Notes under the pieces: generated by a model
Databases searched by the model: none
What the model was told of the DNA's origin: nothing
The model's input: the letters and a program-made list of their open reading frames with translations, nothing else
In this document: one piece after another, positions 1 through 64,000 of the stretch
How positions within the stretch are numbered: the first letter of the stretch is position 1
Layout of the letters: the number at the start of each line of letters is the position of its first letter
Translations under genes and position numbers: made by a program
Source: Eubacteriales bacterium
GTDB taxonomy: Bacteria; Bacillota; Clostridia; Oscillospirales; CAG-272
Assembly (NCBI GenBank): GCA_034101145.1
Contig: JAXEKG010000007.1
Span: 17,473-81,472 of the forward strand
Reading direction: 5' to 3'
Length of the DNA: 64,000 bases

Positions 1-88
1 AAAATCAATTTCATAATTTTCGCAAATATTCGCATTTTCAGCAAAAACACGAAAATATTTTTCACCATTTCGGGAGACGGAGACAGAC

Positions 89-928
89 ATGAACAGAACG
101 TTGCTTCAGGCTCAGCTAATGTACAACGATATGGGCAGAGCGGAAAAGAGAATTGCAGACTATCTGTTTTCACATTCCGGAGAAATACTCCCGTATTCAA
201 TCACGGAGCTTTCGGAGAAATGCAACAGCAGTGAGGCGACCATCGTTCGTTTTTCAAAGAGGCTCGGGTGTAACGGTTATCAGGAGCTGAAAATCGTTCT
301 CGCTCAGGAACTCGAAAAGAAGGTAATAGCGCCCACCATATCGGAAAACGACAGCTGCTATGAGATGTTTGAGAAAGTATGTAACGACGCGTACATGTCT
401 CTTGAGAGAACGAAGAAAACTTTGTCGCCCCAGGAAATGACACGCGCGGCGGACATAATAGGCTCGGCGGGAAAAACCGTTCTGATAGGTTTGGGAAGCT
501 CGGCGACGGTGGCAAGCGAGGCAAGCAATAAATTTTTGCGTGCGGGATGTAATTCCACATCCTATTCCGATACTCACATGCAGACCATCGCGGTTTCGCA
601 ACTCGGACAAGGTGATTGCGTTGTCGGCATATCTCAATCAGGTTCGTCAAAGGACATTGTCGATTCGCTGAAAATCGCTCGGGCACGCGGCGCATCTACA
701 ATCTGCATTACGTCGAAAGAACGCTCCCCGATAACGAGACAGAGCGACGTAGTTCTTCTTACCGACACCGAGGAGACCAGACACAGCAGTCTCGGGCTTA
801 ACTCGCACATATCCAGACTTGTGGTAATAGACGCTCTTTGTTATAAGATAGTATACAGAAATTCCGGCAATCCTATCGGAATAGACGAGGGAGAAGCAGG
901 ACTCAAATCAAAGAGAATAGAAGAATAA
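89..928 (+). CDS. MurR/RpiR family transcriptional regulator (HTH + SIS)
   Basis: N-terminal 'SITELSEKCNSSEATIVRFSKRLGCNGYQELK' HTH; SIS motif 'GISQSGSSKDIV'. Confidence 0.93.
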   Translation: MNRTLLQAQLMYNDMGRAEKRIADYLFSHSGEILPYSITELSEKCNSSEATIVRFSKRLGCNGYQELKIVLAQELEKKVIAPTISENDSCYEMFEKVCNDAYMSLERTKKTLSPQEMTRAADIIGSAGKTVLIGLGSSATVASEASNKFLRAGCNSTSYSDTHMQTIAVSQLGQGDCVVGISQSGSSKDIVDSLKIARARGASTICITSKERSPITRQSDVVLLTDTEETRHSSLGLNSHISRLVVIDALCYKIVYRNSGNPIGIDEGEAGLKSKRIEE

Positions 929-985
929 TGCGGTTATTTCTTAATGATTGTATGGCAAATTAATATATAAAAGCGGAGGAAACGA

Positions 986-2209
986 ATGAAAATACTCGTT
1001 ATCAACGCCGGCAGTTCATCTCTTAAATATCAGTTATTTGATATGGACAACGGCAGGGTGATGGCAAAAGGCAATTGCGAAAGAATCGGCATCGACGGCA
1101 TGGTAAGCTACAAGCGTCCCGACGAAAAAGACGTTAAGTTCGAAAAGGAACTGAAAAACCACAGGGCGGCGATAGAGACGGTCCTTTCACTCCTCACCGA
1201 CAAGGAAATCGGAGTTATCGGAAGCGTCGATGAGATAGACGCTGTCGGACACAGGTTTGCCCATGGCGGCGAAATGCTCAAGGAATCCTCGATACTTACA
1301 AAAGACAAGGTAAAGTATCTTGAAAGCATAGTGGAGCTAAATCCACTGCATGGTCCTCCTGCAATAGACGGACTTCGTGCGTGTGAGGAGGTTATGCCTG
1401 ACGTTACTCACGTCGGAGTGTTCGATACCTCCTATTATTCGACGGTGGGAGAGAGAGCATACATATATCCGATACCGTATGAACTGTACGAAAAGTACAA
1501 AATAAGGCGTTACGGATTCCACGGAACGTCGCACAGGTACGTTGCGGCGAGGGCAGCCGAGATGCTCGGAAAAGACAAAAAAGACCTCAAAATCATAACT
1601 TGCCATCTCGGTAACGGCTCGTCGATAACGGCGACTGACGGCGGCAAGGCCGTCGATACCTCCATGGGCTTTACACCACAGGACGGTGTGCCTATGGGAA
1701 CGAGAAGCGGAAGTCTCGACCCGACGGTCGTTACTTATATAATGAAGAAACTTAATATGTCTGCCGATGAGACGGAAAAGATGCTCAACTCATCCTCCGG
1801 GCTTCTCGGAATATCGGGCGTATCAAGCGATTGCAGAAACATATGCGAAGAGGCTGAAAAGGGAAACGTGAGAGCAAAGCTCGCCCTTGACATTCTTGTA
1901 CATAATATAAAGAAGATAATCGGTTCTTACATAGCCGAGATGAACGGCGTTGACGCTCTGGTCTTTACCGCGGGAATCGGTGAAAACGACGTTTCACTTC
2001 GCTCACGCGTATGTGAAAACATGGATTATCTCGGAATAAAAATCAACTCTTATGTAAACGCAAATGCCGAAAGAGGCAAAGACGTTGACATAAGCGCCGA
2101 GGGAGCGCGCGTGAAAACTCTGGTAATACCGACCAACGAGGAATATATGATAGCTCTCGACACTCAAAATCTTGTAAATAAAAATTCTGAAAGGAAGAAG
2201 CAAATATGA
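986..2209 (+). CDS. ackA: Acetate/propionate kinase
   Basis: 'MKILVINAGSSSLKYQL', 'RRYGFHGTSH', 'CHLGNGSS', 'FTAGIGEN', 'IPTNEE'. Confidence 0.97.
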   Translation: MKILVINAGSSSLKYQLFDMDNGRVMAKGNCERIGIDGMVSYKRPDEKDVKFEKELKNHRAAIETVLSLLTDKEIGVIGSVDEIDAVGHRFAHGGEMLKESSILTKDKVKYLESIVELNPLHGPPAIDGLRACEEVMPDVTHVGVFDTSYYSTVGERAYIYPIPYELYEKYKIRRYGFHGTSHRYVAARAAEMLGKDKKDLKIITCHLGNGSSITATDGGKAVDTSMGFTPQDGVPMGTRSGSLDPTVVTYIMKKLNMSADETEKMLNSSSGLLGISGVSSDCRNICEEAEKGNVRAKLALDILVHNIKKIIGSYIAEMNGVDALVFTAGIGENDVSLRSRVCENMDYLGIKINSYVNANAERGKDVDISAEGARVKTLVIPTNEEYMIALDTQNLVNKNSERKKQI

Positions 2210-2958
2210 AATCTCCATTTGAAATCAAAAAAGAAATCTGCGAAGTAGGCCATAAAATCTACGCAAAGGGTTTTGTTGCCGCAAATGACGGTAACATTTC
2301 CGTAAAAGTAAACGACCATGAATTTTACTGCACTCCTACCGGTGTATCCAAGGGTGCGCTCACTCCGGATATGATAATCAAGGTAGACCAGAACGGTAAC
2401 AAGCTCGAAGGAAAACTCAATCCTTCATCCGAAATCAAAATGCACATGAGAGTTTATCGCGAGAGACCCGACGTTAACGCCGTAGTTCACGCTCATCCTC
2501 CCATAGCTACCGCTTTCACGGTTGCGGGAATCGCTCTGGACCAGTACATTCTTCCCGAGGCTGTCCTTACTATCGGAGAAGTTCCCACATGTAAATACGG
2601 AACTCCCTCTACCATGGAGATACCGGATTCACTTGAACCCTATATCCAGAATCACGACGCATTCCTTCTCGAGAACCACGGTGCTCTTACCGTAGGATGC
2701 AACCTTACCAAAGCATTCTTCGTTATGGAAGAGGTTGAATTCAACGCAAAGATATGCAAGTATGCAATGGAACTCGGCGCCGTTCACGAGATACCTAACG
2801 AGCAGCTCAAGAAGCTGATGGAGCTCAGAAAGAAAATGCACATACCCGGACGTCACCCCGGCATCGAGCTTGAAGAAGAAACTCCCTGTAATTGCACAGG
2901 CAACGAGGCACTTATAGCCGAAATAACCAAAAAGGTGCTCGCGCAGCTTGGTAAATGA
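2206..2958 (+). CDS. Class II aldolase (fuculose/rhamnulose-1-phosphate aldolase-like) with C-terminal encapsulation peptide
   Basis: 'DGNIS', 'PSSEIKMH', 'VVHAHP', 'LLENHG'; C-terminal amphipathic helix 'EALIAEITKKVLAQL'. Confidence 0.92.
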   Translation: MKSPFEIKKEICEVGHKIYAKGFVAANDGNISVKVNDHEFYCTPTGVSKGALTPDMIIKVDQNGNKLEGKLNPSSEIKMHMRVYRERPDVNAVVHAHPPIATAFTVAGIALDQYILPEAVLTIGEVPTCKYGTPSTMEIPDSLEPYIQNHDAFLLENHGALTVGCNLTKAFFVMEEVEFNAKICKYAMELGAVHEIPNEQLKKLMELRKKMHIPGRHPGIELEEETPCNCTGNEALIAEITKKVLAQLGK

Positions 2959-3029
2959 TATTTTCCTTCGGCGAAATGCGCAAAGACAAATAATTCAGCG
3001 CTCGCACGGAAAAGACGAAAGGAGTTTGT

Positions 3030-4514
3030 ATGGCAATTAACTGGACAGAGGCACAGATAGAGGAGGTCGTAGCTTCGGTTATTAAGAACCTCAAGGGTGC
3101 CGACGTTGCGAAAAACAATGTTCAAAATTCCGATAATTGCGGAAAGGCATGGGACGCAACTCAATATTGCGGACGTAAATTCATCGGAATATTCGATAAA
3201 ATGGAAGATGCAATAGACGCCGCGCGCACAGGATATAAGGCAGTACGCGCAATGTCTCTTGCGGAAAGAGAAAAGATAATTACGGCGATAAGAAAGCTCT
3301 GTCGCGAAGAGGCATCCGTTATGGCAGCCCTCGGCGTCGGAGAGACGAAGATGGGACGTGTCGAGCATAAGACCGCAAAGCATATACTCGTTGCAGACAA
3401 GACGCCCGGAACGTCGGATATCGTATCGCAGGTTAAAACGGGTGACGACGGACTCACTCTTACGGAAATGGCTCCGTTCGGAGTTGTCGGAAGCATAACT
3501 CCGAGTACCAATCCTTCTGAAACCGTTATATGCAACAGCATCGGTATGATAGCTGCCGGAAACGGAGTCGTATTCAATCCGCATCCGAATGCGATAGCCA
3601 CCTCCAACTACGCGGTAGACCTCGTTAACCGCGCCAGCGCAATGGCGGGCGGGCCGAAAATCCTCGTTGCATCGGTGGTTAAACCCACTCTCGATACGGC
3701 AAACGTAATGTATAAGCACCCGGATATAAGACTTCTCGTATGTACGGGCGGTCCCGGGGTTGTAAAGAGCGTTCTTTCAAGCGGAAAGAAGGCAATCGGC
3801 GCAGGTGCGGGAAATCCCCCCGTAATTGTCGATGATACCGCCGATATAGCAAAAGCGGCGAAGGATATAATCGACGGTTGTTCCTTTGATAACAACCTCC
3901 CCTGCATTGCGGAAAAAGAGGTATTTGCCTTTTCGAATATAGCCGACGAGCTTATCGCCGGAATGAAGAGACACGGCGCATATCAGATAACCAAGCAGCA
4001 GGCAGACGCACTTGCCGATATAGTTCTCGTTGAGAAAAAAGACCCCAAGACAGGCATAATCAAGAAGATAATCAACCGTGAGTGCGTCGGAAGAGACGCG
4101 GCGGTTCTCCTTGACAAGATAGGTATAAAGGTAGGACCCGAAGTAAGGTGTATCATATGTGAGGCTCCATTCGAGCATCCGTTTGTTCAGACCGAGCTTA
4201 TGATGCCGATACTCCCGATAGTGCGTGTTCCCAACATTGACACCGCCATAGATATGGCTGTTAAGGCAGAACACGGATGCCGCCACACGGCACATATGCA
4301 TTCGAAAAATATCGACAACCTCACGCGTTTTGCAAGAGCCGTTGAGACTACCATATTCGTAAAGAATGCACCGTCGTATGCAGGCATAGGTTTCGGCGGA
4401 GAGGGACACACCACCTTCACGATAGCAGGTCCTACAGGAGAGGGTCTTACCAGTGCCAAGAGCTTTACCAGGCTCCGCAGATGCGTTATGGTAGACAACT
4501 TCCGTATTATCTGA
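3030..4514 (+). CDS. CoA-acylating aldehyde dehydrogenase (PduP/EutE family)
   Basis: 'PSTNP', 'TGGPGVV', 'GAGAGNPP', 'DNNLPCIAEKE', 'TFTIAGPTGEG'; N-terminal peptide 'EAQIEEVVASVIKNL'. Confidence 0.95.
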   Translation: MAINWTEAQIEEVVASVIKNLKGADVAKNNVQNSDNCGKAWDATQYCGRKFIGIFDKMEDAIDAARTGYKAVRAMSLAEREKIITAIRKLCREEASVMAALGVGETKMGRVEHKTAKHILVADKTPGTSDIVSQVKTGDDGLTLTEMAPFGVVGSITPSTNPSETVICNSIGMIAAGNGVVFNPHPNAIATSNYAVDLVNRASAMAGGPKILVASVVKPTLDTANVMYKHPDIRLLVCTGGPGVVKSVLSSGKKAIGAGAGNPPVIVDDTADIAKAAKDIIDGCSFDNNLPCIAEKEVFAFSNIADELIAGMKRHGAYQITKQQADALADIVLVEKKDPKTGIIKKIINRECVGRDAAVLLDKIGIKVGPEVRCIICEAPFEHPFVQTELMMPILPIVRVPNIDTAIDMAVKAEHGCRHTAHMHSKNIDNLTRFARAVETTIFVKNAPSYAGIGFGGEGHTTFTIAGPTGEGLTSAKSFTRLRRCVMVDNFRII

Positions 4515-4553
4515 TTTCAAATGTTTACCGAAAGTATAAAAAAGGAGAAAAAC

Positions 4554-5756
4554 ATGGATATAAATTCAACTCAGGTTGAGAGCATTGTCCGCAGGATTCT
4601 GGGAGAGATGAGTAATTCTGTTTCTTCGACATCGAACGCAGAGATTCCCAAAAAAGGCAAAGTGGCAATGCTCACCGGAACAAGAAAAATCGAAGTAAAA
4701 GAATTCGACATTCCGACTCTTGAAGACAACGACATCCTCGTTAAGGTTGAGGGATGCGGAGTATGCGGAACAGACGTTCATGAGTGGAAGGGCGACCCGT
4801 TCGGAATCGTCCCTGTCACTCTCGGTCATGAAGGCACGGGCGAGATAATCGCTCTCGGAAAAAATATAAAGTGCGATACGGCCGGAAACCCGATAAAGGT
4901 CGGAGATAAGATAGTAACGAGCGTTATCAGCTGCGGAGAGTGTCAGATTTGCAGAAATCATCCCGCAAACACCAATCTATGCGACAAGCAGGGAGTATTC
5001 GGGCTTATACCGCACAATCCCGAACAACCGTTCACGGGTTGGTTCTCTACACATATTCTTATCAGAGGTAAGGGGGCTACGTATTTCGTAGTCAATGACC
5101 TCGACCTTCAGGAGAGAATGCTGCTCGAGCTGTCATGCGTATGCGTACATGCGCTCAAGAGGGCAAATACAACCGGACTTATCAACTTCAATTCGAAGGT
5201 TGTAATTCAGGGGCTTGGGCCTGTCGGACTCGTTATGATAAGCGTACTCAGAGCCGCAGGAATAAATCACATTATCGCAATAGACGGAACGCCCAGACGT
5301 CTTGAAATGGCAAAGAAGCTCGGTGCAAAGACCATAATAAACTTCAAGGAAATACCGACGCTCGAAGAGAGAGTAAAGGTTGTCAAGGGAGTTACCATGG
5401 GCATCGGCGCCGACTTTGCATTCCAGTGCACCGGCGCACCTGCTGCGGCAAAGGATATTTACGAATACATCCGTCGCGGTGGCGGAATGTGCGAGATGGG
5501 ATTTTTCGTAAATAACGGAGAATATACCGTAAACCCCCATTTTGCCATGTGCAACAAGGAAATAAACATTGTAGGCTCGTGGGATTACAGTGCGGATGAT
5601 TATCCGACGACAATGGCGTTTTTACGTCAGGCACGTGAGATGAACATTCCGATAAAGGAGCTTATTACTCACAATTTCCCCCTCGACAAACTCAATGAAG
5701 CTATGGAAGTCAACGTAAAGCAAGAGGGTATTAAAATCTGCTACGTTGCGGAATAA
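4554..5756 (+). CDS. Zn-dependent alcohol dehydrogenase (MDR family) with N-terminal encapsulation peptide
   Basis: 'GVCGTD', 'GHEGTG', 'CGECQIC', 'GLGPVG'; start placed at ATG after AAGGAG RBS. Confidence 0.92.
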   Translation: MDINSTQVESIVRRILGEMSNSVSSTSNAEIPKKGKVAMLTGTRKIEVKEFDIPTLEDNDILVKVEGCGVCGTDVHEWKGDPFGIVPVTLGHEGTGEIIALGKNIKCDTAGNPIKVGDKIVTSVISCGECQICRNHPANTNLCDKQGVFGLIPHNPEQPFTGWFSTHILIRGKGATYFVVNDLDLQERMLLELSCVCVHALKRANTTGLINFNSKVVIQGLGPVGLVMISVLRAAGINHIIAIDGTPRRLEMAKKLGAKTIINFKEIPTLEERVKVVKGVTMGIGADFAFQCTGAPAAAKDIYEYIRRGGGMCEMGFFVNNGEYTVNPHFAMCNKEINIVGSWDYSADDYPTTMAFLRQAREMNIPIKELITHNFPLDKLNEAMEVNVKQEGIKICYVAE

Positions 5757-5765
5757 GGAGACAGA

Positions 5766-6083
5766 ATGGCTCTCGGAATGATAGAGGTTTTCGGCTTTAC
5801 CACATCGATAGTCGTATCTGACAGAATGGCTAAGGCTGCAAACGTTGAGATAGTAGCAATCGACAAAAACAAACCTGCGGCAGGCGACAGTGCCGAGGTG
5901 CCGCTCGTTATGGCGATAAAGGTTGAGGGCGACGCCGCGTCCGTTGAGGCGGCAATCGAAGCAGGTAAAGAGGAAGCAGAAAAGCGCGGACTTTATATCA
6001 CTCACAAGATAATAGCAAGACAGTCGGATGACGTAGAATGGTTCGCTCGTCTGAATGCTCTGGGCCGTGACAAGCTAAGATAA
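5766..6083 (+). CDS. BMC-H shell protein (divergent)
   Basis: 'ALGMIEVFGFTTSIVVSDRMAKAANV', 'EGDAASVEAAIEAG'. Confidence 0.88.
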   Translation: MALGMIEVFGFTTSIVVSDRMAKAANVEIVAIDKNKPAAGDSAEVPLVMAIKVEGDAASVEAAIEAGKEEAEKRGLYITHKIIARQSDDVEWFARLNALGRDKLR

Positions 6084-6164
6084 TAAAGGCGAAAACCAAA
6101 CGGTATTTTACTCAATTATGGATTTTAATTAAAATAATTTATGTAACTTAAGGAGAATAAAACA

Positions 6165-6440
6165 ATGATGGAAGCACTCGGAATGGTAGAAACCAGAGGA
6201 CTTGTAGCTGCAATCGAGGCAGCAGATGCAATGGTAAAGGCGGCAAACGTCGTTCTTATCGGCAGCGAGAAAATCGGTTCCGGACTCGTAAGCGTTATGG
6301 TACGCGGTGACGTCGGAGCGGTAAAAGCAGCAGTAGAGGCAGGCAGCGCAGCTGCTACGGCTCTCGGCGAAGTTATCGCAACTCACGTTATTCCCCGTCC
6401 TCACGCTGACGTTGAGAAGCTCCTCCCCACTATTAAATAA
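6165..6440 (+). CDS. BMC-H shell protein, PduA/EutM type (copy 1)
   Basis: '[27 protein letters not shown]...VIPRPH'. Confidence 0.96.
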
Positions 6441-6533
6441 CTAAATGTCTTGGGGAATTGCGTGAGTGGGGAATATGACAAGCATTTTCCGCACCCGCAA
6501 AACGCTGTAAATCACAAAAAAGGATACAAGTAA

Positions 6534-6806
6534 ATGAATGCAATAGCATTACTTGAAGTTCAGGCTCTCGTTGCCGCTATCACGGGGCTTGACGCTATGC
6601 TCAAAGCGGCAGACGTAAAGCTGATTCACGTTGAGAAACGACTCGGCGGCAGACTCGTTACGGTGGTTGTCCAGGGAGAGGTTTCCGCTGTTGAAGCGGC
6701 GGCACGTGCAGGAGCGGCGGCAGCAGCCGAAGTAGGGAAGGTAAAGCTCTGCGAGGTGATAGCACGCCCTCATCCCGAGGTAATGAAATTTTTAACCACG
6801 GGCTGA
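6534..6806 (+). CDS. BMC-H shell protein
   Basis: 'DAMLKAADV', 'GEVSAVEAA', 'VIARPH'. Confidence 0.92.
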   Translation: MNAIALLEVQALVAAITGLDAMLKAADVKLIHVEKRLGGRLVTVVVQGEVSAVEAAARAGAAAAAEVGKVKLCEVIARPHPEVMKFLTTG

Positions 6807-6899
6807 TTTCGGTTTTCTTGGGGATATAAAATCCCTTGAAAATACATATAAGAAAAATCAAATTATTAAAGTTAACAAAATCTCAGGAGGATTTTAACA

Positions 6900-7172
6900 A
6901 TGGAAGCACTCGGAATGGTAGAAACCAGAGGACTCGTAGCTGCAATTGAAGCAGCAGATGCAATGGTAAAGGCGGCAAACGTCGTTCTTATCGGCAGCGA
7001 GAAAATCGGTTCCGGACTCGTAAGCGTTATGGTACGCGGTGATGTCGGAGCGGTAAAAGCAGCAGTAGAGGCAGGCAGCGCAGCTGCTACGGCTCTCGGC
7101 GAAGTTATCGCAACTCACGTTATTCCCCGTCCTCACGCTGACGTTGAGAAGCTCCTTCCCACTATTAAATAA
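6900..7172 (+). CDS. BMC-H shell protein, PduA/EutM type (copy 2, protein identical to copy 1)
   Basis: Same translation as 6168-6440. Confidence 0.96.
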
Positions 7173-7430
7173 TATAATAAGTAAGGAAGAAGCTCGGTAT
7201 TCAAAGGGTAAAATACCCTTTGGGTACCGCAAAGGGGTCAAAGGCCGAGCCTTTTCAAACAAATTTTGCCTTAGGTCTCTTTGCGGTATGCTTTTCATCT
7301 TATTCGACAAATCGGTTATTGAAAGAGCAAAAACAGGATAAAAAGCGATATTGATTACCAACTATAAAAACAGATAGGTTTTGTATTTTATAAAGCTATT
7401 GAGATATGCAAAGCCATGAAAGGGAAAGAT

Positions 7431-8111
7431 ATGGATTATACGAGTGAGCAGGTAGCAAAAGCGGTTGAGGCGGTCCTCTCGCAGATGTACGGAGAATGCA
7501 AAACGGACCGTAAAGACTCAGACGTGCCGGTCGGAATATCAAACAGACATATACATCTGACACATAACGACGTTGAAGTTTTGTTCGGAGAAGGGCACAA
7601 GCTCACACCGAAAAAAGAACTTTCTCAACCCGGACAGTATGCCTGCGAGGAAGTAGTTACCCTGGTGGGACCATCTCTTCATTCTATTGAAAACGTTCGT
7701 GTCCTTGGACCCGAAAGAAGCAAAACACAGGTTGAAATCTCGGTTACAGATTCATATACTCTCAAGGTAAAGCCCCCTGTAAGGGAATCGGGAAACATTG
7801 CCGGCTCTGCCGGAATAACGATTGTCGGTCCGTGCGGAGTTATCCGTATATCGGAGGGATGTATAATAGCAAACAGGCACATACATATGTCACCGAGCGA
7901 TGCGAGAAGCTTCGGTGTGAACGACGGCGACATCGTGGCTGTCGACGTTATCGGCGAGGGCAACGTGAAGAGGACCAGATGGTACGGAGTAAAGGTGAGA
8001 GTAAATCCCGACTTCCGTCTTGAAATGCACGTTGATACCGATGACGCAAACGCCGTCGGAATCAAAAACGGATTCAGGGTGAAATTGATAAAGGAGAACG
8101 AGAATGCTTAA
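7431..8111 (+). CDS. pduL: Phosphate propanoyltransferase PduL
   Basis: 'GISNRHIHL', 'LSQPGQYA', 'RVLGP', 'RHIHM', 'EMHVDTDDANA'; start may be 7416. Confidence 0.94.
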   Translation: MDYTSEQVAKAVEAVLSQMYGECKTDRKDSDVPVGISNRHIHLTHNDVEVLFGEGHKLTPKKELSQPGQYACEEVVTLVGPSLHSIENVRVLGPERSKTQVEISVTDSYTLKVKPPVRESGNIAGSAGITIVGPCGVIRISEGCIIANRHIHMSPSDARSFGVNDGDIVAVDVIGEGNVKRTRWYGVKVRVNPDFRLEMHVDTDDANAVGIKNGFRVKLIKENENA

Positions 8112-8352
8112 AGGAAAAATCATAGGAAACGTTGTTTCCACAAGAAAGCAGGAATCTCTTGTCGGAAGCAAGTTTATGGAAGTTCAGATTATCGAAAACG
8201 GTAAGCTCACGGATAAATTTATAATAGCGATAGACAGCGTAGGCGCAGGTATAGGCGAAACCGTGCTCATAACCGTGGGAAGCCCGGCAAGACTCGCTCT
8301 GCATAATCAGAGTGCACCGGCAGATGCGGTTATCGTAGGTATTGTTGACTGA
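8104..8352 (+). CDS. BMC-P vertex protein (EutN/CcmL family)
   Basis: 'GNVVSTRK', 'AIDSVGAGIGETVL', 'DAVIVGIVD'. Confidence 0.95.
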   Translation: MLKGKIIGNVVSTRKQESLVGSKFMEVQIIENGKLTDKFIIAIDSVGAGIGETVLITVGSPARLALHNQSAPADAVIVGIVD

Positions 8353-8437
8353 TATATATTCGGCAGACTATATCCGAAGAGAAACTCTCGGGATTTCCGA
8401 CTGTCGATAAGTAAAACGAAAAAGAGGCAAAATCACT

Positions 8438-9748
8438 ATGGAACTTAAAGAGATAATGAAAGATGCGGGCATCGTCGGTGCCGGAGGAGCAGGATTTCCG
8501 TCTTATGCAAAGCTTGCAGAGGGAGCTGATACGCTCGTAATAAACGGAGCCGAATGCGAACCTCTTCTTTATATAGATTACATAATACTCAGAGATGAGC
8601 TCTCATACGTTCTGCGCGGTATCGGAGCGGTACTTGAATATGCTAAAATAGGCAGAGCACTTCTTTGCGTTAAACAGCATACCGCCGAGAGGCTCGGATA
8701 TGAGGACGGGCAGCTTTTAGCCGATAGAATTTGTGTAAAGATTCTTCCTAACGTTTATCCTATGGGTGATGAAATAAGCCTGATATATCAGGCAACGGGC
8801 AGGGTCGTGCGTGCAGGAAATCTGCCGATAACTGCAGGCGTCATAGTTTATAACGTAGAGACTATGTACAACGTGGCAAAAGCCATAGACGGTGAGAAGC
8901 TCACGATGAAGTGGCTGATGATTGGCGGAGACGTCAAAAAGCCAATAACGATGAGGGTGCCGATAGGAACGAGGATATCCGACCTTTTTAAGAAGTACGG
9001 TGTTTCGGTTAAAGACGGCGAGAGCGTGCTTGACGGAGGCCCGGCAATGGGACGGCTGATAAATCCCGCAACCGCGGTAGTCACAAAGACGACAAAGAGC
9101 ATACTTATTCTCCCGGACAATATACCTGCGATAGAAACGAAAAAGATGGATTATTCAAAGGCAACCGCGAGGGCGGAGACGGCATGCTGTCAGTGTACCA
9201 GATGTACCGATATGTGTCCCAGAGCCCTGCTCGGTTATCCTCTTGAACCGCACAAAATGGTGCGTACCGCAAAGAGTGCGGCAGAGGTTATGCCGGAGAT
9301 GGTAAAGACCGCTACCCTGTGTTGCGGATGCGGTATTTGCGAGACTATCGCATGTTGCCAGGACATATCTCCGAAGGCGGTTATAGCCAACTATAAATTA
9401 TTGCTTGCAAAGAACAAAATGAGATATTCAACAACGGAAGAGAGCGTTGTATCGGACGAGCGTGAATACAGAATGGTACAGTCCGAAAAATGGGAAAGTG
9501 TCCTGGGAGTTGCGAAATTCGATAAGGTAGCCGAATATATAGGCGAGGACAGAGATTTTTCCCAACTTGAGATGAAACTATCGCAGCACATAGGTGCGCC
9601 GTCCGTTGCGGTTGTATCGGCAGGGGACAGTGTAAAAGAGGGCGACATGATAGCACGTGCATCCGACGGTCTCTCCCTCCCACTATATGCGCCGATGGAC
9701 GCAAAGGTAATGGCGGTTGATGACAAGACGATAGTACTTTCAAAATAA
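8438..9748 (+). CDS. PduS/RnfC-like Fe-S flavoprotein
   Basis: 'GIVGAGGAGFP', 'NGAECEP', 'GGPAMG', two Cys clusters, 'QHIGAP'. Confidence 0.9.
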   Translation: MELKEIMKDAGIVGAGGAGFPSYAKLAEGADTLVINGAECEPLLYIDYIILRDELSYVLRGIGAVLEYAKIGRALLCVKQHTAERLGYEDGQLLADRICVKILPNVYPMGDEISLIYQATGRVVRAGNLPITAGVIVYNVETMYNVAKAIDGEKLTMKWLMIGGDVKKPITMRVPIGTRISDLFKKYGVSVKDGESVLDGGPAMGRLINPATAVVTKTTKSILILPDNIPAIETKKMDYSKATARAETACCQCTRCTDMCPRALLGYPLEPHKMVRTAKSAAEVMPEMVKTATLCCGCGICETIACCQDISPKAVIANYKLLLAKNKMRYSTTEESVVSDEREYRMVQSEKWESVLGVAKFDKVAEYIGEDRDFSQLEMKLSQHIGAPSVAVVSAGDSVKEGDMIARASDGLSLPLYAPMDAKVMAVDDKTIVLSK

Positions 9749-9872
9749 TTTGATTACGACGCAAGCAAAGGTAATATCGGTTAACAGTGTTTTAATATTG
9801 ATTTCATCTCTCTGATTTTCAGAGGATAAAATATAATAGCAAACGTAAAATCGTATCAGGTAGGTAGAAAAG

Positions 9873-10418
9873 ATGTTTAGTGCAGTAGGAATAATAGAAC
9901 TCAAAAGCATAGCAAAGGGTGTTGAGGCTACCGATGCCGCCCTCAAAAGCGCAGGTGTACGTATGGTATCGGCACATCCGGCATGCCCCGGAAAATACGA
10001 AATAATAATAGAGGGCTCGATATCGAACGTCACTTCGTCAATCGAGCACGTCAAGGGCAGATTTGAGCACTACATAATCGACTCGTCGATAATGGGAAGA
10101 ATAGACGAAAACGTTATTAAGGCGCTTTTCGGAACGGAAACAACCGCAAAAAAAGGTTCGCTCGGAATTATTGAAACGTTCTCGGCGGCGAGTGCGATAA
10201 AGGCTGCCGATATCGCCGTTAAGACCTCACGCGTCGAAATATACGATATGCGTGTATCGAGAGGTATGGGAGGCAAGGGTATAGTATTTCTTACGGGAGA
10301 GGTAGGGGACGTTACCGCTGCCGTTGAAGCCGGCGCAAATTATGCAAAGAGAGAGGCGATGCTCTCATCTTATTCTGTTATCGCAGCACCTCACGAAGAG
10401 CTTTGGGAACAGTTGTAA
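9873..10418 (+). CDS. BMC-T shell protein, PduT-like
   Basis: Tandem BMC domains; 'CPGKY' motif. Confidence 0.92.
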   Translation: MFSAVGIIELKSIAKGVEATDAALKSAGVRMVSAHPACPGKYEIIIEGSISNVTSSIEHVKGRFEHYIIDSSIMGRIDENVIKALFGTETTAKKGSLGIIETFSAASAIKAADIAVKTSRVEIYDMRVSRGMGGKGIVFLTGEVGDVTAAVEAGANYAKREAMLSSYSVIAAPHEELWEQL

Positions 10419-10486
10419 TATACGTTATTGCGTATTGTATTTTGATTTTTCACCTTAAGATATTTTAATTCTATTTGGAGATGAAT

Positions 10487-13018
10487 ATGGAAAACATAAA
10501 GTTCGTTTTGGAAAAGAGCGACAGAATAAATCGGCTCATAGACAATCTCTACGCGAAGATGCCGGAGATAGAATCGGCACGCGCGCTTCTTGTAACGGAG
10601 AGCTATAAGGCTACTGAAGATTTGCCTATAATAAAAAGGCGTTCGGCAGCTTTTGCCCATATACTTGAAAATATTCCGATAACAATAAGGGATGAGGAGC
10701 TTATAGTCGGAAGCGCAACAATAGCACCGAGGGGTTGTCAGGCATTCCCCGAGTATTCGTACGAGTGGCTTCAAGCCGAGTTCGATACGGTTGCCACCCG
10801 TGAGGCGGACCCGTTCTATATAAGCGAAAAAACAAAATCGGAGCTGCTCGGTGCGTTCGCATATTGGCGAGGCAAAACCGTAAGCGACCTCGCAAAATCC
10901 AATATGGCGCCCGAGGCATACTCTGCTTTTACGGAGCACGGAATGTTCACTCCCGGCAACTATTTCTACAACGGAATCGGACACGTAAACGTAAACTACG
11001 CAAAGGTTATAAATAAAGGTTATCGCGGAATCATAGCGGAGGCGGAGGATGCTCTCGAAAAATGCGACGTATCCGACCCCGATTACACAAGGAAGAACAA
11101 TTTCCTTTGCGCTGTAATAGAGAGTTGCGAGGCTGCGATAAATTATGCGCGCCGTTATTCAGCACTCGCAAAGAAAATGGCGAGAGAGGAAAAGGACGAG
11201 AGGCGTCGCTCGGAGCTTGAAAGAATAGCACGCAACTGCGCAAGGGTACCTGAGTTTCCCGCAAACGATTTTTGGGAGGCATGTCAGTCGTTCTGGTTCG
11301 TTCAGTTGCTCCTTCAGATTGAGTCGAGCGGTCATTCGATATCTCCCGGAAGATTCGACAGATATATGTACCCCCTATACAAAAAGGATATTGATAAGGG
11401 GCAAATAACCTGTGAAGAGGCACAGGAACTTATTGATTGCATTTGGGTTAAACTCAACGATATAAACAAGGTACGCGATGCGGCATCCGCAGATGGATTT
11501 GCAGGTTACGGAATGTTCCAGAATCTCATCGTCGGCGGACAGGATGAAGATGGAGTCGATACGACAAACGATTTGTCGTATATGTGTATTGAAGCGGCCA
11601 TGCACGTACCGCTTCCTCAGCCTTCACTCTCAATAAGAGTATGGAACGGGACCCCGGATGATTTGATGATAAAGGCGGCCGCACTCACAAGAATAGGAAC
11701 GGGACTGCCTGCTTATTATAACGACGAGGTTATAATACCCTCCATTATGGAGAGGGGGTTGTCACTTGCAGACGCAAGAGACTATTGCATTATCGGTTGC
11801 GTTGAACCGCAAAAGGGCTCGAAAACCGACGGCTGGCACGATGCGGCATTCTTCAATATGTGCCGTCCTATGGAGCTCGTATTCTCAAACGGTTACGATA
11901 AGGGAGAAAAGATTGGTCCCGACACGGGTGACGTGTGCGAGATGAAGAGCTTTGAGGAGTTTTACGAAGCATATAAAGCGCAGCAGTCATATATGATAAA
12001 GCTGCTCATAAATGCTGATAATGCAATAGATGCGGCACATGCCACAAGATGTCCCCTTCCGTTTGAGTCCTGCATGGTTGATGACTGTATAGGACGTGGA
12101 CTATCCCTTCAGGAGGGCGGCGCAATATACAACTTCACAGGTCCGCAGGGCTTCGGAATTGCCAACAATACCGACGGACTTATTGCAGTTAAAAAACTCG
12201 TTTTCGATGAGAAAAAAATCACGATGAGCGAGTTGAAGGAAGCAATGAACAACAACTTCGGATACGGTTATACCGGAAAGGCCGCGGAGAATATAACATC
12301 GGAAATAGCAAAGAAAATTGCAGACGCGGGAGTTGTTGTAAATGAGAAAATCGTCCGTGAAATATATGACGAGGTAACCTCTGCAAAGTCCCTCGATGCA
12401 GACAAGAAGGCAAGATACAGAGAAATCAAGAGAATGATTGACGAGGATTGCCCAAAATACGGAAACGATATTTACGATGTCGACATGTTCGCTCGTGACG
12501 TTGCAAATACCTATACTAAAGAAGTTGAGAAGTACAAGAACGTACGCGGAGGAAAATTCCAGGCGGGACTCTATCCCGTATCCGCAAACGTTCCTCTCGG
12601 CGCACAGACCGGGGCAACTCCCGACGGACGTCTCGCGTATACTCCGATAGCCGACGGCATAGGCCCTATGTCGGGAAGAGACGTCAAGGGTCCGACCGCT
12701 ACCGCAAATTCGGTATCAAAGCTCGAACAGAACGTTGCGTCAAACGGAACTCTGCTCAATCAGAAGTTCCACCCCTCGGCACTTGCCGGTATGTCGGGTC
12801 TTATAAAGTTTGCTGCTCTTATACGCTCCTACTTCGACAAAAAAGGTATGCATATGCAGTTTAACGTCGTAACGAAGGAGACGCTTCTCGATGCACAGAA
12901 GAATCCCGAGAAGTACAAGACGCTCGTTGTCAGGGTTGCCGGATACAGTGCGCTCTTCACCACGCTTTCACGTTCGCTTCAGAACGATATTATAAACAGG
13001 ACGCAGCAGGGCTGGTAA
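10487..13018 (+). CDS. Glycyl radical enzyme, B12-independent 1,2-propanediol dehydratase-like
   Basis: 'YFYNGIGHV', 'IIGCVEP', glycyl loop 'VRVAGYSA', internal encapsulation-peptide insert; BMC context. Start could be 10481. Confidence 0.88.
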   Translation: MENIKFVLEKSDRINRLIDNLYAKMPEIESARALLVTESYKATEDLPIIKRRSAAFAHILENIPITIRDEELIVGSATIAPRGCQAFPEYSYEWLQAEFDTVATREADPFYISEKTKSELLGAFAYWRGKTVSDLAKSNMAPEAYSAFTEHGMFTPGNYFYNGIGHVNVNYAKVINKGYRGIIAEAEDALEKCDVSDPDYTRKNNFLCAVIESCEAAINYARRYSALAKKMAREEKDERRRSELERIARNCARVPEFPANDFWEACQSFWFVQLLLQIESSGHSISPGRFDRYMYPLYKKDIDKGQITCEEAQELIDCIWVKLNDINKVRDAASADGFAGYGMFQNLIVGGQDEDGVDTTNDLSYMCIEAAMHVPLPQPSLSIRVWNGTPDDLMIKAAALTRIGTGLPAYYNDEVIIPSIMERGLSLADARDYCIIGCVEPQKGSKTDGWHDAAFFNMCRPMELVFSNGYDKGEKIGPDTGDVCEMKSFEEFYEAYKAQQSYMIKLLINADNAIDAAHATRCPLPFESCMVDDCIGRGLSLQEGGAIYNFTGPQGFGIANNTDGLIAVKKLVFDEKKITMSELKEAMNNNFGYGYTGKAAENITSEIAKKIADAGVVVNEKIVREIYDEVTSAKSLDADKKARYREIKRMIDEDCPKYGNDIYDVDMFARDVANTYTKEVEKYKNVRGGKFQAGLYPVSANVPLGAQTGATPDGRLAYTPIADGIGPMSGRDVKGPTATANSVSKLEQNVASNGTLLNQKFHPSALAGMSGLIKFAALIRSYFDKKGMHMQFNVVTKETLLDAQKNPEKYKTLVVRVAGYSALFTTLSRSLQNDIINRTQQGW

Positions 13019-13046
13019 TCCCCATAATAAAAAAATAGGTAAATAT

Positions 13047-13832
13047 ATGAACGATATATACGATAGCCGTGGAAGAATTTTCAATATTCAGCGCTTCTCC
13101 GTTCATGACGGTCCCGGCATACGCACTATTGTGTTTTTTAAGGGTTGCGTCCTTCGTTGCCGTTGGTGCTGTAATCCCGAATCGCAGTCATTCGAGATTC
13201 AACAGATGACCGAGGCCGGCAAGGTAAAAACCGTCGGTTATGACGTGAGCGTGCGTGACATTATGCCCGAGATACTGTCGGATATGACGTACTACCGTCG
13301 CAGCGGAGGCGGAATAACGCTGTCGGGAGGAGAAATACTCTGTCAGTACAAATTCGCACGGGATTTGCTCGCGGCATGCAAGGAAAACGGACTTCATACC
13401 GCGGTGGAGTCAACGGCTTATGCGCCGTACGAGAAGATAGAAGCGATTCTGCCTTATCTTGATTTGTTCCTTATGGATATTAAGCATATGGACTCACAAA
13501 AGCATAAGGAATATACGGGAGTCGATAATTCTCTCATACTTGAAAATGCAAAGCGGCTCGGGGCGAGCGAGGTAAATCTCATCGTCCGCACACCGGTAAT
13601 CCCCGGCTTCAATGATGCGAAAGAGGATATAGAGAAAATCGCAAGGTATGCGGCATCCGTCGGAGCTGACGAATATCATCTGCTCCCGTATCACCGTCTG
13701 GGCCGTGACAAATACGACGGACTTTCACGTGAATATACTCTGGACGGTATTATGCCGCCGGAAAAAGAGAAGATGGAATATCTTTTATCGGTTGCGGAAG
13801 TGTGCGGAATTAAATGTCAAGTAGGCGGATGA
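13047..13832 (+). CDS. Glycyl-radical activating enzyme (radical SAM), short form
   Basis: 'HDGPGIRT', 'KGCVLRCRWCCNPES', 'GGGITLSGGE'. Confidence 0.95.
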   Translation: MNDIYDSRGRIFNIQRFSVHDGPGIRTIVFFKGCVLRCRWCCNPESQSFEIQQMTEAGKVKTVGYDVSVRDIMPEILSDMTYYRRSGGGITLSGGEILCQYKFARDLLAACKENGLHTAVESTAYAPYEKIEAILPYLDLFLMDIKHMDSQKHKEYTGVDNSLILENAKRLGASEVNLIVRTPVIPGFNDAKEDIEKIARYAASVGADEYHLLPYHRLGRDKYDGLSREYTLDGIMPPEKEKMEYLLSVAEVCGIKCQVGG

Positions 13833-13932
13833 CTTCCGTGCCATAACGGAAGGTTCAGTGAGCGGTCAAAAGCCGGGTAGGCGGATGACCTCCGTGCCAT
13901 AACGGAAGGTTCAGTGAGCAGTCAAAAGCCGG
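13821..13932 (+). repeat. Tandem 2 x 56-bp repeat with internal hairpin
   Basis: gtaggcggatgac(t/c)tccgtgccataacggaaggttcagtgagc(g/a)gtcaaaagccgg at 13821 and 13877. Confidence 0.95.
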
Positions 13933-14008
13933 GCAGGCGTGCGGATGCAATCGCTGTAACAGAAGATAAAAATGATGAACAGTATAAATGTAAAAACGGA
14001 GGATAACC

Positions 14009-14368
14009 ATGGAGCTCAAGGATAAAATGAGAATAGTGCAGGAGCTGGTACCGGGTAAGCAGGTAACTCTTTGCCATATTATTGCCAATCCGGACGACGT
14101 GCTCTTTACAAAGCTCGGTCTCGACCCGAAAACCGATTATACACGCAGTGCGATAGGGGTGCTTACGATAAGCCCTGCCGAGAGTGCGGTAATAGCCGCA
14201 GATATTGCAATCAAGTCGTCGGGGGCAGATATAGGATTCGTCGACAGATTCACCGGTACCCTTATAATTTCGGGCAGCGTTTCGAGCGTGGAATCTGCGT
14301 TCACCGCCATTCGTGAGTACGTTATGAACAAGCTCGGCTATACCTGTTGCGACATAACGAGAACATAA
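14009..14368 (+). CDS. Circularly permuted BMC shell protein PduU/EutS
   Basis: 'RIVQELVPGKQVTLCHIIANP', 'IGFVDRFTG', C-terminal 'ITRT'. Confidence 0.93.
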   Translation: MELKDKMRIVQELVPGKQVTLCHIIANPDDVLFTKLGLDPKTDYTRSAIGVLTISPAESAVIAADIAIKSSGADIGFVDRFTGTLIISGSVSSVESAFTAIREYVMNKLGYTCCDITRT

Positions 14369-14381
14369 AAAGCGGACATCA

Positions 14382-14813
14382 ATGAAAAAGATAATTTTGA
14401 TCGGGCGTGTTGCGGCAGGAAAAACAACTCTGACGCAGGCGCTCCGCGGAGAAGAAATACATTATTTCAAGACTCAGTACGTGAATTACCTCGATACTAT
14501 AATAGATACTCCCGGTGAATATACCGAGCTTCGGCAGACGAGCGGTGCGCTCGCCTTATATTCGTATGAGGCCGACGTAGTCGGGCTTGTCCTGAGTGCA
14601 AATGAGCCTTATTCGATTTTTTCACCGAATATCACAAGCCTCGTCAATCGTGAGGTTATAGGAATAGTATCCGGAATTGATAAGCCGGACGCCAACGTGG
14701 AGAGAGTGTCGCGATGGTTAAAGCTGGCAGGATGCAAGAAGATTTTTCCCGTGAGTGCCGTGACGGGCGAGGGGCTTGACGCTATCATAGAATATCTTGA
14801 AAAGGATGACTGA
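14382..14813 (+). CDS. PduV/EutP family small GTPase
   Basis: 'IGRVAAGKTTLTQAL', 'KTQ', 'IDTPGEY'. Confidence 0.93.
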   Translation: MKKIILIGRVAAGKTTLTQALRGEEIHYFKTQYVNYLDTIIDTPGEYTELRQTSGALALYSYEADVVGLVLSANEPYSIFSPNITSLVNREVIGIVSGIDKPDANVERVSRWLKLAGCKKIFPVSAVTGEGLDAIIEYLEKDD

Positions 14814-14814
14814 T

Positions 14815-15606
14815 ATGAGTAAAACAACTGTAATCGCATTTGCAAACAATAAGGGTGGCAGCGGAAAAACCACGACGTGCTCTAACGTAGGCTGTGCGAT
14901 GGCGCTTTCAGGTAAGAGGGTTCTGCTTATCGACGGTGATATGCAGATGAATCTGACACTTTCATTTTTCGATGAGGATAAGGCACTTGAACTTGCGAAA
15001 AACGGTAAGAATCTCTACACGGCAGTTAAAGAGGAAAAGGACCTTTCGGACTACGTAATACCGACGGGATACGTCGGACTCGACCTGATTCCATCCTCCT
15101 CTCTCATGAGCTCGATAGAGTTTGACCTGTTTACAAAGTGGCAGAGAGAAATAATATTAAAAAAGTGCCTCGAACCCATAAGGGCTAAGGGATATTATGA
15201 TTACATACTGATAGATTCTCCTCCAACGCTCGGGGGGTGGGTTATGAACATTATGTGCGCCTCGGACTTTGTGGTCATACCCGTTGAGGCATCGCCGTGG
15301 GGTCTGTTCGGGCTTGCCAATATGTTTGAGTTCTGCGAGAGCGTAAAGATGATTGCGCCCAAACTCTCCATACTGGGAATAGCAATAACGAAGGCAGATG
15401 AGCGTAAGAATTATTTTAAGCAAACCCTCGACACCCTGCGTGAAACTGATGCGGCAAGACTCTTTGATACATACGTCCGCGTGGACAGCGCAGTTGAATG
15501 GGCTCAGGATAACAGCAAGCCCGTAGTAGCTTACAAGAAAAACAGCCGAAGTGCGGTTGAATATACAGAACTTGCAAAGGAGATAATGAAATATGCCCGT
15601 AGGTAA
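14815..15606 (+). CDS. ParA/MinD-family ATPase (McdA-like candidate)
   Basis: Deviant Walker A 'NKGGSGKTT', 'VLLIDGDMQMNLT', 'YDYILIDSPP'. Confidence 0.93.
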   Translation: MSKTTVIAFANNKGGSGKTTTCSNVGCAMALSGKRVLLIDGDMQMNLTLSFFDEDKALELAKNGKNLYTAVKEEKDLSDYVIPTGYVGLDLIPSSSLMSSIEFDLFTKWQREIILKKCLEPIRAKGYYDYILIDSPPTLGGWVMNIMCASDFVVIPVEASPWGLFGLANMFEFCESVKMIAPKLSILGIAITKADERKNYFKQTLDTLRETDAARLFDTYVRVDSAVEWAQDNSKPVVAYKKNSRSAVEYTELAKEIMKYARR

Positions 15607-15856
15607 GAATTCAATCAGACGAGTTGCAAACAACGGATATTCGAAAGTTAAGACGGAAGCCCCCGATATGGAAAACAGTAAAATTGTGACTATTAAGAAA
15701 AGCACGACGGTTAAGAACGCTTCAACGAAAAAAGATAACGCAGTCTCGGATAACGTTAACTTAGTTAAGGCAAAAGGGATTTTGACGCCGGTAGATACTA
15801 AAACAGAAAAGAGTTTTGTAAACGTCGGAGACGATATGCCGTACTACCTTCTGTAA
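15593..15856 (+). CDS. Small basic low-complexity protein, putative ParA partner (McdB-like)
   Basis: AGGAG RBS, 14-nt overlap with parA; basic N-terminus, K/T/N-rich middle, C-terminal 'DDMPYYLL'. Confidence 0.75.
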   Translation: MPVGKNSIRRVANNGYSKVKTEAPDMENSKIVTIKKSTTVKNASTKKDNAVSDNVNLVKAKGILTPVDTKTEKSFVNVGDDMPYYLL

Positions 15857-15912
15857 ATGAGTGACGGCATCAAAAAATCAGGTTTCAAATCAAATAAGAT
15901 TTGGTATTTGTG

Positions 15913-15941
15913 TTGACTTTACGTAAGTGTTATGTTAGAAT
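15913..15941 (+). promoter_or_regulatory. Sigma-A promoter
   Basis: TTGACT-17-TAGAAT with extended TG. Confidence 0.6.
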
Positions 15942-15971
15942 AGCGGTGTAAAAACACCGCTTTTTATTTTT
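15942..15971 (+). terminator. Intrinsic terminator (probably ends the BMC operon)
   Basis: agcggtgt-aaaa-acaccgct followed by T-rich run. Confidence 0.7.
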
Positions 15972-16012
15972 ATTGTCTATGATTCCGACGAAAAAAGATG
16001 CGAGGAAAAATT

Positions 16013-18247
16013 ATGAAAAATATCAATCACGTAGAATACGATTTTGTCGTATGCGGAGGTGGCATCGCCGGTATGTGCGCGGCTCTTGCGGCGGCAAGAC
16101 ACGGACTAAAAGTTCTTCTTGTGAACGACAGAAACGTTCTGGGTGGAAATGCATCGAGCGAAATAGGCGTTGCAATGTCCGGTTCCTGCCACGGTACTCA
16201 TAACCCTGCCATATATGCTAAGGATACGGGAATTGCCAACGAGATAAACAACACCGTATTCAAGATGAAAGAAGGCGGAGGTCTCGGAAAATTCGCCGCT
16301 CTTGACGCCGCTTTCTTTGACCTCATATACCGTGAAAAGAACATAACTCTTATGCTTAATACCCTTGCTTACGACGCAAAGGTCGAGGACGGCAGAATAA
16401 AATACGTATATCTGCGCCATACAATAAGCGAGGAGGAGTACGAGGTTGAGGCCCCTTTCTTTGCAGACTGTACCGGTAACGGCGCAGTGGGAGCTGCCGC
16501 AGGTTGCGAGTGGAAAATGGGGCGAGAGGGCAAAGACGAGTTCGGCGAATACTGGGCCCCCGAAGCTGCAGACAAGCATACCATGGGAAATTCCTTCTAT
16601 TTTGAAGTTGAAAACATGGGGCATGAGGTTACGTACAAGAAACCCGATTTTGCATACAGTATATACGGAATGGATTTTGTAAAGGAAATCAATGACCCAA
16701 AGAAATTCCGCGGATTCAGCGTATGGGGACCACACTGGGCATACGAATACGGAGGGCAGAAGAATATAATCAAGGATGCAGATGACGTTGACCTGGAACT
16801 GCGCAAACTGTTATACGGTATATGGGACTACGTCAAGAACAGCGGAAAATATCCGAACGCAAAGAACGCGTCGCTTAAACGAATGTTTGCACGTTCCGGC
16901 TCCAGAGAATCAAGACGTTTCGTCGGGGACTATATGCTGAACGAGAACGATATCGAGAACAAGGTTGACTTTCCCGATTCCGTTGCTATCGGAGGATGGC
17001 CCATGGATATACACGCGCCTCTCGGTATATACGATACGCTCCCCGCATCGAATTTCGTTCCGGTAACGGGAACGTACAACATACCTTTCCGTTCGCTGTA
17101 TTCCAAAAATATTTCAAACATTTTCTTTGCAGGCAGAAACATAAGCGCAACTCATATTGCTCTTGGTTCTACCAGAGTCATGCTCACCTGCGGTTCTCTC
17201 GGTCAGGCTGTAGGTACGGCGGCTTACGTCGCAAAGTTACGCGGCGCCAAAACAACGCGTGAAATATACGAGAAGCATATAGGAGAGGTACAAAGCGTGC
17301 TTCTCGACGACGACCAGAGTATTCTTCACAGAAATCACGGCGCTCTCAAAAACTTTACCGCTACGGCTTCGTCCACTAAAAAATATGAAAACACGGCAAA
17401 AGACGGTGAGATGCCGCTTGAACGTGATTATGCACTTATGCTTCCGCTCGAAAGCGACAAGCTCGAATCTGTGGACGTATACATAACGGCAAAAGAGGAT
17501 ACGACGCTCGAATATACAATTCTCTCGGGAACTCACAGAGAGACGTACATACCGGACGGTATTGTAAGTAAAAAGAGCCTTCAGCTCAACGGCGGTACCG
17601 ACGGTTATGTCAGGATTCCCGTTAACGAAAAGGTCGGCGCCGACGGAAAGATGTATATAGTTTTTCACAAAAACGGTTCTGTCAGTCTGGGCATATCTAA
17701 TACAAGAACAATGGGCGCAATAACCGCCCGTATGCATACGGATGAAAGCCACGACGGCATGAATCACGATTCCGCACCTCTCGATAAGGAAAAAACGGGA
17801 TATATAGGAATAGACCACGACGGAGAGATAAATCGCAATATACTCTTTGAAAACATCAGACCTATGCAGGATATATATGCCGCAAAATATGCGATAAACG
17901 GCTATTCACGTCCGTGGGGAGTTCCCAATCTCTGGTTGCCCGAGAGCATCCCTGCGACAATAAATCTTCACAGCGATGTCAAAGAGAGTGCAAAGTTCAT
18001 ATCGGTTGCATTCGACGATGACCTCAGCTACGACAACGACAGGGACCTGCCCAAAACTCTCGCAAAGTCCTTCAAGATTAAAATAAAAGCGTCAGAGAAC
18101 GAACAGGTTATAGAAGTGTTTGACAATGCTCTTCGTTATCGCAGATTCCCCATAGATATTTCCGGTAACATAACGGATATATCTGTAACGCTGCGTGAGA
18201 CCTACGGTGAAATCGGGGGAATATACGGAATCTATTTGCAAAAATAA
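16013..18247 (+). CDS. FAD-dependent oxidoreductase (FAD_oxidored type) with C-terminal beta-rich extension
   Basis: 'VVCGGGIAGMCAALAAAR', 'LGGNASSE', 'DCTGNG', 'RESRR', 'FAGRNISATH..LGSTRVM'. Confidence 0.88.
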   Translation: MKNINHVEYDFVVCGGGIAGMCAALAAARHGLKVLLVNDRNVLGGNASSEIGVAMSGSCHGTHNPAIYAKDTGIANEINNTVFKMKEGGGLGKFAALDAAFFDLIYREKNITLMLNTLAYDAKVEDGRIKYVYLRHTISEEEYEVEAPFFADCTGNGAVGAAAGCEWKMGREGKDEFGEYWAPEAADKHTMGNSFYFEVENMGHEVTYKKPDFAYSIYGMDFVKEINDPKKFRGFSVWGPHWAYEYGGQKNIIKDADDVDLELRKLLYGIWDYVKNSGKYPNAKNASLKRMFARSGSRESRRFVGDYMLNENDIENKVDFPDSVAIGGWPMDIHAPLGIYDTLPASNFVPVTGTYNIPFRSLYSKNISNIFFAGRNISATHIALGSTRVMLTCGSLGQAVGTAAYVAKLRGAKTTREIYEKHIGEVQSVLLDDDQSILHRNHGALKNFTATASSTKKYENTAKDGEMPLERDYALMLPLESDKLESVDVYITAKEDTTLEYTILSGTHRETYIPDGIVSKKSLQLNGGTDGYVRIPVNEKVGADGKMYIVFHKNGSVSLGISNTRTMGAITARMHTDESHDGMNHDSAPLDKEKTGYIGIDHDGEINRNILFENIRPMQDIYAAKYAINGYSRPWGVPNLWLPESIPATINLHSDVKESAKFISVAFDDDLSYDNDRDLPKTLAKSFKIKIKASENEQVIEVFDNALRYRRFPIDISGNITDISVTLRETYGEIGGIYGIYLQK

Positions 18248-18276
18248 TATTCTTTCCCGAAAAACAAACCTGCGAT

Positions 18277-18306
18277 GAAAAAATCCGTCATGGGACGGAT
18301 TTTTTT
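18277..18306 (+). terminator. Intrinsic terminator
   Basis: aaaaaatccgtc-atgg-gacggatttttt. Confidence 0.75.
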
Positions 18307-18467
18307 ATGCTTATGAATAATATTGATAAAAAACTCGGTTACTGTTTTCCTATACATAGTGCTCTGCGGTAGCAAAAGCATACGGGCAACATAGTATGAT
18401 ATCGAGAGGGCGAAAAACATAATCAGCGAAAACATGTCAGCCCTCATCACAATGGAGGAAAACAGCT

Positions 18468-18566
18468 ATGAATAACAATTGCTTATGCCATCTTTTCGAT
18501 GATAACTGCACGTGGGTAATCATACTCGCGCTCATTATCCTCTTCTGCTGCTGCTGCAACGGCTGA
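18468..18566 (+). CDS. 32-aa Cys-rich hydrophobic small protein (not in ORF track)
   Basis: GGAGG RBS; MNNNCLCHLFDDNCTWVIILALIILFCCCCNG; downstream terminator hairpin at about 18597-18639. Confidence 0.7.
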   Translation: MNNNCLCHLFDDNCTWVIILALIILFCCCCNG

Positions 18567-18834
18567 GAATAAGCCAGGTATTTCGCCTACAGACAAGAGG
18601 GGACTGCTCTTAAATTCAGGGCAGATCCCCTTTTCTTTTGAGGATTACATTAAATTACTCCCGAAGCTTTTCTATAACAACGGAAATGAGGAGAACTATA
18701 TGCCGCGCTCACAAGTTTATGAAAATGAAATAACTCATAACCCTTGGAAAAAAAGAAGCAGGTCAACCTGCCTCCATATGGATGAAGCAAAGAAAAAGAG
18801 TGTCCATAACCCAAATCCGTTATGAACACCCACA

Positions 18835-18910
18835 TGGTCTGAGTGACACGATTTGAACGTGCGACCTCCACCACCCCAAGGTGGCGCTCTCCCAACTGAG
18901 CCACACCCAG
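18835..18910 (-). tRNA. tRNA-Pro(GGG)
   Basis: Cloverleaf; anticodon arm CCACC-TT GGG GT-GGTGG; TTCAAAT T-loop; encoded CCA. Confidence 0.96.
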
Positions 18911-19120
18911 ATACGCAAGCATTATTATAACACGCAAAATCAACAAAGTCAATAGTAAAATAAAGTATTTTTACTTTTTTACACGGCTAAGTGTTTTCAA
19001 AAAACAAAAATCAAAGAGTTGATTTTCTTCTTTGACTCCTTACGGCAAAACTGATACTACGCATACATATACTTGTCGAAAGGTGTATATAAATATTAAA
19101 TGAAAAATATGCGAAGGGTA

Positions 19121-19149
19121 TTGACAAATCAAGATATGCGTGATAAAAT
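19121..19149 (+). promoter_or_regulatory. Sigma-A promoter of tRNA-Leu/tRNA-fMet
   Basis: TTGACA-17-TAAAAT with extended TG. Confidence 0.8.
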
Positions 19150-19187
19150 ATATAAGCTATCAAAAAAAGGATATCAGGTTCAAGTTT

Positions 19188-19276
19188 GCCGGAGTGGCGG
19201 AATTGGCAGACGCCCGGGACTTAAAATCCCGTGAGACGTGAGTCTCGTGCCGGTTCGAACCCGGTTTCCGGCACCA
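19188..19276 (+). tRNA. tRNA-Leu(TAA)
   Basis: GCCGGAG..., anticodon arm CGGGA-CT TAA AA-TCCCG, long variable arm, CCA. Confidence 0.96.
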
Positions 19277-19285
19277 ATATAACAT

Positions 19286-19363
<78 letters not shown>

Positions 19364-19572
19364 AAACAGATACCGCTGTTGATACAATCGTGTCGACAGC
19401 GGTATCGTTATTTTACCGCAAAAACATAGGCAGAATAAGCACTTATAAAAACAAGCGTTGCATTTTGGGAGTATTCCACCCATCCTGCAACGCTTTTTTA
19501 TTGTTTTTATTGCCCCACCCCGGGACTTAACCCAACATTCATACTGACCTATCGTTAAACAACCGCATTTCG

Positions 19573-19761
19573 CTAAACGGCCGACTCCTTTTTTGCTTTG
19601 CTTTTTTCTGTTGCTATAATTAGATCGACCGTAGCTTTCTTGATTTCTTCCATCCGTCTTGCGCGTTCCTCTTCGGTTAGAATCGGACGGTACTCCCTAA
19701 CGATGCAGTTGTTGTGACGATAAACTTCCGGCTCCATATAGACATCGTGACAGGTTTTCAT
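19573..19761 (-). CDS. Small hypothetical protein, phage/MGE-like
   Basis: RBS AAGGA; 'RPILTEEERARRMEEIKKA' resembles small Firmicutes phage proteins (recognised by eye). Confidence 0.55.
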   Translation of the reverse strand: MKTCHDVYMEPEVYRHNNCIVREYRPILTEEERARRMEEIKKATVDLIIATEKSKAKKESAV

Positions 19762-19780
19762 AGCATTATCCTTCTATCGC

Positions 19781-20035
19781 TTAATAGCCCATTTCCTTTA
19801 GATCTTTATCAATTTCTGCAAATTCTTCTGGACTACTGACTTCCCAGGTTGAATCATTACAATAGCGACAATAATATGCTTTTCTGTCGCGCATTCTGTG
19901 ACAATACGGACATTCCACTAAATCATCCTCACCGCTATCTTTAGATGTTCTGTGATGACACAAGGAACAATAAATGGTATCATCCTCATCCCAAAGGCTA
20001 CTTTCGTTAGTGTTCCCACAGTTTGCACATTTCAT
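19781..20035 (-). CDS. Double zinc-ribbon protein
   Basis: Four CxxC pairs; AAGGAG RBS. Confidence 0.7.
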   Translation of the reverse strand: MKCANCGNTNESSLWDEDDTIYCSLCHHRTSKDSGEDDLVECPYCHRMRDRKAYYCRYCNDSTWEVSSPEEFAEIDKDLKEMGY

Positions 20036-20105
20036 AATAAACTCTCCTTCATCATTAAAGGAAAGGCAATATCATTCCGAAAGAACGGTTTGATATTGCC
20101 TTTAT

Positions 20106-20915
20106 CTATTTCATGAGCGTCCTATATGCCAACGGGGACATCCCTTCCTTTTTTTTGAATATTCGGGAGAAGTATAGTTGATCAACGCATCCAATCGAAG
20201 CGGCTATTTCCTTAATGCTTACATTGGTTTTACCTAAAAGTCTCTTTGCGTTTTCCATCCTCTTATCTATCAAATATTCTTTCGGTGCAATTCCGTATTT
20301 CTGTGCGAATTTCCTTGTGAGATACGCAGCGTTCACATGCAAGGTGTTGGAAATTTCACGCACAGTAAGATTTCTTTCGAAATTATAATCAATAATTTTC
20401 TTCGCACTCTCAGCTATATCATAATTGGATTGTTTTGGAGACCTTTGCAATAATAACGAAAAGAATCTGTAAATCAGCTCTATTTGCTTGCACCGAAAAT
20501 ACTCCGTCCTATAATTATTTATTTGATACAACTCTTCAAGCACTTGCTCCATCTCATAATATTTCTCAATACGGATAATAGGATGATCTCCGTCAACCGC
20601 CAGTTCTCTCATGTAAAACTCTACAGTTCGTCCATATAAGCCAACCCACTGAATACTCCACGGTGTGTCTGCTGTATAATGGATTCTTTCACCGGGACAC
20701 ATTACGAGCATATCACGAGCCTTCAATTTTATTGTCCCGCTTCTGTGAAAAAAAGAAGCTTCTCCTTTATTTATCAACACAAAAAGATAATAATTCCGTA
20801 TTTCGGGACCGTAAACATGATTGAGCGTGTTTATTCTTTTTCCGCAATAATACATTCCTATGTCCGTGTTTTTGTAAAGATCACTTTCCGTTTGAAAAAG
20901 TGTCGTATCCTTCAT
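20106..20915 (-). CDS. AraC family regulator
   Basis: AraC-binding N-domain; C-terminal 'SIKEIAASIGCVDQLYFSRIFKKKEGMSPLAYR'. Confidence 0.93.
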   Translation of the reverse strand: MKDTTLFQTESDLYKNTDIGMYYCGKRINTLNHVYGPEIRNYYLFVLINKGEASFFHRSGTIKLKARDMLVMCPGERIHYTADTPWSIQWVGLYGRTVEFYMRELAVDGDHPIIRIEKYYEMEQVLEELYQINNYRTEYFRCKQIELIYRFFSLLLQRSPKQSNYDIAESAKKIIDYNFERNLTVREISNTLHVNAAYLTRKFAQKYGIAPKEYLIDKRMENAKRLLGKTNVSIKEIAASIGCVDQLYFSRIFKKKEGMSPLAYRTLMK

Positions 20916-21045
20916 GGCTTTCCCCTTCAAACCTCTTTTTATCAAAAATAGTATATCACAAAAAGTCAAAAAAGTCCATATAATAATCAAATTTGTTTAT
21001 TGGAAGATAAAAAGCCCGATGCTATAATAAAATGCGGAGGTTACA

Positions 21046-21903
21046 ATGAATATTTTAATCATTTTTTCTCTCTGCTTTCTTGCTACGGCGAAGGTTACCC
21101 TGCAAAGTCGTTTCGGAAAACGAACCTTATCGACCAAAACCGACGGTATTATTTTTAACGCTTTGGTATTTTTAACGGCTGCCATCCTTTTTGGCGCTGA
21201 TATTCCCAACGCCTCTTTGGCGATTTGGCTTTTTTCAGGCGGTTTTGCGGTGTTTACCGTCATATTTCAGTTATCCTACACCAATGCATTATCACAAGGA
21301 AACGTGTCCCTGACCGTGATGATGGTAAATCTGAGTATGCTTTTTCCAGTGCTTACCTCGGTCATCTTCTACCATGAAAGATTGACTCATGCCCGCATCA
21401 TCGGAATTGCGTTCATCGTTTTATCTTTTTTGCTTTGCGTCGATGTCGGAGACAAGAAAACCGTGTCACGCTCCTGGCTCATCCTTACGGTTCTGGCAAC
21501 TTTGGCAAACGGTAGCATTGGGATTACGCAAAAAGTATTTGGTGCATCGAGATTTCATACCGAAAAGAAGGCGTTCGTGGCATGCTCATACCTATTGGCG
21601 TTTATCATAACATTTACAATATATGCGGTAAGCCGCCTGAAGGGCAAGGAAACATCCGCTCACAGAAAAGCTCCGACCTATCTCTTTTCCATATCTGTCG
21701 GAATTATTCTTGCCATTTTCCAATTGCTCAACACATACGCCATATCCGTAATTGACGGTTCATTTTTGTTTCCCGTATATTCAGGAGGCTCCATCATTCT
21801 TTCAACATTGGTTGGCGTTTTGTTCTTTAAAGACAAGTTGACTGTCAAGCAAACAATCAGCATAATAATCGGAATAATTGCCGTGATTATAATGAATTTA
21901 TAA
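21046..21903 (+). CDS. EamA/DMT family transporter
   Basis: About 10 hydrophobic segments; 'FYHERLT' and 'LFFKDKLT' repeat ends. Confidence 0.85.
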   Translation: MNILIIFSLCFLATAKVTLQSRFGKRTLSTKTDGIIFNALVFLTAAILFGADIPNASLAIWLFSGGFAVFTVIFQLSYTNALSQGNVSLTVMMVNLSMLFPVLTSVIFYHERLTHARIIGIAFIVLSFLLCVDVGDKKTVSRSWLILTVLATLANGSIGITQKVFGASRFHTEKKAFVACSYLLAFIITFTIYAVSRLKGKETSAHRKAPTYLFSISVGIILAIFQLLNTYAISVIDGSFLFPVYSGGSIILSTLVGVLFFKDKLTVKQTISIIIGIIAVIIMNL

Positions 21904-21919
21904 TATAAGAGGAGGACTT

Positions 21920-23080
21920 ATGTGCGACAATATGTTATCAAATTTTCCCGGTTTGAGTGGAGAAAACAATGAATTTATAAGAGGAGGACTTATGTACGAC
22001 AATATTTTATCAGATTTTCCACGTTTGAGCGGAGAGAACAGTGATTCGCCACGACTTCAACGAGCGATTGACGCCACGGAAAATGGAATATTGATGATTC
22101 CCAAGGGGGACTATGAAATCACCGAAACACTGCATATCACAAATAGATGCTCACTGGATATGCATCCGGCGGCGCGACTGATAGCGAAAGCGGAAATGGA
22201 CTTTGTGGTAGAGTACAATTCCAACAAAAACTACCACGTGCTCACCCTTTTCAATGATGACGGAAGCGTTTACGACAATCTCGGTCTTTTTATTCGCGGC
22301 GGCGATATTGAGGGAAACGGGCTGGCAAGCTGTCTTGCCATTACAAACGCTCATCACTTTACTCTGACGAACACAGCGCTTCATAACGGAAAACTATACG
22401 GATTGTGCATCGGCGGAGTTAGGGGCGGACATATTTATGAGCTTGTTTGCAACAATGTTTATTGCAAGTGTACCATGAAGGGTCTTGCCGGAAATATCGG
22501 AATTTTTTCCGATCGGCACGATTCTCATTTTAACGACTGCTTTGTCATAGACTACACCGTAGGAATGCGTATACTCGGAGGTTCGAATCGTATCACTCGC
22601 TGTCACCTATGGGGCGGTACCGTTCCTCCCAAAAGAATCTCCGTGAAGGAATGGTCAGATATATACGGGGCACGAAAAACTAACAGCGGCGTTTACAAGG
22701 ATACTAAAGAGCAGTATCAAAATGAAGTTCCGGAAATGCTTATTGACTCCATCGCGTTTGATATTCAAGGTGGATATAATGTCCTTGACGGTTGTTATGC
22801 CGACACCGCTGAAACAGGATACTTGATTGGAAATTACACAAGAATGATTAACTGCGACTTTTACAACAACAAGCTGATGGGATTGAAGAAATCAACTGCA
22901 ATCAAGCACGTCAAGGGACATCTGGCCGTTATTTCCTGTGCTTTCAGAGGAACGGTAGGAACAGAGATTTTATATGAAGCAACGACGGAGAATGAGAAAA
23001 CCGTGGAATGGGTTGCCAGCATTGCAAGCGGCGGGGAAGGAATGAAAGTGAAATTTCCCATTGAATCTGCGACGAAATAA
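21920..23080 (+). CDS. Pectin-lyase-like parallel beta-helix protein (alternative start 21992)
   Basis: 'DSPRLQRAIDA...LMIPKGDYEITETL' N-terminal motif typical of pectate_lyase_3/GH28-related proteins. Confidence 0.72.
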   Translation: MCDNMLSNFPGLSGENNEFIRGGLMYDNILSDFPRLSGENSDSPRLQRAIDATENGILMIPKGDYEITETLHITNRCSLDMHPAARLIAKAEMDFVVEYNSNKNYHVLTLFNDDGSVYDNLGLFIRGGDIEGNGLASCLAITNAHHFTLTNTALHNGKLYGLCIGGVRGGHIYELVCNNVYCKCTMKGLAGNIGIFSDRHDSHFNDCFVIDYTVGMRILGGSNRITRCHLWGGTVPPKRISVKEWSDIYGARKTNSGVYKDTKEQYQNEVPEMLIDSIAFDIQGGYNVLDGCYADTAETGYLIGNYTRMINCDFYNNKLMGLKKSTAIKHVKGHLAVISCAFRGTVGTEILYEATTENEKTVEWVASIASGGEGMKVKFPIESATK

Positions 23081-23125
23081 TTAAACAGATGACTGCACGG
23101 TAAGGGACTGAGTCAAGCACGGACT

Positions 23126-23245
23126 AATTTCGAATTGACCGCCAACCTATACAAAAATCACCCGCTGTCCTTTATTGACAGCGAGTGATTTTTTGCTTGA
23201 TGTGTATGAAGGGAGTAAGCAAAAATTTTTATTTGACATAGTCTA
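23126..23245 (+). repeat. Dispersed ~115-bp repeat, copy 1, containing a terminator hairpin
   Basis: Matches the reverse complement of 54113-54232; core aatcacccgctgtc...gacagcgagtgatttttt. Confidence 0.85.
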
Positions 23246-23365
23246 TTTTTTCAAAATATACTATTTGCCCATGCTTTGCTTGCAAAAACGCAGGTCTTGT
23301 CTGTCACATCGGGCTTACGTGAAATGTGCGGCAACGGAATGGAACGTCGCTTGCGCCATTTAGCT

Positions 23366-24190
23366 TTACGGATTATTCTTTCTTCCCCTTAAAACCTGTT
23401 CGAATTTTACGCCGTAGCGATGGGATGGGTCGCCGTCGGTACACTTTATGCAGTCGATTACGAAATCTACCCCGCGTTGCAGTATCTTTTCAAGAGGGTC
23501 TGCGTTCATCAGTCCTGCAACCGCAACCGATGAAAATATATCACCCGTTCCGTGATAGCTTATCGGCTGTTTTTCGCCAAAGGCTTGGGTCAGCTTACCG
23601 TTTTCCAAACCTACGGCACCTATTCGGTTATCGCCATATTCAACGCCCGTAATGACTGGCATTTTCGCGCCGAGACGAACAAGTCCGTTCAACAATGCGG
23701 AAATATACTCTTCGTCGTAATTTTCCCGATACTCTGTGCCCGTAAGCAAACATGCTTCGGTTATGTTCGGCAATACTACGTCGGCGACTTTCACGATATT
23801 GCGCATACCGTCGACTATATCGTTGTTGAGAGCAACGTATAATTTTCCGTTGTCAGCCATAGCGGGGTCTACAACGAACATACCGCTTTTGTCGAGCAGG
23901 TTTTCTTTTGCCCTCAATATCGTTTCAAACTGCCGACAATCACCTATATAACCCGTATATATGCACCCAAACGTAATATTTTCGCTTTGCCAATGCGCTA
24001 CGATACCGTCTAAATCTTCCGTTAAATCCCTTACGGTGAAATTCTTGAAACCGCCGGTATGAGTGGAAAGAATTGCAGAAGGCAGAATTGCCGTTTCGTA
24101 ACCGAACGCCGAAAGAATAGGCAAGGCTACGGTTAAAGAACACTGACCATAGCATGAAATGTCCTGTACCGATAATATTTTATTGTTCAT
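23366..24190 (-). CDS. pdxK: Pyridoxal/pyridoxamine kinase
   Basis: 'QDISCYGQCSLTVALPILS', 'LSTHTGGF', 'VDPAMADNG', 'HGTGDIF'. Confidence 0.9.
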   Translation of the reverse strand: MNNKILSVQDISCYGQCSLTVALPILSAFGYETAILPSAILSTHTGGFKNFTVRDLTEDLDGIVAHWQSENITFGCIYTGYIGDCRQFETILRAKENLLDKSGMFVVDPAMADNGKLYVALNNDIVDGMRNIVKVADVVLPNITEACLLTGTEYRENYDEEYISALLNGLVRLGAKMPVITGVEYGDNRIGAVGLENGKLTQAFGEKQPISYHGTGDIFSSVAVAGLMNADPLEKILQRGVDFVIDCIKCTDGDPSHRYGVKFEQVLRGRKNNP

Positions 24191-25896
24191 ATTTTTTCCT
24201 TTTTGAATACAACCGTTACGGTTGTGCCTAAACCTAAATCGCTTTCTATTGAAAGTTCGGCGTGGTGTAAAGCGCAAATATGTTTTACTATGGCGAGTCC
24301 CAAACCGGTTCCTCCCGTCTTTTTGGAACGTGACTTATCTACACGATAAAACCTTTCGCAAAGCCTGGGTATGTTTTCCTTTTCTATACCGATACCCGTA
24401 TCCGCCACTTTTAACCGCACCGTGTTGCCTTCATCGGAAATACTTATGTTTATTTCTCCGTTTTCCTTATTATAGCTTATCGCATTACTGCAAAGATTTT
24501 CTATAAGCTCGTAAATCTTTTTGCCGTCTCCGACGATAACTCCATTCCCCGAAACGCCTGCGGAGATTCCTTTTTCTGCAATTTTAGATGAGAGTTCATT
24601 TAATACTTCGTTTGCGATTTCTTTCAAATCGACTGAAGTCATAACTGCGTCCGCGTTTTCACCGTTTTCCAATCGGCTTAATTTTAGCATATCGGAAATA
24701 AGAGAGGCCAGGCGAACGCTCTCCTTGTGTATCCTTTCCACTTGTTTTTTCGATGAGTCGTCCAAGTCTTTTTCCAGCAAAAGTTCGGATAAACCCTGCA
24801 TAACGGCAACGGGCGTTTTCAGTTCGTGCGACGCATTGGTAAAGAAATCGCTCTTTTGCTTAGCCATTTGCTTTTCTTGTGTAATATCAGTCAGGATTAC
24901 TATTGAGCGCACTCCGTCCGAGAAACTTATGCCGTCAATTTTTTTGATTACAAGCAAAAGCTCTTTGTTATTATAGGTACATTCCACAGAATAGTTTTCG
25001 CCCAGATGCTCGGATATCTTTTCGCAGAAGGGCAAATCGTCGATAATATAAATAAAATCTTTTCCCAAAGGGTTTTCTTCATAACCGAATATTTTTAACA
25101 GACTGTGGTTTGCAAAAATCACTTTTTTGTTTTCGTCGACTGCGAGTATACCCTGAGAAATGTTCTCAAGCACGCTTGTCAGCTTTTTATGCTCGTCGTT
25201 GACCTGTTCGATATAATGAAGCGTGCTTGCGTTCAGTTCGTTGATTTGGTTTAACACCGAATACAATTCGGGTTCTTTCGAATTTGTTGCAATGGGTATA
25301 TAGTTACCTTCGTTAAGACTTTTCAAGCTGTCGCTGACCTCTGTTATTTTGCCTGCAATCTTTTTGGACAGAAGCTCGGAAAATATCAATGAGCACACCA
25401 ACGCAACGATGAATACGCATATGAATATAGGTAAAGCAACGTCGAGATAATCGCTTATCTGACTGCTTTTTACTGCCATTCGCAATACGATTTCGGTATT
25501 ATCGTCAAGCTGAGTTTTCATTGCATAATAAGTCATTTCGCATCCGAACGTTTCGGAATATCTCTCCACCGCTTTCGGTGAGTTATTGATTGCGTTTCTT
25601 ATCTCTTCGCGGTCTATATGATTTTCCAAAGTTGCTTTCGTATCACTTTCGAAAAGAACGTTGCCCTCTGAATCTATGACCGTGATACGGAAAGCGTCGT
25701 TGTTATAATATTGATTAAAGATATTAAAATCGTCGGTTGAGCGAAGAAGAGAACAAGCAAGCTTGGTTTCTTCCTCAAGACGTTCCCTTACAATGCTTTT
25801 CGAGTTCTGAACCATGGCTATTATGCCGCAAACGAACATGATTGCGACGCAGAGAACGGTAATTACGAATATTTGTAAAAAGGTTTTCTTTTTCAT
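24187..25896 (-). CDS. phoR: Phosphate regulon sensor kinase
   Basis: Two TM segments, PAS, 'NASHELKTP', 'ERFYRVDKSRS..GGTGLGLAIVKH'; pst context. Confidence 0.92.
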   Translation of the reverse strand: MKKKTFLQIFVITVLCVAIMFVCGIIAMVQNSKSIVRERLEEETKLACSLLRSTDDFNIFNQYYNNDAFRITVIDSEGNVLFESDTKATLENHIDREEIRNAINNSPKAVERYSETFGCEMTYYAMKTQLDDNTEIVLRMAVKSSQISDYLDVALPIFICVFIVALVCSLIFSELLSKKIAGKITEVSDSLKSLNEGNYIPIATNSKEPELYSVLNQINELNASTLHYIEQVNDEHKKLTSVLENISQGILAVDENKKVIFANHSLLKIFGYEENPLGKDFIYIIDDLPFCEKISEHLGENYSVECTYNNKELLLVIKKIDGISFSDGVRSIVILTDITQEKQMAKQKSDFFTNASHELKTPVAVMQGLSELLLEKDLDDSSKKQVERIHKESVRLASLISDMLKLSRLENGENADAVMTSVDLKEIANEVLNELSSKIAEKGISAGVSGNGVIVGDGKKIYELIENLCSNAISYNKENGEINISISDEGNTVRLKVADTGIGIEKENIPRLCERFYRVDKSRSKKTGGTGLGLAIVKHICALHHAELSIESDLGLGTTVTVVFKKEKI

Positions 25897-26558
25897 TTAT
25901 TCTCAAAGCGATAACCGATACCGCGAACGGTAACGATGCAGTCTCCTCCTCCCGACTGTTTTATTTTTTCACGAATAGTGGCGACGTGAACATCGAGCGT
26001 TCTCGTTTCGCCCATATAGTTTTCTCCCCAGACTTCACGGAACAATTCATCTCGGGTAACCGTTATGCCCGCTTTACCGATAAGCAGCTTCAAAAGAGTG
26101 AACTCTTTTATCGTAAGCCCCAGATCCTTATCGTTATAAAAGGCTTTGTATTGATTGTTATCTATTACAAAACCGTCGACGTCGGTAACGTAAAGCTTGG
26201 CACGACGCAAATTGGTTTTAACTCTGGCCAAAAGCTCGAGAATGGAAAAAGGCTTTGCCATATAATCGTCCGCGCCCTTATTCAATCCTTTTACAAAGCT
26301 GATTTCGTCGGACTTTGCACTCACGCAAATGACGGGTACTTTTTCATCCTTTTCCCTTATTTTCGAAAGAACGGTAAAGCCGTCCATTTCGGGAAGCATA
26401 ATGTCCAGAATAATCAAGTCGGGTTTCTTAACATTAAAAACTTCAAGAAAGTCTTTGCCGTTGCCGAAAATTCTCGTTTGATAATTTTCTTCAAATGCGC
26501 CCTCGTAAACCTCTTGCATTCCCTCGTCGTCTTCCACGACGTAAATCAACTCTTTCAT
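25893..26558 (-). CDS. phoP: OmpR-family response regulator PhoP/PhoB
   Basis: 'LDIMLP', 'GADDYMAKPF', 'TRTLDVHV', 'TVRGIGY'. Confidence 0.9.
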   Translation of the reverse strand: MKELIYVVEDDEGMQEVYEGAFEENYQTRIFGNGKDFLEVFNVKKPDLIILDIMLPEMDGFTVLSKIREKDEKVPVICVSAKSDEISFVKGLNKGADDYMAKPFSILELLARVKTNLRRAKLYVTDVDGFVIDNNQYKAFYNDKDLGLTIKEFTLLKLLIGKAGITVTRDELFREVWGENYMGETRTLDVHVATIREKIKQSGGGDCIVTVRGIGYRFENK

Positions 26559-27211
26559 CAGAATTTTTTGTGTACTCCCGTTTCATTATATTTTGTCCAT
26601 TCGGCAACGTTTACCGAATGGTCACCTATTCGCTCCAGATACTTGGCAACCATCATAAGCTCGATTGCCTGATCACCGTTTTCGCTGTCTTTTTTTATCA
26701 GTTCGATGAGTTCATTTTTGGTTTCCAAAAACATCTCGTCCATTTTGTCATCGAGTTTGATTACCTCGTCGGCAAGCTCCTGATTGTCGCATATAAACGA
26801 ATTTACGCTTTCTCTTACCATTTTTACCGCAAGTTTGCCCATAGCCGTAATCGTTTCTAAATTATTTATATATTTATTTCCGGGCATAGTATAAACCAAA
26901 TCCCCGATATCGCTCGCCTGGTCTCCGAAGCGCTCTATATCAGTTATCATTTTCAGCGCGGTGGAAACCTCTCTGAAGTCTTTTGCCACGGGTTGCTGCT
27001 TCAGTAGAATTCGCATACAGCGTTTTTCGATATCCATTTCATATTCATCCACTCGTTTGTCTGCTTCGCCTATGCTCTTTCCGAGGTCTCTGTCGTGATT
27101 GATGAGCGCGACGATGGCGTTGTCTATCATTTGCTCGGTAAGGCGGCACATCTCTACGAGTTTTGTTTTTAATTCGTCGAGTTCTTCTTCGAACAGTTTT
27201 CTTATCGACAT
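26558..27211 (-). CDS. phoU: Phosphate signalling protein PhoU
   Basis: 'QQPVAKDFR', 'DIERFGD', 'YLERIGDH'. Confidence 0.95.
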   Translation of the reverse strand: MSIRKLFEEELDELKTKLVEMCRLTEQMIDNAIVALINHDRDLGKSIGEADKRVDEYEMDIEKRCMRILLKQQPVAKDFREVSTALKMITDIERFGDQASDIGDLVYTMPGNKYINNLETITAMGKLAVKMVRESVNSFICDNQELADEVIKLDDKMDEMFLETKNELIELIKKDSENGDQAIELMMVAKYLERIGDHSVNVAEWTKYNETGVHKKF

Positions 27212-27269
27212 TCCTTTTCTCCTTACATTATATATTATTTCGACAATAAAATCAACGGCTGAATAATTA

Positions 27270-28049
27270 TTATCCGAATCGGCCCGTAATATATCTTTCG
27301 GTACGTTCGTCTTTTGGGGATGTGAATATATCGTCGGTATTACCGTATTCGATAAGTTCTCCCAGCAAAAAGAAAGCGGTTTTATCGGCTATTCTGGTTG
27401 CCTGTTGCATATTGTGCGTTACGATTACGATAGTAACGTGTTCTTTGAGTTCGTCCATCAACTCTTCGATTTTACCTGTGGAAATAGGATCGAGGGCGGA
27501 CGTAGGTTCGTCCATTAAAAGAATTTTCGGATTTACAGCCAAAGAACGTGCTATGCAAAGTCTTTGCTGTTGTCCTCCGGAAAGTCCCGTTGCCGACTTA
27601 TTTAACCTGTCTTTAAGCTCGTCCCACATAGCAGATTTACGAAGCGATTTTTCTACGATTTCATCAAGAGCGGAACGTTTTGTGATTCCGAACGTTCTCG
27701 GTCCGTATGCGATATTGTCGTATACGCTCATGGGAAACGGGTTCGGCTTCTGAAAGACCATGCCGACGTTTTTTCGAAGCTCGTTTACGTCAATCTTGCC
27801 GTAAATATCTATGTCGCCCACGTAAAATTCTCCCGTTATCCTGCAACCCTCAACCAAGTCGTTCATACGGTTAAAGCATTTCAAAAAGGTGGATTTTCCG
27901 CATCCGGAAGGCCCGATAAAGGCCGTTACCTGTTTTTCGGGAATATTTATGGATATATCCTTGATTGCCTGAAAATCTCCGTACCAAAGGTTAGAGTTTT
28001 TTACGGATATATTACCACCGAAAACAGCGCTTTGTTCTGTAGTTTTCAT
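27270..28049 (-). CDS. pstB: Phosphate ABC transporter ATPase
   Basis: 'GPSGCGKST', 'FQKPNPFP', '[13 protein letters not shown]', 'YITGRFG'. Confidence 0.96.
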
Positions 28050-29891
28050 TTATTTACTCCCTTGTAGTTTTTTATTAAGTCCGCCCGATAAAAGCGAAGC
28101 CAGAAGATTCAGCCCCAACACCAGAACAATCAGAACGACTGCCGTTGCATAGGCTTCGTTAACGTACCAGCCTTCGCCCGAAAGTCTGTAGAGAGCTACG
28201 GCAAGAGTGGCGTTGCTGTCCAAATATCCGCTCGGCATTGCCGATATAACAGACCCCATCGTATAAATAAACGGGGCTGATTCTGAGATTACTCTGCCCA
28301 TACTGAGTATGACAGCCGAAGTGATACCCGGCAGAGCCGAAGGCAAAACCACCTTGAATATCGTGCGCAGTTTTCCGGCTCCGAGCGCAAGGCTACATTC
28401 CCGCAAGCCATCCGGAACCGATTTGAGGCTTTCTTCCACCGAACGCACTATCGTGGGAAGGAGCATCAAACTGATAGTCAGCGAACCTGCCAGAATCGAG
28501 CTCGTTCCTCCAATCAGGGCAACAAAAGTTATCATACCGAAAAGTCCGTACACGATAGAAGGAACTCCGTTCAAAAGGTCAATGGCACCACGTATTGTTC
28601 TTATGAAAATATTTTTTTTCTTCGCATATTCGTTCAGGAATATCGCCGTGCAAATGCCGATAGGTACGGCGATAATCAAGCTTAAAAACACAGTCATCAA
28701 TGTAGTTATCACCGACGGCAATATCGTGATTCTTTCACTGTTGAACTCATATTCGCCAAATAACAAATATGGATGTCCGAACAAATACGGAGCGCCTTTG
28801 ACAAAGATGAATCCGACCACAAGGAAAAGAGCAATCCCTGCAAATATGCCCGAAACTACGCTTGAAGCCGCACCTATTTTCGCCGTTTTAATTTTGTATT
28901 TGAAAGCATATAAGCAATCTTTTATCTTATCCGGAAGCACAAAGATACGCGTATTGTCTTTGCCTTTGAAAAGTTTATTTAACAACCCTTTTCCGTCGGA
29001 TGCTTGTTTCAGAGCACGCTTGGAAATAACGGTGAAAATGCAGTTTACGATAAGAATGAAAAACAACAGAATTACGCCCGTTGCTACAAGAGCGCCCTGT
29101 TGCACTTCACCGGCGTAACCCATTTCCATGACAATATTTGCCGTAAGAACGCGAAAACTGTTAAACAGCGAAGAAGGATATGCGACAGAATTGCCTGCCA
29201 CCATTACGACAGCCATCGTTTCACCCAAAGCGCGCCCGATTCCCAAAACAAGCGAGGCGGTTATTCCCGATTTCGCCGCCTTGGTAACCGTCCCGAATAC
29301 AGCTTCCGAATGGTTAGCCCCGAGCGCAAGAGCACCTTCGTAATAGGTTTTTGGTACGGCTTGCATACTCGTTGAAGAGAGGGAAACTACGGTTGGTAAA
29401 ATCATAATTCCCAAAATGAGCGATGTTGCCAGAAGACCGCTTCCGTTATTCGGTGCTATTTTTGCAAGCAAAGGAAGAAGAAAGACAATACCGAAGAATC
29501 CGTAAACGACCGACGGTATGCCCGCAAGCAAATCAATCATTACGGAAAACGGTTTTTTTAATTTTTTCGGGCAATAAAACACGATAAAAACGGCGGTAAA
29601 ATAACCTATTATTCCGCCGATTAACAGTGCGCCTGCCGTTGCGGCAAGCGTTCCGAAAATCATTTTGAGCACGCCGTAAGAGCCCGAAAGCATTGCGTCA
29701 TCGTATTTATCCAATCTGTCCGGTGACCAATTATCGCCGAACAAAAAGTTGAAAAATCCAATTTTATTTAATGCGGGCAAACTCTTTATCAGCATGAAAG
29801 CGAATATGGCAATAACGGCGATTACGCATATAACCGCCGCCGTTGCAAATACTGTTTGTCCGGTTTTTTCTTTGAATCTGGTTTTATTCAT
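28050..29891 (-). CDS. Fused PstC-PstA phosphate permease
   Basis: Two permease domains: 'LAGIPSVVYG...RALGETMAV' and 'LNGVPSIVYG...RVISESAP'. Confidence 0.92.
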   Translation of the reverse strand: MNKTRFKEKTGQTVFATAAVICVIAVIAIFAFMLIKSLPALNKIGFFNFLFGDNWSPDRLDKYDDAMLSGSYGVLKMIFGTLAATAGALLIGGIIGYFTAVFIVFYCPKKLKKPFSVMIDLLAGIPSVVYGFFGIVFLLPLLAKIAPNNGSGLLATSLILGIMILPTVVSLSSTSMQAVPKTYYEGALALGANHSEAVFGTVTKAAKSGITASLVLGIGRALGETMAVVMVAGNSVAYPSSLFNSFRVLTANIVMEMGYAGEVQQGALVATGVILLFFILIVNCIFTVISKRALKQASDGKGLLNKLFKGKDNTRIFVLPDKIKDCLYAFKYKIKTAKIGAASSVVSGIFAGIALFLVVGFIFVKGAPYLFGHPYLLFGEYEFNSERITILPSVITTLMTVFLSLIIAVPIGICTAIFLNEYAKKKNIFIRTIRGAIDLLNGVPSIVYGLFGMITFVALIGGTSSILAGSLTISLMLLPTIVRSVEESLKSVPDGLRECSLALGAGKLRTIFKVVLPSALPGITSAVILSMGRVISESAPFIYTMGSVISAMPSGYLDSNATLAVALYRLSGEGWYVNEAYATAVVLIVLVLGLNLLASLLSGGLNKKLQGSK

Positions 29892-29892
29892 A

Positions 29893-30837
29893 TTAGCCTT
29901 TTATCTCACTGAATTTAGTTATATTACCGCTGAATATGTCATATAAATCATTGAGCGTAAGATTGCTGATTTTATCGTTGGACTTGTTTACGATTACAGC
30001 AACGGCGTCAAGGCATACGTTAAAGCTGTTGATGCCCTCTTCATTTACACTTGCCGAAGAAAGACCGATTACGTTACCGTTTGTGTCGTTCTTTGCAGCA
30101 GATTTTCCGACAGAAGAGCCTTGCAGGTCAAGGGTGAACAGTTCGTCCGCAGTTCTTCCGTAAAGGCTTGCATAACCACTCATTGCATTTTTGATGAATT
30201 TCTCCATAGACGTAGAGCCGTTAATCGTAATCTTTCCGCCCGAAGGAAGTGTTGATTTCGGGCTGTACTCTGATACCGGAATTGCCGGCTGTCCTTCATT
30301 TGCACGCGAAGCGGAATCGGAAAGCCATATACAGCCGCTTGCCTGGGCGTGCGCCTCTGAAGCTCCGCTCTTTAAGTAATCGAGAAAGTCCTTGGTGATT
30401 TCGGTAAGCTCTACCGTCGAATTGGTCATTATTACGAACGGTCTCTGAATGACGTAGGTTCCGTCTAAAACCGTTTGGGCGGAAGGCGTAACGCCATTTA
30501 CACTCACAACTTTTACCGTGTCGTTTACAGAGCCGAGTGAAATATAACCGATTGCATTTTTGTCGCTTGCGACTTTACTCATCACATTTCCGGTTTCTTT
30601 TTGAATATCTGCGTTTGCGGTTGTATTATAAACTTTTTTTCCGTCAACCTTCATTTCGAGATAATTGCCGTTACCGTCAGTTACGACTTTGTCGAAGGCC
30701 TCTCTGGTACCGCTGCCCTGTTCGCGAGCGACAACCGTTATGTTTTTTTCTCCGCTGCAAGAGGTCATCCCCATTAACACACCGGCCAGTAAAGAACATG
30801 CTAAAACTATTGATATGATTTTTTTCATTTTTCTCAT
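29893..30837 (-). CDS. pstS: Phosphate-binding lipoprotein
   Basis: Lipobox 'MTSC', 'REQGSGTR', 'AIGYISLG', 'GSTSM'. Confidence 0.9.
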   Translation of the reverse strand: MRKMKKIISIVLACSLLAGVLMGMTSCSGEKNITVVAREQGSGTREAFDKVVTDGNGNYLEMKVDGKKVYNTTANADIQKETGNVMSKVASDKNAIGYISLGSVNDTVKVVSVNGVTPSAQTVLDGTYVIQRPFVIMTNSTVELTEITKDFLDYLKSGASEAHAQASGCIWLSDSASRANEGQPAIPVSEYSPKSTLPSGGKITINGSTSMEKFIKNAMSGYASLYGRTADELFTLDLQGSSVGKSAAKNDTNGNVIGLSSASVNEEGINSFNVCLDAVAVIVNKSNDKISNLTLNDLYDIFSGNITKFSEIKG

Positions 30838-30918
30838 TTTGTTCTTCTCCTTTTTTATTTTGCACTCTTATCATATCGCTTTTGTAAACTCGTTGCTATC
30901 ATGTTTTCCTTTAGAGAA

Positions 30919-30935
30919 TGTAAATTCTATGTAAA
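30919..30935 (-). promoter_or_regulatory. Pho box
   Basis: TTTACA direct repeats 11 bp apart upstream of pstS; a further TTTACA at 30883-30888. Confidence 0.7.
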
Positions 30936-31022
30936 GTAGGGGCAGAAAAGATTGAAGCAGTTCCCATATATTTGAAATAAAATAATACAATAATGCTTTT
31001 TTCGATTTTTTTATGATAATAC

Positions 31023-31051
31023 TTGACAAAATTTTTCATATGTGTTAAAAT
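31023..31051 (+). promoter_or_regulatory. Sigma-A promoter
   Basis: TTGACA-17-TAAAAT with extended TG. Confidence 0.75.
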
Positions 31052-31232
31052 TAATTATACAATATAAACAAAATAGCCAAATATAGGAATATCTCTTTAT
31101 TTCTTAAAGTTAATTTTTGCTTATTGTGTGTCATTGAATTTTATAAAATGCAAATCCCACTTGATATACGACGATAGGGTTATTCTATTGCTGTTTTGAG
31201 TTTCGTGTGAGAACAACGAAGTTTGCGTTTTT

Positions 31233-31264
31233 GTGCGCCAACTTCGGTTGACGCACTGTTTTTT
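31233..31264 (+). terminator. Intrinsic terminator within a long leader
   Basis: gtgcgccaac-TTCG-gttgacgcac plus T run. Confidence 0.7.
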
Positions 31265-31719
31265 AATTTCGGTGGATTTACGATTCCTGAATCATTTTTA
31301 TACACTCGCTCGGATGTTTATGCTCAAAACGGAGGCAACACCGTTTTTGGGGTTGTAAAGTGACGGAATAACGGGATTGCGGCGTAAAAATGTTGTATAT
31401 CGACGGTAATCATTATTTGCCCGGAAACATATAATATTAATATATATTGTAAATTTTTCACGTTTTGTAACGTGAATGTGACGGCATAAAAAATTTAAGG
31501 GTAATGTGAGGTGAGAGATTCCAAAACGGAAAAAAGCTTATGTAGTAATAAAAAGGAGGTGTAATGTCAGAAGAAAAATACGAGTATTTATATAATGAAA
31601 TAAATTATTTTCGTAAGCTTTGCACAAAGGTTTATAAAGACCGAAAATTGTGTTTTCTTTTGGTTTAGCAAATATAGACAAGTATATCGAATAATGTAAT
31701 TAATATAAGGAGATCTGAT

Positions 31720-33558
31720 ATGAAATCAACAAGACTAATTGCTTTAATAATGGCACTGCTTTTGCTTGTATCAGCGATATTCGTGCTCGCCTCATGTGAA
31801 GAAGATGACAGCGACAAGGATAACAGCTCGTCTACGGAAGCGTCAAGCTCATCTTCCTCTCAAACGACGTCATCGACGAACAAAGCTGATAAACACACCG
31901 TAACTATCATCGACGGTATAACGGGCAAGACTCTTGAAACGATTAAGGTAAGGAACAATGCATCCGTAACTATAACGAACAGTTACACAGACTATCATTA
32001 CGGATATAACGTAAACGTCGAAAAACTGAACGCAGACCTCGCGGCGAAGGTCTTAGAGGACAAAACAATTACCATTGAGTTCCTCGAGGCACCGCTATAT
32101 ACGATAACCCTTCAGAAGGTTGATAAAACCGTATATGACGCATACCAATTTGAATTTAAGGAAAGACTTACCAAGGATGAAATCATCAGCGGAAAAGACA
32201 CGCTTCATTTCGTAGGTGATGATAAGAACGATTATAAACAAACGTCTCTCAGCGGTGAAATAAAGGTTTACGGTGGAATGTCGATTTCTCTTTCGCTCAT
32301 TCCCGACGGTCCCATTACACCGGCAACACCGACCTTTGACAAGTGGATACTGCTCGACGATAACGGCAACCTCGCCTCTCCTTTCACCGGCTCGAATATA
32401 CAGTCGAATCTGACGCTCAGAGCACAGTATAAGGACGGCGCCGTTGTAAGCTATGCCGACGCAAATCTTAAAACCTATGAGGATCCAAAGGATGTTTTTG
32501 CGGCACTGAAAATAGCAACGAGAAACGGTAAGGAATATATTCTCGATGCCGACGCCGAGGGACATTCCTCAAACAACGAGAAGGTAACGTTCGATAAAGA
32601 GACCGACAGAGCAACCAGAGACACGGGAACCTTCAGATACATACACGGTCTATACGGTAATATATGGATACCCGATAATTCGCTTAAGAGATCCGCCGAT
32701 AATCCCGAAGAAAACAAATTCACGGGAGTTCTGTCCAATGACAAACTCTATGGCAATTACAGCATACAGGTAGACCAGAACGCATATATGGCGTTCGACG
32801 GCGATAAGCTATACGTTATCTCCATCATCCGTGATGACACGCCCCAGTACCTTTCCGAGACGGAAATAGCTTCCTTTATGAGCATGGCGGATAAACCGGG
32901 GAGCCTGTACGGTAAGAAAGATACCGCGGAAATTTACTTCTACTTCGGCGCAACCGCTCCGGAAGTAATGAAGACCGTGAACGGTGAACTAAAATCCACG
33001 GGAAAGTACTGGAAAGCGGGCGCAACTGACGGCGGAAGCGGAGTTACACGTGCGGCAAGCGAAACAGAGAAGCTCGACGGTCTGCGTTCGATAAACATCG
33101 ACAGAAGCGGAAGGCTGATTACCGAGGCGATAATTGAGCCAACCGAACTCGGACCCGTAAGTATGTACGACTACATTGATATAATCGATATATCCGGAAG
33201 CGATTCCGACAACAGAAATACTCTCAAGCTCGTGAACGGAGAAGGAAATGAAAACGGCTATGCTATCGGCATGGTATTCAGAATTCAGGAATATTTCGAC
33301 GCGATTGAATATGACTGGACACAAAATCAGAATATGTGTAAGATGGTATTCGCAATGCAGGTAAACGACCAGTGCGGACCTGCAAAAATCCAGAGTTTAA
33401 CTGATAAGACCGATATAAAAGACGCCGAAAACTTATTCAATATCCCCGATGGATATCAGTATTATCTTGTGGGTGAAGGCAGCGGTATGGCATCGTCAGG
33501 GACACAGCTCACGGTTGAAGGCTCCGTTGATATAACACTGGTAAAGTCGGTTACTTAA
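31720..33558 (+). CDS. Large lipoprotein with Ser-rich linker, possible CBM9/DOMON-like domain
   Basis: Signal peptide with lipobox 'LASC'; 'SSSTEASSSSSS'; 'MAFDGDKLYVISIIRDDT...DTAEIYF'. Confidence 0.75.
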   Translation: MKSTRLIALIMALLLLVSAIFVLASCEEDDSDKDNSSSTEASSSSSSQTTSSTNKADKHTVTIIDGITGKTLETIKVRNNASVTITNSYTDYHYGYNVNVEKLNADLAAKVLEDKTITIEFLEAPLYTITLQKVDKTVYDAYQFEFKERLTKDEIISGKDTLHFVGDDKNDYKQTSLSGEIKVYGGMSISLSLIPDGPITPATPTFDKWILLDDNGNLASPFTGSNIQSNLTLRAQYKDGAVVSYADANLKTYEDPKDVFAALKIATRNGKEYILDADAEGHSSNNEKVTFDKETDRATRDTGTFRYIHGLYGNIWIPDNSLKRSADNPEENKFTGVLSNDKLYGNYSIQVDQNAYMAFDGDKLYVISIIRDDTPQYLSETEIASFMSMADKPGSLYGKKDTAEIYFYFGATAPEVMKTVNGELKSTGKYWKAGATDGGSGVTRAASETEKLDGLRSINIDRSGRLITEAIIEPTELGPVSMYDYIDIIDISGSDSDNRNTLKLVNGEGNENGYAIGMVFRIQEYFDAIEYDWTQNQNMCKMVFAMQVNDQCGPAKIQSLTDKTDIKDAENLFNIPDGYQYYLVGEGSGMASSGTQLTVEGSVDITLVKSVT

Positions 33559-33602
33559 CCGATAAATCACATAAACTCTGTTTATGTAATAAATTTCCCC
33601 CA

Positions 33603-33643
33603 AAATAAAGAGGAACCGAAGCAATTCGGTTCCTTGATTTTTT
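33603..33643. terminator. Bidirectional terminator
   Basis: aggaaccgaa-gcaa-ttcggttcct between convergent genes. Confidence 0.75.
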
Positions 33644-33664
33644 ATCGCTGCTAAAAACGGCGGC

Positions 33665-34645
33665 TCAAAGAATTTTTGACGAGCGGAGTATTCTCCTTGC
33701 GAGTCGGACGCTGTCGGCAGAGCTTTCCTTGGTAACGTATTCTATGGGTTTGTCGTTTTTAACGCAATCCGCAAAGTATGCAATTTCATCGGTGTAGGCA
33801 TTGTCGCCGGAAATATTAAGGCCTGTGAAGGTGGTTTTCCTTGCCTGCAGGGGGATTTCTTTGTTGTTTGCCGTCAGCTTCGAGCCTTTCAGCTCTACGT
33901 ATCCGTTCTCAAATACTGCGAGATATTCCGCAGAGAATGGGATATCCGCATTATACCACGTTGCCTGTCCCGTGACGGGTACGTCACCGTAGAGCATGGT
34001 ATATTTAATAAAACTGCTGTTGTCGGTTATAGGGCGGTAAAACGACGATATTTCGTCAGGAGTCCCCAGTACCGAGGATATAAAGTCTATATCGTGTACG
34101 GCAAGGTCAAGACACACGCCGCCACTGAGCTCTTCGTTTCTCATCCAATCGTTGCTGCTCCATGTCGGTATTGTCGATATGCGATTTAAGTCGAGGTTAA
34201 CAAGTTTTCCGTATGCGTTGTTTTTTATTGCTTCCGCAAGGTATATGTACGGAGCCATAAATCTGACAACGTGAGCCGTCATGAATTTTTTACCGCTCGC
34301 CTTCGCGTGCGATATTATCTGTCTGCAATCATCTTCATTGAGAGCCATCGGCTTTTCGCATAATACGTTGAATCCGGCGTCCAGGCATTTTATCGCCATA
34401 TCGGTGTGAAGATAACTCGGAGTGCAAATATCGATTATATCAAGTTCTTCTTTTGTTATCATATCGGAAAGCGAGGTATATGACGTTATATTATCGCCGT
34501 CGGTCTTTTTTGCGATGACGTCGGGACGTATATCGCACACGGCAACCACTTTTGCATCTGTTACGTTTTTATAGCAGTCATAATGTGCTCCTCCCATAGA
34601 CCCTATGCCTACAAGTCCTACCTTGAGTTTGTTGTCTTTGTTCAT
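33665..34645 (-). CDS. Gfo/Idh/MocA oxidoreductase
   Basis: 'VGIGSMG', 'DICTPSYLH', 'CEKPMA', 'DLAVHDID'. Confidence 0.92.
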   Translation of the reverse strand: MNKDNKLKVGLVGIGSMGGAHYDCYKNVTDAKVVAVCDIRPDVIAKKTDGDNITSYTSLSDMITKEELDIIDICTPSYLHTDMAIKCLDAGFNVLCEKPMALNEDDCRQIISHAKASGKKFMTAHVVRFMAPYIYLAEAIKNNAYGKLVNLDLNRISTIPTWSSNDWMRNEELSGGVCLDLAVHDIDFISSVLGTPDEISSFYRPITDNSSFIKYTMLYGDVPVTGQATWYNADIPFSAEYLAVFENGYVELKGSKLTANNKEIPLQARKTTFTGLNISGDNAYTDEIAYFADCVKNDKPIEYVTKESSADSVRLARRILRSSKIL

Positions 34646-34697
34646 TTTTATACCCTTCCTGATAAAATGAGTTAAAAGCCCAAAAATCTGTTTTTCA

Positions 34698-35537
34698 TTA
34701 CTTTTCGAGAACGTTTTCTTTCAAAAGAATATCTTCAAGGAGCTTTTTGGCTTTCATTAGGTCGTCGTTTCTGTTGTCGCTCGCTCGCTCGTATTCTATT
34801 GTGACAGGTCCATTATATCCCTTGCTTTTCAGGCGTGATATAAGGAGAGGGAAGTTCACCCTGCCGTCCCCTAAGGGCTTCTCGGTTCCGAGGCAGTCGG
34901 GGTCGGTGGGATATTCGCCGTCTTTTCCGTGTACGTTTCTGACATATTCTCCGAAAACGTCAACGGCGTCGCACGGGTTTCCTTTGCCGTACATAAGGAG
35001 ATTGGCCGGGTCAAGGTTTATACCGAGATTGCCCGTACCGACTTTTTGAATGGTGCGTTTGAGCGTTATGGGAGTTTCCTGACCTGTTTCAAAGAGCAGA
35101 TACTGACCGTTATCCCTGAAATATTCGGCAACCTCTCTTATTGCTCTTACGACTTCGGCGTATTCGTCCGTCATCTGATTTTCGGGCAAAAAGCCCATAT
35201 GAGTTGCGATGTCCGTTACGCCGATTTTTTTTGCGAAATCGGAACCTCGTTTCAGATTTTCAATACGCGTTTTTCTGTAAAGTATGGGGATAAGGCCCAG
35301 AGTATGGTATCCGTCGGTAAGATTCCAGCTTACAGGCCCCTCCCAGCCGCACCACAGTGCCGTAACCGTCACGCTGAATTCTTTTGCGGCTTTTTTGATT
35401 TTCTCTGCATTTTCATCTGTGAATTGCGACATATTCCAACAGGCTATCTGGCAGCTTGGGAATCCGAGCTTTGCCACCTCGAATATCTTTTCGTAAATAT
35501 CGCCGTTGTCCATGTCGATGAGAAGTCCGAGTTTCAT
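34698..35537 (-). CDS. Sugar phosphate isomerase/epimerase (AP endonuclease 2 TIM barrel)
   Basis: 'FETGQE', 'NLDPANL', 'VHGKD', 'TIEYE'. Confidence 0.9.
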   Translation of the reverse strand: MKLGLLIDMDNGDIYEKIFEVAKLGFPSCQIACWNMSQFTDENAEKIKKAAKEFSVTVTALWCGWEGPVSWNLTDGYHTLGLIPILYRKTRIENLKRGSDFAKKIGVTDIATHMGFLPENQMTDEYAEVVRAIREVAEYFRDNGQYLLFETGQETPITLKRTIQKVGTGNLGINLDPANLLMYGKGNPCDAVDVFGEYVRNVHGKDGEYPTDPDCLGTEKPLGDGRVNFPLLISRLKSKGYNGPVTIEYERASDNRNDDLMKAKKLLEDILLKENVLEK

Positions 35538-35586
35538 ATAAATCTCTCCTTTCTTTTTATGAGCATAATGAATTTACGGTCGAATG

Positions 35587-36600
35587 TCAAAGCGAGATAT
35601 ATTTTTTCCCTTTTTCATATATATCGCATATTAGTTTTTGGGTTTTGAGGGCATCCTCTCCGCTGACGGCAAGCGGCTCCTTGCCAAGGCAGGCATTGTA
35701 AAACTGTTGTATTTGCGCAAAATGCTTGGAGCCCCAGTAATCCTTACTTCCTTTTACGGTTGTATGATTTGCGGCATTAACGCGCTCGGAAGTGCCGTCG
35801 TTATACGATATTTCGGCCTCGTCATAGTTAAAGACCGCCTTGCCGTTTTCGCAGACAAGCTCTATGCGTATCGGCTCGTCGATGGGAAAATTGTTCATGC
35901 AGTAGAAGGAGTAGGTTACCCCGTTTCTGTACTTTATAAGTCCTTCCGCGGTATCCTCCACGATTATCGTTTTGTGGTTACGGTTAAACATGGAGCATTT
36001 GATTTCCGATACGGTATCGTCAATAAGCCAGTTTACAAGGTCAATGGAATGGATAGCCTGATCGATTAAGACGCCGCCGCCCTCTTTATCCCACGTGCCT
36101 TTCCAATCGGAATCGGAATAGTATTCATCCGGTCTTGCCCATGTAAGGTAGGAGCTTGCAGAAATGATTTTTCCGAGTTTTCCGCTTTCGACGGCATTTT
36201 TCACAAGCACCGACGCCTCGTTAAAACGGCACTGAAATATTATGCCGTATAAAACGTTTTTTTCTTTCGCGAGCTTTACGGCTCCGAGCGCATCCTCGTA
36301 GTTAACGGACATGGGCTTTTCGCATATTACGTTTGCACCGGCCTCCATAGCGTAACGGGAAACGGGAACGTGCAGATAGTGCGGAAGGCATATATGCACG
36401 ACGTCGGGTTTTTCCGTATCTATAAGTTTTTTGTAGTCCGTATATGCTCTCACTTTATATTTTTCCGAAATCTCGTTGCAAATATCGCTTTTTACGTCGC
36501 AAACGGCAACCAAACGTGCATCGTCGGATTGTTCTGTTGCATCCAGGTGCATAACCGATATTCTGCCAAGGCCGATAACTGCGCATTTTAACTTATCCAT
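35587..36600 (-). CDS. Gfo/Idh/MocA oxidoreductase
   Basis: 'GLGRIS', 'CEKPM', 'EGGGVLIDQAIHSID'. Confidence 0.92.
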   Translation of the reverse strand: MDKLKCAVIGLGRISVMHLDATEQSDDARLVAVCDVKSDICNEISEKYKVRAYTDYKKLIDTEKPDVVHICLPHYLHVPVSRYAMEAGANVICEKPMSVNYEDALGAVKLAKEKNVLYGIIFQCRFNEASVLVKNAVESGKLGKIISASSYLTWARPDEYYSDSDWKGTWDKEGGGVLIDQAIHSIDLVNWLIDDTVSEIKCSMFNRNHKTIIVEDTAEGLIKYRNGVTYSFYCMNNFPIDEPIRIELVCENGKAVFNYDEAEISYNDGTSERVNAANHTTVKGSKDYWGSKHFAQIQQFYNACLGKEPLAVSGEDALKTQKLICDIYEKGKKYISL

Positions 36601-36762
36601 ATTTTCCTCCGATTCGAAGTTAACCCGCATATTTTACATTTCCAGTATAGCATTCGGTGTGTTTGAACGCCATACCGATATAATCGGTAATACTGTCAAA
36701 AATTCAGATTCTGTAAATACACTTTGCATAAAAAAACGACGCAAAGCTGCGTCGCATAAATA

Positions 36763-37533
36763 TCAACTGTTTCTGTATGCACGGTATGCGCGGTAAAAAG
36801 TATTCTCGCTTGAAAATCCGCACTCGTATGCAATCTTAGAAAGAGAAAGACAGGGATTTTGTTTTTTGATACTGCACGCCTCGCTTATCCTGCGCCTGTT
36901 AAGATATTCTCTTAAATGCATACCCGTGAATTTGTTGAAAAGTTCTGAAAAATAGTTCGGTACGTATCCGAATTTTTTTGAAAGTGCCTTCAGCGTTATA
37001 TCTGTTTTAAAGGTTTCTTCGATATATTTGAGAACCTCGATGAATATTTGCTCGGATTTTTCTTTTTTGCGCTTTACCGTTTGGTAAAACTTTTTCATCA
37101 TACCGACTGCGATATTCGGAATCCCACGTCGGATAAATAAATTGTCCGAATAAAAATCGTATATGCTGTCGATAAAATCACATATATTCTTCGCGCATCC
37201 GTTGTCGCAAAGAAAAGCTTCAAAGGTTTCGTCGATTTCAAGGTCGCCGACAAGCTGCCTGTCGATAACCATAATGTACATTTCGGTATCGTCAAAAGAA
37301 TTATAAAAATGCGAAGAAAAGGAATCGATAAAGGCTATTTCGCCTTCGCTCATCAGCTTTTCGTTGGCGTTAATATGCACACGGCATTTTCCTTTTTTGA
37401 TTACGGCTATTTCTATGCTGTTATGAAAGTGACATAGCGCTGCCGGTTTCAATCCGCCGTTTTGCGTATAACGCTCAATGAGCAGATGCCCGTTTACGTC
37501 AGCCTCAGGCTCGTAATAGTTAACATTATTCAT
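36763..37533 (-). CDS. AraC family regulator (cupin + HTH)
   Basis: 'HFHNSIE'; 'IAYECGFSSENTFYRAY'. Confidence 0.9.
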   Translation of the reverse strand: MNNVNYYEPEADVNGHLLIERYTQNGGLKPAALCHFHNSIEIAVIKKGKCRVHINANEKLMSEGEIAFIDSFSSHFYNSFDDTEMYIMVIDRQLVGDLEIDETFEAFLCDNGCAKNICDFIDSIYDFYSDNLFIRRGIPNIAVGMMKKFYQTVKRKKEKSEQIFIEVLKYIEETFKTDITLKALSKKFGYVPNYFSELFNKFTGMHLREYLNRRRISEACSIKKQNPCLSLSKIAYECGFSSENTFYRAYRAYRNS

Positions 37534-37602
37534 GATTTCACTCTCGCTTGAAGTTTCGGTTATGCATTGAAAAGCTCGGCTTTCGGTATAATATGGGTAT
37601 GT

Positions 37603-38589
37603 TTACTTAATAATATCGGCGAGTTTATCTATTATGAAGTCGGCGATGAGCTTATGACTGCGGCGCAGTGGGTGAAAAGGACCGCTCGTGTATGCGCCGC
37701 GTGTATCAATGAAGGATATATCATCATTATTGTCTTTATTATAATCCGATACGGCTTTTTCAAGTTGTTCGGCAAAGCAACCGCAGAAGGGAAGTATAAC
37801 TATTATTTTCGATTTTTTGTTCATTGCACGGACTTCGTCAAGCAGTTTTACGTATCCTGCTATATACTTTTCGGGAGTTGAGCCCATATCGTTTGAGCCG
37901 TGATTTATCATAATGTAGTCACAATCGGAATACGTCTTTTCAGACCCGTCAAAGTTATAGGGATATGCTGTTTTTACGTCAGGGACATTACCCTGTCCGC
38001 TCTTGGTTATTCCGACCGCACCGTATGCCATAAAGAACGGACGCAGGTTATAATGCTTTGCTATATGCCATGCGTAGGTTGCGCAGACGTCGTCCTGGTA
38101 TATGCGGTTCTGCTGGTCAAGGTCCCACACGCCTTTCTCGTCTCCGTTATAATCGTCGTCGATAAGAACTCCCTCGGTTATCGAATCACCGATAAATTCC
38201 ACGGTCTTGCGATTGTCTTCCGGCAACGGGGCTGAGGCATCCGCATCATAACCCTTAAACGATATTTTACCGTGCAGGGGCGCATACCAACGGCTGTATG
38301 CTTCTTCGCCGCCTTTATATATTATACGGCATACATGCACGCCGTAACCGTTCGCACGCACACGAAGATATGCGTCGAGAGGCGCCTCTGTCATATTGCC
38401 GTCATCAAGTTGTATCCAAAGGTGCGGATACGGTGTTTTATTGTCCTCGATATCGAAACGTGCTACCGCCATATCGCCGTCAAACGAAAACTCAATATAT
38501 GAGCCCGGAGCGGTTGTAACGGCGCATTCTCCGCTTGTATCCCATCTTCCCGTCAGACGAACTGATTTATCCTTATACGAAAATCTCAT
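37603..38589 (-). CDS. SGNH/GDSL esterase (CE2-like)
   Basis: 'EFIGDSITEG', 'INHGSND', 'HP'. Confidence 0.85.
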   Translation of the reverse strand: MRFSYKDKSVRLTGRWDTSGECAVTTAPGSYIEFSFDGDMAVARFDIEDNKTPYPHLWIQLDDGNMTEAPLDAYLRVRANGYGVHVCRIIYKGGEEAYSRWYAPLHGKISFKGYDADASAPLPEDNRKTVEFIGDSITEGVLIDDDYNGDEKGVWDLDQQNRIYQDDVCATYAWHIAKHYNLRPFFMAYGAVGITKSGQGNVPDVKTAYPYNFDGSEKTYSDCDYIMINHGSNDMGSTPEKYIAGYVKLLDEVRAMNKKSKIIVILPFCGCFAEQLEKAVSDYNKDNNDDISFIDTRGAYTSGPFHPLRRSHKLIADFIIDKLADIIK

Positions 38590-38748
38590 ATAATCCTCCG
38601 AAATTAAATGAAAATTTTTCAAAGTGATTTGCAAAATGTACGTTTGCAAATAATATAATATCACCCCATGATTTGTTTGTCAATGAAACGGGCAAAAATG
38701 ATTCGGTACATCGTTCATAAAATGAGTAGAACAAAAAGAGGATACGAT

Positions 38749-39483
38749 ATGAGAAAAATAAAAAATACGGATACCGAGGTATTCGGAGTGAGAATAAGCC
38801 GTGTTACGATGGACGAGGCGGTTAATCAGATTACAGAGAGGATTATCAAAAAAGAGAACGGAGGTTCCGTATATACTCCGAACGCAATTATGCTTAACCG
38901 AGCAAGGAAGGATGAAAAGTTTCGCCAAATACTCAACACGTCTTTTATGAATACCCCTGACGGAAGAGGGACGGTTATGGCGATACGCCTTCTTTGCGGT
39001 GAAAAAACTCCGCGAATATGCGGAGTTGACCTCGGATACCGGCTCGTTGCTTCCATGGCAAGAAACGGGCTCGGACTTTATCTTTTCGGGGGAAAAACGG
39101 GCGTTGCAGAGGAGGCGGCGAAGCGTCTTTCTCTTTCTTACCCCGGGCTTCGCATATGCGGAATCTCATCCGGTTACGGATATTCTGATGGCTTACCCTA
39201 CATTATAAAAAACAGTGGGGCGGATATTGCTTTCGTTTGCCTCGGATCCCCCACTCAGGAAAAGTGGATATACGAAAATGCGGCGAAGGTGCCGGGATGT
39301 GTATTTTTGGGGCTCGGAGGCAGTATGGACGTATACGCGGGTAAAGTCGCGCGAGCCCCGGAGTTTATAGGCCGTATGGGTTTCGAGTGGGCATATCGAA
39401 TGCTCTCGGAGCCGAAAAGAATAAAAAGACTTCCTCAGCTTATCGGTTTCTGTTTTGCGATATTTCGGGAAAAACTGTCGTAA
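38749..39483 (+). CDS. WecB/TagA/CpsF family glycosyltransferase
   Basis: 'TPN', 'PDG', 'LGSPTQEKWI', 'GLGGSMD', 'RAP', 'EWAYRMLSEPKR'. Confidence 0.92.
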   Translation: MRKIKNTDTEVFGVRISRVTMDEAVNQITERIIKKENGGSVYTPNAIMLNRARKDEKFRQILNTSFMNTPDGRGTVMAIRLLCGEKTPRICGVDLGYRLVASMARNGLGLYLFGGKTGVAEEAAKRLSLSYPGLRICGISSGYGYSDGLPYIIKNSGADIAFVCLGSPTQEKWIYENAAKVPGCVFLGLGGSMDVYAGKVARAPEFIGRMGFEWAYRMLSEPKRIKRLPQLIGFCFAIFREKLS

Positions 39484-39667
39484 CCGCAAGAAGAATAAAA
39501 GAAAAAACAGTCAAAAAGGCGCAGACGGCGAGGATGAGGGAGGTTGAAAAAATATTTTTTACAAAATTGATAATTTTTTGCCAATCTACTTGATAATTCC
39601 AAAATAGTGTGGTAAAATACAAAATTGATGTGAAAAAACAAAAATTTTTATTTCGGAGGAAATCAAA

Positions 39668-40723
39668 ATGTCAGTTAAAGTTGCAATTAACGGCTTCGGC
39701 CGTATCGGACGTCTGGCTTTCAGACAGATGTTCGGAGCTGAAGGATACGAAGTAGTCGCTATCAACGACCTCACCAGCCCTAAGATGCTCGCTCACCTTC
39801 TCAAATACGATACGGCTCAGGGCAGCTACGTTGCTCAGGGCCACACCGTTGAGTACAAGGATTCCGTTCTCGGCGAGGACGGCAAGACAGTCGTTGTTCC
39901 CGGTGCTATAATCGTTGACGGCAAGGAAATCACAATATATGCATGCCCGAAGGCAGCAGACCTTCCCTGGGGAGAACTCGGCGTTGACGTTGTTCTCGAG
40001 TGCACGGGCTTCTACTGCTCCAAGGAAAAGTCGATGGCTCATATCCAGGCAGGCGCAAAGAAGGTTGTCATTTCCGCTCCTGCAGGAAACGATCTTAAGA
40101 CAATCGTATTCAACGTAAACAACCAGACTCTTACCAAGGATGACCAGATTATTTCCGCTGCATCCTGTACTACAAACTGCCTTGCCCCCATGGCAAAGGC
40201 TCTTAACGACGCATACCCGATTCAGAGCGGTATCATGACCACCGTTCACGCATATACGGGTGACCAGATGATTCTGGACGGTCCTCACAGAAAGGGTGAC
40301 CTCCGCCGTGCACGTGCAGGCGCACAGAACATCGTTCCTAACTCTACCGGTGCCGCAAAGGCAATCGGTCTGGTTATCCCCGAACTCAACGGCAAGCTCA
40401 TCGGCTCCGCTCAGAGAGTTCCTACCTGCACCGGTTCCACTACCATTCTCGTAGCGGTAGTTAAGGGCAAGGACGTTACCAAGGATTCCATCAATGCCGC
40501 AATGAAGGCTGCCGCAACCGAATCCTTCGGCTACAACACCGATGAAATCGTATCTTCCGACGTTATCGGTATGCGTTACGGTTCGCTCTTCGATGCTACT
40601 CAGACCATGGTAGCAAAGATCGACGACGACACATATCAGGTACAGGTTGTTTCCTGGTACGACAACGAAAACAGCTACACAAGCCAGATGGTTCGCACTA
40701 TAAAGTACTTTGCCGAGCTTTAA
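39668..40723 (+). CDS. gap: Glyceraldehyde-3-phosphate dehydrogenase
   Basis: 'INGFGRIGR', '[10 protein letters not shown]', 'WYDNE'. Confidence 0.98.
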
Positions 40724-40754
40724 TATAATTTCCGACATTGTCGGGAATAATCCT

Positions 40755-40792
40755 GCCGGGTATACGGAGTATTTCGTATACCCGGTTTTTTT
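40755..40792 (+). terminator. gap terminator
   Basis: ccgggtatacg...cgtatacccgg plus T run. Confidence 0.85.
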
Positions 40793-40828
40793 GTTTTCGA
40801 CTTATATGTTAATTTACTCTCATTATTA

Positions 40829-40857
40829 TTGACAAAAACTTACGTATATTGTATAAT
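40829..40857 (+). promoter_or_regulatory. Consensus sigma-A promoter
   Basis: TTGACA-17-TATAAT. Confidence 0.85.
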
Positions 40858-40974
40858 TAGCGTATATCGAAAAAGAAATTTACATTTGCTTTTTCGTTTT
40901 TGTCTGCCTTTTTACGATATAGTAAATATGTTTTATAACGGATATGCCATTACATATCCGTCACGGAGGATAAT

Positions 40975-42663
40975 ATGAAAAAAGCGAAAACAGAGAGAAT
41001 ATATACACCGGCTAAGAACATGAAGCATTATGTATCGCTTCTGGCCGCTTTCGGAGATAAAACGTTATATAGATATTACGTCGGCAAGGACATTGTCGAT
41101 ATGAGTTACGGTGAGTTTGCCGACAAGGTTATGAATCTGGCGGCGGGATTTTCCGCTATCGGACTTGCGGGAAAAAGAGTCGCGGTTGTAGGCGAGACAT
41201 CGTATCAGTGGGTTGCCTCCGATATTGCCGCCATTGCCGGGGGAGGCGTTGCCATACCGCTCGACAAGGAGCTCAAAATAGAGGAGCTCGCAGGCTTTCT
41301 TAAAATAAGCGATGCGGATGCAATAGTTTATTCAAAGACGTTCAATGAAGAGTTTGCCGACCTGATTGCAAATAACGAGCGCAAAATGATTTTTATTCCC
41401 ATTGAAGCGGACACGGAGTCCGATTTCGTCATTCCGTTCGATAAGGTTATTGAAAAAGGCAAAAAAGTGCGCGAGGGAGGATTTGAACTTCCGGACACCG
41501 AGGACCCCAACCGACTCGCCACTATGCTGTTTACATCCGGAACAACAGGCTCGAGCAAGTGCGTTATGCTATCTGAAAAGAATATATATTCGAGCTTCAA
41601 TGCGGCGTGCGAGTGCGTTGAGTTTTTTCCCGATGACACCATAGTTTCCGTCCTTCCGCTGCATCACACGTACGAGCTCTGCGTTATGCTGGCGGCAATG
41701 AATTACGGTATGACCGTATGTATAAACGATTCTCTCAAACGTGTGCTCAAGAACTTCGGAGTATTTAAGCCGACCGGTCTTGTCCTCGTTCCTCTTTTCA
41801 TAAACACTATGTATAAGAAGATATTCTCCGAGGCGGAGAAGCAGGGAAAGGCCGGCGCGCTTAAATTTCTGATAAAGTTCTCACGCGGACTCAGAAAAAT
41901 CGGCATAGACATGAGAGAAAAATTATTTGCATCGGTGCGTGCTCCGTTCGGCGGTCGCCTGGTTAAGATTATCAGCGGAGGTGCACCGCTCAATCCCGAA
42001 ATGGTAAAATGCTTCGATGAGTTCGGAATACAGATATGCGAGGGCTACGGCATAACGGAATGTTCACCGCTCGTATCGGTTAACCCGTATTTCATGCGGA
42101 AGCTCTCCTCCGTGGGCCCGACAGTCAACAGCTGCGTTGCAAAAATCGACGGTACCGATAAAAACGAAAAGGGATACGTCAGCGGAGAAATACTTGTTCG
42201 CGGCAGCAACGTCATGCTCGGATATTACAACAACGACGAAGAAAACGCGAAGGTGTTCACCAAGGACGGTTATTTCAGAACCGGTGATATAGGCTATATG
42301 GATGAGGACGGATACATATTTATTACGGGAAGAAAAAAGTCTGTCATCGTTCTCGAAAACGGCAAAAACGTATTCCCAGAGGAGATAGAAGAGTATCTTG
42401 AAGGTGTCGATAGCATAGCCGAGAGCGTGGTATGCGGAAGAACCAACGAAAACGGAGAGGTTATAGTTACCGCAATATGTTACCCCGCATACGATAAGCT
42501 CGACGGACTCAACGATGAGGAAATAGAGGCGAAGATAAAGAGTGATATCGACAGGCTCAACAAACACATTGTCGGTTTCAAACGGATTCGCGACGTTGAA
42601 ATAAGAACGGAAGAATTTGAAAAAACCACTTCAAAAAAGATAAAGAGGCACCTTGTAAAATAA
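40975..42663 (+). CDS. Long-chain acyl-CoA synthetase (AMP-binding)
   Basis: 'FTSGTTG', 'SGGAPL', 'GYGITE', 'FRTGDIG', 'GKNVFPEEIE'. Confidence 0.92.
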   Translation: MKKAKTERIYTPAKNMKHYVSLLAAFGDKTLYRYYVGKDIVDMSYGEFADKVMNLAAGFSAIGLAGKRVAVVGETSYQWVASDIAAIAGGGVAIPLDKELKIEELAGFLKISDADAIVYSKTFNEEFADLIANNERKMIFIPIEADTESDFVIPFDKVIEKGKKVREGGFELPDTEDPNRLATMLFTSGTTGSSKCVMLSEKNIYSSFNAACECVEFFPDDTIVSVLPLHHTYELCVMLAAMNYGMTVCINDSLKRVLKNFGVFKPTGLVLVPLFINTMYKKIFSEAEKQGKAGALKFLIKFSRGLRKIGIDMREKLFASVRAPFGGRLVKIISGGAPLNPEMVKCFDEFGIQICEGYGITECSPLVSVNPYFMRKLSSVGPTVNSCVAKIDGTDKNEKGYVSGEILVRGSNVMLGYYNNDEENAKVFTKDGYFRTGDIGYMDEDGYIFITGRKKSVIVLENGKNVFPEEIEEYLEGVDSIAESVVCGRTNENGEVIVTAICYPAYDKLDGLNDEEIEAKIKSDIDRLNKHIVGFKRIRDVEIRTEEFEKTTSKKIKRHLVK

Positions 42664-42679
42664 CGGTGCGTTGCATAGT

Positions 42680-43822
42680 ATGAAAAAGGAAAAGAAAAAC
42701 GGGAAAATAAAAACGGGCGGCGTCAAAGAGAATAAACGCAATAAAGAGCCCGGCGCCGAAAAAACAAAGAGAAAAAACTATATTCTCAATGAGATACGCG
42801 GTATATATCTCGTATCAAAGCGCAGAAGGTCCTCCTTTGTCGTTCGTATTTTGCTGATTACCATCGTCCTTGCAATTGCCGTTCTGCAGGCGTTTAACGC
42901 CAACTATGAGAGCTGCATGGTATGCGTGTATGCGTTTGTATTGTTTATGCTACCGCCGTTTGTGGAGAAAAATTTCGGATTTTCACTGCCCATGCCTCTC
43001 GAAATACTGATACTTTTCTTTATTTTCGCCGCGGAAATCATAGGCGAGATAATGGGCGGATATCAAAAGTTCCCCGGGTGGGACGTCATGCTTCACGCAA
43101 TAAACGGATTCACCTGCTCTGCAATAGGCTTTGCTCTTCTTGACATGTTCAACCGCAACAGGCAGGAAAAGTTCAAGCTGCCGCCGATGTTTCTTACCCT
43201 GGTGGCATTCTGCTTTTCCATGACAATCGGAGTTTTATGGGAATTCTTCGAGTTTTCCGTAGATTTTATACTCAATATGGATATGCAGAAGGATACGTGG
43301 ATTGCTACGATAAGCTCTGTTGAGCTGACTTCGGTCAAGGGCTCTGCCGCGAGGACGGGCATCTTCTCCGATATTATCGAGACGTGGATAAAAACCGCGG
43401 ACGGTAGATTCACCCGTATAAATCCGACCGATGCTAACGGAAATGTTGTCGCGGGATATCTTGACGTAGGTCTTATAGATACGATGAAGGATTTGTTCGT
43501 TAACTTTATCGGTGCAGTTGCATTCAGCATCATAGGATATATCTATGTAAAAACGCGCAAGTTCAGATTTGCTGAGTATTTTATCCCGACCGTAAAGTCA
43601 AAAACCGAAATGGAAGTGGATAAAGAAAGGCTCGACTATGAGCTTAACAGAAAGCGCATAGAGCAGGAGGAGAGGGACCGAATAGTAAGGTCTCTTGTTG
43701 CCAAATCCGCCGATGATACCGACACGCAGAATACTGAGGTTTTTGAGCCTGCCGACGAAGAAAAAAGTTGCGACGGTGATATCTGCACGGAAATTGACAA
43801 TGAAAATAAAAAAGGAATTTGA
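42680..43822 (+). CDS. Membrane protein of unknown function
   Basis: Multiple TM segments; 'WDVMLH', 'GVLWEFFEF', 'DTMKDLFVN'. Confidence 0.75.
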   Translation: MKKEKKNGKIKTGGVKENKRNKEPGAEKTKRKNYILNEIRGIYLVSKRRRSSFVVRILLITIVLAIAVLQAFNANYESCMVCVYAFVLFMLPPFVEKNFGFSLPMPLEILILFFIFAAEIIGEIMGGYQKFPGWDVMLHAINGFTCSAIGFALLDMFNRNRQEKFKLPPMFLTLVAFCFSMTIGVLWEFFEFSVDFILNMDMQKDTWIATISSVELTSVKGSAARTGIFSDIIETWIKTADGRFTRINPTDANGNVVAGYLDVGLIDTMKDLFVNFIGAVAFSIIGYIYVKTRKFRFAEYFIPTVKSKTEMEVDKERLDYELNRKRIEQEERDRIVRSLVAKSADDTDTQNTEVFEPADEEKSCDGDICTEIDNENKKGI

Positions 43823-44050
43823 TTAAGAGGTTACCCGTTCGTGGATATTCGTTTCCGCTTGAAAACGAATATTAAGCGACAGCGTCTTTATGTTATTTAC
43901 CGCTGTCTCGCACGCCGTTCGGGTTTCCTTTTTCTCTTATTTGTCCGTATATGTTGACTTCCGATTATATGTGTGTTATACTGTGTAACAATGTGAACCG
44001 ATAAAAATTAAGTCACAGTATCAAATTCAGTGCTTTACCGAAGGTGAAAA

Positions 44051-45430
44051 ATGGATTTGCCAACAGCTTTTCTTGACAGAATGAAGAATTTGCTCGGAGA
44101 TTTATTCCCCGATTTTCTTGCCGCTTCCGAAAAAAAAGCAGTGAGGGGTCTCAGGGTAAATCCACTCAAAATGAACTGCGACACGTTTGAAAGAGTCGTT
44201 GGGTTCGGGTGTGATAAAATCCCATACGTTCATGGCGGTTATACTTTTGACTTTGACGGTATAGGAAGAAGCCCTCTTCATCATAGCGGGGCGATATACG
44301 TGCAGGAACCTGCAGCTATGGCAGTTATGGAGTCTCTCGATATCGGTGCTGACTTCAATGTCCTCGATATGTGCGCCTCACCGGGAGGCAAGAGTATGCA
44401 GGCGGCATCAAAGAATACAAACGGTATAATCGTTTCTAACGAGTATGTCGGTGCACGTGCACAGATTTTGTTGCAGAATGCTGAGCGTCTCGGTCTCAGA
44501 AATTCGATAATAACTTCTCTGGACAGCAGAGATATTGCGGACTTTTATCCCGATACGTTCGACCTCACTGTTGTTGATGCCCCTTGCTCGGGAGAGGGTA
44601 TGATGAGAAAAAGCGAAACCGCAGTTTCCGAATGGAGCGAGGATAACGTGAGAAATTGCGCCGAGAGGCAGAAGTACATCCTCGACAATGCGGCAAAAAC
44701 TGTAAAAAGAGGCGGGTTCCTTTTATATTCAACGTGTACGTATTCTCTCGAAGAGAACGAGATGACGGTTGACGCTTTTCTTTGCGAGCATCGCGAATTT
44801 TCTATTATCGACGTAAATCGGAAGGTAAAGGAATATTCATCCGACGGCATTGAATTTGACGGATGTAAAAGCAAGGATATTCGGAAATGCCGTCGCTTTT
44901 ATGCGGGAATCAATGCGGGAGAGGGACAGTTTATCGCACTTATGAGTAAGGACTCCGACGTCGGAAACGTACAACCGCCGAAGAAAAATACGTATTGCAA
45001 CAAGGGAGAGCAACGTATTCTGAACGTTGCCCGTGAGTTTATTGAAGAAAACACAGTAAGTTTTGATTTTGATAGATTTTTGCTTTCAATTCGTTCCGAC
45101 GGAATATATATAGCGCCACGCTTTGAAGTGATGAGAGCAGGAGTTGTTTCTTTGGGAGTTAAACTCGGAGAAGAGAGAAAAGGAAGAATCATACCGCATC
45201 ACCGTTTTTTCATGGCTTTCGGATCTGATTTCATACGCAAGGTCGATTTGGCTGACGGGAAAGTTTTCGGAGAAGGTGCGGCACAAAAATATATTCACGG
45301 TGATACGTTGCCGTTTGACGGCGAGGACGGTTTTTATGCGGTTACCTGGAACGGCGCAACCCTCGGAGGAGGCAAGGCGTCGGGGGGTGTTATGAAAAAT
45401 CATTACCCAAAGGGACTGCGCAATCCATAA
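44051..45430 (+). CDS. RsmF/NOL1/NOP2 family rRNA m5C methyltransferase
   Basis: 'YVQEPAAM', 'DMCASPGGKS', 'VDAPCSGEGM', 'YSTCT', 'KNHYPKGLR'. Confidence 0.94.
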   Translation: MDLPTAFLDRMKNLLGDLFPDFLAASEKKAVRGLRVNPLKMNCDTFERVVGFGCDKIPYVHGGYTFDFDGIGRSPLHHSGAIYVQEPAAMAVMESLDIGADFNVLDMCASPGGKSMQAASKNTNGIIVSNEYVGARAQILLQNAERLGLRNSIITSLDSRDIADFYPDTFDLTVVDAPCSGEGMMRKSETAVSEWSEDNVRNCAERQKYILDNAAKTVKRGGFLLYSTCTYSLEENEMTVDAFLCEHREFSIIDVNRKVKEYSSDGIEFDGCKSKDIRKCRRFYAGINAGEGQFIALMSKDSDVGNVQPPKKNTYCNKGEQRILNVAREFIEENTVSFDFDRFLLSIRSDGIYIAPRFEVMRAGVVSLGVKLGEERKGRIIPHHRFFMAFGSDFIRKVDLADGKVFGEGAAQKYIHGDTLPFDGEDGFYAVTWNGATLGGGKASGGVMKNHYPKGLRNP

Positions 45431-45499
45431 TTTTTCGGGCAGTGTTATATACTGAAGTTTGAAATGTATGAATACTAATCATTGACAGGAGAGTTTATT

Positions 45500-46156
45500 A
45501 TGAGTATGCAGGATAAGAAAATCATTTTTCTCGGGGACAGTATTACGGCGGGAGTCGGCGCGAGTTGCGTCGATAAAAGATATGAGAGTTTGGTAACGAA
45601 AGCTCTCGGATGCAAGACGCTTAATTACGGTATCAGCGCTACGAGAATTGCAAATCAGAAGGGAGAGCCCATGTACGGGCCGTCGTATAGTCAAAGGTTT
45701 TCTCAGATGGAGGACGGGGCGGATATAGTTTTCGTTTTCGGCGGTACGAACGATTACGGACACGGCGATGCCCCCATCGGGACTCCCGAAGACAAAACTC
45801 CGGATACCTTCTACGGTGCTTGCGACTACCTTTTTTCCGGTCTTATAAAGAAGTATCCGAATGCGCTCATAGCAATAATGACACCGATGCACCGTGAGGG
45901 AGAAAATGTTCCAAACAAGAACGGAGCAATACTTAAAACCTACGTTGACATAATAAGAAACACGGCGGAGAAATACAGTTTGCCCGTGCTCGACCTCTGG
46001 AAAAACTTAGGGATATATCCTGACATTGCACAGAGCAAAGCGGCGCTTACCGCCGACGGACTTCATCCGAATGATGCGGGACACAGGATGATAGCAGAGA
46101 GAGTTCTCGGATTCCTGTTTTCCATGGGCTACGATGTAGGAAATGTTGAGATATAA
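45500..46156 (+). CDS. SGNH/GDSL hydrolase
   Basis: 'FLGDSIT', 'FGGTND', 'DGLHPN'. Confidence 0.92.
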   Translation: MSMQDKKIIFLGDSITAGVGASCVDKRYESLVTKALGCKTLNYGISATRIANQKGEPMYGPSYSQRFSQMEDGADIVFVFGGTNDYGHGDAPIGTPEDKTPDTFYGACDYLFSGLIKKYPNALIAIMTPMHREGENVPNKNGAILKTYVDIIRNTAEKYSLPVLDLWKNLGIYPDIAQSKAALTADGLHPNDAGHRMIAERVLGFLFSMGYDVGNVEI

Positions 46157-46198
46157 TTCAATTAAGGGAAATTTCCGTCAGAAACGGAGGTATGATTT

Positions 46199-46831
46199 TT
46201 GTTACTCAGAGGAAAGAAAATCGTCGTTATCGGTGACAGTATTACGGAGGGGGTAGGGGCAAGCTCCCCAGAAAAAAGATTTACCGACGTCCTCGCAAGC
46301 CTTATCGGAGCTGACGTTTACAACTACGGGATAGGGGGAACCGGCTTTGGGGTGGTAAGCAAAACGGGAGGAGTTTTCGCAGACAGATGCAGAACGGTTC
46401 CGAATGATGAAAACGTTGTCGATATTATTATCGTGTTCGGAGGTACTAACGACTTTGCACAGTCGAAGCTCGGCATGGGAAATGACGGTGAGTGCGGTAA
46501 TTTCTCCGTTATCGGAGGGATGACGGAAGTTTTTACAACGTTAAAGAAAAGATTTCCGCGGGCCCTTGTGATTGCGGTTTCTCCTTTGCGCAGGCAGACG
46601 GAGACTGTCTGTAATTACATATCCGGATACGACCTTGATGCGATTTACCGCGCTTTGAAATCGGTATGCGAGAAAATGTCGGTGCCTATGCTCGATTTGT
46701 ATTCCGGTGGAAATATGTATGCAAGAATAGACGAAAGGAACAAAGCGTATTTTACCGACGGGCTTCATCCGAATGATTTGGGGCACAGGCTTATAGCGGA
46801 GAGGATAGCGGGTTTTCTCAGAGTGCTTTGA
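46199..46831 (+). CDS. SGNH/GDSL hydrolase (paralog)
   Basis: 'IGDSIT', 'FGGTND', 'DGLHPN'. Confidence 0.9.
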   Translation: MLLRGKKIVVIGDSITEGVGASSPEKRFTDVLASLIGADVYNYGIGGTGFGVVSKTGGVFADRCRTVPNDENVVDIIIVFGGTNDFAQSKLGMGNDGECGNFSVIGGMTEVFTTLKKRFPRALVIAVSPLRRQTETVCNYISGYDLDAIYRALKSVCEKMSVPMLDLYSGGNMYARIDERNKAYFTDGLHPNDLGHRLIAERIAGFLRVL

Positions 46832-46837
46832 CGTAAT

Positions 46838-47521
46838 ATGTTATGGGAGGAAGATAAGTTGGAAATCAAAAAATACAAGGCAATATTTTTCGATGTTGAC
46901 GGTACACTGGTGAATTCAGCCCCGGGAATAATCAACGGGGTTATTTATACGTTGAAAAAATACGGAATAGAGCCTCCCGACGACCCTCAAAGCCTTACAT
47001 GCTTCATTGGTCCGCCTCTTCGTGAGAGTTTTTCAAAATATTACAATATAGACGAGAGCAGATTTCTCGAAGTGGAGGGCGTATTCCGCGAGTATTATGA
47101 CGTTAAGGGCATATTTGAATGCAGTATGTATACCGGCACGAAACGGATGTTAAGGCATCTGAAAGAATCGGGGAAAACGCTCGCGATAGCATCTTCAAAG
47201 CCGATGAGACACGTGTCCAGAATTCTCGAACGGTTCGGAATCGATAAGTGCTTTGATTACGTAGGGGCGGCATATATAGAAAAGGGAATATACGAGAAGG
47301 ATGATATCATACGACGTGCCGTAACGTCGCTGGGATTATCACCGCAGGAGTGCCTGATGGTCGGTGACAGGCTATACGATATAGAGGGTGCGCACAAGTC
47401 CGGAATGGACTGCGCATGCGTGCTCTACGGCTTCGGCTCCGAGCGGGAATTTGAAGAATACGGGGCTGATTATATCTTCGGAAAGGTAAGTGAGCTCGAG
47501 AATTTTCTTTTAGAGCATTGA
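46838..47521 (+). CDS. HAD family hydrolase (phosphoglycolate phosphatase/5'-nucleotidase-like)
   Basis: 'FDVDGTL', 'FIGPPL', 'MVGDRLYDI'. Confidence 0.9.
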   Translation: MLWEEDKLEIKKYKAIFFDVDGTLVNSAPGIINGVIYTLKKYGIEPPDDPQSLTCFIGPPLRESFSKYYNIDESRFLEVEGVFREYYDVKGIFECSMYTGTKRMLRHLKESGKTLAIASSKPMRHVSRILERFGIDKCFDYVGAAYIEKGIYEKDDIIRRAVTSLGLSPQECLMVGDRLYDIEGAHKSGMDCACVLYGFGSEREFEEYGADYIFGKVSELENFLLEH

Positions 47522-47641
47522 TTCTGTCGGAAAACGGTTAGATAAGCTGTTTACGGCGAAAATGACTCCGTGAATCAAAAACTGATATTGCCATTTATAT
47601 GCTTAAAATATAAATAATAGGGAAAAATATTTGAAAAACAC

Positions 47642-47671
47642 TTGACAAGCATTGCTTGTTAGTGATAAAAT
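47642..47671 (+). promoter_or_regulatory. str operon promoter
   Basis: TTGACA-18-TAAAAT. Confidence 0.7.
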
Positions 47672-47794
47672 AAACTGCGTGGCGTGTAATGGGATAATTA
47701 TGCCTTTTTACATTTTATACGCAACAGATTTCAGCTTATATATGCGGTTATCCGCTGTATATAAACATTATAATTCCAAAGAAGGAGGAAAAGT

Positions 47795-48208
47795 ATGCCA
47801 ACCTTTAATCAGCTCGTTAAGAATGGCAGAACCAAGTCTGAGTACAAGTCAAAGGCGCCTGTTCTTCAAAAGGGTTTTAACTCCATAAAGAATGCACAGA
47901 CCGACCTTAGCTCACCTCAGAAGAGAGGCGTCTGCACAAAGGTTACTACGACCAGCCCGAAGAAGCCGAACTCCGCACTTCGTAAGATAGCGAGAGTAAG
48001 ACTTACAAACGGACTTGAGGCTACAACCTACATTCCCGGTATCGGACATAACCTGCAGGAGCACTCGGTTGTTCTTATCAGAGGCGGACGTGTTCGTGAC
48101 CTGCCAGGTTGCCGTTACCACATAATCCGTGGTACACTGGATGCGCAGGGGGTTGCCAACCGTAAGCAGGGCCGTTCCAAGTACGGAGCAAAGCGCCCGA
48201 AGAAGTAA
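47795..48208 (+). CDS. rpsL: 30S ribosomal protein S12
   Basis: 'MPTFNQLV', '[10 protein letters not shown]', 'GHNLQEHS'. Confidence 0.98.
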
Positions 48209-48360
48209 GCCGTACGGCTTGATGTGCCCGTCTTATTTGCTGTGATTATAAATGTTTATATATTTAGATTATTGCTTTGACGCGCACTGACGAACGGTAT
48301 GGAATATACCGTTTGAGTACCTATGAGTTCATAGTATTTTAATGAAGGAGGGAAGGAAAA

Positions 48361-48831
48361 GTGCCAAGAAGAGGTCAAATTTCCAAAAGAGACGTATTAC
48401 CGGATCCTATATATAATTCAAAGCTCGTAACAAAGCTCGTAAATAACATTATGTATGACGGTAAGAAAGGTGTCGCCCAGAAAATCGTTTACGATGCATT
48501 CGCAATCGTAGAAGCAAAGCAGGGACAGAATCCCCTTGAAGTTTTCCAGGCTGCACTCGAGAACGTAATGCCTGTGCTTGAGGTTAAGGCTCGCCGTATC
48601 GGCGGTTCAAACTATCAGGTACCTATGGAAGTCCGTGCTGAGCGCCGTCAGACGCTCGGTCTGCGTTGGCTTACATCTTTTGCAAGAACACGCGGAGAGA
48701 GAACTATGGCAGAGAGACTCGCAGCTGAAATAATTGATGCGAAGTCGGGACTCGGCGGAGCTTTCAAAAAGAAGGAAGAAACACATCGTATGGCAGAAGC
48801 CAACAAGGCTTTCGCTCATTACAAATTCTGA
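48361..48831 (+). CDS. rpsG: 30S ribosomal protein S7
   Basis: GTG start; 'MPRRG', '[11 protein letters not shown]'. Confidence 0.98.
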
Positions 48832-48864
48832 TAAACTGTTAAAACAAGAGAAGGAGAAACAAAT

Positions 48865-50994
48865 ATGCCAAGAGAATATCCCCTCGAACGCACACGTAAT
48901 ATCGGTATCATGGCACACATCGATGCCGGTAAAACAACGACAACAGAGCGTATCTTGTTTTACACAGGTAAGACTCACCGCATAGGTGAAGTACACGACG
49001 GTTCCGCAACGATGGACTGGATGGTACAGGAGCAGGAGCGCGGTATCACGATTACGTCTGCCGCTACGACCTGTTACTGGGCTCCTACCCAGTATCATAA
49101 CGACCCTGCGGAGGCAAAGGCTCACACCTGCCGTATCAACATAATTGATACCCCCGGTCACGTTGACTTCACCGTTGAGGTTGAGAGGTCGCTCCGTGTG
49201 CTTGACGGTTCCGTAACCGTTCTTTGCGCAAAGGGCGGCGTTGAGCCGCAGTCTGAGACCGTATGGCGTCAGGCTGATAAATATGCCGTTCCGAGAATGG
49301 CATATGTAAACAAGATGGATATAACGGGAGCTAACTTCTACCGTGTCGTTGACATGATGAAGGAAAGACTCCATGCAAATGCAGTGCCGATTCAGCTTCC
49401 TATCGGAGCCGAGAGCTCATTCCGCGGAATCATCGACCTTATGGAGATGAAAGCGGATGTATATTACGATGACCTTGGTAAGGATATGAGAGTTGAGGAA
49501 ATTCCCGATGATATGAGGGAGAAGGCTCAGCAGTATCATGATGCAATGGTTGAATCCATCTGTGAGACAGACGAAGCTCTAATGGATAAGTTCTTCAATG
49601 AAGAGGAAATCACAGTTGGAGAGCTTAAGGCTGCCCTGAGAAAGGCTACCATAGCAAACCAGATAGTTCCCGTAGTATGCGGAACTTCATATAAGAACAA
49701 AGGCGTGCAGAAGTTACTCGATGCAATAATCGACTATATGCCTGCGCCTACCGATATACCCGCAATTAAGGGTGTAAATCCCGATACCGATGAGCCGGAC
49801 GAGCGTCATGCGTCCGATACAGAGCCTTTCTCGGCTCTGGCATTCAAGATAATGACAGACCCGTTTGTCGGTAAACTCTGCTTCTTCCGCGTTTACTCCG
49901 GAGTTGTAGAGAAGGGTACCGCCGTTTACAACTCATCTAAGGATAAGGAAGAGAGATTCGGACGTATTCTTCAGATGCATGCAAACGACAGAAAGGATAT
50001 AGACGCTTGTTACTCGGGCGATATCGCTGCTGCCGTCGGTGTTAAATATACCACGACCGGTGATACCTTCTGCGATGAGAAGCATCCTATCATCCTTGAA
50101 TCCATGGAATTCCCGGAGCCTGTTATCCGTGTAGCTATCGAGCCGAAAACAAAGGCAGGTCAGGAGAAGATGGGTATCGCTCTTGCAAAACTCGCAGAAG
50201 AGGACCCGACATTCAGAACCTACACCGATGAGGAAACCGGTCAGACTATCATCGCCGGAATGGGTGAGCTCCACCTCGAAATAATCGTCGACCGACTTCT
50301 CCGCGAATTCAAGGTTGAGGCAGACGTTGGTAACCCGCAGGTTGCGTACAAGGAAACTATACGCAAGGCTGTCGATCAGGAAACCAAGTATGCACGTCAG
50401 TCTGGCGGTAAAGGTCAGTACGGTCACGTTAAAATCAAGCTTGAGCCGAATGAACCCGGCAAGGGCTATGAGTTCATCAACTCCGTAACCGGAGGAGCAA
50501 TTCCGAAGGAATATATCCCTGCAGTTGATGCAGGTATTCAGGGTGCTATGCAGTGTGGTATCCTCGCAGGATACAACGTCGTTGACGTAAAGGTTACTCT
50601 TTACGACGGTTCTTACCACGAGGTCGACTCCTCGGAAATGGCGTTCAAGATTGCAGGTTCCATGGCCTTCAAGGAAGCTATGAGAAAGGCAAATCCCGTC
50701 CTCACCGAGCCTATCATGAAAGTAAGCGTTACTACCCCCGATGATTACATGGGCGACGTTATCGGCGACCTTAACTCCAGACGCGGAGCTATTGAGTCGA
50801 TGGAGCCTACCTCGGGAGGTCAGATGATTATAGCGAAGGTTCCGCTCTCCGAGATGTTCGGATATGCGACGGCTCTCCGTTCCAGAACACAGGGACGCGG
50901 AGTTTATACCATGGAGCCGAGTCACTTCCAGGAAGTTCCGAAGAGCATCCAGGATGAGATAATCAAGGCACGCGGAGTGAAGAGCGCAGACTGA
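48865..50994 (+). CDS. fusA: Elongation factor G
   Basis: '[15 protein letters not shown]', 'DTPGHVDF', 'GMGELHL'. Confidence 0.98.
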
Positions 50995-51124
50995 TACTGA
51001 TAAAAAGCGTATCTTTATTTCTTCCTCGCTATTATAGCATCGGAATAAAAGTGCTCTTTGAGCAAAAAACTACAAAAACAAAACCAAAATAAAATTATAA
51101 TTATAATTAAAGGAGAATATTACA

Positions 51125-52330
51125 ATGGCAAAGGCAAAGTTTGAAAAAACAAAACCCCATGTAAATATCGGTACCATCGGTCACGTTGACCACGGCAAGA
51201 CCACTCTTACCGCAGCTATCACAAAGTATCTTTCTCTCGGTAACGCCAATATCGAGTTCTTGGCATACGACCAGATCGATAATGCTCCCGAAGAGAGAGC
51301 AAGAGGTATTACAATCAATACCCGCCACGTTGAGTATGAAACAGCAAAGAGACACTATGCACACGTTGACTGCCCCGGCCACGCTGACTATGTAAAGAAC
51401 ATGATCACCGGTGCAGCTCAGATGGATGGTGCAATCCTCGTTGTTGCAGGAACCGACGGTCCTCTCCAGCAGACCCGTGAGCACGTTCTGCTCGCTCGTC
51501 AGGTTGGCGTTCCGGCTATCGTTGTATTCCTTAACAAATGCGATATCGTAGACGATGAAGAGCTTCTCGACCTTGTTGAAATGGAAGTTCGCGACCTTCT
51601 TTCTTCCTACGATTTCCCCGGCGACGATATTCCGATCATCCGCGGCTCTGCTCGTGTAGCGCTTGACTGTGCTTCCAAAGACCCGAATGCTCCCGAGTAT
51701 GCTTGCATTAAGGAGCTTATGGACGCAGTTGACGACTATATTCCTACTCCTGCAAGAAACGAAGATGCTCCGTTCCTTATGCCTGTCGAGGACGTATTCT
51801 CGATATCCGGACGTGGAACCGTTGCTACCGGCCGTGTAGAGCGTGGTGTTGTTAAGATGAACGATACCGTTGAAATCATCGGTCTTACCACTGAGAGAAA
51901 GTCTACTGTTATAACCGGCATCGAAATGTTCCATAAGACGATGGACTATGCTGAAGCAGGTGATAATATCGGTGCGCTTCTCCGTGGTATTCAGAAGAAT
52001 GAAATTGAGCGTGGTCAGGTTCTTTGTAAGCCCGGCACGATTCATCCTCACACCAAATTCGTAGGACAGGTTTACGTCCTCACCGAAAAGGAAGGCGGAC
52101 GTCAGAAGCCGTTCTTCGCAGGTTACAGACCTCAGTTCTTCTTCAGAACCACCGATGTTACCGGCGTTGTTGAACTTCCCGAAGGCGTTGAAATGTGCCG
52201 TCCCGGTGATAACGTCAACATGACTGTTGAGCTCATCACCCCTGTTGCTATTGAAAAGGGTCTTCGTTTCGCTATCCGTGAGGGTGGCAGAACCGTTGGT
52301 TCAGGCGTTGTATCCGAAATCATCGAGTAA
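51125..52330 (+). CDS. tuf: Elongation factor Tu
   Basis: 'GHVDHGKTT', '[20 protein letters not shown]'. Confidence 0.98.
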
Positions 52331-52350
52331 TTTCAATTTTGATGAAATTA

Positions 52351-52386
52351 AAACCGATATGCGATTTATTGCATATCGGTTTTTTA
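52351..52386. terminator. Bidirectional terminator after tuf
   Basis: aaaccgatatgc...gcatatcggtttttt. Confidence 0.85.
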
Positions 52387-52428
52387 TATAATTACAGCTG
52401 AAAAAGGTTATAGCATGACAGCGATAAT

Positions 52429-53475
52429 TTATTTCTGAGGTAGTGTTATTTCACCGCACAGGTTCGTTTCCATAAGTTCTTTTATTTTTTGCGTGGTATA
52501 ACCGCAACTGAACAGGTAATAAAGTTTTGCTACGGCTGCCTCAGTCGTCATATCATATCCGCTGACGGCGCCGTGAGCTTTGAGCATACTGCTCGCCTCG
52601 TACGTGCCAAGGGAGACGGTCCCCTGCGGACACTGCGAGCATACGGTGATAACCGTACCCGCGGTAAAGGCACGTTTAATAATAGCAAGGAGCTCCTGCC
52701 CGTCGCCCGGAATATTGCCTGCACCGAAAGTTTCCAGTACTATTCCTCTCAGTTTATCCGTCATTATAGACTCAAAAAGGGAGAACTGTATACCCGGAAA
52801 AATCTTGAGAACTCCTATCGGTATTTCCTTGAAGGTATGCAACGTGAGCTGTTTTTTGTCCGAATTTTTAATGTCATTACATGCGGACGTGAAAGCTTCG
52901 CCATATTTTATGTCGATGCCTGCAACGGCAAGGTCAGGATAATTCGGCGATGAAAATGCAATAAGACGGTCTGCCGACATCTTGGTTGAGCGATTGCCTC
53001 GCATAAGTCTGCCTCCGAAGTAGAGGCATACCTCGCGTGCTATTCCGTCTGCCGCTATCAGCATCGAAGTTATGAGATTGTCGCGAGCGTCACTTCTTAT
53101 CTCAGAGAAAGGTATCTGTGAGCCCGTGAGTATTACAGGTTTATTAAGTCCCTCGAGCATAAACGAAAGGGCAGAAGCAGTATAAGCCATGGTGTCGGTT
53201 CCGTGAAGAATAACAAAACCGTCGTATGATTTATATTTTTCGTTTATCATGGAGGCTATAATATTCCACTCGTTAACTGTCACATTTGAGGAATCAAGAA
53301 GCAGGTCAAGCTCTATTATATCCCATATCGGCATGCATGAAGAGTATAAATCTTCCATACGCTCCATTACTGTCGGAAGATAACCTTTTTTAGGTGCATA
53401 GCCACTCTCCGTTTTTATCATACCGATTGTGCCGCCTGTGTGAATTATAAGAATTTTTTTCTTTTCTTCGCTCAT
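52429..53475 (-). CDS. ansA: Type I L-asparaginase
   Basis: 'HTGGTIGM', 'HGTDTMAY', 'TGSQIP', 'FGAGN'. Confidence 0.93.
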   Translation of the reverse strand: MSEEKKKILIIHTGGTIGMIKTESGYAPKKGYLPTVMERMEDLYSSCMPIWDIIELDLLLDSSNVTVNEWNIIASMINEKYKSYDGFVILHGTDTMAYTASALSFMLEGLNKPVILTGSQIPFSEIRSDARDNLITSMLIAADGIAREVCLYFGGRLMRGNRSTKMSADRLIAFSSPNYPDLAVAGIDIKYGEAFTSACNDIKNSDKKQLTLHTFKEIPIGVLKIFPGIQFSLFESIMTDKLRGIVLETFGAGNIPGDGQELLAIIKRAFTAGTVITVCSQCPQGTVSLGTYEASSMLKAHGAVSGYDMTTEAAVAKLYYLFSCGYTTQKIKELMETNLCGEITLPQK

Positions 53476-53523
53476 TTTACACGCTCATTTCTATAGTTTG
53501 TATGATGAATAAAACCCTTTATG

Positions 53524-54012
53524 TCAGATATCCACTACCGAATATTCATTTCCATGGTCTGATATAAGTCGAAGCAGGTCGGGTACGGACAGCCACACTG
53601 TTGCTGTATTATCGTTTGGATGTACGCCTATTATGCCGTCGCCGAAAGCAGAGTCCAGATAGAATTTAACTGTTCTATCACTGTCATTCAGAATTCCCAG
53701 AGGGGTGACGGAGCCGGGAGCCAGATGAAGTATTTCAGCGATGTTATCGGGCGATGCAAACGAAAGATGGCGAAGTCCTTGCCTTATACGGAATTCTTTG
53801 AGGTCGACGCGCTTATCTCCCAAAACTGTTATAAGGTAATAATTTTGTTTTTTGTCGTCCCTGACAAACAGATTTTTTGCAGTCCTGTCGGGATACGGCA
53901 GGTCTTGGGAGTCAAGTTCCTCCATGGTGAAAACCTCGCGATGCTCACTTATTTCGTATTTTACGTTATGTTCATCAAGATATCGAAAAGTCTCTTCCTT
54001 ATTCATTTGCAT
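53524..54012 (-). CDS. YbaK/ProX prolyl-tRNA editing protein
   Basis: 'KNLFVRDDKK', 'PGSVTPLG', 'HPNDNTAT'. Confidence 0.9.
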   Translation of the reverse strand: MQMNKEETFRYLDEHNVKYEISEHREVFTMEELDSQDLPYPDRTAKNLFVRDDKKQNYYLITVLGDKRVDLKEFRIRQGLRHLSFASPDNIAEILHLAPGSVTPLGILNDSDRTVKFYLDSAFGDGIIGVHPNDNTATVWLSVPDLLRLISDHGNEYSVVDI

Positions 54013-54112
54013 AAGTCTCCTTTGCGGTGATTCTCGGATTATATAACTGCCTTTTGCTTTATATTATATATGATTATACTTGATATATGAATTTGTGTCA
54101 ACAAAATTAAGA

Positions 54113-54232
54113 GGGGCGGAGTCAGAATAAAATTTTTGCTTACTCCTTGTTATGCATCAAGCAAAAAATCACTCGCTGTCAATAAAAGATAGCGGGTGAT
54201 TCTTGTATAGGTTGACTGGCAATTTGAAAATT
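54113..54232 (-). repeat. Dispersed ~115-bp repeat, copy 2
   Basis: Reverse complement of 23126-23245 with scattered substitutions. Confidence 0.85.
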
Positions 54233-54391
54233 TGCTCAAACTTACTTGGCCATTGAATGTAGCTGAAATTAACCGGGCAAATGAGGGTGCCTGATAAAGA
54301 CCCGACTGATTTTAATATAGACATACATCTATACGTTCATCGGATACGAAGGTTACCGCAACCGGCCTTTCAACTAAAAGTATGCAATTGA

Positions 54392-54772
54392 TTACTTAAT
54401 TTCGGTCATCCACAGACCATGAAGATTGCAGTATGCGTAAACAGCTATCGGTTTATCATCGCCGATGCAAAATGTTGCCTCGGGAGAGTCACCTGGCTTG
54501 AGAATTCTGCGCTGACCGCCGTGCTCGGTTTCGACATAGACCCACTCGATGAAGTGTTCGTCGAGCATAGGGTGGTTGACTTCACCGACATTGACATGAA
54601 TTTTACCGTCTTTTACAGTAACAACAGGAAGATGCTTTTCACCTGCGGCTTCGGTTGTATTGGGGACAAGAACTTCCATTTTCTGTCCGCAACACATCAT
54701 TGGAACTCCTGCATTATGGAGAACTCCGATAAGGTTGCCGCAGTGACGGCAGATATAGAACTTTTCTTTCAT
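54392..54772 (-). CDS. Desulfoferrodoxin / superoxide reductase
   Basis: 'CRHCGN', 'CCG', 'EKHLP', 'HPM..EHFI', 'CNLHGLW'. Confidence 0.95.
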   Translation of the reverse strand: MKEKFYICRHCGNLIGVLHNAGVPMMCCGQKMEVLVPNTTEAAGEKHLPVVTVKDGKIHVNVGEVNHPMLDEHFIEWVYVETEHGGQRRILKPGDSPEATFCIGDDKPIAVYAYCNLHGLWMTEIK

Positions 54773-54782
54773 TATCGTCGCC

Positions 54783-55436
54783 TCAATAGTTTTCTTTTCT
54801 CACTTCAAAGTAAGCCTGCGGATGGTTGCAAACGGGGCAGACTTCGGGTGCGGAAACGCCGACAACTATATGTCCGCAGTTACGACATTCCCAAACGGTT
54901 ACGCCTGACTTTTCAAATACTGCCTTAGTCTCAACATTCTTCAGAAGTGCGCGGTATCTTTCCTCGTGAGCCTTTTCGATGGCGGCAACTCCTCGGAACT
55001 GTGCGGCAAGAGCCGTAAAGCCCTCTTCCTCTGCGTCACGAGCCATTCTTTCGTACATATCGGTCCACTCTGCGTTCTCACCTTCTGCGGCGTGGAGCAA
55101 GTTTTCTGCGGTGTCGCCAAGCCCGCCCAAAGCCTTGAACCACAGCTTTGCGTGTTCCTTCTCGTTCTCTGCGGTCTTAAGGAACAGTGCGGCTATCTGC
55201 TCATATCCTGCCTTCTTTGCCACACTTGCAAAGAACGTATACTTGTTTCTTGCCTGAGATTCGCCGGCAAATGCTTCCCAAAGATTCTTTTCGGTCTTTG
55301 TGCCTGCATAGGGGTTCTTGGGAGCCTCTTCAAGCTTTACGAATTTTTCCTTTGGTTGTTTGCAGATGGGACACTTTTCGGGTGCCTCGTCTCCTTCGTG
55401 AACATAACCGCAAACGCTGCATTTCCATTTTGCCAT
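54783..55436 (-). CDS. rbr: Rubrerythrin with N- and C-terminal rubredoxin-like domains
   Basis: 'KWKCSVCGY...CPIC', '[12 protein letters not shown]', 'ENEKEHA', 'WECRNCG...CPVC'. Confidence 0.93.
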
Positions 55437-55472
55437 AGTATTTACCTCTTTCTTATTTTTGATTTTATTGAA

Positions 55473-55492
55473 TAATAATTTTGTAATTATTA
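55473..55492. promoter_or_regulatory. Putative PerR/Fur-type operator
   Basis: TAATAATT-N4-AATTATTA inverted repeat just upstream of rubrerythrin. Confidence 0.55.
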
Positions 55493-55552
55493 AATTCCGA
55501 TTGAAATTTTCGTTTTGGCATGATTTTTGCATCAAAATTGCGAATTCCGGTT

Positions 55553-55835
55553 GCAGAGATAATAATCTCCGACCTCTATCTTATGGAAACAACCGAGAAC
55601 CAAGGCGTCAGCTGTTTTTTCTTGCCGTTTCGTAAATTTTTTGTGCCGTTGTTCTTCCCACGCCGAGCCGGGTTCCGCATTATTCCCGGATAAGTTCTTC
55701 TTTATCTATCAGGCGTATTGTCTCAAATTCGTCTGCTGCCGGAATAATCGGTTTGCCAAATGTGTCTCACATAATGGAGAATTAAAGAACTTCGGGAAAA
55801 CTGCATACTCTGCGGCATTTCGGCGGTCTTGACAA
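55553..55835 (-). pseudogene. DUF134 (UPF0251) family pseudogene
   Basis: Manual translation: LSRPPKCRRVCSFPEVL*...[38 protein letters not shown](frameshift)ADALVLG...GDYYLC. Confidence 0.8.
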
Positions 55836-56094
55836 TATAATTTTCTCCGTTATTTCTATAGTGATATTATATCAGAGTTTTAGGCACATGTCAATAACCG
55901 CAATAGATTGTTTACATATCTGAAATCATGTTGATAGTTTAAAAAAGGTTACGATGAAGCTTAATTGTTTTGCATATTGAGGGCTAATATCGCTTTCCGG
56001 CGGACGGTTGAGATAAAAAACTCCGGCGGACCTCAAAGATAATTGGCGAACAAAAAAGCGTTGAGAGACCCCAAAGGATTTCTCAACGTTTTTG

Positions 56095-56253
56095 TCAGTC
56101 TTCTTTACTGAACTGATCTTTTCCGACTCCGCACAGGGGACATTCAAAGTCCTCGGGTAGGTCTTCCCACTTTGTGCCCGGAGCGATACCGTTATCGGGA
56201 TCACCGGCGGTTTCGTCGTAGACGTATCCGCAAACATCGCAAATATATTTCAC
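56095..56253 (-). CDS. Rubredoxin (52 aa, GTG start, not in ORF track)
   Basis: [52 protein letters not shown]; AAGGAG RBS; terminator at about 56052-56093. Confidence 0.95.
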
Positions 56254-56717
56254 AGCATTTTCTCCTTTCGTTAATTATCTATTCCGCAAAGATTGGATTT
56301 TTTATTTTATAATGAATCAAAACAGCCTGTAAGTTGTGACAGTCAAAGCCGTTACACGTAAGGATTCTATGTAAGTGCTTTCTCCTTTTATCATTTTAGC
56401 GGCCTCACTTATATTATATCACAACCGTATGTTTTTTCGCAATTATCACATGTAATAAAATTGAAAAGAATATGTAAAATAATTTGAGCGCGTTTCAATA
56501 ATTTGTTATCTGCAAACGAGTGTTGCGGATTTTTGAAAACTATGGTTTACATAGTTCAGATTTTGAAAAATACAGTTTCGGCTCTTTTTGAAAATATTCA
56601 GGGACGAAAAAGGGGAGAAATCTCTCGAAATCTCCCTTTTTCTCTTGTTTTCCCGTCCAAATGTTTTCGGAACGTAAACATGTGTGTTCTGACCTTAATA
56701 GATGCAACAACGATACA

Positions 56718-57737
56718 TTAAAATAATGACGACAATAAACTATTTATTTTATCAAAAGTCTTTTTTAATGCTTCTTCGTCATCATCAATATTACCAAAGC
56801 AAATCTTTCCGATTTGTTTGTGCTTGTTTATATCCGTTTTATGATTTAAACTAAATCCATATTTTTTAAGAGATTGTTGCCATGCTTCGATGAATTGTGC
56901 GTTTGCTTGTTCGGTCAAGTTATAAAGCACCGCCCTTACTATAATACTGCATTTCCCACTACTTTTATCATATTTAAAATCTCTGCTTCTGATTTCAAAG
57001 CAAGGCAGATCTTTTTTGTGACCCTCAACAAAAAGTTTTATGTAATAGTATTCTTTTTGATAGCAGTTTATCTCCTTTTCTTCTGATATGCAAACAAGCG
57101 GGTGATAGTCGTTGAAAAAAGAATGCCAAGAGATCAAATTCCATTTACTGGGTGGCTGTTCTCTCCTTGCGGCAGAACGAATTTTTTTAATATATTCTAT
57201 GTAATAACCAAGAACTTCGTTGTCTGTATTTATATCCTTAAAAATATCGTATATTGAGTAAATGTCATAAGTTTTCCACCCTAAATCCTTGCTATGCTTG
57301 GCTTCCCACTCATCAATAATGTTAGTTTTATAAAAAACTTTAAAAACATTCCCACCCTTTTCAATATATCGTTCAACATCGTATTTCTTACGATTTTCTT
57401 CATTTCTCCAAAAATCATTATGATCGATTATTTCTTTTTCATATATCGCAAGTTGATCGTCATGTATTCCGCTTCCTGTCTTATCCTCAATAACTATCAA
57501 TTGCTCTATTCCATCAATCTTAAACTATATTGAAATATCAATGTTTTTCCACTGTGCAACAGTTGTAAGCTCGGTTATTGTTTTATCCTTGAATTTGTTT
57601 TCTGTAAAGCTATCAAATAATTTCCGACAAGCATTTTTAACACTCTCGTTTTCGCAATTGTAATTTTCAAACAGCCAGCGCAAAAAAGCGTCCTGCGAAA
57701 GCTCTTTTGTTGCGTAATCAAATAGGTTTTTCATCAT
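56718..57737 (-). pseudogene. PD-(D/E)XK nuclease interrupted by a single in-frame TAG (57525-57527)
   Basis: ORFs 57525-57737 and 56718-57500 are in frame: 'KELSQDAFLRWL...NIDISI*FKIDGIEQLIVIEDK'. Confidence 0.8.
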
Positions 57738-58710
57738 ATTTCTCCTTCGCTTTATTTATCGTCTCTTTTATCCTCTCGCGCAAGGCTACGGGTTTTAAGA
57801 CCTCGCACTCGTCCGTGTATTGCATCGCCCAAAAGAGCATTGCCGTAGGGCTTGATTTGAGAGTGATTTTGTAGAGGGTTTCTGTTTCAGTCTTGTCTAT
57901 CTTTATATCCTTGCCAAACCAATCTATAACTTGGTCGAGTATCCAATCCACCGCCAGCATTTCAATCGTTTCGGGCGTGTCGGAAAACATATAGGGCATA
58001 GCGGTAGTCAGGTTTTTATAGTTTATTCCGCCCTCAAAGCCCTCTACCTCGCTTATCGACACAGATGTCCTCGGAGATACGATCATGTTCGTAATTCTGT
58101 CAAGTCGGTGATAGGTCATATGCCCCCAATAACTGCTATAACCCATAAGATAGTAGCGTTGATTATGAAAAATAAGCTGATATGGAGAAATGCGCTGAAA
58201 CGAGGTTTTGTGCAGCTTCTTGTCCGCACCGTATTTATTATAATCGTATTCCACCATTTTGCCGTTTTCTATTGCCTCGTGAACTATGTCGATGCTATAA
58301 AACACCTCGGCATTGTCGCCCTTGTTAAAATCGTTCACAGCGTGAATGTGCTTGATATTTTTACGGAAATACTTGTTTTCCTCACTCGCAAGCTTTTCTA
58401 TCAAGTCGCGTGAATGCTTCACTCCTATATGCTGACTCGAAAGCACTCCGTCGATCAGCATACGCACCTCGGAGGGCTCGTATTTTCGCTCATTGAGATA
58501 CGCTCCGCGCTTGGTAGTCACAATATCGTAATCGGCTTCAAGCAACAGAGAAATGTTCCTGCCCACCGCCTTGCGCTCTATCTCGATACCGTAATTTTTA
58601 AGCAACAAATCGGCTATCTCATTGTGTGTCAAAGGATGCGCTTCGTCTGTATTCCTTTGCAGAATTTCAAGAATACGCAACAGCGCTAACTTTTTTGCCT
58701 CGCTTGCCAT
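57718..58710 (-). CDS. WYL-domain transcriptional regulator (wHTH-WYL-WCX)
   Basis: 'TDEAHPLT', 'IERKAVGRNI', 'SPYQLIFHNQRYYL', 'HRLDRI', 'DWFG', 'EVLKPVALR'; own promoter TTGCAA-17-TATAAT (58739-58767). Confidence 0.92.
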   Translation of the reverse strand: MASEAKKLALLRILEILQRNTDEAHPLTHNEIADLLLKNYGIEIERKAVGRNISLLLEADYDIVTTKRGAYLNERKYEPSEVRMLIDGVLSSQHIGVKHSRDLIEKLASEENKYFRKNIKHIHAVNDFNKGDNAEVFYSIDIVHEAIENGKMVEYDYNKYGADKKLHKTSFQRISPYQLIFHNQRYYLMGYSSYWGHMTYHRLDRITNMIVSPRTSVSISEVEGFEGGINYKNLTTAMPYMFSDTPETIEMLAVDWILDQVIDWFGKDIKIDKTETETLYKITLKSSPTAMLFWAMQYTDECEVLKPVALRERIKETINKAKEKYDEKPI

Positions 58711-58769
58711 AATATCACCGCCTTTCGCTTGTGATATTATTATACCATATTTGTCGCAACCTTGCAAGA

Positions 58770-59441
58770 CTATTTTCGTTTTACCCTTTGATGCTGAAAA
58801 TCAAATTCCACGGGTACGGCACGATATTTCTTCTTTCCTCGCTCATATATTCTGATTTCCTCTATATCTTCATCTGCTTTCTTAAAGTCTTCATAATAAC
58901 AGTTTCTATAAACTATCGCAGTCGCATCAAAATGCGGTATTGCCCTACTATGACGGGAAATTGACGGAGCATTCTTTTCTCTGTGCGTAAAAGGATTATT
59001 CCTTCTTTTCAGATGTGTAACAAATATAAATATTTTACCCCTTCGCCTTAATTCCTTCGCCAATTCGATAAGCTCTTTTGTTCGATCCTTAAAAAAGAGA
59101 TAGGGGGCTTCCTCATAAACTATAACGTCGTAATCTTTTTCTTCAATCACTAAAAGCAGACTTTCCTTATCTATTATAGGACGAAACGTAACTGTAAGAT
59201 TGCCATATTCTTCAAATATAGAAAAACTGCGAATACTATCGATGTTAGTCTTTTCTTTGATAATCTTTGCACGTTCAATATAACTTAAAAAAGCTCGGGT
59301 TTCGCTGTCAAAAATCAAGCATTTCTTCCCCTCGTCTAAATATTTATTTACGATGTTTGCGACAAGCGTCGATGCCCCCATAGCCGGACGGGCGGTTATA
59401 AAAAGGTTTTGATAGGGATATAACGGATCTTTTGACTTCAT
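58770..59441 (-). CDS. Degenerate DnaB-helicase C-terminal (RecA-fold) domain protein
   Basis: 'ITARPAMGAST' (cf. ARPAMGKT), 'ELAKEL', 'FVTHLKR', 'DATAIVYRNCYY'. Confidence 0.75.
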   Translation of the reverse strand: MKSKDPLYPYQNLFITARPAMGASTLVANIVNKYLDEGKKCLIFDSETRAFLSYIERAKIIKEKTNIDSIRSFSIFEEYGNLTVTFRPIIDKESLLLVIEEKDYDVIVYEEAPYLFFKDRTKELIELAKELRRRGKIFIFVTHLKRRNNPFTHREKNAPSISRHSRAIPHFDATAIVYRNCYYEDFKKADEDIEEIRIYERGKKKYRAVPVEFDFQHQRVKRK

Positions 59442-59546
59442 TTTTCTTCTCCTTTGTTTTTTTACATTGTATCACGCCGATTGTACCATTTTTGGTATAA
59501 TATATGTATTACAATAAAATCACAAAATCAAAAAGGAGAAATAACG

Positions 59547-59741
59547 ATGACAAAACAAGAATTACGAGACAGACAAGGAAGGCTTATCGGCAAGATCGAA
59601 ACCAACGGAAGTAAGGAGACTATTCGTGACGCACAAGGCAGACTTCTCGGCACGTTTGATGGTAAGCAAACAAGAGATGCGCAAGGCAGACTCGTAGGAA
59701 ACGGCAATTTGTTGACAACGCTGCTGATAAGAGGAAAATAA
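59547..59741 (+). CDS. Small repeat protein (RDxQGRLxG x3)
   Basis: AAGGAG RBS; MTKQELRDRQGRLIG...RDAQGRLLG...RDAQGRLVGNGNLLTTLL. Confidence 0.8.
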   Translation: MTKQELRDRQGRLIGKIETNGSKETIRDAQGRLLGTFDGKQTRDAQGRLVGNGNLLTTLLIRGK

Positions 59742-60066
59742 ACGTGAATACTTGTAATAGCAATCTTCTTTTTTTAAAATATACAATGTCTTCGCCTCCA
59801 TGAAAAAATCCGACCTGAACGGTAGGGTTCAAGTCAGACACATAAAATTAACAATTATTTTTTTAAGCAAAAAGGGCATATTTAGCGATAATAAAATCTC
59901 AAAATCCGCCCTAATTTTTGCTGTGCAGTGGTTCGAACCCCTGACACCCCTCGAAAACACCCCTTGACATCTATTTGTTTTCAACCTGAATTTTTCGATA
60001 AAAAAAGCCCAGACTCCTTATGGAATCTGGGTTTATTCGACCTGCATCTATTAAGGTCAGAACAGT

Positions 60067-60140
60067 TGGCTGCGGAACCAGGATTTGAACCCAGACGAAC
60101 AGAGTCAGAGTCTGCTGTGCTACCATTACACAATTCCGCA
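60067..60140 (-). tRNA. tRNA-Gln(CTG)
   Basis: TGCGGAA..., anticodon arm GCAGA-CT CTG AC-TCTGT, TTCAAAT T-loop, CCA. Confidence 0.96.
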
Positions 60141-60300
60141 TTGTTTGTACCAACGAAAGTTGGTGCTATGTAAACCCACATTTGTGGGGACTTTTCAGCA
60201 CATATGCTATTATAACAACAATGTAGTGATTTGTCAAGATATTTTTCTGTTTTTTTGGGTATTTTTCTGTTATTTTGATTTGTGCTTCACGTCTCTTGTG

Positions 60301-61719
60301 TCAATCTCTTTTTTTGAGGCGGAAGAAGAGACGTGAAAATGCTTTGCCGTTGAACGGTATTACGGGATACAGGTAGCTGTGCTCACCGTTTATAGTTCTG
60401 TTACTTACGAGAAGCAGGAATATTATGATAACGCCTGCAGCAAAGCCCCATATGCGGAAAAGCCATGTGAGCAAGAGGAGCATCATACGAAAGAATTTGA
60501 AAGCATAGCCGAGTTCATAGTTATGCTGTGTGAAACTTGCTATGGCAACGAGAGCCATATAGAATATTACCTCACCTGTAAACCAGCCTATTTTTACTGC
60601 CGATTCACCGAGTATGAGTCCTCCTATCACGCTGAGAGAACTTGATAGCATATCGGGTGTATTCATAGATGCTATTTTCAGTCCGTCTATTGCAAATTCC
60701 ACCAGGAAAAGCTGTGCTATTATAGGTATTTGCGGTCGATAATGCGGTATTATAAATGACAGAGCATCGGGTACAATATTCGGATACAAGGTAAGAAGAT
60801 ACCACAACGGTGTAAGAAACAGCGATAGCCAAAAAACAAAATGCCTTATAACACGCAGGTAGCAGCCTGTTATCGGCTGGAAGTAGAAGTCGTTCGTCTC
60901 CTGCATAAAATCGAAAATTGACGTAGGCAGTACCATGACTCTTGGAGAGGTATCGCATATTACCAGAACACGCCCCTCCAACAGTTCCGCGGCGGCGGCA
61001 TCCGGGCGCTCTACAGTGCGTATTTTAGGGAAGGGGTTATACCATTTCGTTTTTATCAGGCTCTCGGCGAGGCTCTCGAAACCGAGGGTTATTGACGAGA
61101 CTTTCATATTGTCTATCTTATCGGAGACATACTCTACGTATTTCTTGTTTGCACGGCCCTCCATATAGCATATGACGACGTCGGTCTTTGAGGACGAGCT
61201 TACGTTCTTATATTTCATGGTTAGTGACGTATCACGTATTCTGCGTCTTATCAAGGCGGTGTTGAAGATAAGCGTCTCGACAAAGCCGTCCTTCGCCCCC
61301 TGCATGACCTTATCGTTCTCCGGCTCCTCCGTTGTCCGAGAGGGGTAGGTTCTCGCATCAATTATTATACCTTTGCTACCAAAAGAGGAACCGAGCAAAG
61401 CGACAGAACCACTCATAACGGCGAGTATGAAATTCTCGGCGTCGTCTATTACGTCGACCTCTACGTATGGAATATGCTTTGCGGCAAATTCATCTGCCGG
61501 ATTCACTGCCGTTCCGCATAAATCTTTCAGGGAGAGAAAATACTGCATTATTTTTTGCATGCTTTCGTCTTTTATAAGTCCGTCAATATAAAACATCGTA
61601 ATCTCGTCGTTTTCGCCTATTTTCAGGGTACGCCTGATTATATCGAAATTCTCGGTTACACGGAGCTTTGAATCCATATAATCAACGTTATCCCTATATG
61701 AAGCAAACAGTTTACGCAT
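60301..61719 (-). CDS. GerA/SpoVAF family spore germination protein
   Basis: 'RTYPSRTTEEPENDKV..G.KDGFVETL.FNTALIRRRIRD', 'ERPDAAAAELLEG'. Confidence 0.92.
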   Translation of the reverse strand: MRKLFASYRDNVDYMDSKLRVTENFDIIRRTLKIGENDEITMFYIDGLIKDESMQKIMQYFLSLKDLCGTAVNPADEFAAKHIPYVEVDVIDDAENFILAVMSGSVALLGSSFGSKGIIIDARTYPSRTTEEPENDKVMQGAKDGFVETLIFNTALIRRRIRDTSLTMKYKNVSSSSKTDVVICYMEGRANKKYVEYVSDKIDNMKVSSITLGFESLAESLIKTKWYNPFPKIRTVERPDAAAAELLEGRVLVICDTSPRVMVLPTSIFDFMQETNDFYFQPITGCYLRVIRHFVFWLSLFLTPLWYLLTLYPNIVPDALSFIIPHYRPQIPIIAQLFLVEFAIDGLKIASMNTPDMLSSSLSVIGGLILGESAVKIGWFTGEVIFYMALVAIASFTQHNYELGYAFKFFRMMLLLLTWLFRIWGFAAGVIIIFLLLVSNRTINGEHSYLYPVIPFNGKAFSRLFFRLKKRD

Positions 61720-61846
61720 AAGAAATACCTGCCTTTCTAAAATAATTTTTGCACGGCAGGATTTTTTTATACAATACATTGAAAAAAACGGGTCCGTATG
61801 ATAAAATAGTCTAAGAATTATTTATGATAGGAGGCGGGGAATTTTT

Positions 61847-62815
61847 ATGAAAATCGGTAACGTGACAATTGAAAACGGACTTTTCCTCGCCCCCATGGCA
61901 GGGTACAGTGACAGGGCGATGCGATTGATATGCAAGAGCTACGGCGCTCAGTATCTTACCAGCGAAATGGTATCGGCAAAGGCTATCTGCTACGGCGACA
62001 AAAAGACACCAATACTTGCTTCGGTGACAGAGGAGGAGCTCCCCTGTGCCGTACAGCTTTTCGGCTCGGAACCGGAATTTCTCTCAAAGGCGGCCGCTAT
62101 GATAGAAAACGGATTGTGCGGTATGGTGCCGTCGGCAATCGATATAAACATGGGATGTCCCGTAAAGAAAATAACGGCAAACGGAGAGGGGAGCGCTCTA
62201 TTGAAAAATCTCCATCTTATCGAGAAAATAGTATATGCCGTAAAAAGTGCGGTTAAACTGCCCGTTACGGTAAAAATACGCAGTGGCTGGGACAAAAATT
62301 CGCAGAATGCCGACGAGGCTGCACGGGCGGCGGAGAGCGGAGGCGCGGACGCTGTCTTCGTTCATGCAAGAACCAGAGAGCAGATGTATACCGGACAAGC
62401 TGACTATACGGTAATAGCAAAGGTCAAAAAAAGCGTAGCGATACCGGTAATAGGAAACGGAGATATCGTCGGATACGAGAGTGCTAAACGAATGTATGAG
62501 ATATCGGGTTGCGACGGAATCATGATAGGAAGAGGAGCTATCGGACGGCCCTTCGTATTTCGCGAGATACTGTGCGGTATGCGGGGGGTGCCTTATGAGG
62601 AACCGAGCGCACGTGAAAAGACAGAGATTGCGATAAGGCAACTTGAACTATCGGTTGAGAATAAAGGAGAGAGAATTGCAGTGTCGGAGGCAAGAAAGCA
62701 ACTCTCGGAATATATAAAGGGAATATCGGGTGCCGCAGCAATGCGACAAGCGATAAACAATGCAAAAAGCTATGAGGAGATAAGACAAATCCTTAACATT
62801 GCGGAAATCCTATAA
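61847..62815 (+). CDS. dusB: tRNA dihydrouridine synthase B
   Basis: 'LAPMAG', 'QLFGS', 'DINMGCP', 'VTVKIRSG', 'HARTR', 'GNGDI'. Confidence 0.94.
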   Translation: MKIGNVTIENGLFLAPMAGYSDRAMRLICKSYGAQYLTSEMVSAKAICYGDKKTPILASVTEEELPCAVQLFGSEPEFLSKAAAMIENGLCGMVPSAIDINMGCPVKKITANGEGSALLKNLHLIEKIVYAVKSAVKLPVTVKIRSGWDKNSQNADEAARAAESGGADAVFVHARTREQMYTGQADYTVIAKVKKSVAIPVIGNGDIVGYESAKRMYEISGCDGIMIGRGAIGRPFVFREILCGMRGVPYEEPSAREKTEIAIRQLELSVENKGERIAVSEARKQLSEYIKGISGAAAMRQAINNAKSYEEIRQILNIAEIL

Positions 62816-62855
62816 AAATACAGGTGAGTATAAAGGCACACTCACCTGTATTTTT
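62813..62855. terminator. Bidirectional terminator
   Basis: aaaaatacaggtgagt...actcacctgtattttt. Confidence 0.8.
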
Positions 62856-62870
62856 GCTTTACGATTGCAA

Positions 62871-64000
62871 TTACTCCGACCCCTTGCGGGAGAGAACGAC
62901 TTTAATAGTCTTAAAAATTATTTTTATATCCAAAAAAATACTCCAATTATCGATGTATTTCAAATCGAGTTTCACGACTTCTTCAAAGTCGGTTATATTG
63001 CTTCTTCCGCTGACCTGCCAAAGCCCGGTAAGTCCCGGTTTCATAGAGAGGCGTCTCTTATGATGGCTCATATATTGTCTGTATTCGTTGTATGTCGGCG
63101 GGCGTGTTCCGATGAGACTCATATCTCCCTTGAGAATATTTATGAACTGGGGAAGCTCGTCTATGCTGGTGGCACGGATGAATTTTCCGACCTTCGTGAT
63201 TCTGGGGTCGTCCTTCATCTTGAACATATAGCCGTCCATCTCGTTTTGTTCCATAAGCTCCCGCTTCTGCCTCTCGGCATCCTTGCACATAGAACGGAGC
63301 TTGTACATATAAAAGACCCTGCCGTTTTTTCCGACTCTTTTCTGCTTGAATAAGAGGGGACCGGGCGATTCTATCAGCAACGGTATTGCCACTATCGCCA
63401 CTATCGGTATTGATACGACAATGCCCACGATGGAAATCATGATATCGAAAACCCTTTTGACGATGAGCCCAAGGGCGTTGTGAACCTTCATCACGTATGT
63501 GAGAGACGGATATCCGTTTACTTCACAATACTTATACGCCTTTTTGTTTCCGTCGAGTTTGTTGATGAACGGTATTGTTATATTGACCGTTACGCCCATA
63601 AGTTTAAGCTCGTCAATGAGATTCTCTATATACTCTTTATCGTCGGTGGGGATATCTATAAAAACCTCGTCTATTGAATCCTTACGTACTCTGTCGATAA
63701 AACCGTTTTTGCCTGTAAGGATACGTACGCCGGAAATTTCACCGCGGGCGGGCTCGTCCTCGTCATATAGAGAAATGCCTACTATTTTACGAGTCCAGTC
63801 GTATTTGAAAGCCGATATGACTTCCTCTGCATTTTCCCTGGTTGTGATTACGGCGGTAAGAGTAGCCAAAGTCTTGCTCTTTATTTTTCTTGTGAGCAAC
63901 ATTTTGAGCAGTGAATGGAAAATAAATGAGAGTAAGATGTTGTATACCATTATAAAAAGTACAAACGTTCTCTCGTTGAGCAGGTTGCTGTCACAGACGA
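62871..64000 (-). CDS. Undecaprenyl-phosphate sugar phosphotransferase (initiating EPS/capsule transferase), probably 5'-truncated by the window edge
   Basis: 'KRVFDI', 'YKLRSM', 'DPRITKVG..IRATSIDELPQF', 'KPGLTGLWQVSGRS'. Confidence 0.93.
   Translation of the reverse strand, partial: VCDSNLLNERTFVLFIMVYNILLSFIFHSLLKMLLTRKIKSKTLATLTAVITTRENAEEVISAFKYDWTRKIVGISLYDEDEPARGEISGVRILTGKNGFIDRVRKDSIDEVFIDIPTDDKEYIENLIDELKLMGVTVNITIPFINKLDGNKKAYKYCEVNGYPSLTYVMKVHNALGLIVKRVFDIMISIVGIVVSIPIVAIVAIPLLIESPGPLLFKQKRVGKNGRVFYMYKLRSMCKDAERQKRELMEQNEMDGYMFKMKDDPRITKVGKFIRATSIDELPQFINILKGDMSLIGTRPPTYNEYRQYMSHHKRRLSMKPGLTGLWQVSGRSNITDFEEVVKLDLKYIDNWSIFLDIKIIFKTIKVVLSRKGSE

What the first reader, a model, noticed from the sequence alone, without database searches (positions are those of the whole stretch)
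14382..15856. McdAB-like ParA + small partner at the end of a catabolic (GRM5) microcompartment operon: candidate organelle-positioning system
Seen: pduU-pduV is followed after a 1-nt gap by a ParA-family ATPase with the signature deviant Walker A (KGGSGKT). An 87-aa ORF overlaps it by 14 nt, then a terminator follows. The partner has a basic N-terminus (KNSIRR), a K/T/N-rich low-complexity middle and an aromatic C-terminus (MPYYLL). It has no ParB/HTH features. Established: McdA (ParA-type) and McdB (small, disordered, basic N-terminus, C-terminal aromatic residue) space carboxysomes over the nucleoid. Inference: this pair distributes a glycyl-radical BMC. Similar pairs near catabolic BMC loci have been proposed bioinformatically, but I know of no functional test for a Clostridial GRM5.
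Basis: partly seen in the sequence, partly recalled or inferred. Interest (0 to 1): 0.85.

Follow-up and report, generated by a model that had tools for sequence, protein, structure and literature searches.

The report
Candidate positioning system for catabolic microcompartments
A ParA-type ATPase and a small, disordered partner protein end a fucose/rhamnose-type microcompartment operon and occur almost only in genomes that have such compartments, so they probably distribute these protein organelles in the cell; this idea is already in print but has never been tested.

Summary
pduU-pduV is followed after 1 nt by a 263-aa ParA ATPase (14815-15606, KGGSGKT). An 87-aa ORF (15593-15856) overlaps it by 14 nt, and a terminator follows. 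The locus is a GRM5-like microcompartment operon.

The partner matches no Pfam or NCBIfam model and is predicted to be disordered. It has two conserved ends: a basic N-terminal peptide and a C-terminal [DE]-[LM]-P-x-aromatic-L-L motif.

ParA orthologues (58-82% identical, clearly separate from Soj at 34-38%) occur in four Clostridia families. Of 44 genomes with an orthologue, 42 have shell genes; the other two are 62-76% complete. No orthologue was found in shell-negative genomes: 0 of 122, 0 of 261 and 0 of 83 in three samples. In one family all 14 carriers also have the orthologous diol-dehydratase GRE. The pair lies next to the compartment genes in at least three different arrangements and is unlinked elsewhere.

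This supports a McdAB-like role, but nothing shows function. ParA is Soj-like rather than McdA-like, and only 1 of 4 canonical DNA-contact positions is basic. Many GRM genomes lack the pair. One lineage's partner carries a ParB_N domain.

McdAB-like pairs near GRM/PDU loci with a C-terminal tyrosine are already published, so this is a new member of a known, untested kind.

The parts
89..928 (+). RpiR-family regulator (HTH_6 + SIS) at the head of the locus
   Evidence: Pfam
986..2209 (+). acetate/propionate kinase
   Evidence: NCBIfam TIGR00016, 2e-143
2206..2958 (+). class II aldolase (fuculose/rhamnulose-phosphate type), the GRM5 marker enzyme
   Evidence: Pfam PF00596, 5.2e-49; NCBIfam
3030..4514 (+). 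acylating aldehyde dehydrogenase (PduP-like)
   Evidence: NCBIfam NF011927, 1.2e-202
4521..5756 (+). zinc-type alcohol dehydrogenase
   Evidence: NCBIfam hits, all below the curated cut-offs
5766..7172 (+). four BMC-H shell genes (5766-6083, 6165-6440, 6534-6806, 6900-7172)
   Evidence: Pfam PF00936
7416..8111 (+). phosphotransacylase PduL
   Evidence: NCBIfam NF011652, 2.9e-76
8104..8352 (+). BMC-P vertex protein (EutN/CcmL)
   Evidence: Pfam PF03319, 1.9e-27
8438..9748 (+). PduS-like flavoprotein/Fe-S oxidoreductase
   Evidence: Pfam Complex1_51K, RnfC_N and Fer4_17
9873..10418 (+). BMC-T tandem-domain shell protein
   Evidence: Pfam PF00936, two stretches
10475..13018 (+). glycyl radical enzyme of the diol-dehydratase type
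   Evidence: Pfam PFL-like and Gly_radical; best solved relative is 5I2A diol dehydratase, 1213.8 bits over residues 12-845
13047..13832 (+). glycyl-radical activating enzyme (radical SAM)
   Evidence: Pfam
14009..14368 (+). PduU/EutS-type shell protein
   Evidence: Pfam BMC; NCBIfam NF012012, 4.2e-30 (below the cut-off)
14382..14813 (+). PduV/EutP small GTPase-like protein
   Evidence: Pfam PF10662, 3.5e-52; TIGR02528 above the cut-off
14815..15606 (+). ParA/Soj-like ATPase, 263 aa, with a deviant Walker A that includes the signature lysine
   Evidence: AF2 model has pLDDT 85.3. Foldseek top hits are Soj/ParA with TM 0.81-0.86.
15593..15856 (+). 87-aa partner: basic N-terminal peptide plus a conserved block (residues 1-29), a K/T/N-rich disordered linker, and a C-terminal G-x-D-M-P-Y-Y-L-L motif
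   Evidence: AF2 gives pLDDT 59.9, pTM 0.13 and no secondary structure apart from a turn at 84-86.
15942..15971 (+). intrinsic-terminator-like hairpin and T run that close the operon

Best explanation
The two genes encode a cognate ParA-type ATPase and adaptor that serve the GRM5-like (fucose/rhamnose to 1,2-propanediol) microcompartment encoded by the same operon. They most likely space these organelles and hand them on at division, in the manner of McdA/McdB with carboxysomes.

Proposed mechanism, all of it inferred: ATP-bound ParA dimers sit on a cellular matrix, presumably the nucleoid. The partner's N-terminal peptide (M-[PSA]-[IV]-G-K-x-[SA]-[IL]-x-R) binds ParA and stimulates its ATPase, as the N-terminal peptide of ParB does. 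The long basic, disordered linker connects this peptide to the C-terminal [DE]-[LM]-P-x-[Y/F/W/H]-L-[LM] motif, which docks on the shell. The resulting ParA depletion zones keep compartments apart.

Shown here: gene structure, conservation, synteny, and co-occurrence with shell and GRE genes. Inferred: every binding step and the cellular role.

The pair is analogous to McdAB and is not a sequence relative of it. ParA is Soj-like. The adaptor looks ParB-derived, because in one family it still carries a ParB_N domain.
For: 1. Operon structure. There is a 1-nt gap after pduV, a 14-nt overlap between ParA and the partner, a strong Shine-Dalgarno sequence, and a single terminator after the partner.

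2. Synteny in the window's lineage. Of 80 related loci from species genomes, 78 have ParA directly upstream of the partner; the other 2 are cut by a contig end. 75 have pduV before ParA, and no locus with at least 1.5 kb of upstream DNA lacks it. All 55 loci with at least 6 kb upstream have the GRE. In the same genus, 11 of 12 loci show the same order.

3. A distinct orthogroup. Orthologues are 58-82% identical. The next-best hits, the Soj type, are 34-38% identical, with nothing in between.

4. Co-occurrence with shell genes.
- Family sample: 17 of 150 genomes have the orthologue, and all 17 are among the 28 with shell genes.
- Class sample: 4 of 398, all among the 137 with shell genes.
- Family f44 (121 genera): 14 carriers, all among the 38 with shell genes and all among the 25 with a GRE at least 62% identical. 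None of the 13 other shell-positive genomes and none of the 83 shell-negative genomes has it.
- Family f83: 12 of 12 have ParA and 10 of 12 have shell genes.

5. At least three different linked arrangements. The pair lies after pduV in the window's type (for L131/L132). It lies 1-2 kb after the last shell gene in G646 and G657, and 2.5 kb upstream of the GRE in G706.

6. The genomes with an unlinked pair that I examined (G419, G385, G516) carry GRM5-like loci elsewhere.

7. The own genome has a separate Soj with a full-length ParB next to it, and only one shell-gene locus.

8. Partner architecture. The N-terminal and C-terminal motifs are conserved across all variants while the linker is not. 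Among 78 unique sequences the linker is 25% K, 21% A and 11% P with 0.07% aromatic residues, and the median net charge is +7. The protein is predicted to be disordered. An aromatic residue or histidine sits at position -3 in 79 of 79, and D or E at -7 in 72 of 79. This matches the published description of McdB-like proteins near PDU and GRM loci: Y or F in the last five residues with acidic residues nearby (passages read).

9. The partner is the only ORF of at least 50 aa in the whole genome that ends with this motif (1 of 7851).
Against: - No functional or binding data exist. I found none in print for any catabolic compartment.
- ParA is closer to Soj/ParA than to McdA. By sequence, 8RAY scores 6.8e-30 and HpSoj 6e-28, against 2.5e-16 for McdA 6NOO. 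In Foldseek, McdA ranks 16th.
- The partner has no detectable sequence relation to any named family. It lacks the tryptophan that is invariant in carboxysomal McdB (passages).
- The four HpSoj lysines that contact DNA are K199, K227, K230 and K247. In the alignment they fall on K202, S225, E228 and N243. S225 and E228 are invariant in the orthogroup. Nucleoid binding through the canonical patch is therefore doubtful, although K193, R197, K198, R222, K241, K242 and R245 are conserved nearby.
- The pair is dispensable for this type of compartment. In f44, 11 of 25 GRE-positive genomes lack it. In the window's family, 11 of 28 shell-positive genomes lack it. Seven of these show pduV followed directly by the aldolase gene.
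- In f44 only 4 of 14 pairs lie within about 12 kb of shell genes. In f83 ParA and the shell genes are on different contigs in all 10.
- The f83 partner carries a ParB_N domain, which leaves a DNA-related role open.
- The co-occurrence counts are not corrected for shared ancestry. They could reflect joint transfer or a shared niche.
- pduV, itself once proposed as a positioning factor (passages), is also present.
Confidence: 0.55

Rival explanations
1. The pair works on the microcompartment but not as a nucleoid-gradient spacing system. For example, it could tether compartments to a pole, the membrane or each other, control their number or assembly, or cooperate with PduV. In this reading ParA uses a matrix other than DNA.
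For: The co-occurrence and synteny evidence is the same as for the best explanation. Only 1 of 4 canonical DNA-contact positions is basic, and two are an invariant Ser and Glu. In the window's lineage the pair always follows pduU-pduV. That lineage's partner carries an extra invariant block (residues 10-29) that is absent from the variants of other genera. This suggests a further, lineage-specific contact.
Against: The fold is Soj-like throughout. No C-terminal amphipathic membrane helix follows the last ParA helix, which spans 245-261 of 263 residues. Conserved basic residues remain around the canonical DNA patch. All characterised ParA-type organelle systems in the papers read here use the nucleoid.
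Confidence: 0.2
2. The pair is a DNA-partition module derived from Soj/ParB. It would serve the chromosome, an integrated element or the locus itself, and merely travels with GRM islands.
For: ParA is most similar to chromosomal Soj/ParA. The f83 partners carry a ParB_N domain. Pfam was run on one of them (1.7e-11). It aligns to the own genome's ParB at 1e-09, and 9 sequences share the domain in alignment A4. Most f44 pairs and all f83 pairs are not next to shell genes.
Against: The window's partner has no HTH, RHH or any other fold and is predicted to be disordered. No centromere-like repeat array lies near the pair. The genome has its own Soj-ParB pair. The flanking genes of unlinked copies differ, being sugar-utilisation or housekeeping genes rather than mobile-element genes. 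The orthogroup was not found in any shell-negative genome of the three samples (0 of 122, 0 of 261, 0 of 83).
Confidence: 0.1
3. The partner's C-terminal motif is a mimic of the FtsZ C-terminal peptide (D-I-P-x-F-L type, recalled from memory). It would link the ParA to the division machinery and not to the shell.
For: The only support is the resemblance of [DE]-[LM]-P-x-[YF]-L-L to the canonical FtsZ tail motif, which I recall and which comes from no call.
Against: The own genome's FtsZ ends in an acidic stretch followed by a hydrophobic peptide without the P-x-F-L core. This idea does not explain why the pair is restricted to GRM-bearing genomes.
Confidence: 0.04

Closest known systems
McdA/McdB carboxysome positioning systems, especially the alpha type of Halothiobacillus neapolitanus
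   Same: A ParA-family ATPase with the signature lysine is followed by a small, highly disordered, basic adaptor gene. The adaptor has a charged N-terminus and a C-terminal aromatic residue with an acidic neighbour. The pair is encoded in or near the compartment operon, and is sometimes unlinked (passages).
   Different: There is no sequence relation to McdB, and no tryptophan at the C-terminus in most members: W at -3 in 4 of 79, Y in 71. ParA is nearer to Soj than to McdA. The cargo would be a catabolic glycyl-radical compartment in an anaerobic Gram-positive bacterium. Function is untested.
Published 'McdAB-like' pairs near PDU and GRM loci (MacCready et al. 2021, section 2.9; Basalla et al. 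2024, Figure 4 legend and text)
   Same: These are described as McdA-like and McdB-like genes within or beside non-carboxysome operons. The McdB-like proteins have tyrosine or phenylalanine within the last four or five residues and acidic residues nearby. This fits the present family exactly.
   Different: The organisms and sequences are given only in figures and supplements that I could not see. A text search of Basalla 2024 for clostridial names found nothing. Whether the published GRM example is this same family is therefore unknown. The conserved N- and C-terminal motifs, the genome-level co-occurrence and the ParB_N variant are not in the passages I read.
Chromosomal Soj/ParA with Spo0J/ParB (ParABS)
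   Same: This is the best sequence and fold match for the ATPase. [quoted passage not shown] The own ParB begins with a comparable L-G-K-G-I stretch. The principle of the motif comes from passages of PMC12462528. The f83 partner keeps a ParB_N domain.
   Different: The window's partner has no ParB_N, HTH or dimerisation domain. No parS-like repeats were seen. The genome has a separate canonical pair. The canonical DNA-contact residues of helix 9 are replaced.
PduV/EutP
   Same: It is encoded in the same operon, directly upstream. It was proposed in the literature to act in positioning of PDU compartments (passages).
   Different: It is an unrelated small GTPase-like fold, and it is present in many GRM, PDU and EUT loci that lack the ParA pair.

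Membership tests
ParA/MinD (deviant Walker A) ATPases | P-loop fold with K-G-G-x-G-K-[ST], including the signature lysine, plus Walker A' and Walker B aspartates | tested here: met
   Pfam AAA_31 at 4.2e-51. K13, K18, D40, D42 and D134 are invariant in 74 of 74 sequences. The AF2 model matches Soj/ParA structures with TM 0.81-0.86.
McdA (carboxysome-positioning ATPase) | Closest relatives are McdA proteins | tested here: not met
   McdA structures (6NON, 6NOO) score 2.3e-16 to 2.5e-16, against 6.8e-30 to 6e-28 for ParA/Soj. In Foldseek, McdA ranks 16th.
McdA (carboxysome-positioning ATPase) | ATP-dependent non-specific DNA (nucleoid) binding | tested here: inconclusive
   Only 1 of 4 HpSoj DNA-contact lysine positions is basic (K202). 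The others are S225, E228 and N243. Other conserved basic residues lie nearby. No binding assay is possible with these tools.
McdB (adaptor) | Small protein encoded directly after the ATPase gene, with a charged N-terminus | tested here: met
   14-nt overlap with ParA. K5 is present in 78 of 79 and R10 in 79 of 79 sequences.
McdB (adaptor) | Intrinsic disorder and low complexity | tested here: met
   AF2 gives pLDDT 59.9 and pTM 0.13 with no helices or strands. The Atlas model has pLDDT 0.25.
McdB (adaptor) | Invariant C-terminal tryptophan (carboxysomal McdB) | tested here: not met
   The window's protein has no tryptophan. At position -3 the family has Y in 71, W in 4, F in 2 and H in 2 of 79. 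The published McdB-like proteins of GRM and PDU loci also have Y or F instead.
McdB (adaptor) | Binds the shell, stimulates the ATPase and forms condensates | not testable with these tools
   These need bench assays. The one complex prediction gave no verdict (see Tried and rejected).
GRM5 microcompartment locus | Glycyl radical diol dehydratase with its activase, a class II aldolase, PduS, shell proteins, and the aldehyde dehydrogenase / alcohol dehydrogenase / phosphotransacylase core | tested here: met
   The definition comes from passages of Axen 2014 and Sutter 2021. The regulator here is RpiR-type, not DeoR-type, so I call the locus 'GRM5-like'.
ParB (partition adaptor) | ParB_N (CTPase) domain, HTH DNA-binding domain and C-terminal dimerisation domain | tested here: not met
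   The window's partner has no Pfam or NCBIfam match. Only the f83 variant has ParB_N, and without an HTH match.

The most novel reading that the evidence does not exclude
The pair belongs to a previously undefined, ParB-derived adaptor family that arose independently of carboxysomal McdB. Its members combine an N-terminal ParA-activating peptide with a universal C-terminal [DE]-[LM]-P-x-aromatic-L-L shell-docking motif. The family positions GRM5 metabolosomes in at least four families of gut Clostridia. The f83 form, which keeps a ParB_N domain but no DNA-binding domain, would be an evolutionary intermediate or a nucleotide-switched adaptor. The loss of the canonical DNA-contact residues in ParA would point to an altered way of using the matrix.
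Probability: 0.35. Interest if true: 0.75.

Novelty: new member of a known kind. Interest (0 to 1): 0.5.

Why it matters
How catabolic microcompartments are placed and inherited is an open question. The reviews I read state that, apart from one PduV study, it is unknown. In Salmonella, neither ParA, MinD nor a transplanted McdAB affects Pdu compartments.

This work gives that question a concrete handle: a sharply defined orthogroup with two short motifs that can be mutated. The orthogroup occurs in many gut Clostridia, including a large family with genomes of 2-7 Mb (f44) that may hold cultivable members.

If the C-terminal motif docks on shells, it would also be a portable tag for engineering the spatial control of synthetic compartments.

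Tried and rejected
Complex prediction. I submitted a ParA dimer with 2 ATP and 2 Mg plus the full-length partner, using my own alignments A2 and A3. The score was 0.00 and 0.01 in two runs against a mark of 0.32, so the verdict is 'no answer'. This is no evidence either way. A hexamer plus peptide would also exceed the chain limit.

FtsZ-tail mimicry. The own FtsZ lacks the P-x-F-L core. I kept this idea only as a weak rival.

Centromere-like repeats. None lie near the pair. The only notable repeat is a 56-nt tandem between the activase gene and pduU.

C-terminal motif as a remnant of the ParB HTH. BLASTP placed the last 10 residues of an f83 partner on the L-D-L-P-E-D-L-L stretch of the own ParB. 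However, the linker between ParB_N and the motif varies by about 60 residues among f83 partners, so I regard this as chance.

Profile searches of genomes with the partner were insensitive. One search found nothing in 3 genomes whose variant partners I could read directly. One search hit 5 of 17 carriers and missed G004, whose partner searches had shown. I therefore counted partners by reading the DNA after ParA.

Dropped rows. Weak ParA hits at 35-38% identity were dropped as Soj-like before the orthologue counts: G090, G108, G110 and G151, and G411 and G473. Two genomes (G293, G553) were not scored.

Searches that added nothing. The Atlas and Rfam gave nothing for the pair. NCBIfam gave only sub-threshold ParA-family hits.

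Limits of the literature check. Figures (Fig. 8f of MacCready 2021, Fig. 4A of Basalla 2024) and all supplements were not visible, and they may name this very family. All papers were read only as search listings and 'find' passages.
Full report
**What is in the window**

Positions 89-15856 hold one co-directional gene string. In order it encodes:
- an RpiR regulator, an acetate/propionate kinase and a class II aldolase;
- an acylating aldehyde dehydrogenase and a zinc alcohol dehydrogenase;
- four BMC-H genes, PduL, BMC-P, a PduS-like protein and BMC-T;
- a glycyl radical enzyme and its activase;
- a PduU/EutS-type shell protein and PduV;
- a ParA-family ATPase and an 87-aa ORF.

The GRE's best solved relative is the diol dehydratase 5I2A, at 1213.8 bits over residues 12-845. 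Together with the aldolase, this matches the published description of GRM5, the fucose/rhamnose compartment (passages).

ParA starts at the ATG at 14815, one base after the pduV stop. The partner's ATG at 15593 lies 14 nt inside ParA, behind an AAGGAG. The only terminator-like site after pduV's stop follows the partner, at 15942-15961. One correction: the finding's start coordinate is that of pduV.

**The two proteins**

ParA (263 aa) has the deviant Walker A with the signature lysine. Its AF2 model (pLDDT 85.3) superposes best on Soj/ParA structures, with TM 0.81-0.86. McdA appears at rank 16. By sequence, too, ParA/Soj (6.8e-30, 6e-28) come before McdA (2.5e-16).

The partner matches no Pfam or NCBIfam model. 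It is predicted to be disordered (pLDDT 59.9, pTM 0.13; Atlas pLDDT 0.25). It is nevertheless a real gene. One search found 36 homologues, one search found 98 relatives in species genomes, and one search found 304 clusters among 1.84 billion representatives.

In 79 full-length relatives the first 29 residues are almost invariant: M-P-[IV]-G-K-N-[AS]-I-[KR]-R-V-x-N-N-G-Y-S-x-V-K-T-x-A-P-D-M-E-N-S. The last nine residues read G-x-[DE]-[ML]-P-Y-Y-L-L. The middle varies from about 25 to over 100 residues and is 25% K, 21% A and 11% P with virtually no aromatic residues.

**Synteny in the window's own lineage**

In all related loci with enough DNA, the order ...GRE - activase - pduU - pduV - parA - partner is kept.
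- Of 80 loci, 78 have ParA, and the other 2 are cut by a contig end.
- 75 have pduV, and no locus with at least 1.5 kb upstream lacks it.
- All 55 loci with at least 6 kb upstream have the GRE.
- In the same genus, 11 of 12 loci agree.

This is largely one inherited arrangement, so it shows retention under selection. It is not independent evidence of a functional link.

**Looking wider**

Searching genomes with ParA shows a sharply bounded orthogroup. Orthologues are 58-82% identical. The next hits are Soj-type at 34-38%. The own genome has exactly one of each, and its Soj sits next to a full-length ParB.

Orthologues occur in four families of the class:
- the window's family, in 17 of 150 sampled genomes;
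- f85 (G581, same gene order);
- f44, in 14 of 121 genera;
- f83, in 12 of 12 genomes.

The same samples were searched for the BMC shell domain.
- Window's family: 28 of 150 genomes have shell genes, and all 17 carriers are among them.
- Class sample: 137 of 398 have shell genes, and all 4 carriers are among them.
- f44: 38 of 121 have shell genes, and all 14 carriers are among them.
- f83: 10 of 12 have shell genes. The two without are 62% and 76% complete.

In f44 all 14 carriers are also among the 25 genomes with a GRE at least 62% identical to the window's. None of the 13 other shell-positive genomes has the ParA. Simple hypergeometric values are very small. They ignore shared ancestry and should be read only as 'not a sampling accident'.

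**Position relative to the compartment genes**

- Window's family: 16 of 17 carriers have ParA within 10 kb of shell genes on the same contig. The 17th is on a 2.9-kb contig (coordinates).
- f44: the pair lies 1-2 kb after the last shell gene in G646 and G657, 2.5 kb upstream of the GRE in G706, and about 7 kb from shell genes in G652. Elsewhere it is 20-80 kb away or on another contig.
- f83: the pair is always on another contig.
- The unlinked cases I examined (G419, G385, G516) have GRM5-like loci elsewhere. Their ParA neighbours are ordinary sugar-utilisation or housekeeping genes.

By genome content it is not. Carboxysomal mcdAB genes can likewise be unlinked (passage).

**Partner variants**

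Reading the DNA after each ParA orthologue shows a partner in:
- 17 of 17 carriers in the window's family;
- 10 of 11 examined in f44 (three were not fetched);
- 10 of 12 in f83.

Only two features are shared by all of them. One is an N-terminal M-[PSA]-[IV]-G-K-x-[SA]-[IL]-x-R peptide. The other is a C-terminal [DE]-[LM]-P-x-[Y/F/W/H]-L-[LM].

The long invariant block of residues 10-29 is confined to the window's genus and its close relatives. Other genera of the same family lack it.

In f83 the partner is 164-375 aa long and holds a ParB_N domain between the two motifs. Pfam was run on one sequence (1.7e-11). BLASTP against the own ParB gave 1e-09, and nine sequences align across the domain. 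No HTH was detected. This suggests that the adaptor descends from ParB and that its N-terminal peptide is the counterpart of ParB's ParA-binding motif (principle from passages). That descent is an inference.

**How it most likely works**

The bipartite, disordered adaptor next to a ParA, restricted to genomes with one type of compartment, fits the McdAB scheme best. ParA-ATP dimers would sit on a matrix. The adaptor's N-terminal peptide would stimulate hydrolysis, and its C-terminal acidic-aromatic motif would hold the shell. The published description of McdB-like proteins near GRM and PDU loci, with Y or F in the last four or five residues and acidic residues nearby, fits this family closely.

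None of these steps is shown. Four results count against a simple copy of McdAB:
- ParA is Soj-like, not McdA-like.
- Of the four HpSoj lysines that contact DNA, only one position is basic here. Two are an invariant Ser and Glu.
- Many genomes with the same compartment type lack the pair: 11 of 25 in f44, and 11 of 28 shell-positive genomes in the window's family. Seven of the latter show pduV followed directly by the aldolase gene.
- The ParB_N variant keeps a DNA-related reading alive.

I put the positioning reading at 0.55, another compartment-related role at 0.2, a DNA-partition module at 0.1 and a divisome link at 0.04. The remainder is unassigned.

**Novelty**

ParA as an ancillary family in BMC loci was noted in 2014. 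McdAB-like pairs near four non-carboxysome types, GRM and PDU among them, were reported in 2021 and 2024 and repeated in reviews. My three searches found no functional test of any of them. One study found that ParA, MinD and a transplanted McdAB do not affect Salmonella Pdu compartments.

I could not see the figures or supplements that name the published examples. I therefore file this as a new member of a known, proposed kind.

What may be new here:
- the definition of the orthogroup and its two motifs;
- the genome-level restriction to GRM-bearing Clostridia, including unlinked copies;
- the departure from the canonical DNA-binding patch;
- the ParB_N-bearing variant.

The complex prediction gave no verdict and is reported only under Tried and rejected.

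Noticed in passing
window 13812-13923: A 56-nt tandem direct repeat (2 copies, 89% identical) lies in the 176-nt spacer between the GRE-activase gene and pduU. Each copy contains a short hairpin (TTCCGT...ACGGAA). Rfam has no match there.
   Followed up: partly
window 6165-6440 and 6900-7172: Two BMC-H paralogues are identical in protein sequence apart from one extra N-terminal residue. The reverse-strand spurious ORFs are near-duplicates too, so this is a recent duplication within the shell-gene block.
   Followed up: no
L116, L117, L119, L120, L121, L125, L127 (genomes G045, G060, G067, G104, G105, G183, G188): The same taxonomic family holds a second GRM5-like gene order: GRE - activase - pduU - pduV - aldolase - ADH - shell genes - PduS - BMC-T - kinase - PduP - PduL. 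The GRE is 62-67% identical, and there is no ParA pair. Two further genomes (G061, G150) have another compartment type with three BMC-P genes.
   Followed up: partly
L130 10768-11280 and relatives L138-L146: In family f83 the partner of the orthologous ParA is a 164-375-aa protein with a ParB_N domain but no detectable HTH, flanked by the same N- and C-terminal motifs. In two genomes of that family (G385, G589) no partner gene follows ParA.
   Followed up: partly
L128 8392-9609 (genome G419): Directly downstream of an unlinked ParA-partner pair lies an iron-type alcohol dehydrogenase with a basic N-terminal extension of about 25 residues. It could be a satellite compartment enzyme.
   Followed up: no
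own genome C1:50742 (+), outside the window: The genome's FtsZ (379 aa) ends in an acidic run followed by a hydrophobic peptide that lacks the usual proline-containing tail motif. That motif is recalled from memory.
   Followed up: no
window 15998-18247: A 749-aa FAD-dependent oxidoreductase (PF12831, 2.9e-82) starts after the operon terminator. It is preceded by its own promoter-like site (15913-15941) and is not part of the compartment operon.
   Followed up: no
window 19188-19360 and 60070-60140: Three tRNA genes (Rfam).
   Followed up: no

What the first reader, a model, noticed from the sequence alone, without database searches (positions are those of the whole stretch)
56685..60064. Transposase-less 3.38-kb element with perfect 22-bp TGT...ACA inverted ends inserted 2 bp past the tRNA-Gln CCA
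Seen: TGTTCTGACCTTAATAGATGCA (56685-56706) is the exact reverse complement of 60043-60064. The tRNA-Gln CCA ends at 60067. I found no duplicated tRNA 3' end and no clear 5-bp TSD (at most a 1-2 bp C/AC overlap). A partial sub-terminal copy (aatagatg) lies near 59967-59974. A minus-strand terminator just outside the far end (about 56606-56645) could be the original tRNA terminator, and the element brings its own at about 60001-60034. No recombinase is encoded inside. Inference: a non-autonomous, tRNA-targeted mobile unit moved in trans. It does not cleanly fit integrase islands (direct att repeats) or classic Tn7-like elements (5-bp TSD). An invertible segment is an alternative.
Basis: partly seen in the sequence, partly recalled or inferred. 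Interest (0 to 1): 0.85.

Follow-up and report, generated by a model that had tools for sequence, protein, structure and literature searches.

The report
Recombinase-less gene cassette at tRNA-Gln
A 3.4-kb block of likely anti-phage defence genes, bounded by two identical inverted 22-base sites and carrying no recombinase, sits exactly at the CCA end of a tRNA-Gln gene and belongs to a family of such cassettes that move between gut Clostridia by an enzyme not yet identified.

Summary
A perfect 22-nt inverted repeat (56685-56706 / 60043-60064) bounds 3.38 kb that abuts tRNA-Gln(CTG), 2 nt past its CCA.

- The same element (95.4% identity, homology breaking at 56681) lies beside a different tRNA-Gln variant and a different distal flank in a human-gut contig. 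Contigs from other pig-gut and faecal metagenome runs show the same.
- The same arms bound unrelated cargo (sugar-metabolism, bactofilin and other genes) in about 40 gut and rumen Oscillospiraceae/Clostridia MAG loci.
- 22 distinct tRNA-proximal ("R") ends and 47 distal ("L") ends were found. One 1.47-1.49-kb cassette occurs in four contexts, and some loci hold tandem arrays.

Every junction fits tRNA…GC[CA]-NN-T-N-TTCTGACC…GGTCAGAA-N-A-NN-[CA]-native downstream. The CA of the CCA is repeated on both sides and there is no 5-bp duplication. That fits site-specific recombination with a 2-bp crossover (serine-type). A heterology-tolerant tyrosine recombinase is the main rival.

No recombinase was found in any annotated cargo except one unshared resolvase-like gene. 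None lay upstream of the tRNA, and no helper is conserved among host genomes, so the helper is unknown.

G000's cargo is a WYL regulator, a RecA/DnaB_C-like ATPase and a PDDEXK_4 nuclease with a strain-specific TAG. Inversion and Tn7-like readings are not supported.

The parts
56606..56645 (-). Hairpin plus T-run outside the distal end; candidate displaced terminator of tRNA-Gln
   Evidence: Folds at -21.7 kcal/mol. Not called by the consensus scan because its loop is too long. Related copies of this 70-nt stretch occur on other contigs.
56681..56682 (-). Distal copy of the CA dinucleotide (TG on the + strand); proposed crossover dinucleotide
   Evidence: Homology with L113 and with X3 record 8 starts at 56681. 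By definition of the class, all 47 L-type ends have TG here; 2 further L-like ends (L100, L111) have AA.
56683..56706 (+). L half-site: 2 variable nt plus the 22-mer TGTTCTGACCTTAATAGATGCA
56718..57737 (-). PDDEXK_4 nuclease gene, split by an in-frame TAG at 57525-57527
   Evidence: ORFs. The intact 341-aa homologue in L113 matches PF14281 at 28.1 bits, above the 22.3 cut-off, and the Atlas clusters agree. Base 57526 reads C (giving TGG, Trp) in runs X2, X3, X5 and X7 and in L113.
57718..58767 (-). HTH-WYL-WCX regulator
   Evidence: PF13280 WYL, E 6.4e-9. PADLOC WYL model PDLC01652, E 1.2e-23.
58770..59441 (-). 223-aa P-loop ATPase, DnaB_C/RecA-like
   Evidence: PF03796 at 26.1 bits, just under the 27 cut-off.
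59544..59741 (+). 65-aa repeat protein (beta-flower / RHS-repeat-like, below threshold)
59808..60042 (-). Conserved non-coding R-end interior ('Rint'). It holds terminator 1 (60008-60031), a 70-nt conserved block with a second AATAGATG copy and a tRNA T-arm-like stretch on the opposite strand, and a second hairpin (59808-59839).
   Evidence: Alignment of 21 distinct R ends, 18 of which share about 200 nt, with compensatory changes in the hairpins. Terminator scan.
60043..60066 (-). R half-site: the 22-mer plus 2 nt (AC on the tRNA strand)
60067..60140 (-). tRNA-Gln(CTG). Its terminal CA (60067-60068) is the proximal copy of the crossover dinucleotide.
60209..60237 (-). Promoter-like site of the tRNA (12 of 12 consensus matches)

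Best explanation
Window 56683-60066 is a non-autonomous, site-specifically integrated gene cassette.

Its two ends are inverted copies of one roughly 24-nt recombinase half-site: 2 variable nt, then T-N-TTCTGACCTTAATAGATGC. An excised circle would carry a palindromic attP of about 50 bp, L arm-NN-CA-NN-R arm. That site would recombine with the terminal CA of the encoded CCA of tRNA-Gln(CTG).

Integration leaves the tRNA intact. It places the cassette's own terminator directly behind the tRNA and pushes the tRNA's native terminator to the far end. Repeated integration at the same CA builds tandem arrays with the newest cassette nearest the tRNA.

The enzyme is supplied in trans and is not identified. 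The junction pattern is explained most simply by a 2-bp staggered crossover, that is, a serine recombinase, probably a large one given 24-nt half-sites.

The G000 cargo (WYL regulator, RecA-like ATPase, PDDEXK_4 nuclease, small repeat protein) looks like a defence module, and its nuclease is knocked out here by a TAG.

Shown: the boundaries, the target, the family, and mobility between hosts and contexts.
Inferred: the circular intermediate, the crossover chemistry and the function of the cargo.
For: 1. Unit mobility.
- L113 (a human-gut contig) holds the element at 95.4% identity over 3441 nt. Homology starts at 56681 and runs into a different tRNA-Gln variant.
- X3 record 8 joins 56681 to another terminator. 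X5 record 18 (1850 nt) runs through the R end into another tRNA-Gln variant (4 of the 19 part-holding runs were laid).

2. Family.
- The 18-mer scan of genome contigs gave 39 stretches. The metagenome-contig scan gave 31.
- These collapse to 87 distinct sites: 22 R-type, 47 L-type and 18 others. Most of the others are in-gene chance hits or internal second copies.
- 12 of 401 sampled genomes of the family carry the site with up to 3 mismatches.

3. Target.
- 11 of 22 distinct R ends abut a real tRNA-Gln 3' end.
- 7 abut tRNA-like pseudo-ends.
- 3 abut another cassette's L arm.
- 1 abuts something else.

4. Junction rule.
- R ends: CA in 20 of 22 (CC in 2), followed by CCTT (14), ACTG (6) or CCTG (2).
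- L ends: TG, then TGTG (29), TCTC (6), GCTC (5), GCTG (3), TATG (2), other (2).
- The distal flank after the CA equals the native tRNA downstream sequence in G280 and G401 and in X3 compared with G401.
- Back-to-back L|NN-CA-CC|R junctions occur in L055 and L101.

5. Discrete cassettes.
- The DUF4004 + bactofilin cassette (1473-1486 bp) occurs in 4 contexts at 87-98% identity. In 5 of 6 pairs homology stops within 2-8 nt of the cassette boundary at both ends, or within 15 nt into a shared tRNA-like left flank; the sixth pair is given in the Against line.
- A 4.4-kb AraC/oxidoreductase/ROK/SIS cassette occurs twice at 88.5% identity.

6. No recombinase in cis.
- Cargo ORFs annotated are metabolic, structural or defence-like.
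- 0 of 10 upstream neighbours of the tRNA is a recombinase.
Against: - No cognate recombinase was found. G000 has 3 tyrosine recombinases, 2 serine recombinases and one IS3 transposase, and none has the 22-mer nearby.
- G000's large serine recombinase has only 43-48% identical homologues in 4 of 5 cassette hosts, one of them a truncated 299-aa frame, and 27% in the fifth.
- G240, a cassette host that is 96% complete, has no Resolvase-domain match at all.
- No circular or attP form was recovered. The attP-like pattern had 0 hits in metagenome contigs, and phage and plasmid collections gave no match.
- No empty site of the same species was seen; the flanks were not covered in the four laid runs.
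- Many cassettes show only an L arm. This is partly ascertainment, because the searches required an exact 18-mer.
- One bactofilin-cassette pair (L044 vs L055) aligns about 180 nt beyond the cassette's right boundary.
- The R end carries a second sub-terminal AATAGATGC copy, and some L ends carry a second full site. Such repeats are more typical of complex transposons or of arm-type sites of tyrosine integrases than of serine recombinases (recalled).
- The same cassette has ACTG (G000) versus CCTT (L113) beside its R arm. This hints that these 4 nt may be exchanged during recombination.
Confidence: 0.75

Rival explanations
1. The cassette biology is the same, but the enzyme is a tyrosine recombinase. 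The inner 8-10 nt of each arm (TnTTCTGACC) would be core-type sites flanking a 6-bp overlap, NN-CA-NN (attB GCCAAC). The outer TAATAGATGC and its sub-terminal repeats would be arm-type sites. Heterology in the overlap would be tolerated, as recalled for Tn916/CTnDOT-type integrases.
For: - GCCAAC is found at both junction types: proximal in G000, and distal in G401 and L069.
- The dinucleotides beside the CA are either attB-like (GC, AC) or element-like (CA, CC).
- The 4 nt beside the R arm differ at 2 of 4 positions between two copies that are 95% identical.
- Sub-terminal repeats of part of the site exist.
- Every host checked has tyrosine recombinases.
Against: - Most R junctions are hybrids (GCCA+CC, 14 of 22). 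With a 6-bp overlap these need patch repair or a crossover inside the overlap.
- In G000 the two junction hexamers differ at 4 of 6 positions (GCCAAC vs CACACA).
- Conserved arms of 22 nt are long for simple tyrosine core sites (recalled).
- G000's two non-Xer tyrosine recombinases (L075, L076), the two searched, are not conserved across cassette hosts: the best is 76% in one genome and 30-39% in the others.
Confidence: 0.3
2. It is a non-autonomous DDE transposon (a mini Tn7-like or IS30-like element) aimed at tRNA-Gln by a target selector. The CA would then be a 2-bp target-site duplication.
For: - TGT…ACA tips in G000 and a 22-nt terminal repeat.
- Sub-terminal repeated partial sites.
- The R end is always proximal to the target gene.
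- Insertion lies at a fixed distance from the tRNA body whatever the downstream sequence.
Against: - No 5-bp duplication in G000 (CCAAC vs CACAT) or G060 (CCACC vs CACAA).
- The tips are variable across copies: TG, TT or TC, and the 2 nt outside them also vary. This is unusual for DDE ends (recalled).
- No transposase-bearing copy with these ends turned up in the roughly 40 MAG loci, or in the 9 genomes searched whole by handle.
- The only rve protein in G000 is an ordinary IS3 OrfAB.
Confidence: 0.1
3. It is an invertible segment: the inverted 22-mers are sites for an invertase that flips the 3.4 kb.
For: A perfect inverted repeat bounds the segment. G000 encodes a small serine recombinase with weak similarity to invertases.
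Against: - 0 of 22 distinct R ends lie in the opposite orientation relative to the tRNA.
- Cargo differs completely between loci.
- Arrays of L ends in one orientation exist (L045, L055).
- No strand-changing joints appeared in the laid contigs. Contigs cannot show rare forms, so this point is weak.
- The small serine recombinase is not found in 5 other hosts.
Confidence: 0.03
4. There is no dedicated recombination. The tRNA-Gln downstream region would be a hot spot where cargo is swapped by homologous recombination, and the 22-mer would be some other conserved signal, such as an operator.
For: - The tRNA (75 nt) plus Rint (about 200 nt) offer homology on one side.
- Many cassettes retain only one arm.
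- No helper was found.
Against: - The distal homology is only about 22 nt.
- The distal flanks are unrelated in different hosts, yet homology breaks at the same base, 56681.
- The two arms are always inverted, point inward and sit exactly at the homology boundaries.
- A constant CA lies at both junctions.
Confidence: 0.07

Closest known systems
dif modules of Acinetobacter plasmids (modules flanked by inverted pdif sites, moved by host XerC/XerD)
   Same: Discrete gene modules without their own recombinase, bounded by recombination sites in inverted orientation, with varied cargo and shuffled between replicons. I saw only the search listing and abstracts of PMC6449649, PMC13141974 and PMC11705084.
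   Different: - Here each end is a single 22-24-nt half-site, not a full 28-nt XerC-spacer-XerD site.
- The target is the CCA end of a chromosomal tRNA gene.
- The arms show no likeness to the dif consensus as I recall it, and no full site with these arms exists in G000.
- The enzyme is unknown.
SCC and ccr-less pseudo-SCC cassettes at the 3' end of rlmH (orfX) in staphylococci, moved by the large serine recombinases CcrAB/CcrC (recalled, not read here)
   Same: - One conserved attB at the 3' end of a housekeeping gene.
- Terminal inverted repeats.
- Tandem composite arrays.
- Many members lack a recombinase and depend on one in trans.
- Firmicute hosts.
   Different: - The cassettes here are much smaller (0.9-4.6 kb two-ended units).
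- The target is a tRNA CCA end.
- The only direct repeat is the dinucleotide CA.
- No recombinase-bearing member was found.
- G000's large serine recombinase matches the CcrB model only below its cut-off (95 bits against 900).
Integron gene cassettes (attC x attI, IntI)
   Same: Recombinase-less cassettes inserted one after another at a single platform site, newest nearest the platform, with very diverse cargo.
   Different: - No integrase gene lies beside the platform (0 of 10 upstream neighbours).
- Each cassette has two inverted arms instead of one attC.
- Cassettes carry their own promoters, regulators and terminators.
- The platform is a tRNA gene.
Tn7-like elements, including tRNA-homing type V-K CRISPR-associated transposons (recalled)
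   Same: TGT/ACA tips in G000, 22-nt end repeats with sub-terminal copies, R end proximal to the attachment gene, and tRNA genes as attachment sites.
   Different: No 5-bp duplication, variable tips, and no TnsA/B/C/TniQ genes in any member seen.
Classical tRNA-linked genomic islands and tycheposon-like elements (tyrosine integrase; direct repeat of the tRNA 3' part; recalled)
   Same: tRNA 3'-end targeting, tandem accretion, and cargo of defence and metabolic genes.
   Different: The ends are inverted, not direct. The repeat of tRNA sequence is only CA (at most GCCA). There is no integrase.

Membership tests
Tn7-like transposon (mini or non-autonomous) | 5-bp target-site duplication | tested here: not met
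   G000: CCAAC vs CACAT. G060: CCACC vs CACAA.
Tn7-like transposon (mini or non-autonomous) | Conserved TGT…ACA tips with several TnsB-type sites in each end | tested here: inconclusive
   G000 has TGT tips, but across the family the tips are TG, TT or TC. One partial second site lies in the R end, and a second full site lies in 3 L ends.
Tn7-like transposon (mini or non-autonomous) | Autonomous relatives encoding TnsB/TnsC/TniQ with the same ends | tested here: not met
   None among the roughly 40 MAG loci, and none in the 9 genomes searched whole by handle.
Integrase-type tRNA island | Direct repeats of 15 nt or more of the tRNA 3' end at both borders | tested here: not met
   Only CA (in some copies GCCA) is repeated.
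Integrase-type tRNA island | Integrase gene next to one border | tested here: not met
Xer-dependent dif module | Borders are full 11-6-11 Xer sites resembling the host dif | tested here: not met
   The borders are single 22-nt arms. No full site with these arms exists in G000. The host dif itself was not identified.
Large-serine-recombinase cassette (SCC-like) | Identical central dinucleotide at both junctions, with half-sites of about 24 nt | tested here: met
   CA at 20 of 22 R ends, and at all 47 L-type ends (so defined; 2 further L-like ends have AA). The conserved 18-22-nt arm starts 4 nt from it.
Large-serine-recombinase cassette (SCC-like) | A cognate large serine recombinase, in cis in some members or conserved in the hosts | tested here: not met
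   G240 has no Resolvase-domain match.
Invertible (phase-variable) segment | Both orientations present in populations or relatives | tested here: not met
   0 of 22 R ends are inverted. No strand-change joints in the contigs, which is weak evidence.
Integron cassette | attC site and an adjacent intI/attI platform | tested here: not met
   No integrase beside the tRNA in 10 of 10 loci tested. The ends are two inverted arms.

The most novel reading that the evidence does not exclude
Gut Oscillospiraceae carry an integron-like gene-capture platform anchored on the CCA end of tRNA-Gln(CTG). Self-contained cassettes, each with its own promoter and terminator, are bounded by inverted 24-nt half-sites. 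They are inserted, stacked and exchanged between genera by an unlinked recombinase, possibly host-encoded or of an undescribed type. A tRNA-Gln-derived structured decoy ('X') multiplies the landing sites.
Probability: 0.3. Interest if true: 0.8.

Novelty: new variant of a known kind. Interest (0 to 1): 0.66.

Why it matters
Recombinase-less cassette systems such as integron cassettes, dif modules and pseudo-SCC are major routes of gene flow, but they are known mainly from Proteobacteria and staphylococci.

This family would be a comparable route in abundant, mostly uncultured gut and rumen Clostridia. It moves defence, carbohydrate-use and envelope genes between genera, and at least one cassette occurs in both pig and human gut samples.

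It also defines a compact, palindromic, attP-like site of about 50 bp and a universal, precisely defined target: the CA of a tRNA's CCA. Once the enzyme is found, it could serve as an integration tool for organisms that currently lack genetics.

The tight pairing of 'insert at the CCA' with 'bring your own terminator' shows how an element can use a tRNA gene without harming it.

Tried and rejected
Helper hunt (all negative or unconvincing):
- Recombinase census of G000.
- G000's large serine recombinase, two of its tyrosine recombinases and its small serine recombinase, each searched in 5 cassette hosts. The only near match was 76% for one tyrosine recombinase, in G060 alone.
- Resolvase and Phage_integrase family searches in 5 hosts. 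These turned up a Resolvase-domain ORF inside G280's cassette, next to an HNH gene.
- That ORF occurs in 1 of 401 family genomes and in no other locus held. I therefore treat it as cargo.
- Upstream neighbours of tRNA-Gln in 10 loci: none is a recombinase.

Searches for a free attP or an autonomous copy:
- attP-like gapped pattern in metagenome contigs: 0 hits.
- 18-mer in viral contigs: 1 in-gene hit that lacks the junction features.
- R end against the phage and plasmid collections: no match.

Other checks:
- Xer idea: no full site with these arms in G000.
- Rfam: nothing for the ends or for X; only sub-threshold Gut-1 hits.
- Empty site: the closest relative sampled (G014, 72% identity) has other cargo after the tRNA. 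In the four laid runs the flanks of this species were not covered, so no same-species empty site was seen.
- My first reading, that the runs hold the flanks, was wrong. Laying the contigs showed that they hold the element.
- A diverged-arm element in G448 (13.4 kb) had no recombinase domain in the 10 ORFs tested.
- Literature: no description of this family was found with the term sets (listings and abstracts only). Supplements were not consulted.
- Not tried: structure prediction, fold search and complex prediction. There was no candidate partner to test.

Full report
**Observation**

The window holds a perfect 22-nt inverted repeat, TGTTCTGACCTTAATAGATGCA, at 56685-56706 and reverse-complemented at 60043-60064. 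There is no third copy with up to 3 mismatches in the window, against 0 expected from 100 shuffles. The 1.63-Mb genome has no further copy either, and the best other site has 5 mismatches, which is chance level.

tRNA-Gln(CTG) lies at 60067-60140 on the minus strand, behind a 12-of-12 promoter-like site. On the tRNA strand the junction reads …GCAGCCA-AC-TGTTCTGACC….

Inside the repeat are five ORFs, none with a recombinase domain:
- a nuclease gene in two pieces (70 aa and 260 aa, separated by an in-frame TAG);
- an HTH-WYL-WCX regulator;
- a 223-aa DnaB_C/RecA-like P-loop protein;
- a 65-aa repeat protein.

G+C content is 0.32-0.44 inside against 0.40-0.50 in the flanks.

**The arms mark a family tied to tRNA-Gln**

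With up to 3 mismatches the 22-mer occurs in 12 of 401 sampled genomes of the same family, in 11 of 97 genera; the reversed control pattern matched 4 times. An exact 18-mer scan of one genome per species gave 39 stretches. Nearly all are gut or rumen MAGs labelled Oscillospiraceae, Eubacteriales or Clostridia. A scan of metagenome contigs gave 31.

After removing duplicates there are 87 distinct sites:
- 22 'R' ends, each followed by a conserved interior;
- 47 'L' ends;
- 18 others. Three are internal second copies, three are L-like with an odd flank, and the rest are in-gene hits that lack every junction feature. About 17 chance 18-mer hits are expected in 596 Gb.

The 22 R ends always point away from a tRNA-like 3' end. 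Eleven abut a genuine tRNA-Gln(CTG), seven abut tRNA-Gln-like pseudo-ends, three abut another cassette's L arm, and one abuts something else. None is inverted.

**It is a discrete, mobile unit**

A human-gut metagenome contig (L113) carries the same element at 95.4% identity over 3441 nt. The alignment begins at window 56681 and runs on through the R end into a different tRNA-Gln variant. Its distal flank is a different terminator.

Of 19 public runs (12 studies) that hold part of window 55800-60800, I laid four. Their contigs cover the element, not this genome's flanks.
- X3 record 8 switches at 56681 to another flank.
- X5 record 18 (1850 nt, 61 differences) passes through the R end into another tRNA-Gln variant.

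The 30 nt beyond X3's L end are identical to the 30 nt that directly follow tRNA-Gln in G401. This is a filled-versus-empty comparison across genomes.

Other cassettes behave the same way:
- A 1473-1486-bp DUF4004 + bactofilin cassette occurs in four contexts at 87-98% identity. In 5 of 6 pairs homology ends within 2-8 nt of the cassette boundary, or within 15 nt into a shared tRNA-like left flank; L044 vs L055 runs about 180 nt past the right boundary.
- A 4.4-kb AraC / GFO-IDH-MocA / xylose-isomerase-like / ROK / SIS cassette occurs twice at 88.5% identity.
- Further cargos include GH10, GH20 and GH94 enzymes, an aldolase/DeoR operon, lipoproteins, and SHOCT and small membrane proteins.
- Arrays exist. 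L045 has four L ends in one orientation. L055 has one R and four L ends.

**Junction anatomy**

Read from the tRNA, every junction fits this form:

…GC[CA]-NN-T-N-TTCTGACCTTAATAGATGC…cargo…GCATCTATTAAGGTCAGAA-N-A-NN-[CA]-native downstream

- R ends have CA (20 of 22; CC in 2) followed by CCTT (14), ACTG (6) or CCTG (2).
- L ends, read inward, have TG followed by TGTG (29), TCTC (6), GCTC (5), GCTG (3), TATG (2) or other (2).
- Where two cassettes abut, the arms are separated by exactly this spacer: L055 CACA-CA-CCTT and L101 GAGC-CA-CCTT.

The only sequence repeated on both sides is therefore the tRNA's terminal CA. In G000 this is TG on the + strand, at 56681-56682 and 60067-60068, which makes the element 56683-60066. 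The 5-bp duplication expected of Tn7-like elements is absent, and the tips vary.

**How it most likely works**

Two inverted half-sites of about 24 nt around a fixed, non-palindromic dinucleotide is the layout of a serine-recombinase crossover site. The size resembles a large-serine-recombinase attP (recalled knowledge). A 2-bp crossover at CA explains every junction without hybrids:
- the two nucleotides beside each arm travel with the element;
- everything beyond the CA is host sequence.

A tyrosine recombinase with a 6-bp overlap (NN-CA-NN, attB GCCAAC) is the main rival. It is favoured by GCCAAC appearing at both junction types, by the sub-terminal AATAGATGC repeats, and by the ACTG/CCTT difference between two 95%-identical copies. 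It needs hybrid overlaps in most junctions, and 4 of 6 mismatches in G000. A DDE mechanism with a 2-bp duplication is formally possible but fits variable tips poorly.

The R end brings about 200 nt of conserved non-coding DNA, shared by 18 of 21 aligned R ends. It contains a terminator directly behind the tRNA, with compensatory stem changes, a 70-nt conserved block, and a second hairpin. The element thus replaces the tRNA's terminator, and the native one ends up beyond the L end. That displacement is shown in G280 and G401 and is plausible for the hairpin at 56606-56645 in G000.

**The helper is not identified**

- No cargo examined encodes a recombinase, apart from one Resolvase-domain ORF (with an HNH gene) in G280's cassette. 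That ORF is present in 1 of 401 family genomes.
- None of 10 genes upstream of tRNA-Gln is a recombinase.
- Four of G000's five recombinases (the Xer-like one was not searched) lack close counterparts across five cassette hosts, and none has the arms nearby.
- G240 carries an L-only cassette and has no Resolvase-domain match at 96% completeness.
- No attP-like site or autonomous copy was found in the metagenome, viral, phage or plasmid collections.
- Many R ends sit at contig ends, so larger elements may be hidden by assembly breaks.

**Cargo of the G000 copy**

The intact 341-aa homologue in L113 matches PF14281 (PDDEXK_4) above its cut-off, and the Atlas clusters agree. In G000 the codon at 57525-57527 is TAG. 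All four laid runs read C at 57526 (giving TGG), and L113 encodes Trp there. G000 therefore carries a nonsense allele.

A WYL regulator plus a RecA-like ATPase plus a PD-(D/E)XK nuclease is a defence-like combination. Only the WYL protein matches PADLOC models, so the defence function is an inference.

**Comparison and novelty**

The closest analogues are:
- Acinetobacter dif modules (listings and abstracts seen);
- ccr-less pseudo-SCC cassettes at rlmH (recalled);
- integron cassettes (recalled).

This family shares their logic: no recombinase, sites at the borders, and stacking at one platform. It differs in four ways: single inverted half-sites, the CCA of a tRNA as target, self-sufficient cassettes that supply the tRNA's terminator, and an unknown enzyme.

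The term sets retrieved no description of it (listings and abstracts only). I rate it a new variant of a known kind. The main open question is the recombinase.

Noticed in passing
L028 (G169), about 190 nt just downstream of the tRNA-Gln terminator; copies in L027, L030, L045, L049, L053, L059, L062 and others: 'X' is a structured element of about 190 nt. Its 5' end repeats the tRNA-Gln 5' acceptor strand. Its 3' end mimics the tRNA's T-stem and acceptor 3' strand (…CCCTAGTGCC…CA). Eleven distinct copies align with many compensatory changes. It has no Rfam match, and its 3' end serves as an alternative landing site for cassettes.
   Followed up: partly
L028, L030, L027, L032: immediately 3' of tRNA-Gln: The native tRNA-Gln terminator is a long palindrome. 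Its descending arm is the reverse complement of the tRNA's own 3' acceptor end plus CCA, and it co-varies with the tRNA in four genera.
   Followed up: partly
L004 2819-2995 (G014); L032 2230-2309 (G401): Sub-threshold matches to Gut-1 RNA (RF01706; 46.8, 45.2 and 26.3 bits against a gathering score of 50) in the repeats downstream of tRNA-Gln.
   Followed up: no
L027 5779-7981 (G280): This cassette encodes a 293-aa Resolvase-domain/HTH protein, a 173-aa HNH protein and a 268-aa unknown protein. Its L end has two full sites 114 bp apart, and its R-end 22-mer is deleted. The resolvase-like gene occurs in 1 of 401 family genomes.
   Followed up: yes
L123 1095-14455 (G448:C157): A 13.4-kb segment is bounded by diverged inverted arms (GTGTGGCCTTAATAGATG / ATGTTGCCTTAATAGATG followed by an Rint-like start), with a third arm 125 bp further on. 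The 10 ORFs tested show no recombinase domain. One 540-aa protein has a sigma-70 region-4 HTH and a nuclease-like C-terminus.
   Followed up: partly
window 56586-56657: The hairpin region outside the L end has 80-88% identical copies on another G000 contig (C8:23591-23658) and in five relatives. It may be a dispersed terminator-associated repeat.
   Followed up: no
G000 contig C5 (19.5 kb); L074, L076: Two tyrosine recombinases lie on one short contig. The 406-aa one is 76% identical to one of a tandem recombinase pair in G060:C127. This is possibly a separate mobile element.
   Followed up: no
G000 C7:28158: A palindrome, AGGACATAA-N10-TTATGTCCT, was found while looking for full sites. It is a possible dif-like site and is unrelated to the 22-mer.
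   Followed up: no
L108 3414-4331: A 0.9-kb two-ended derivative shares the L-end interior and part of the ATPase region with the G000 element. It is not at a tRNA-like flank.
   Followed up: no
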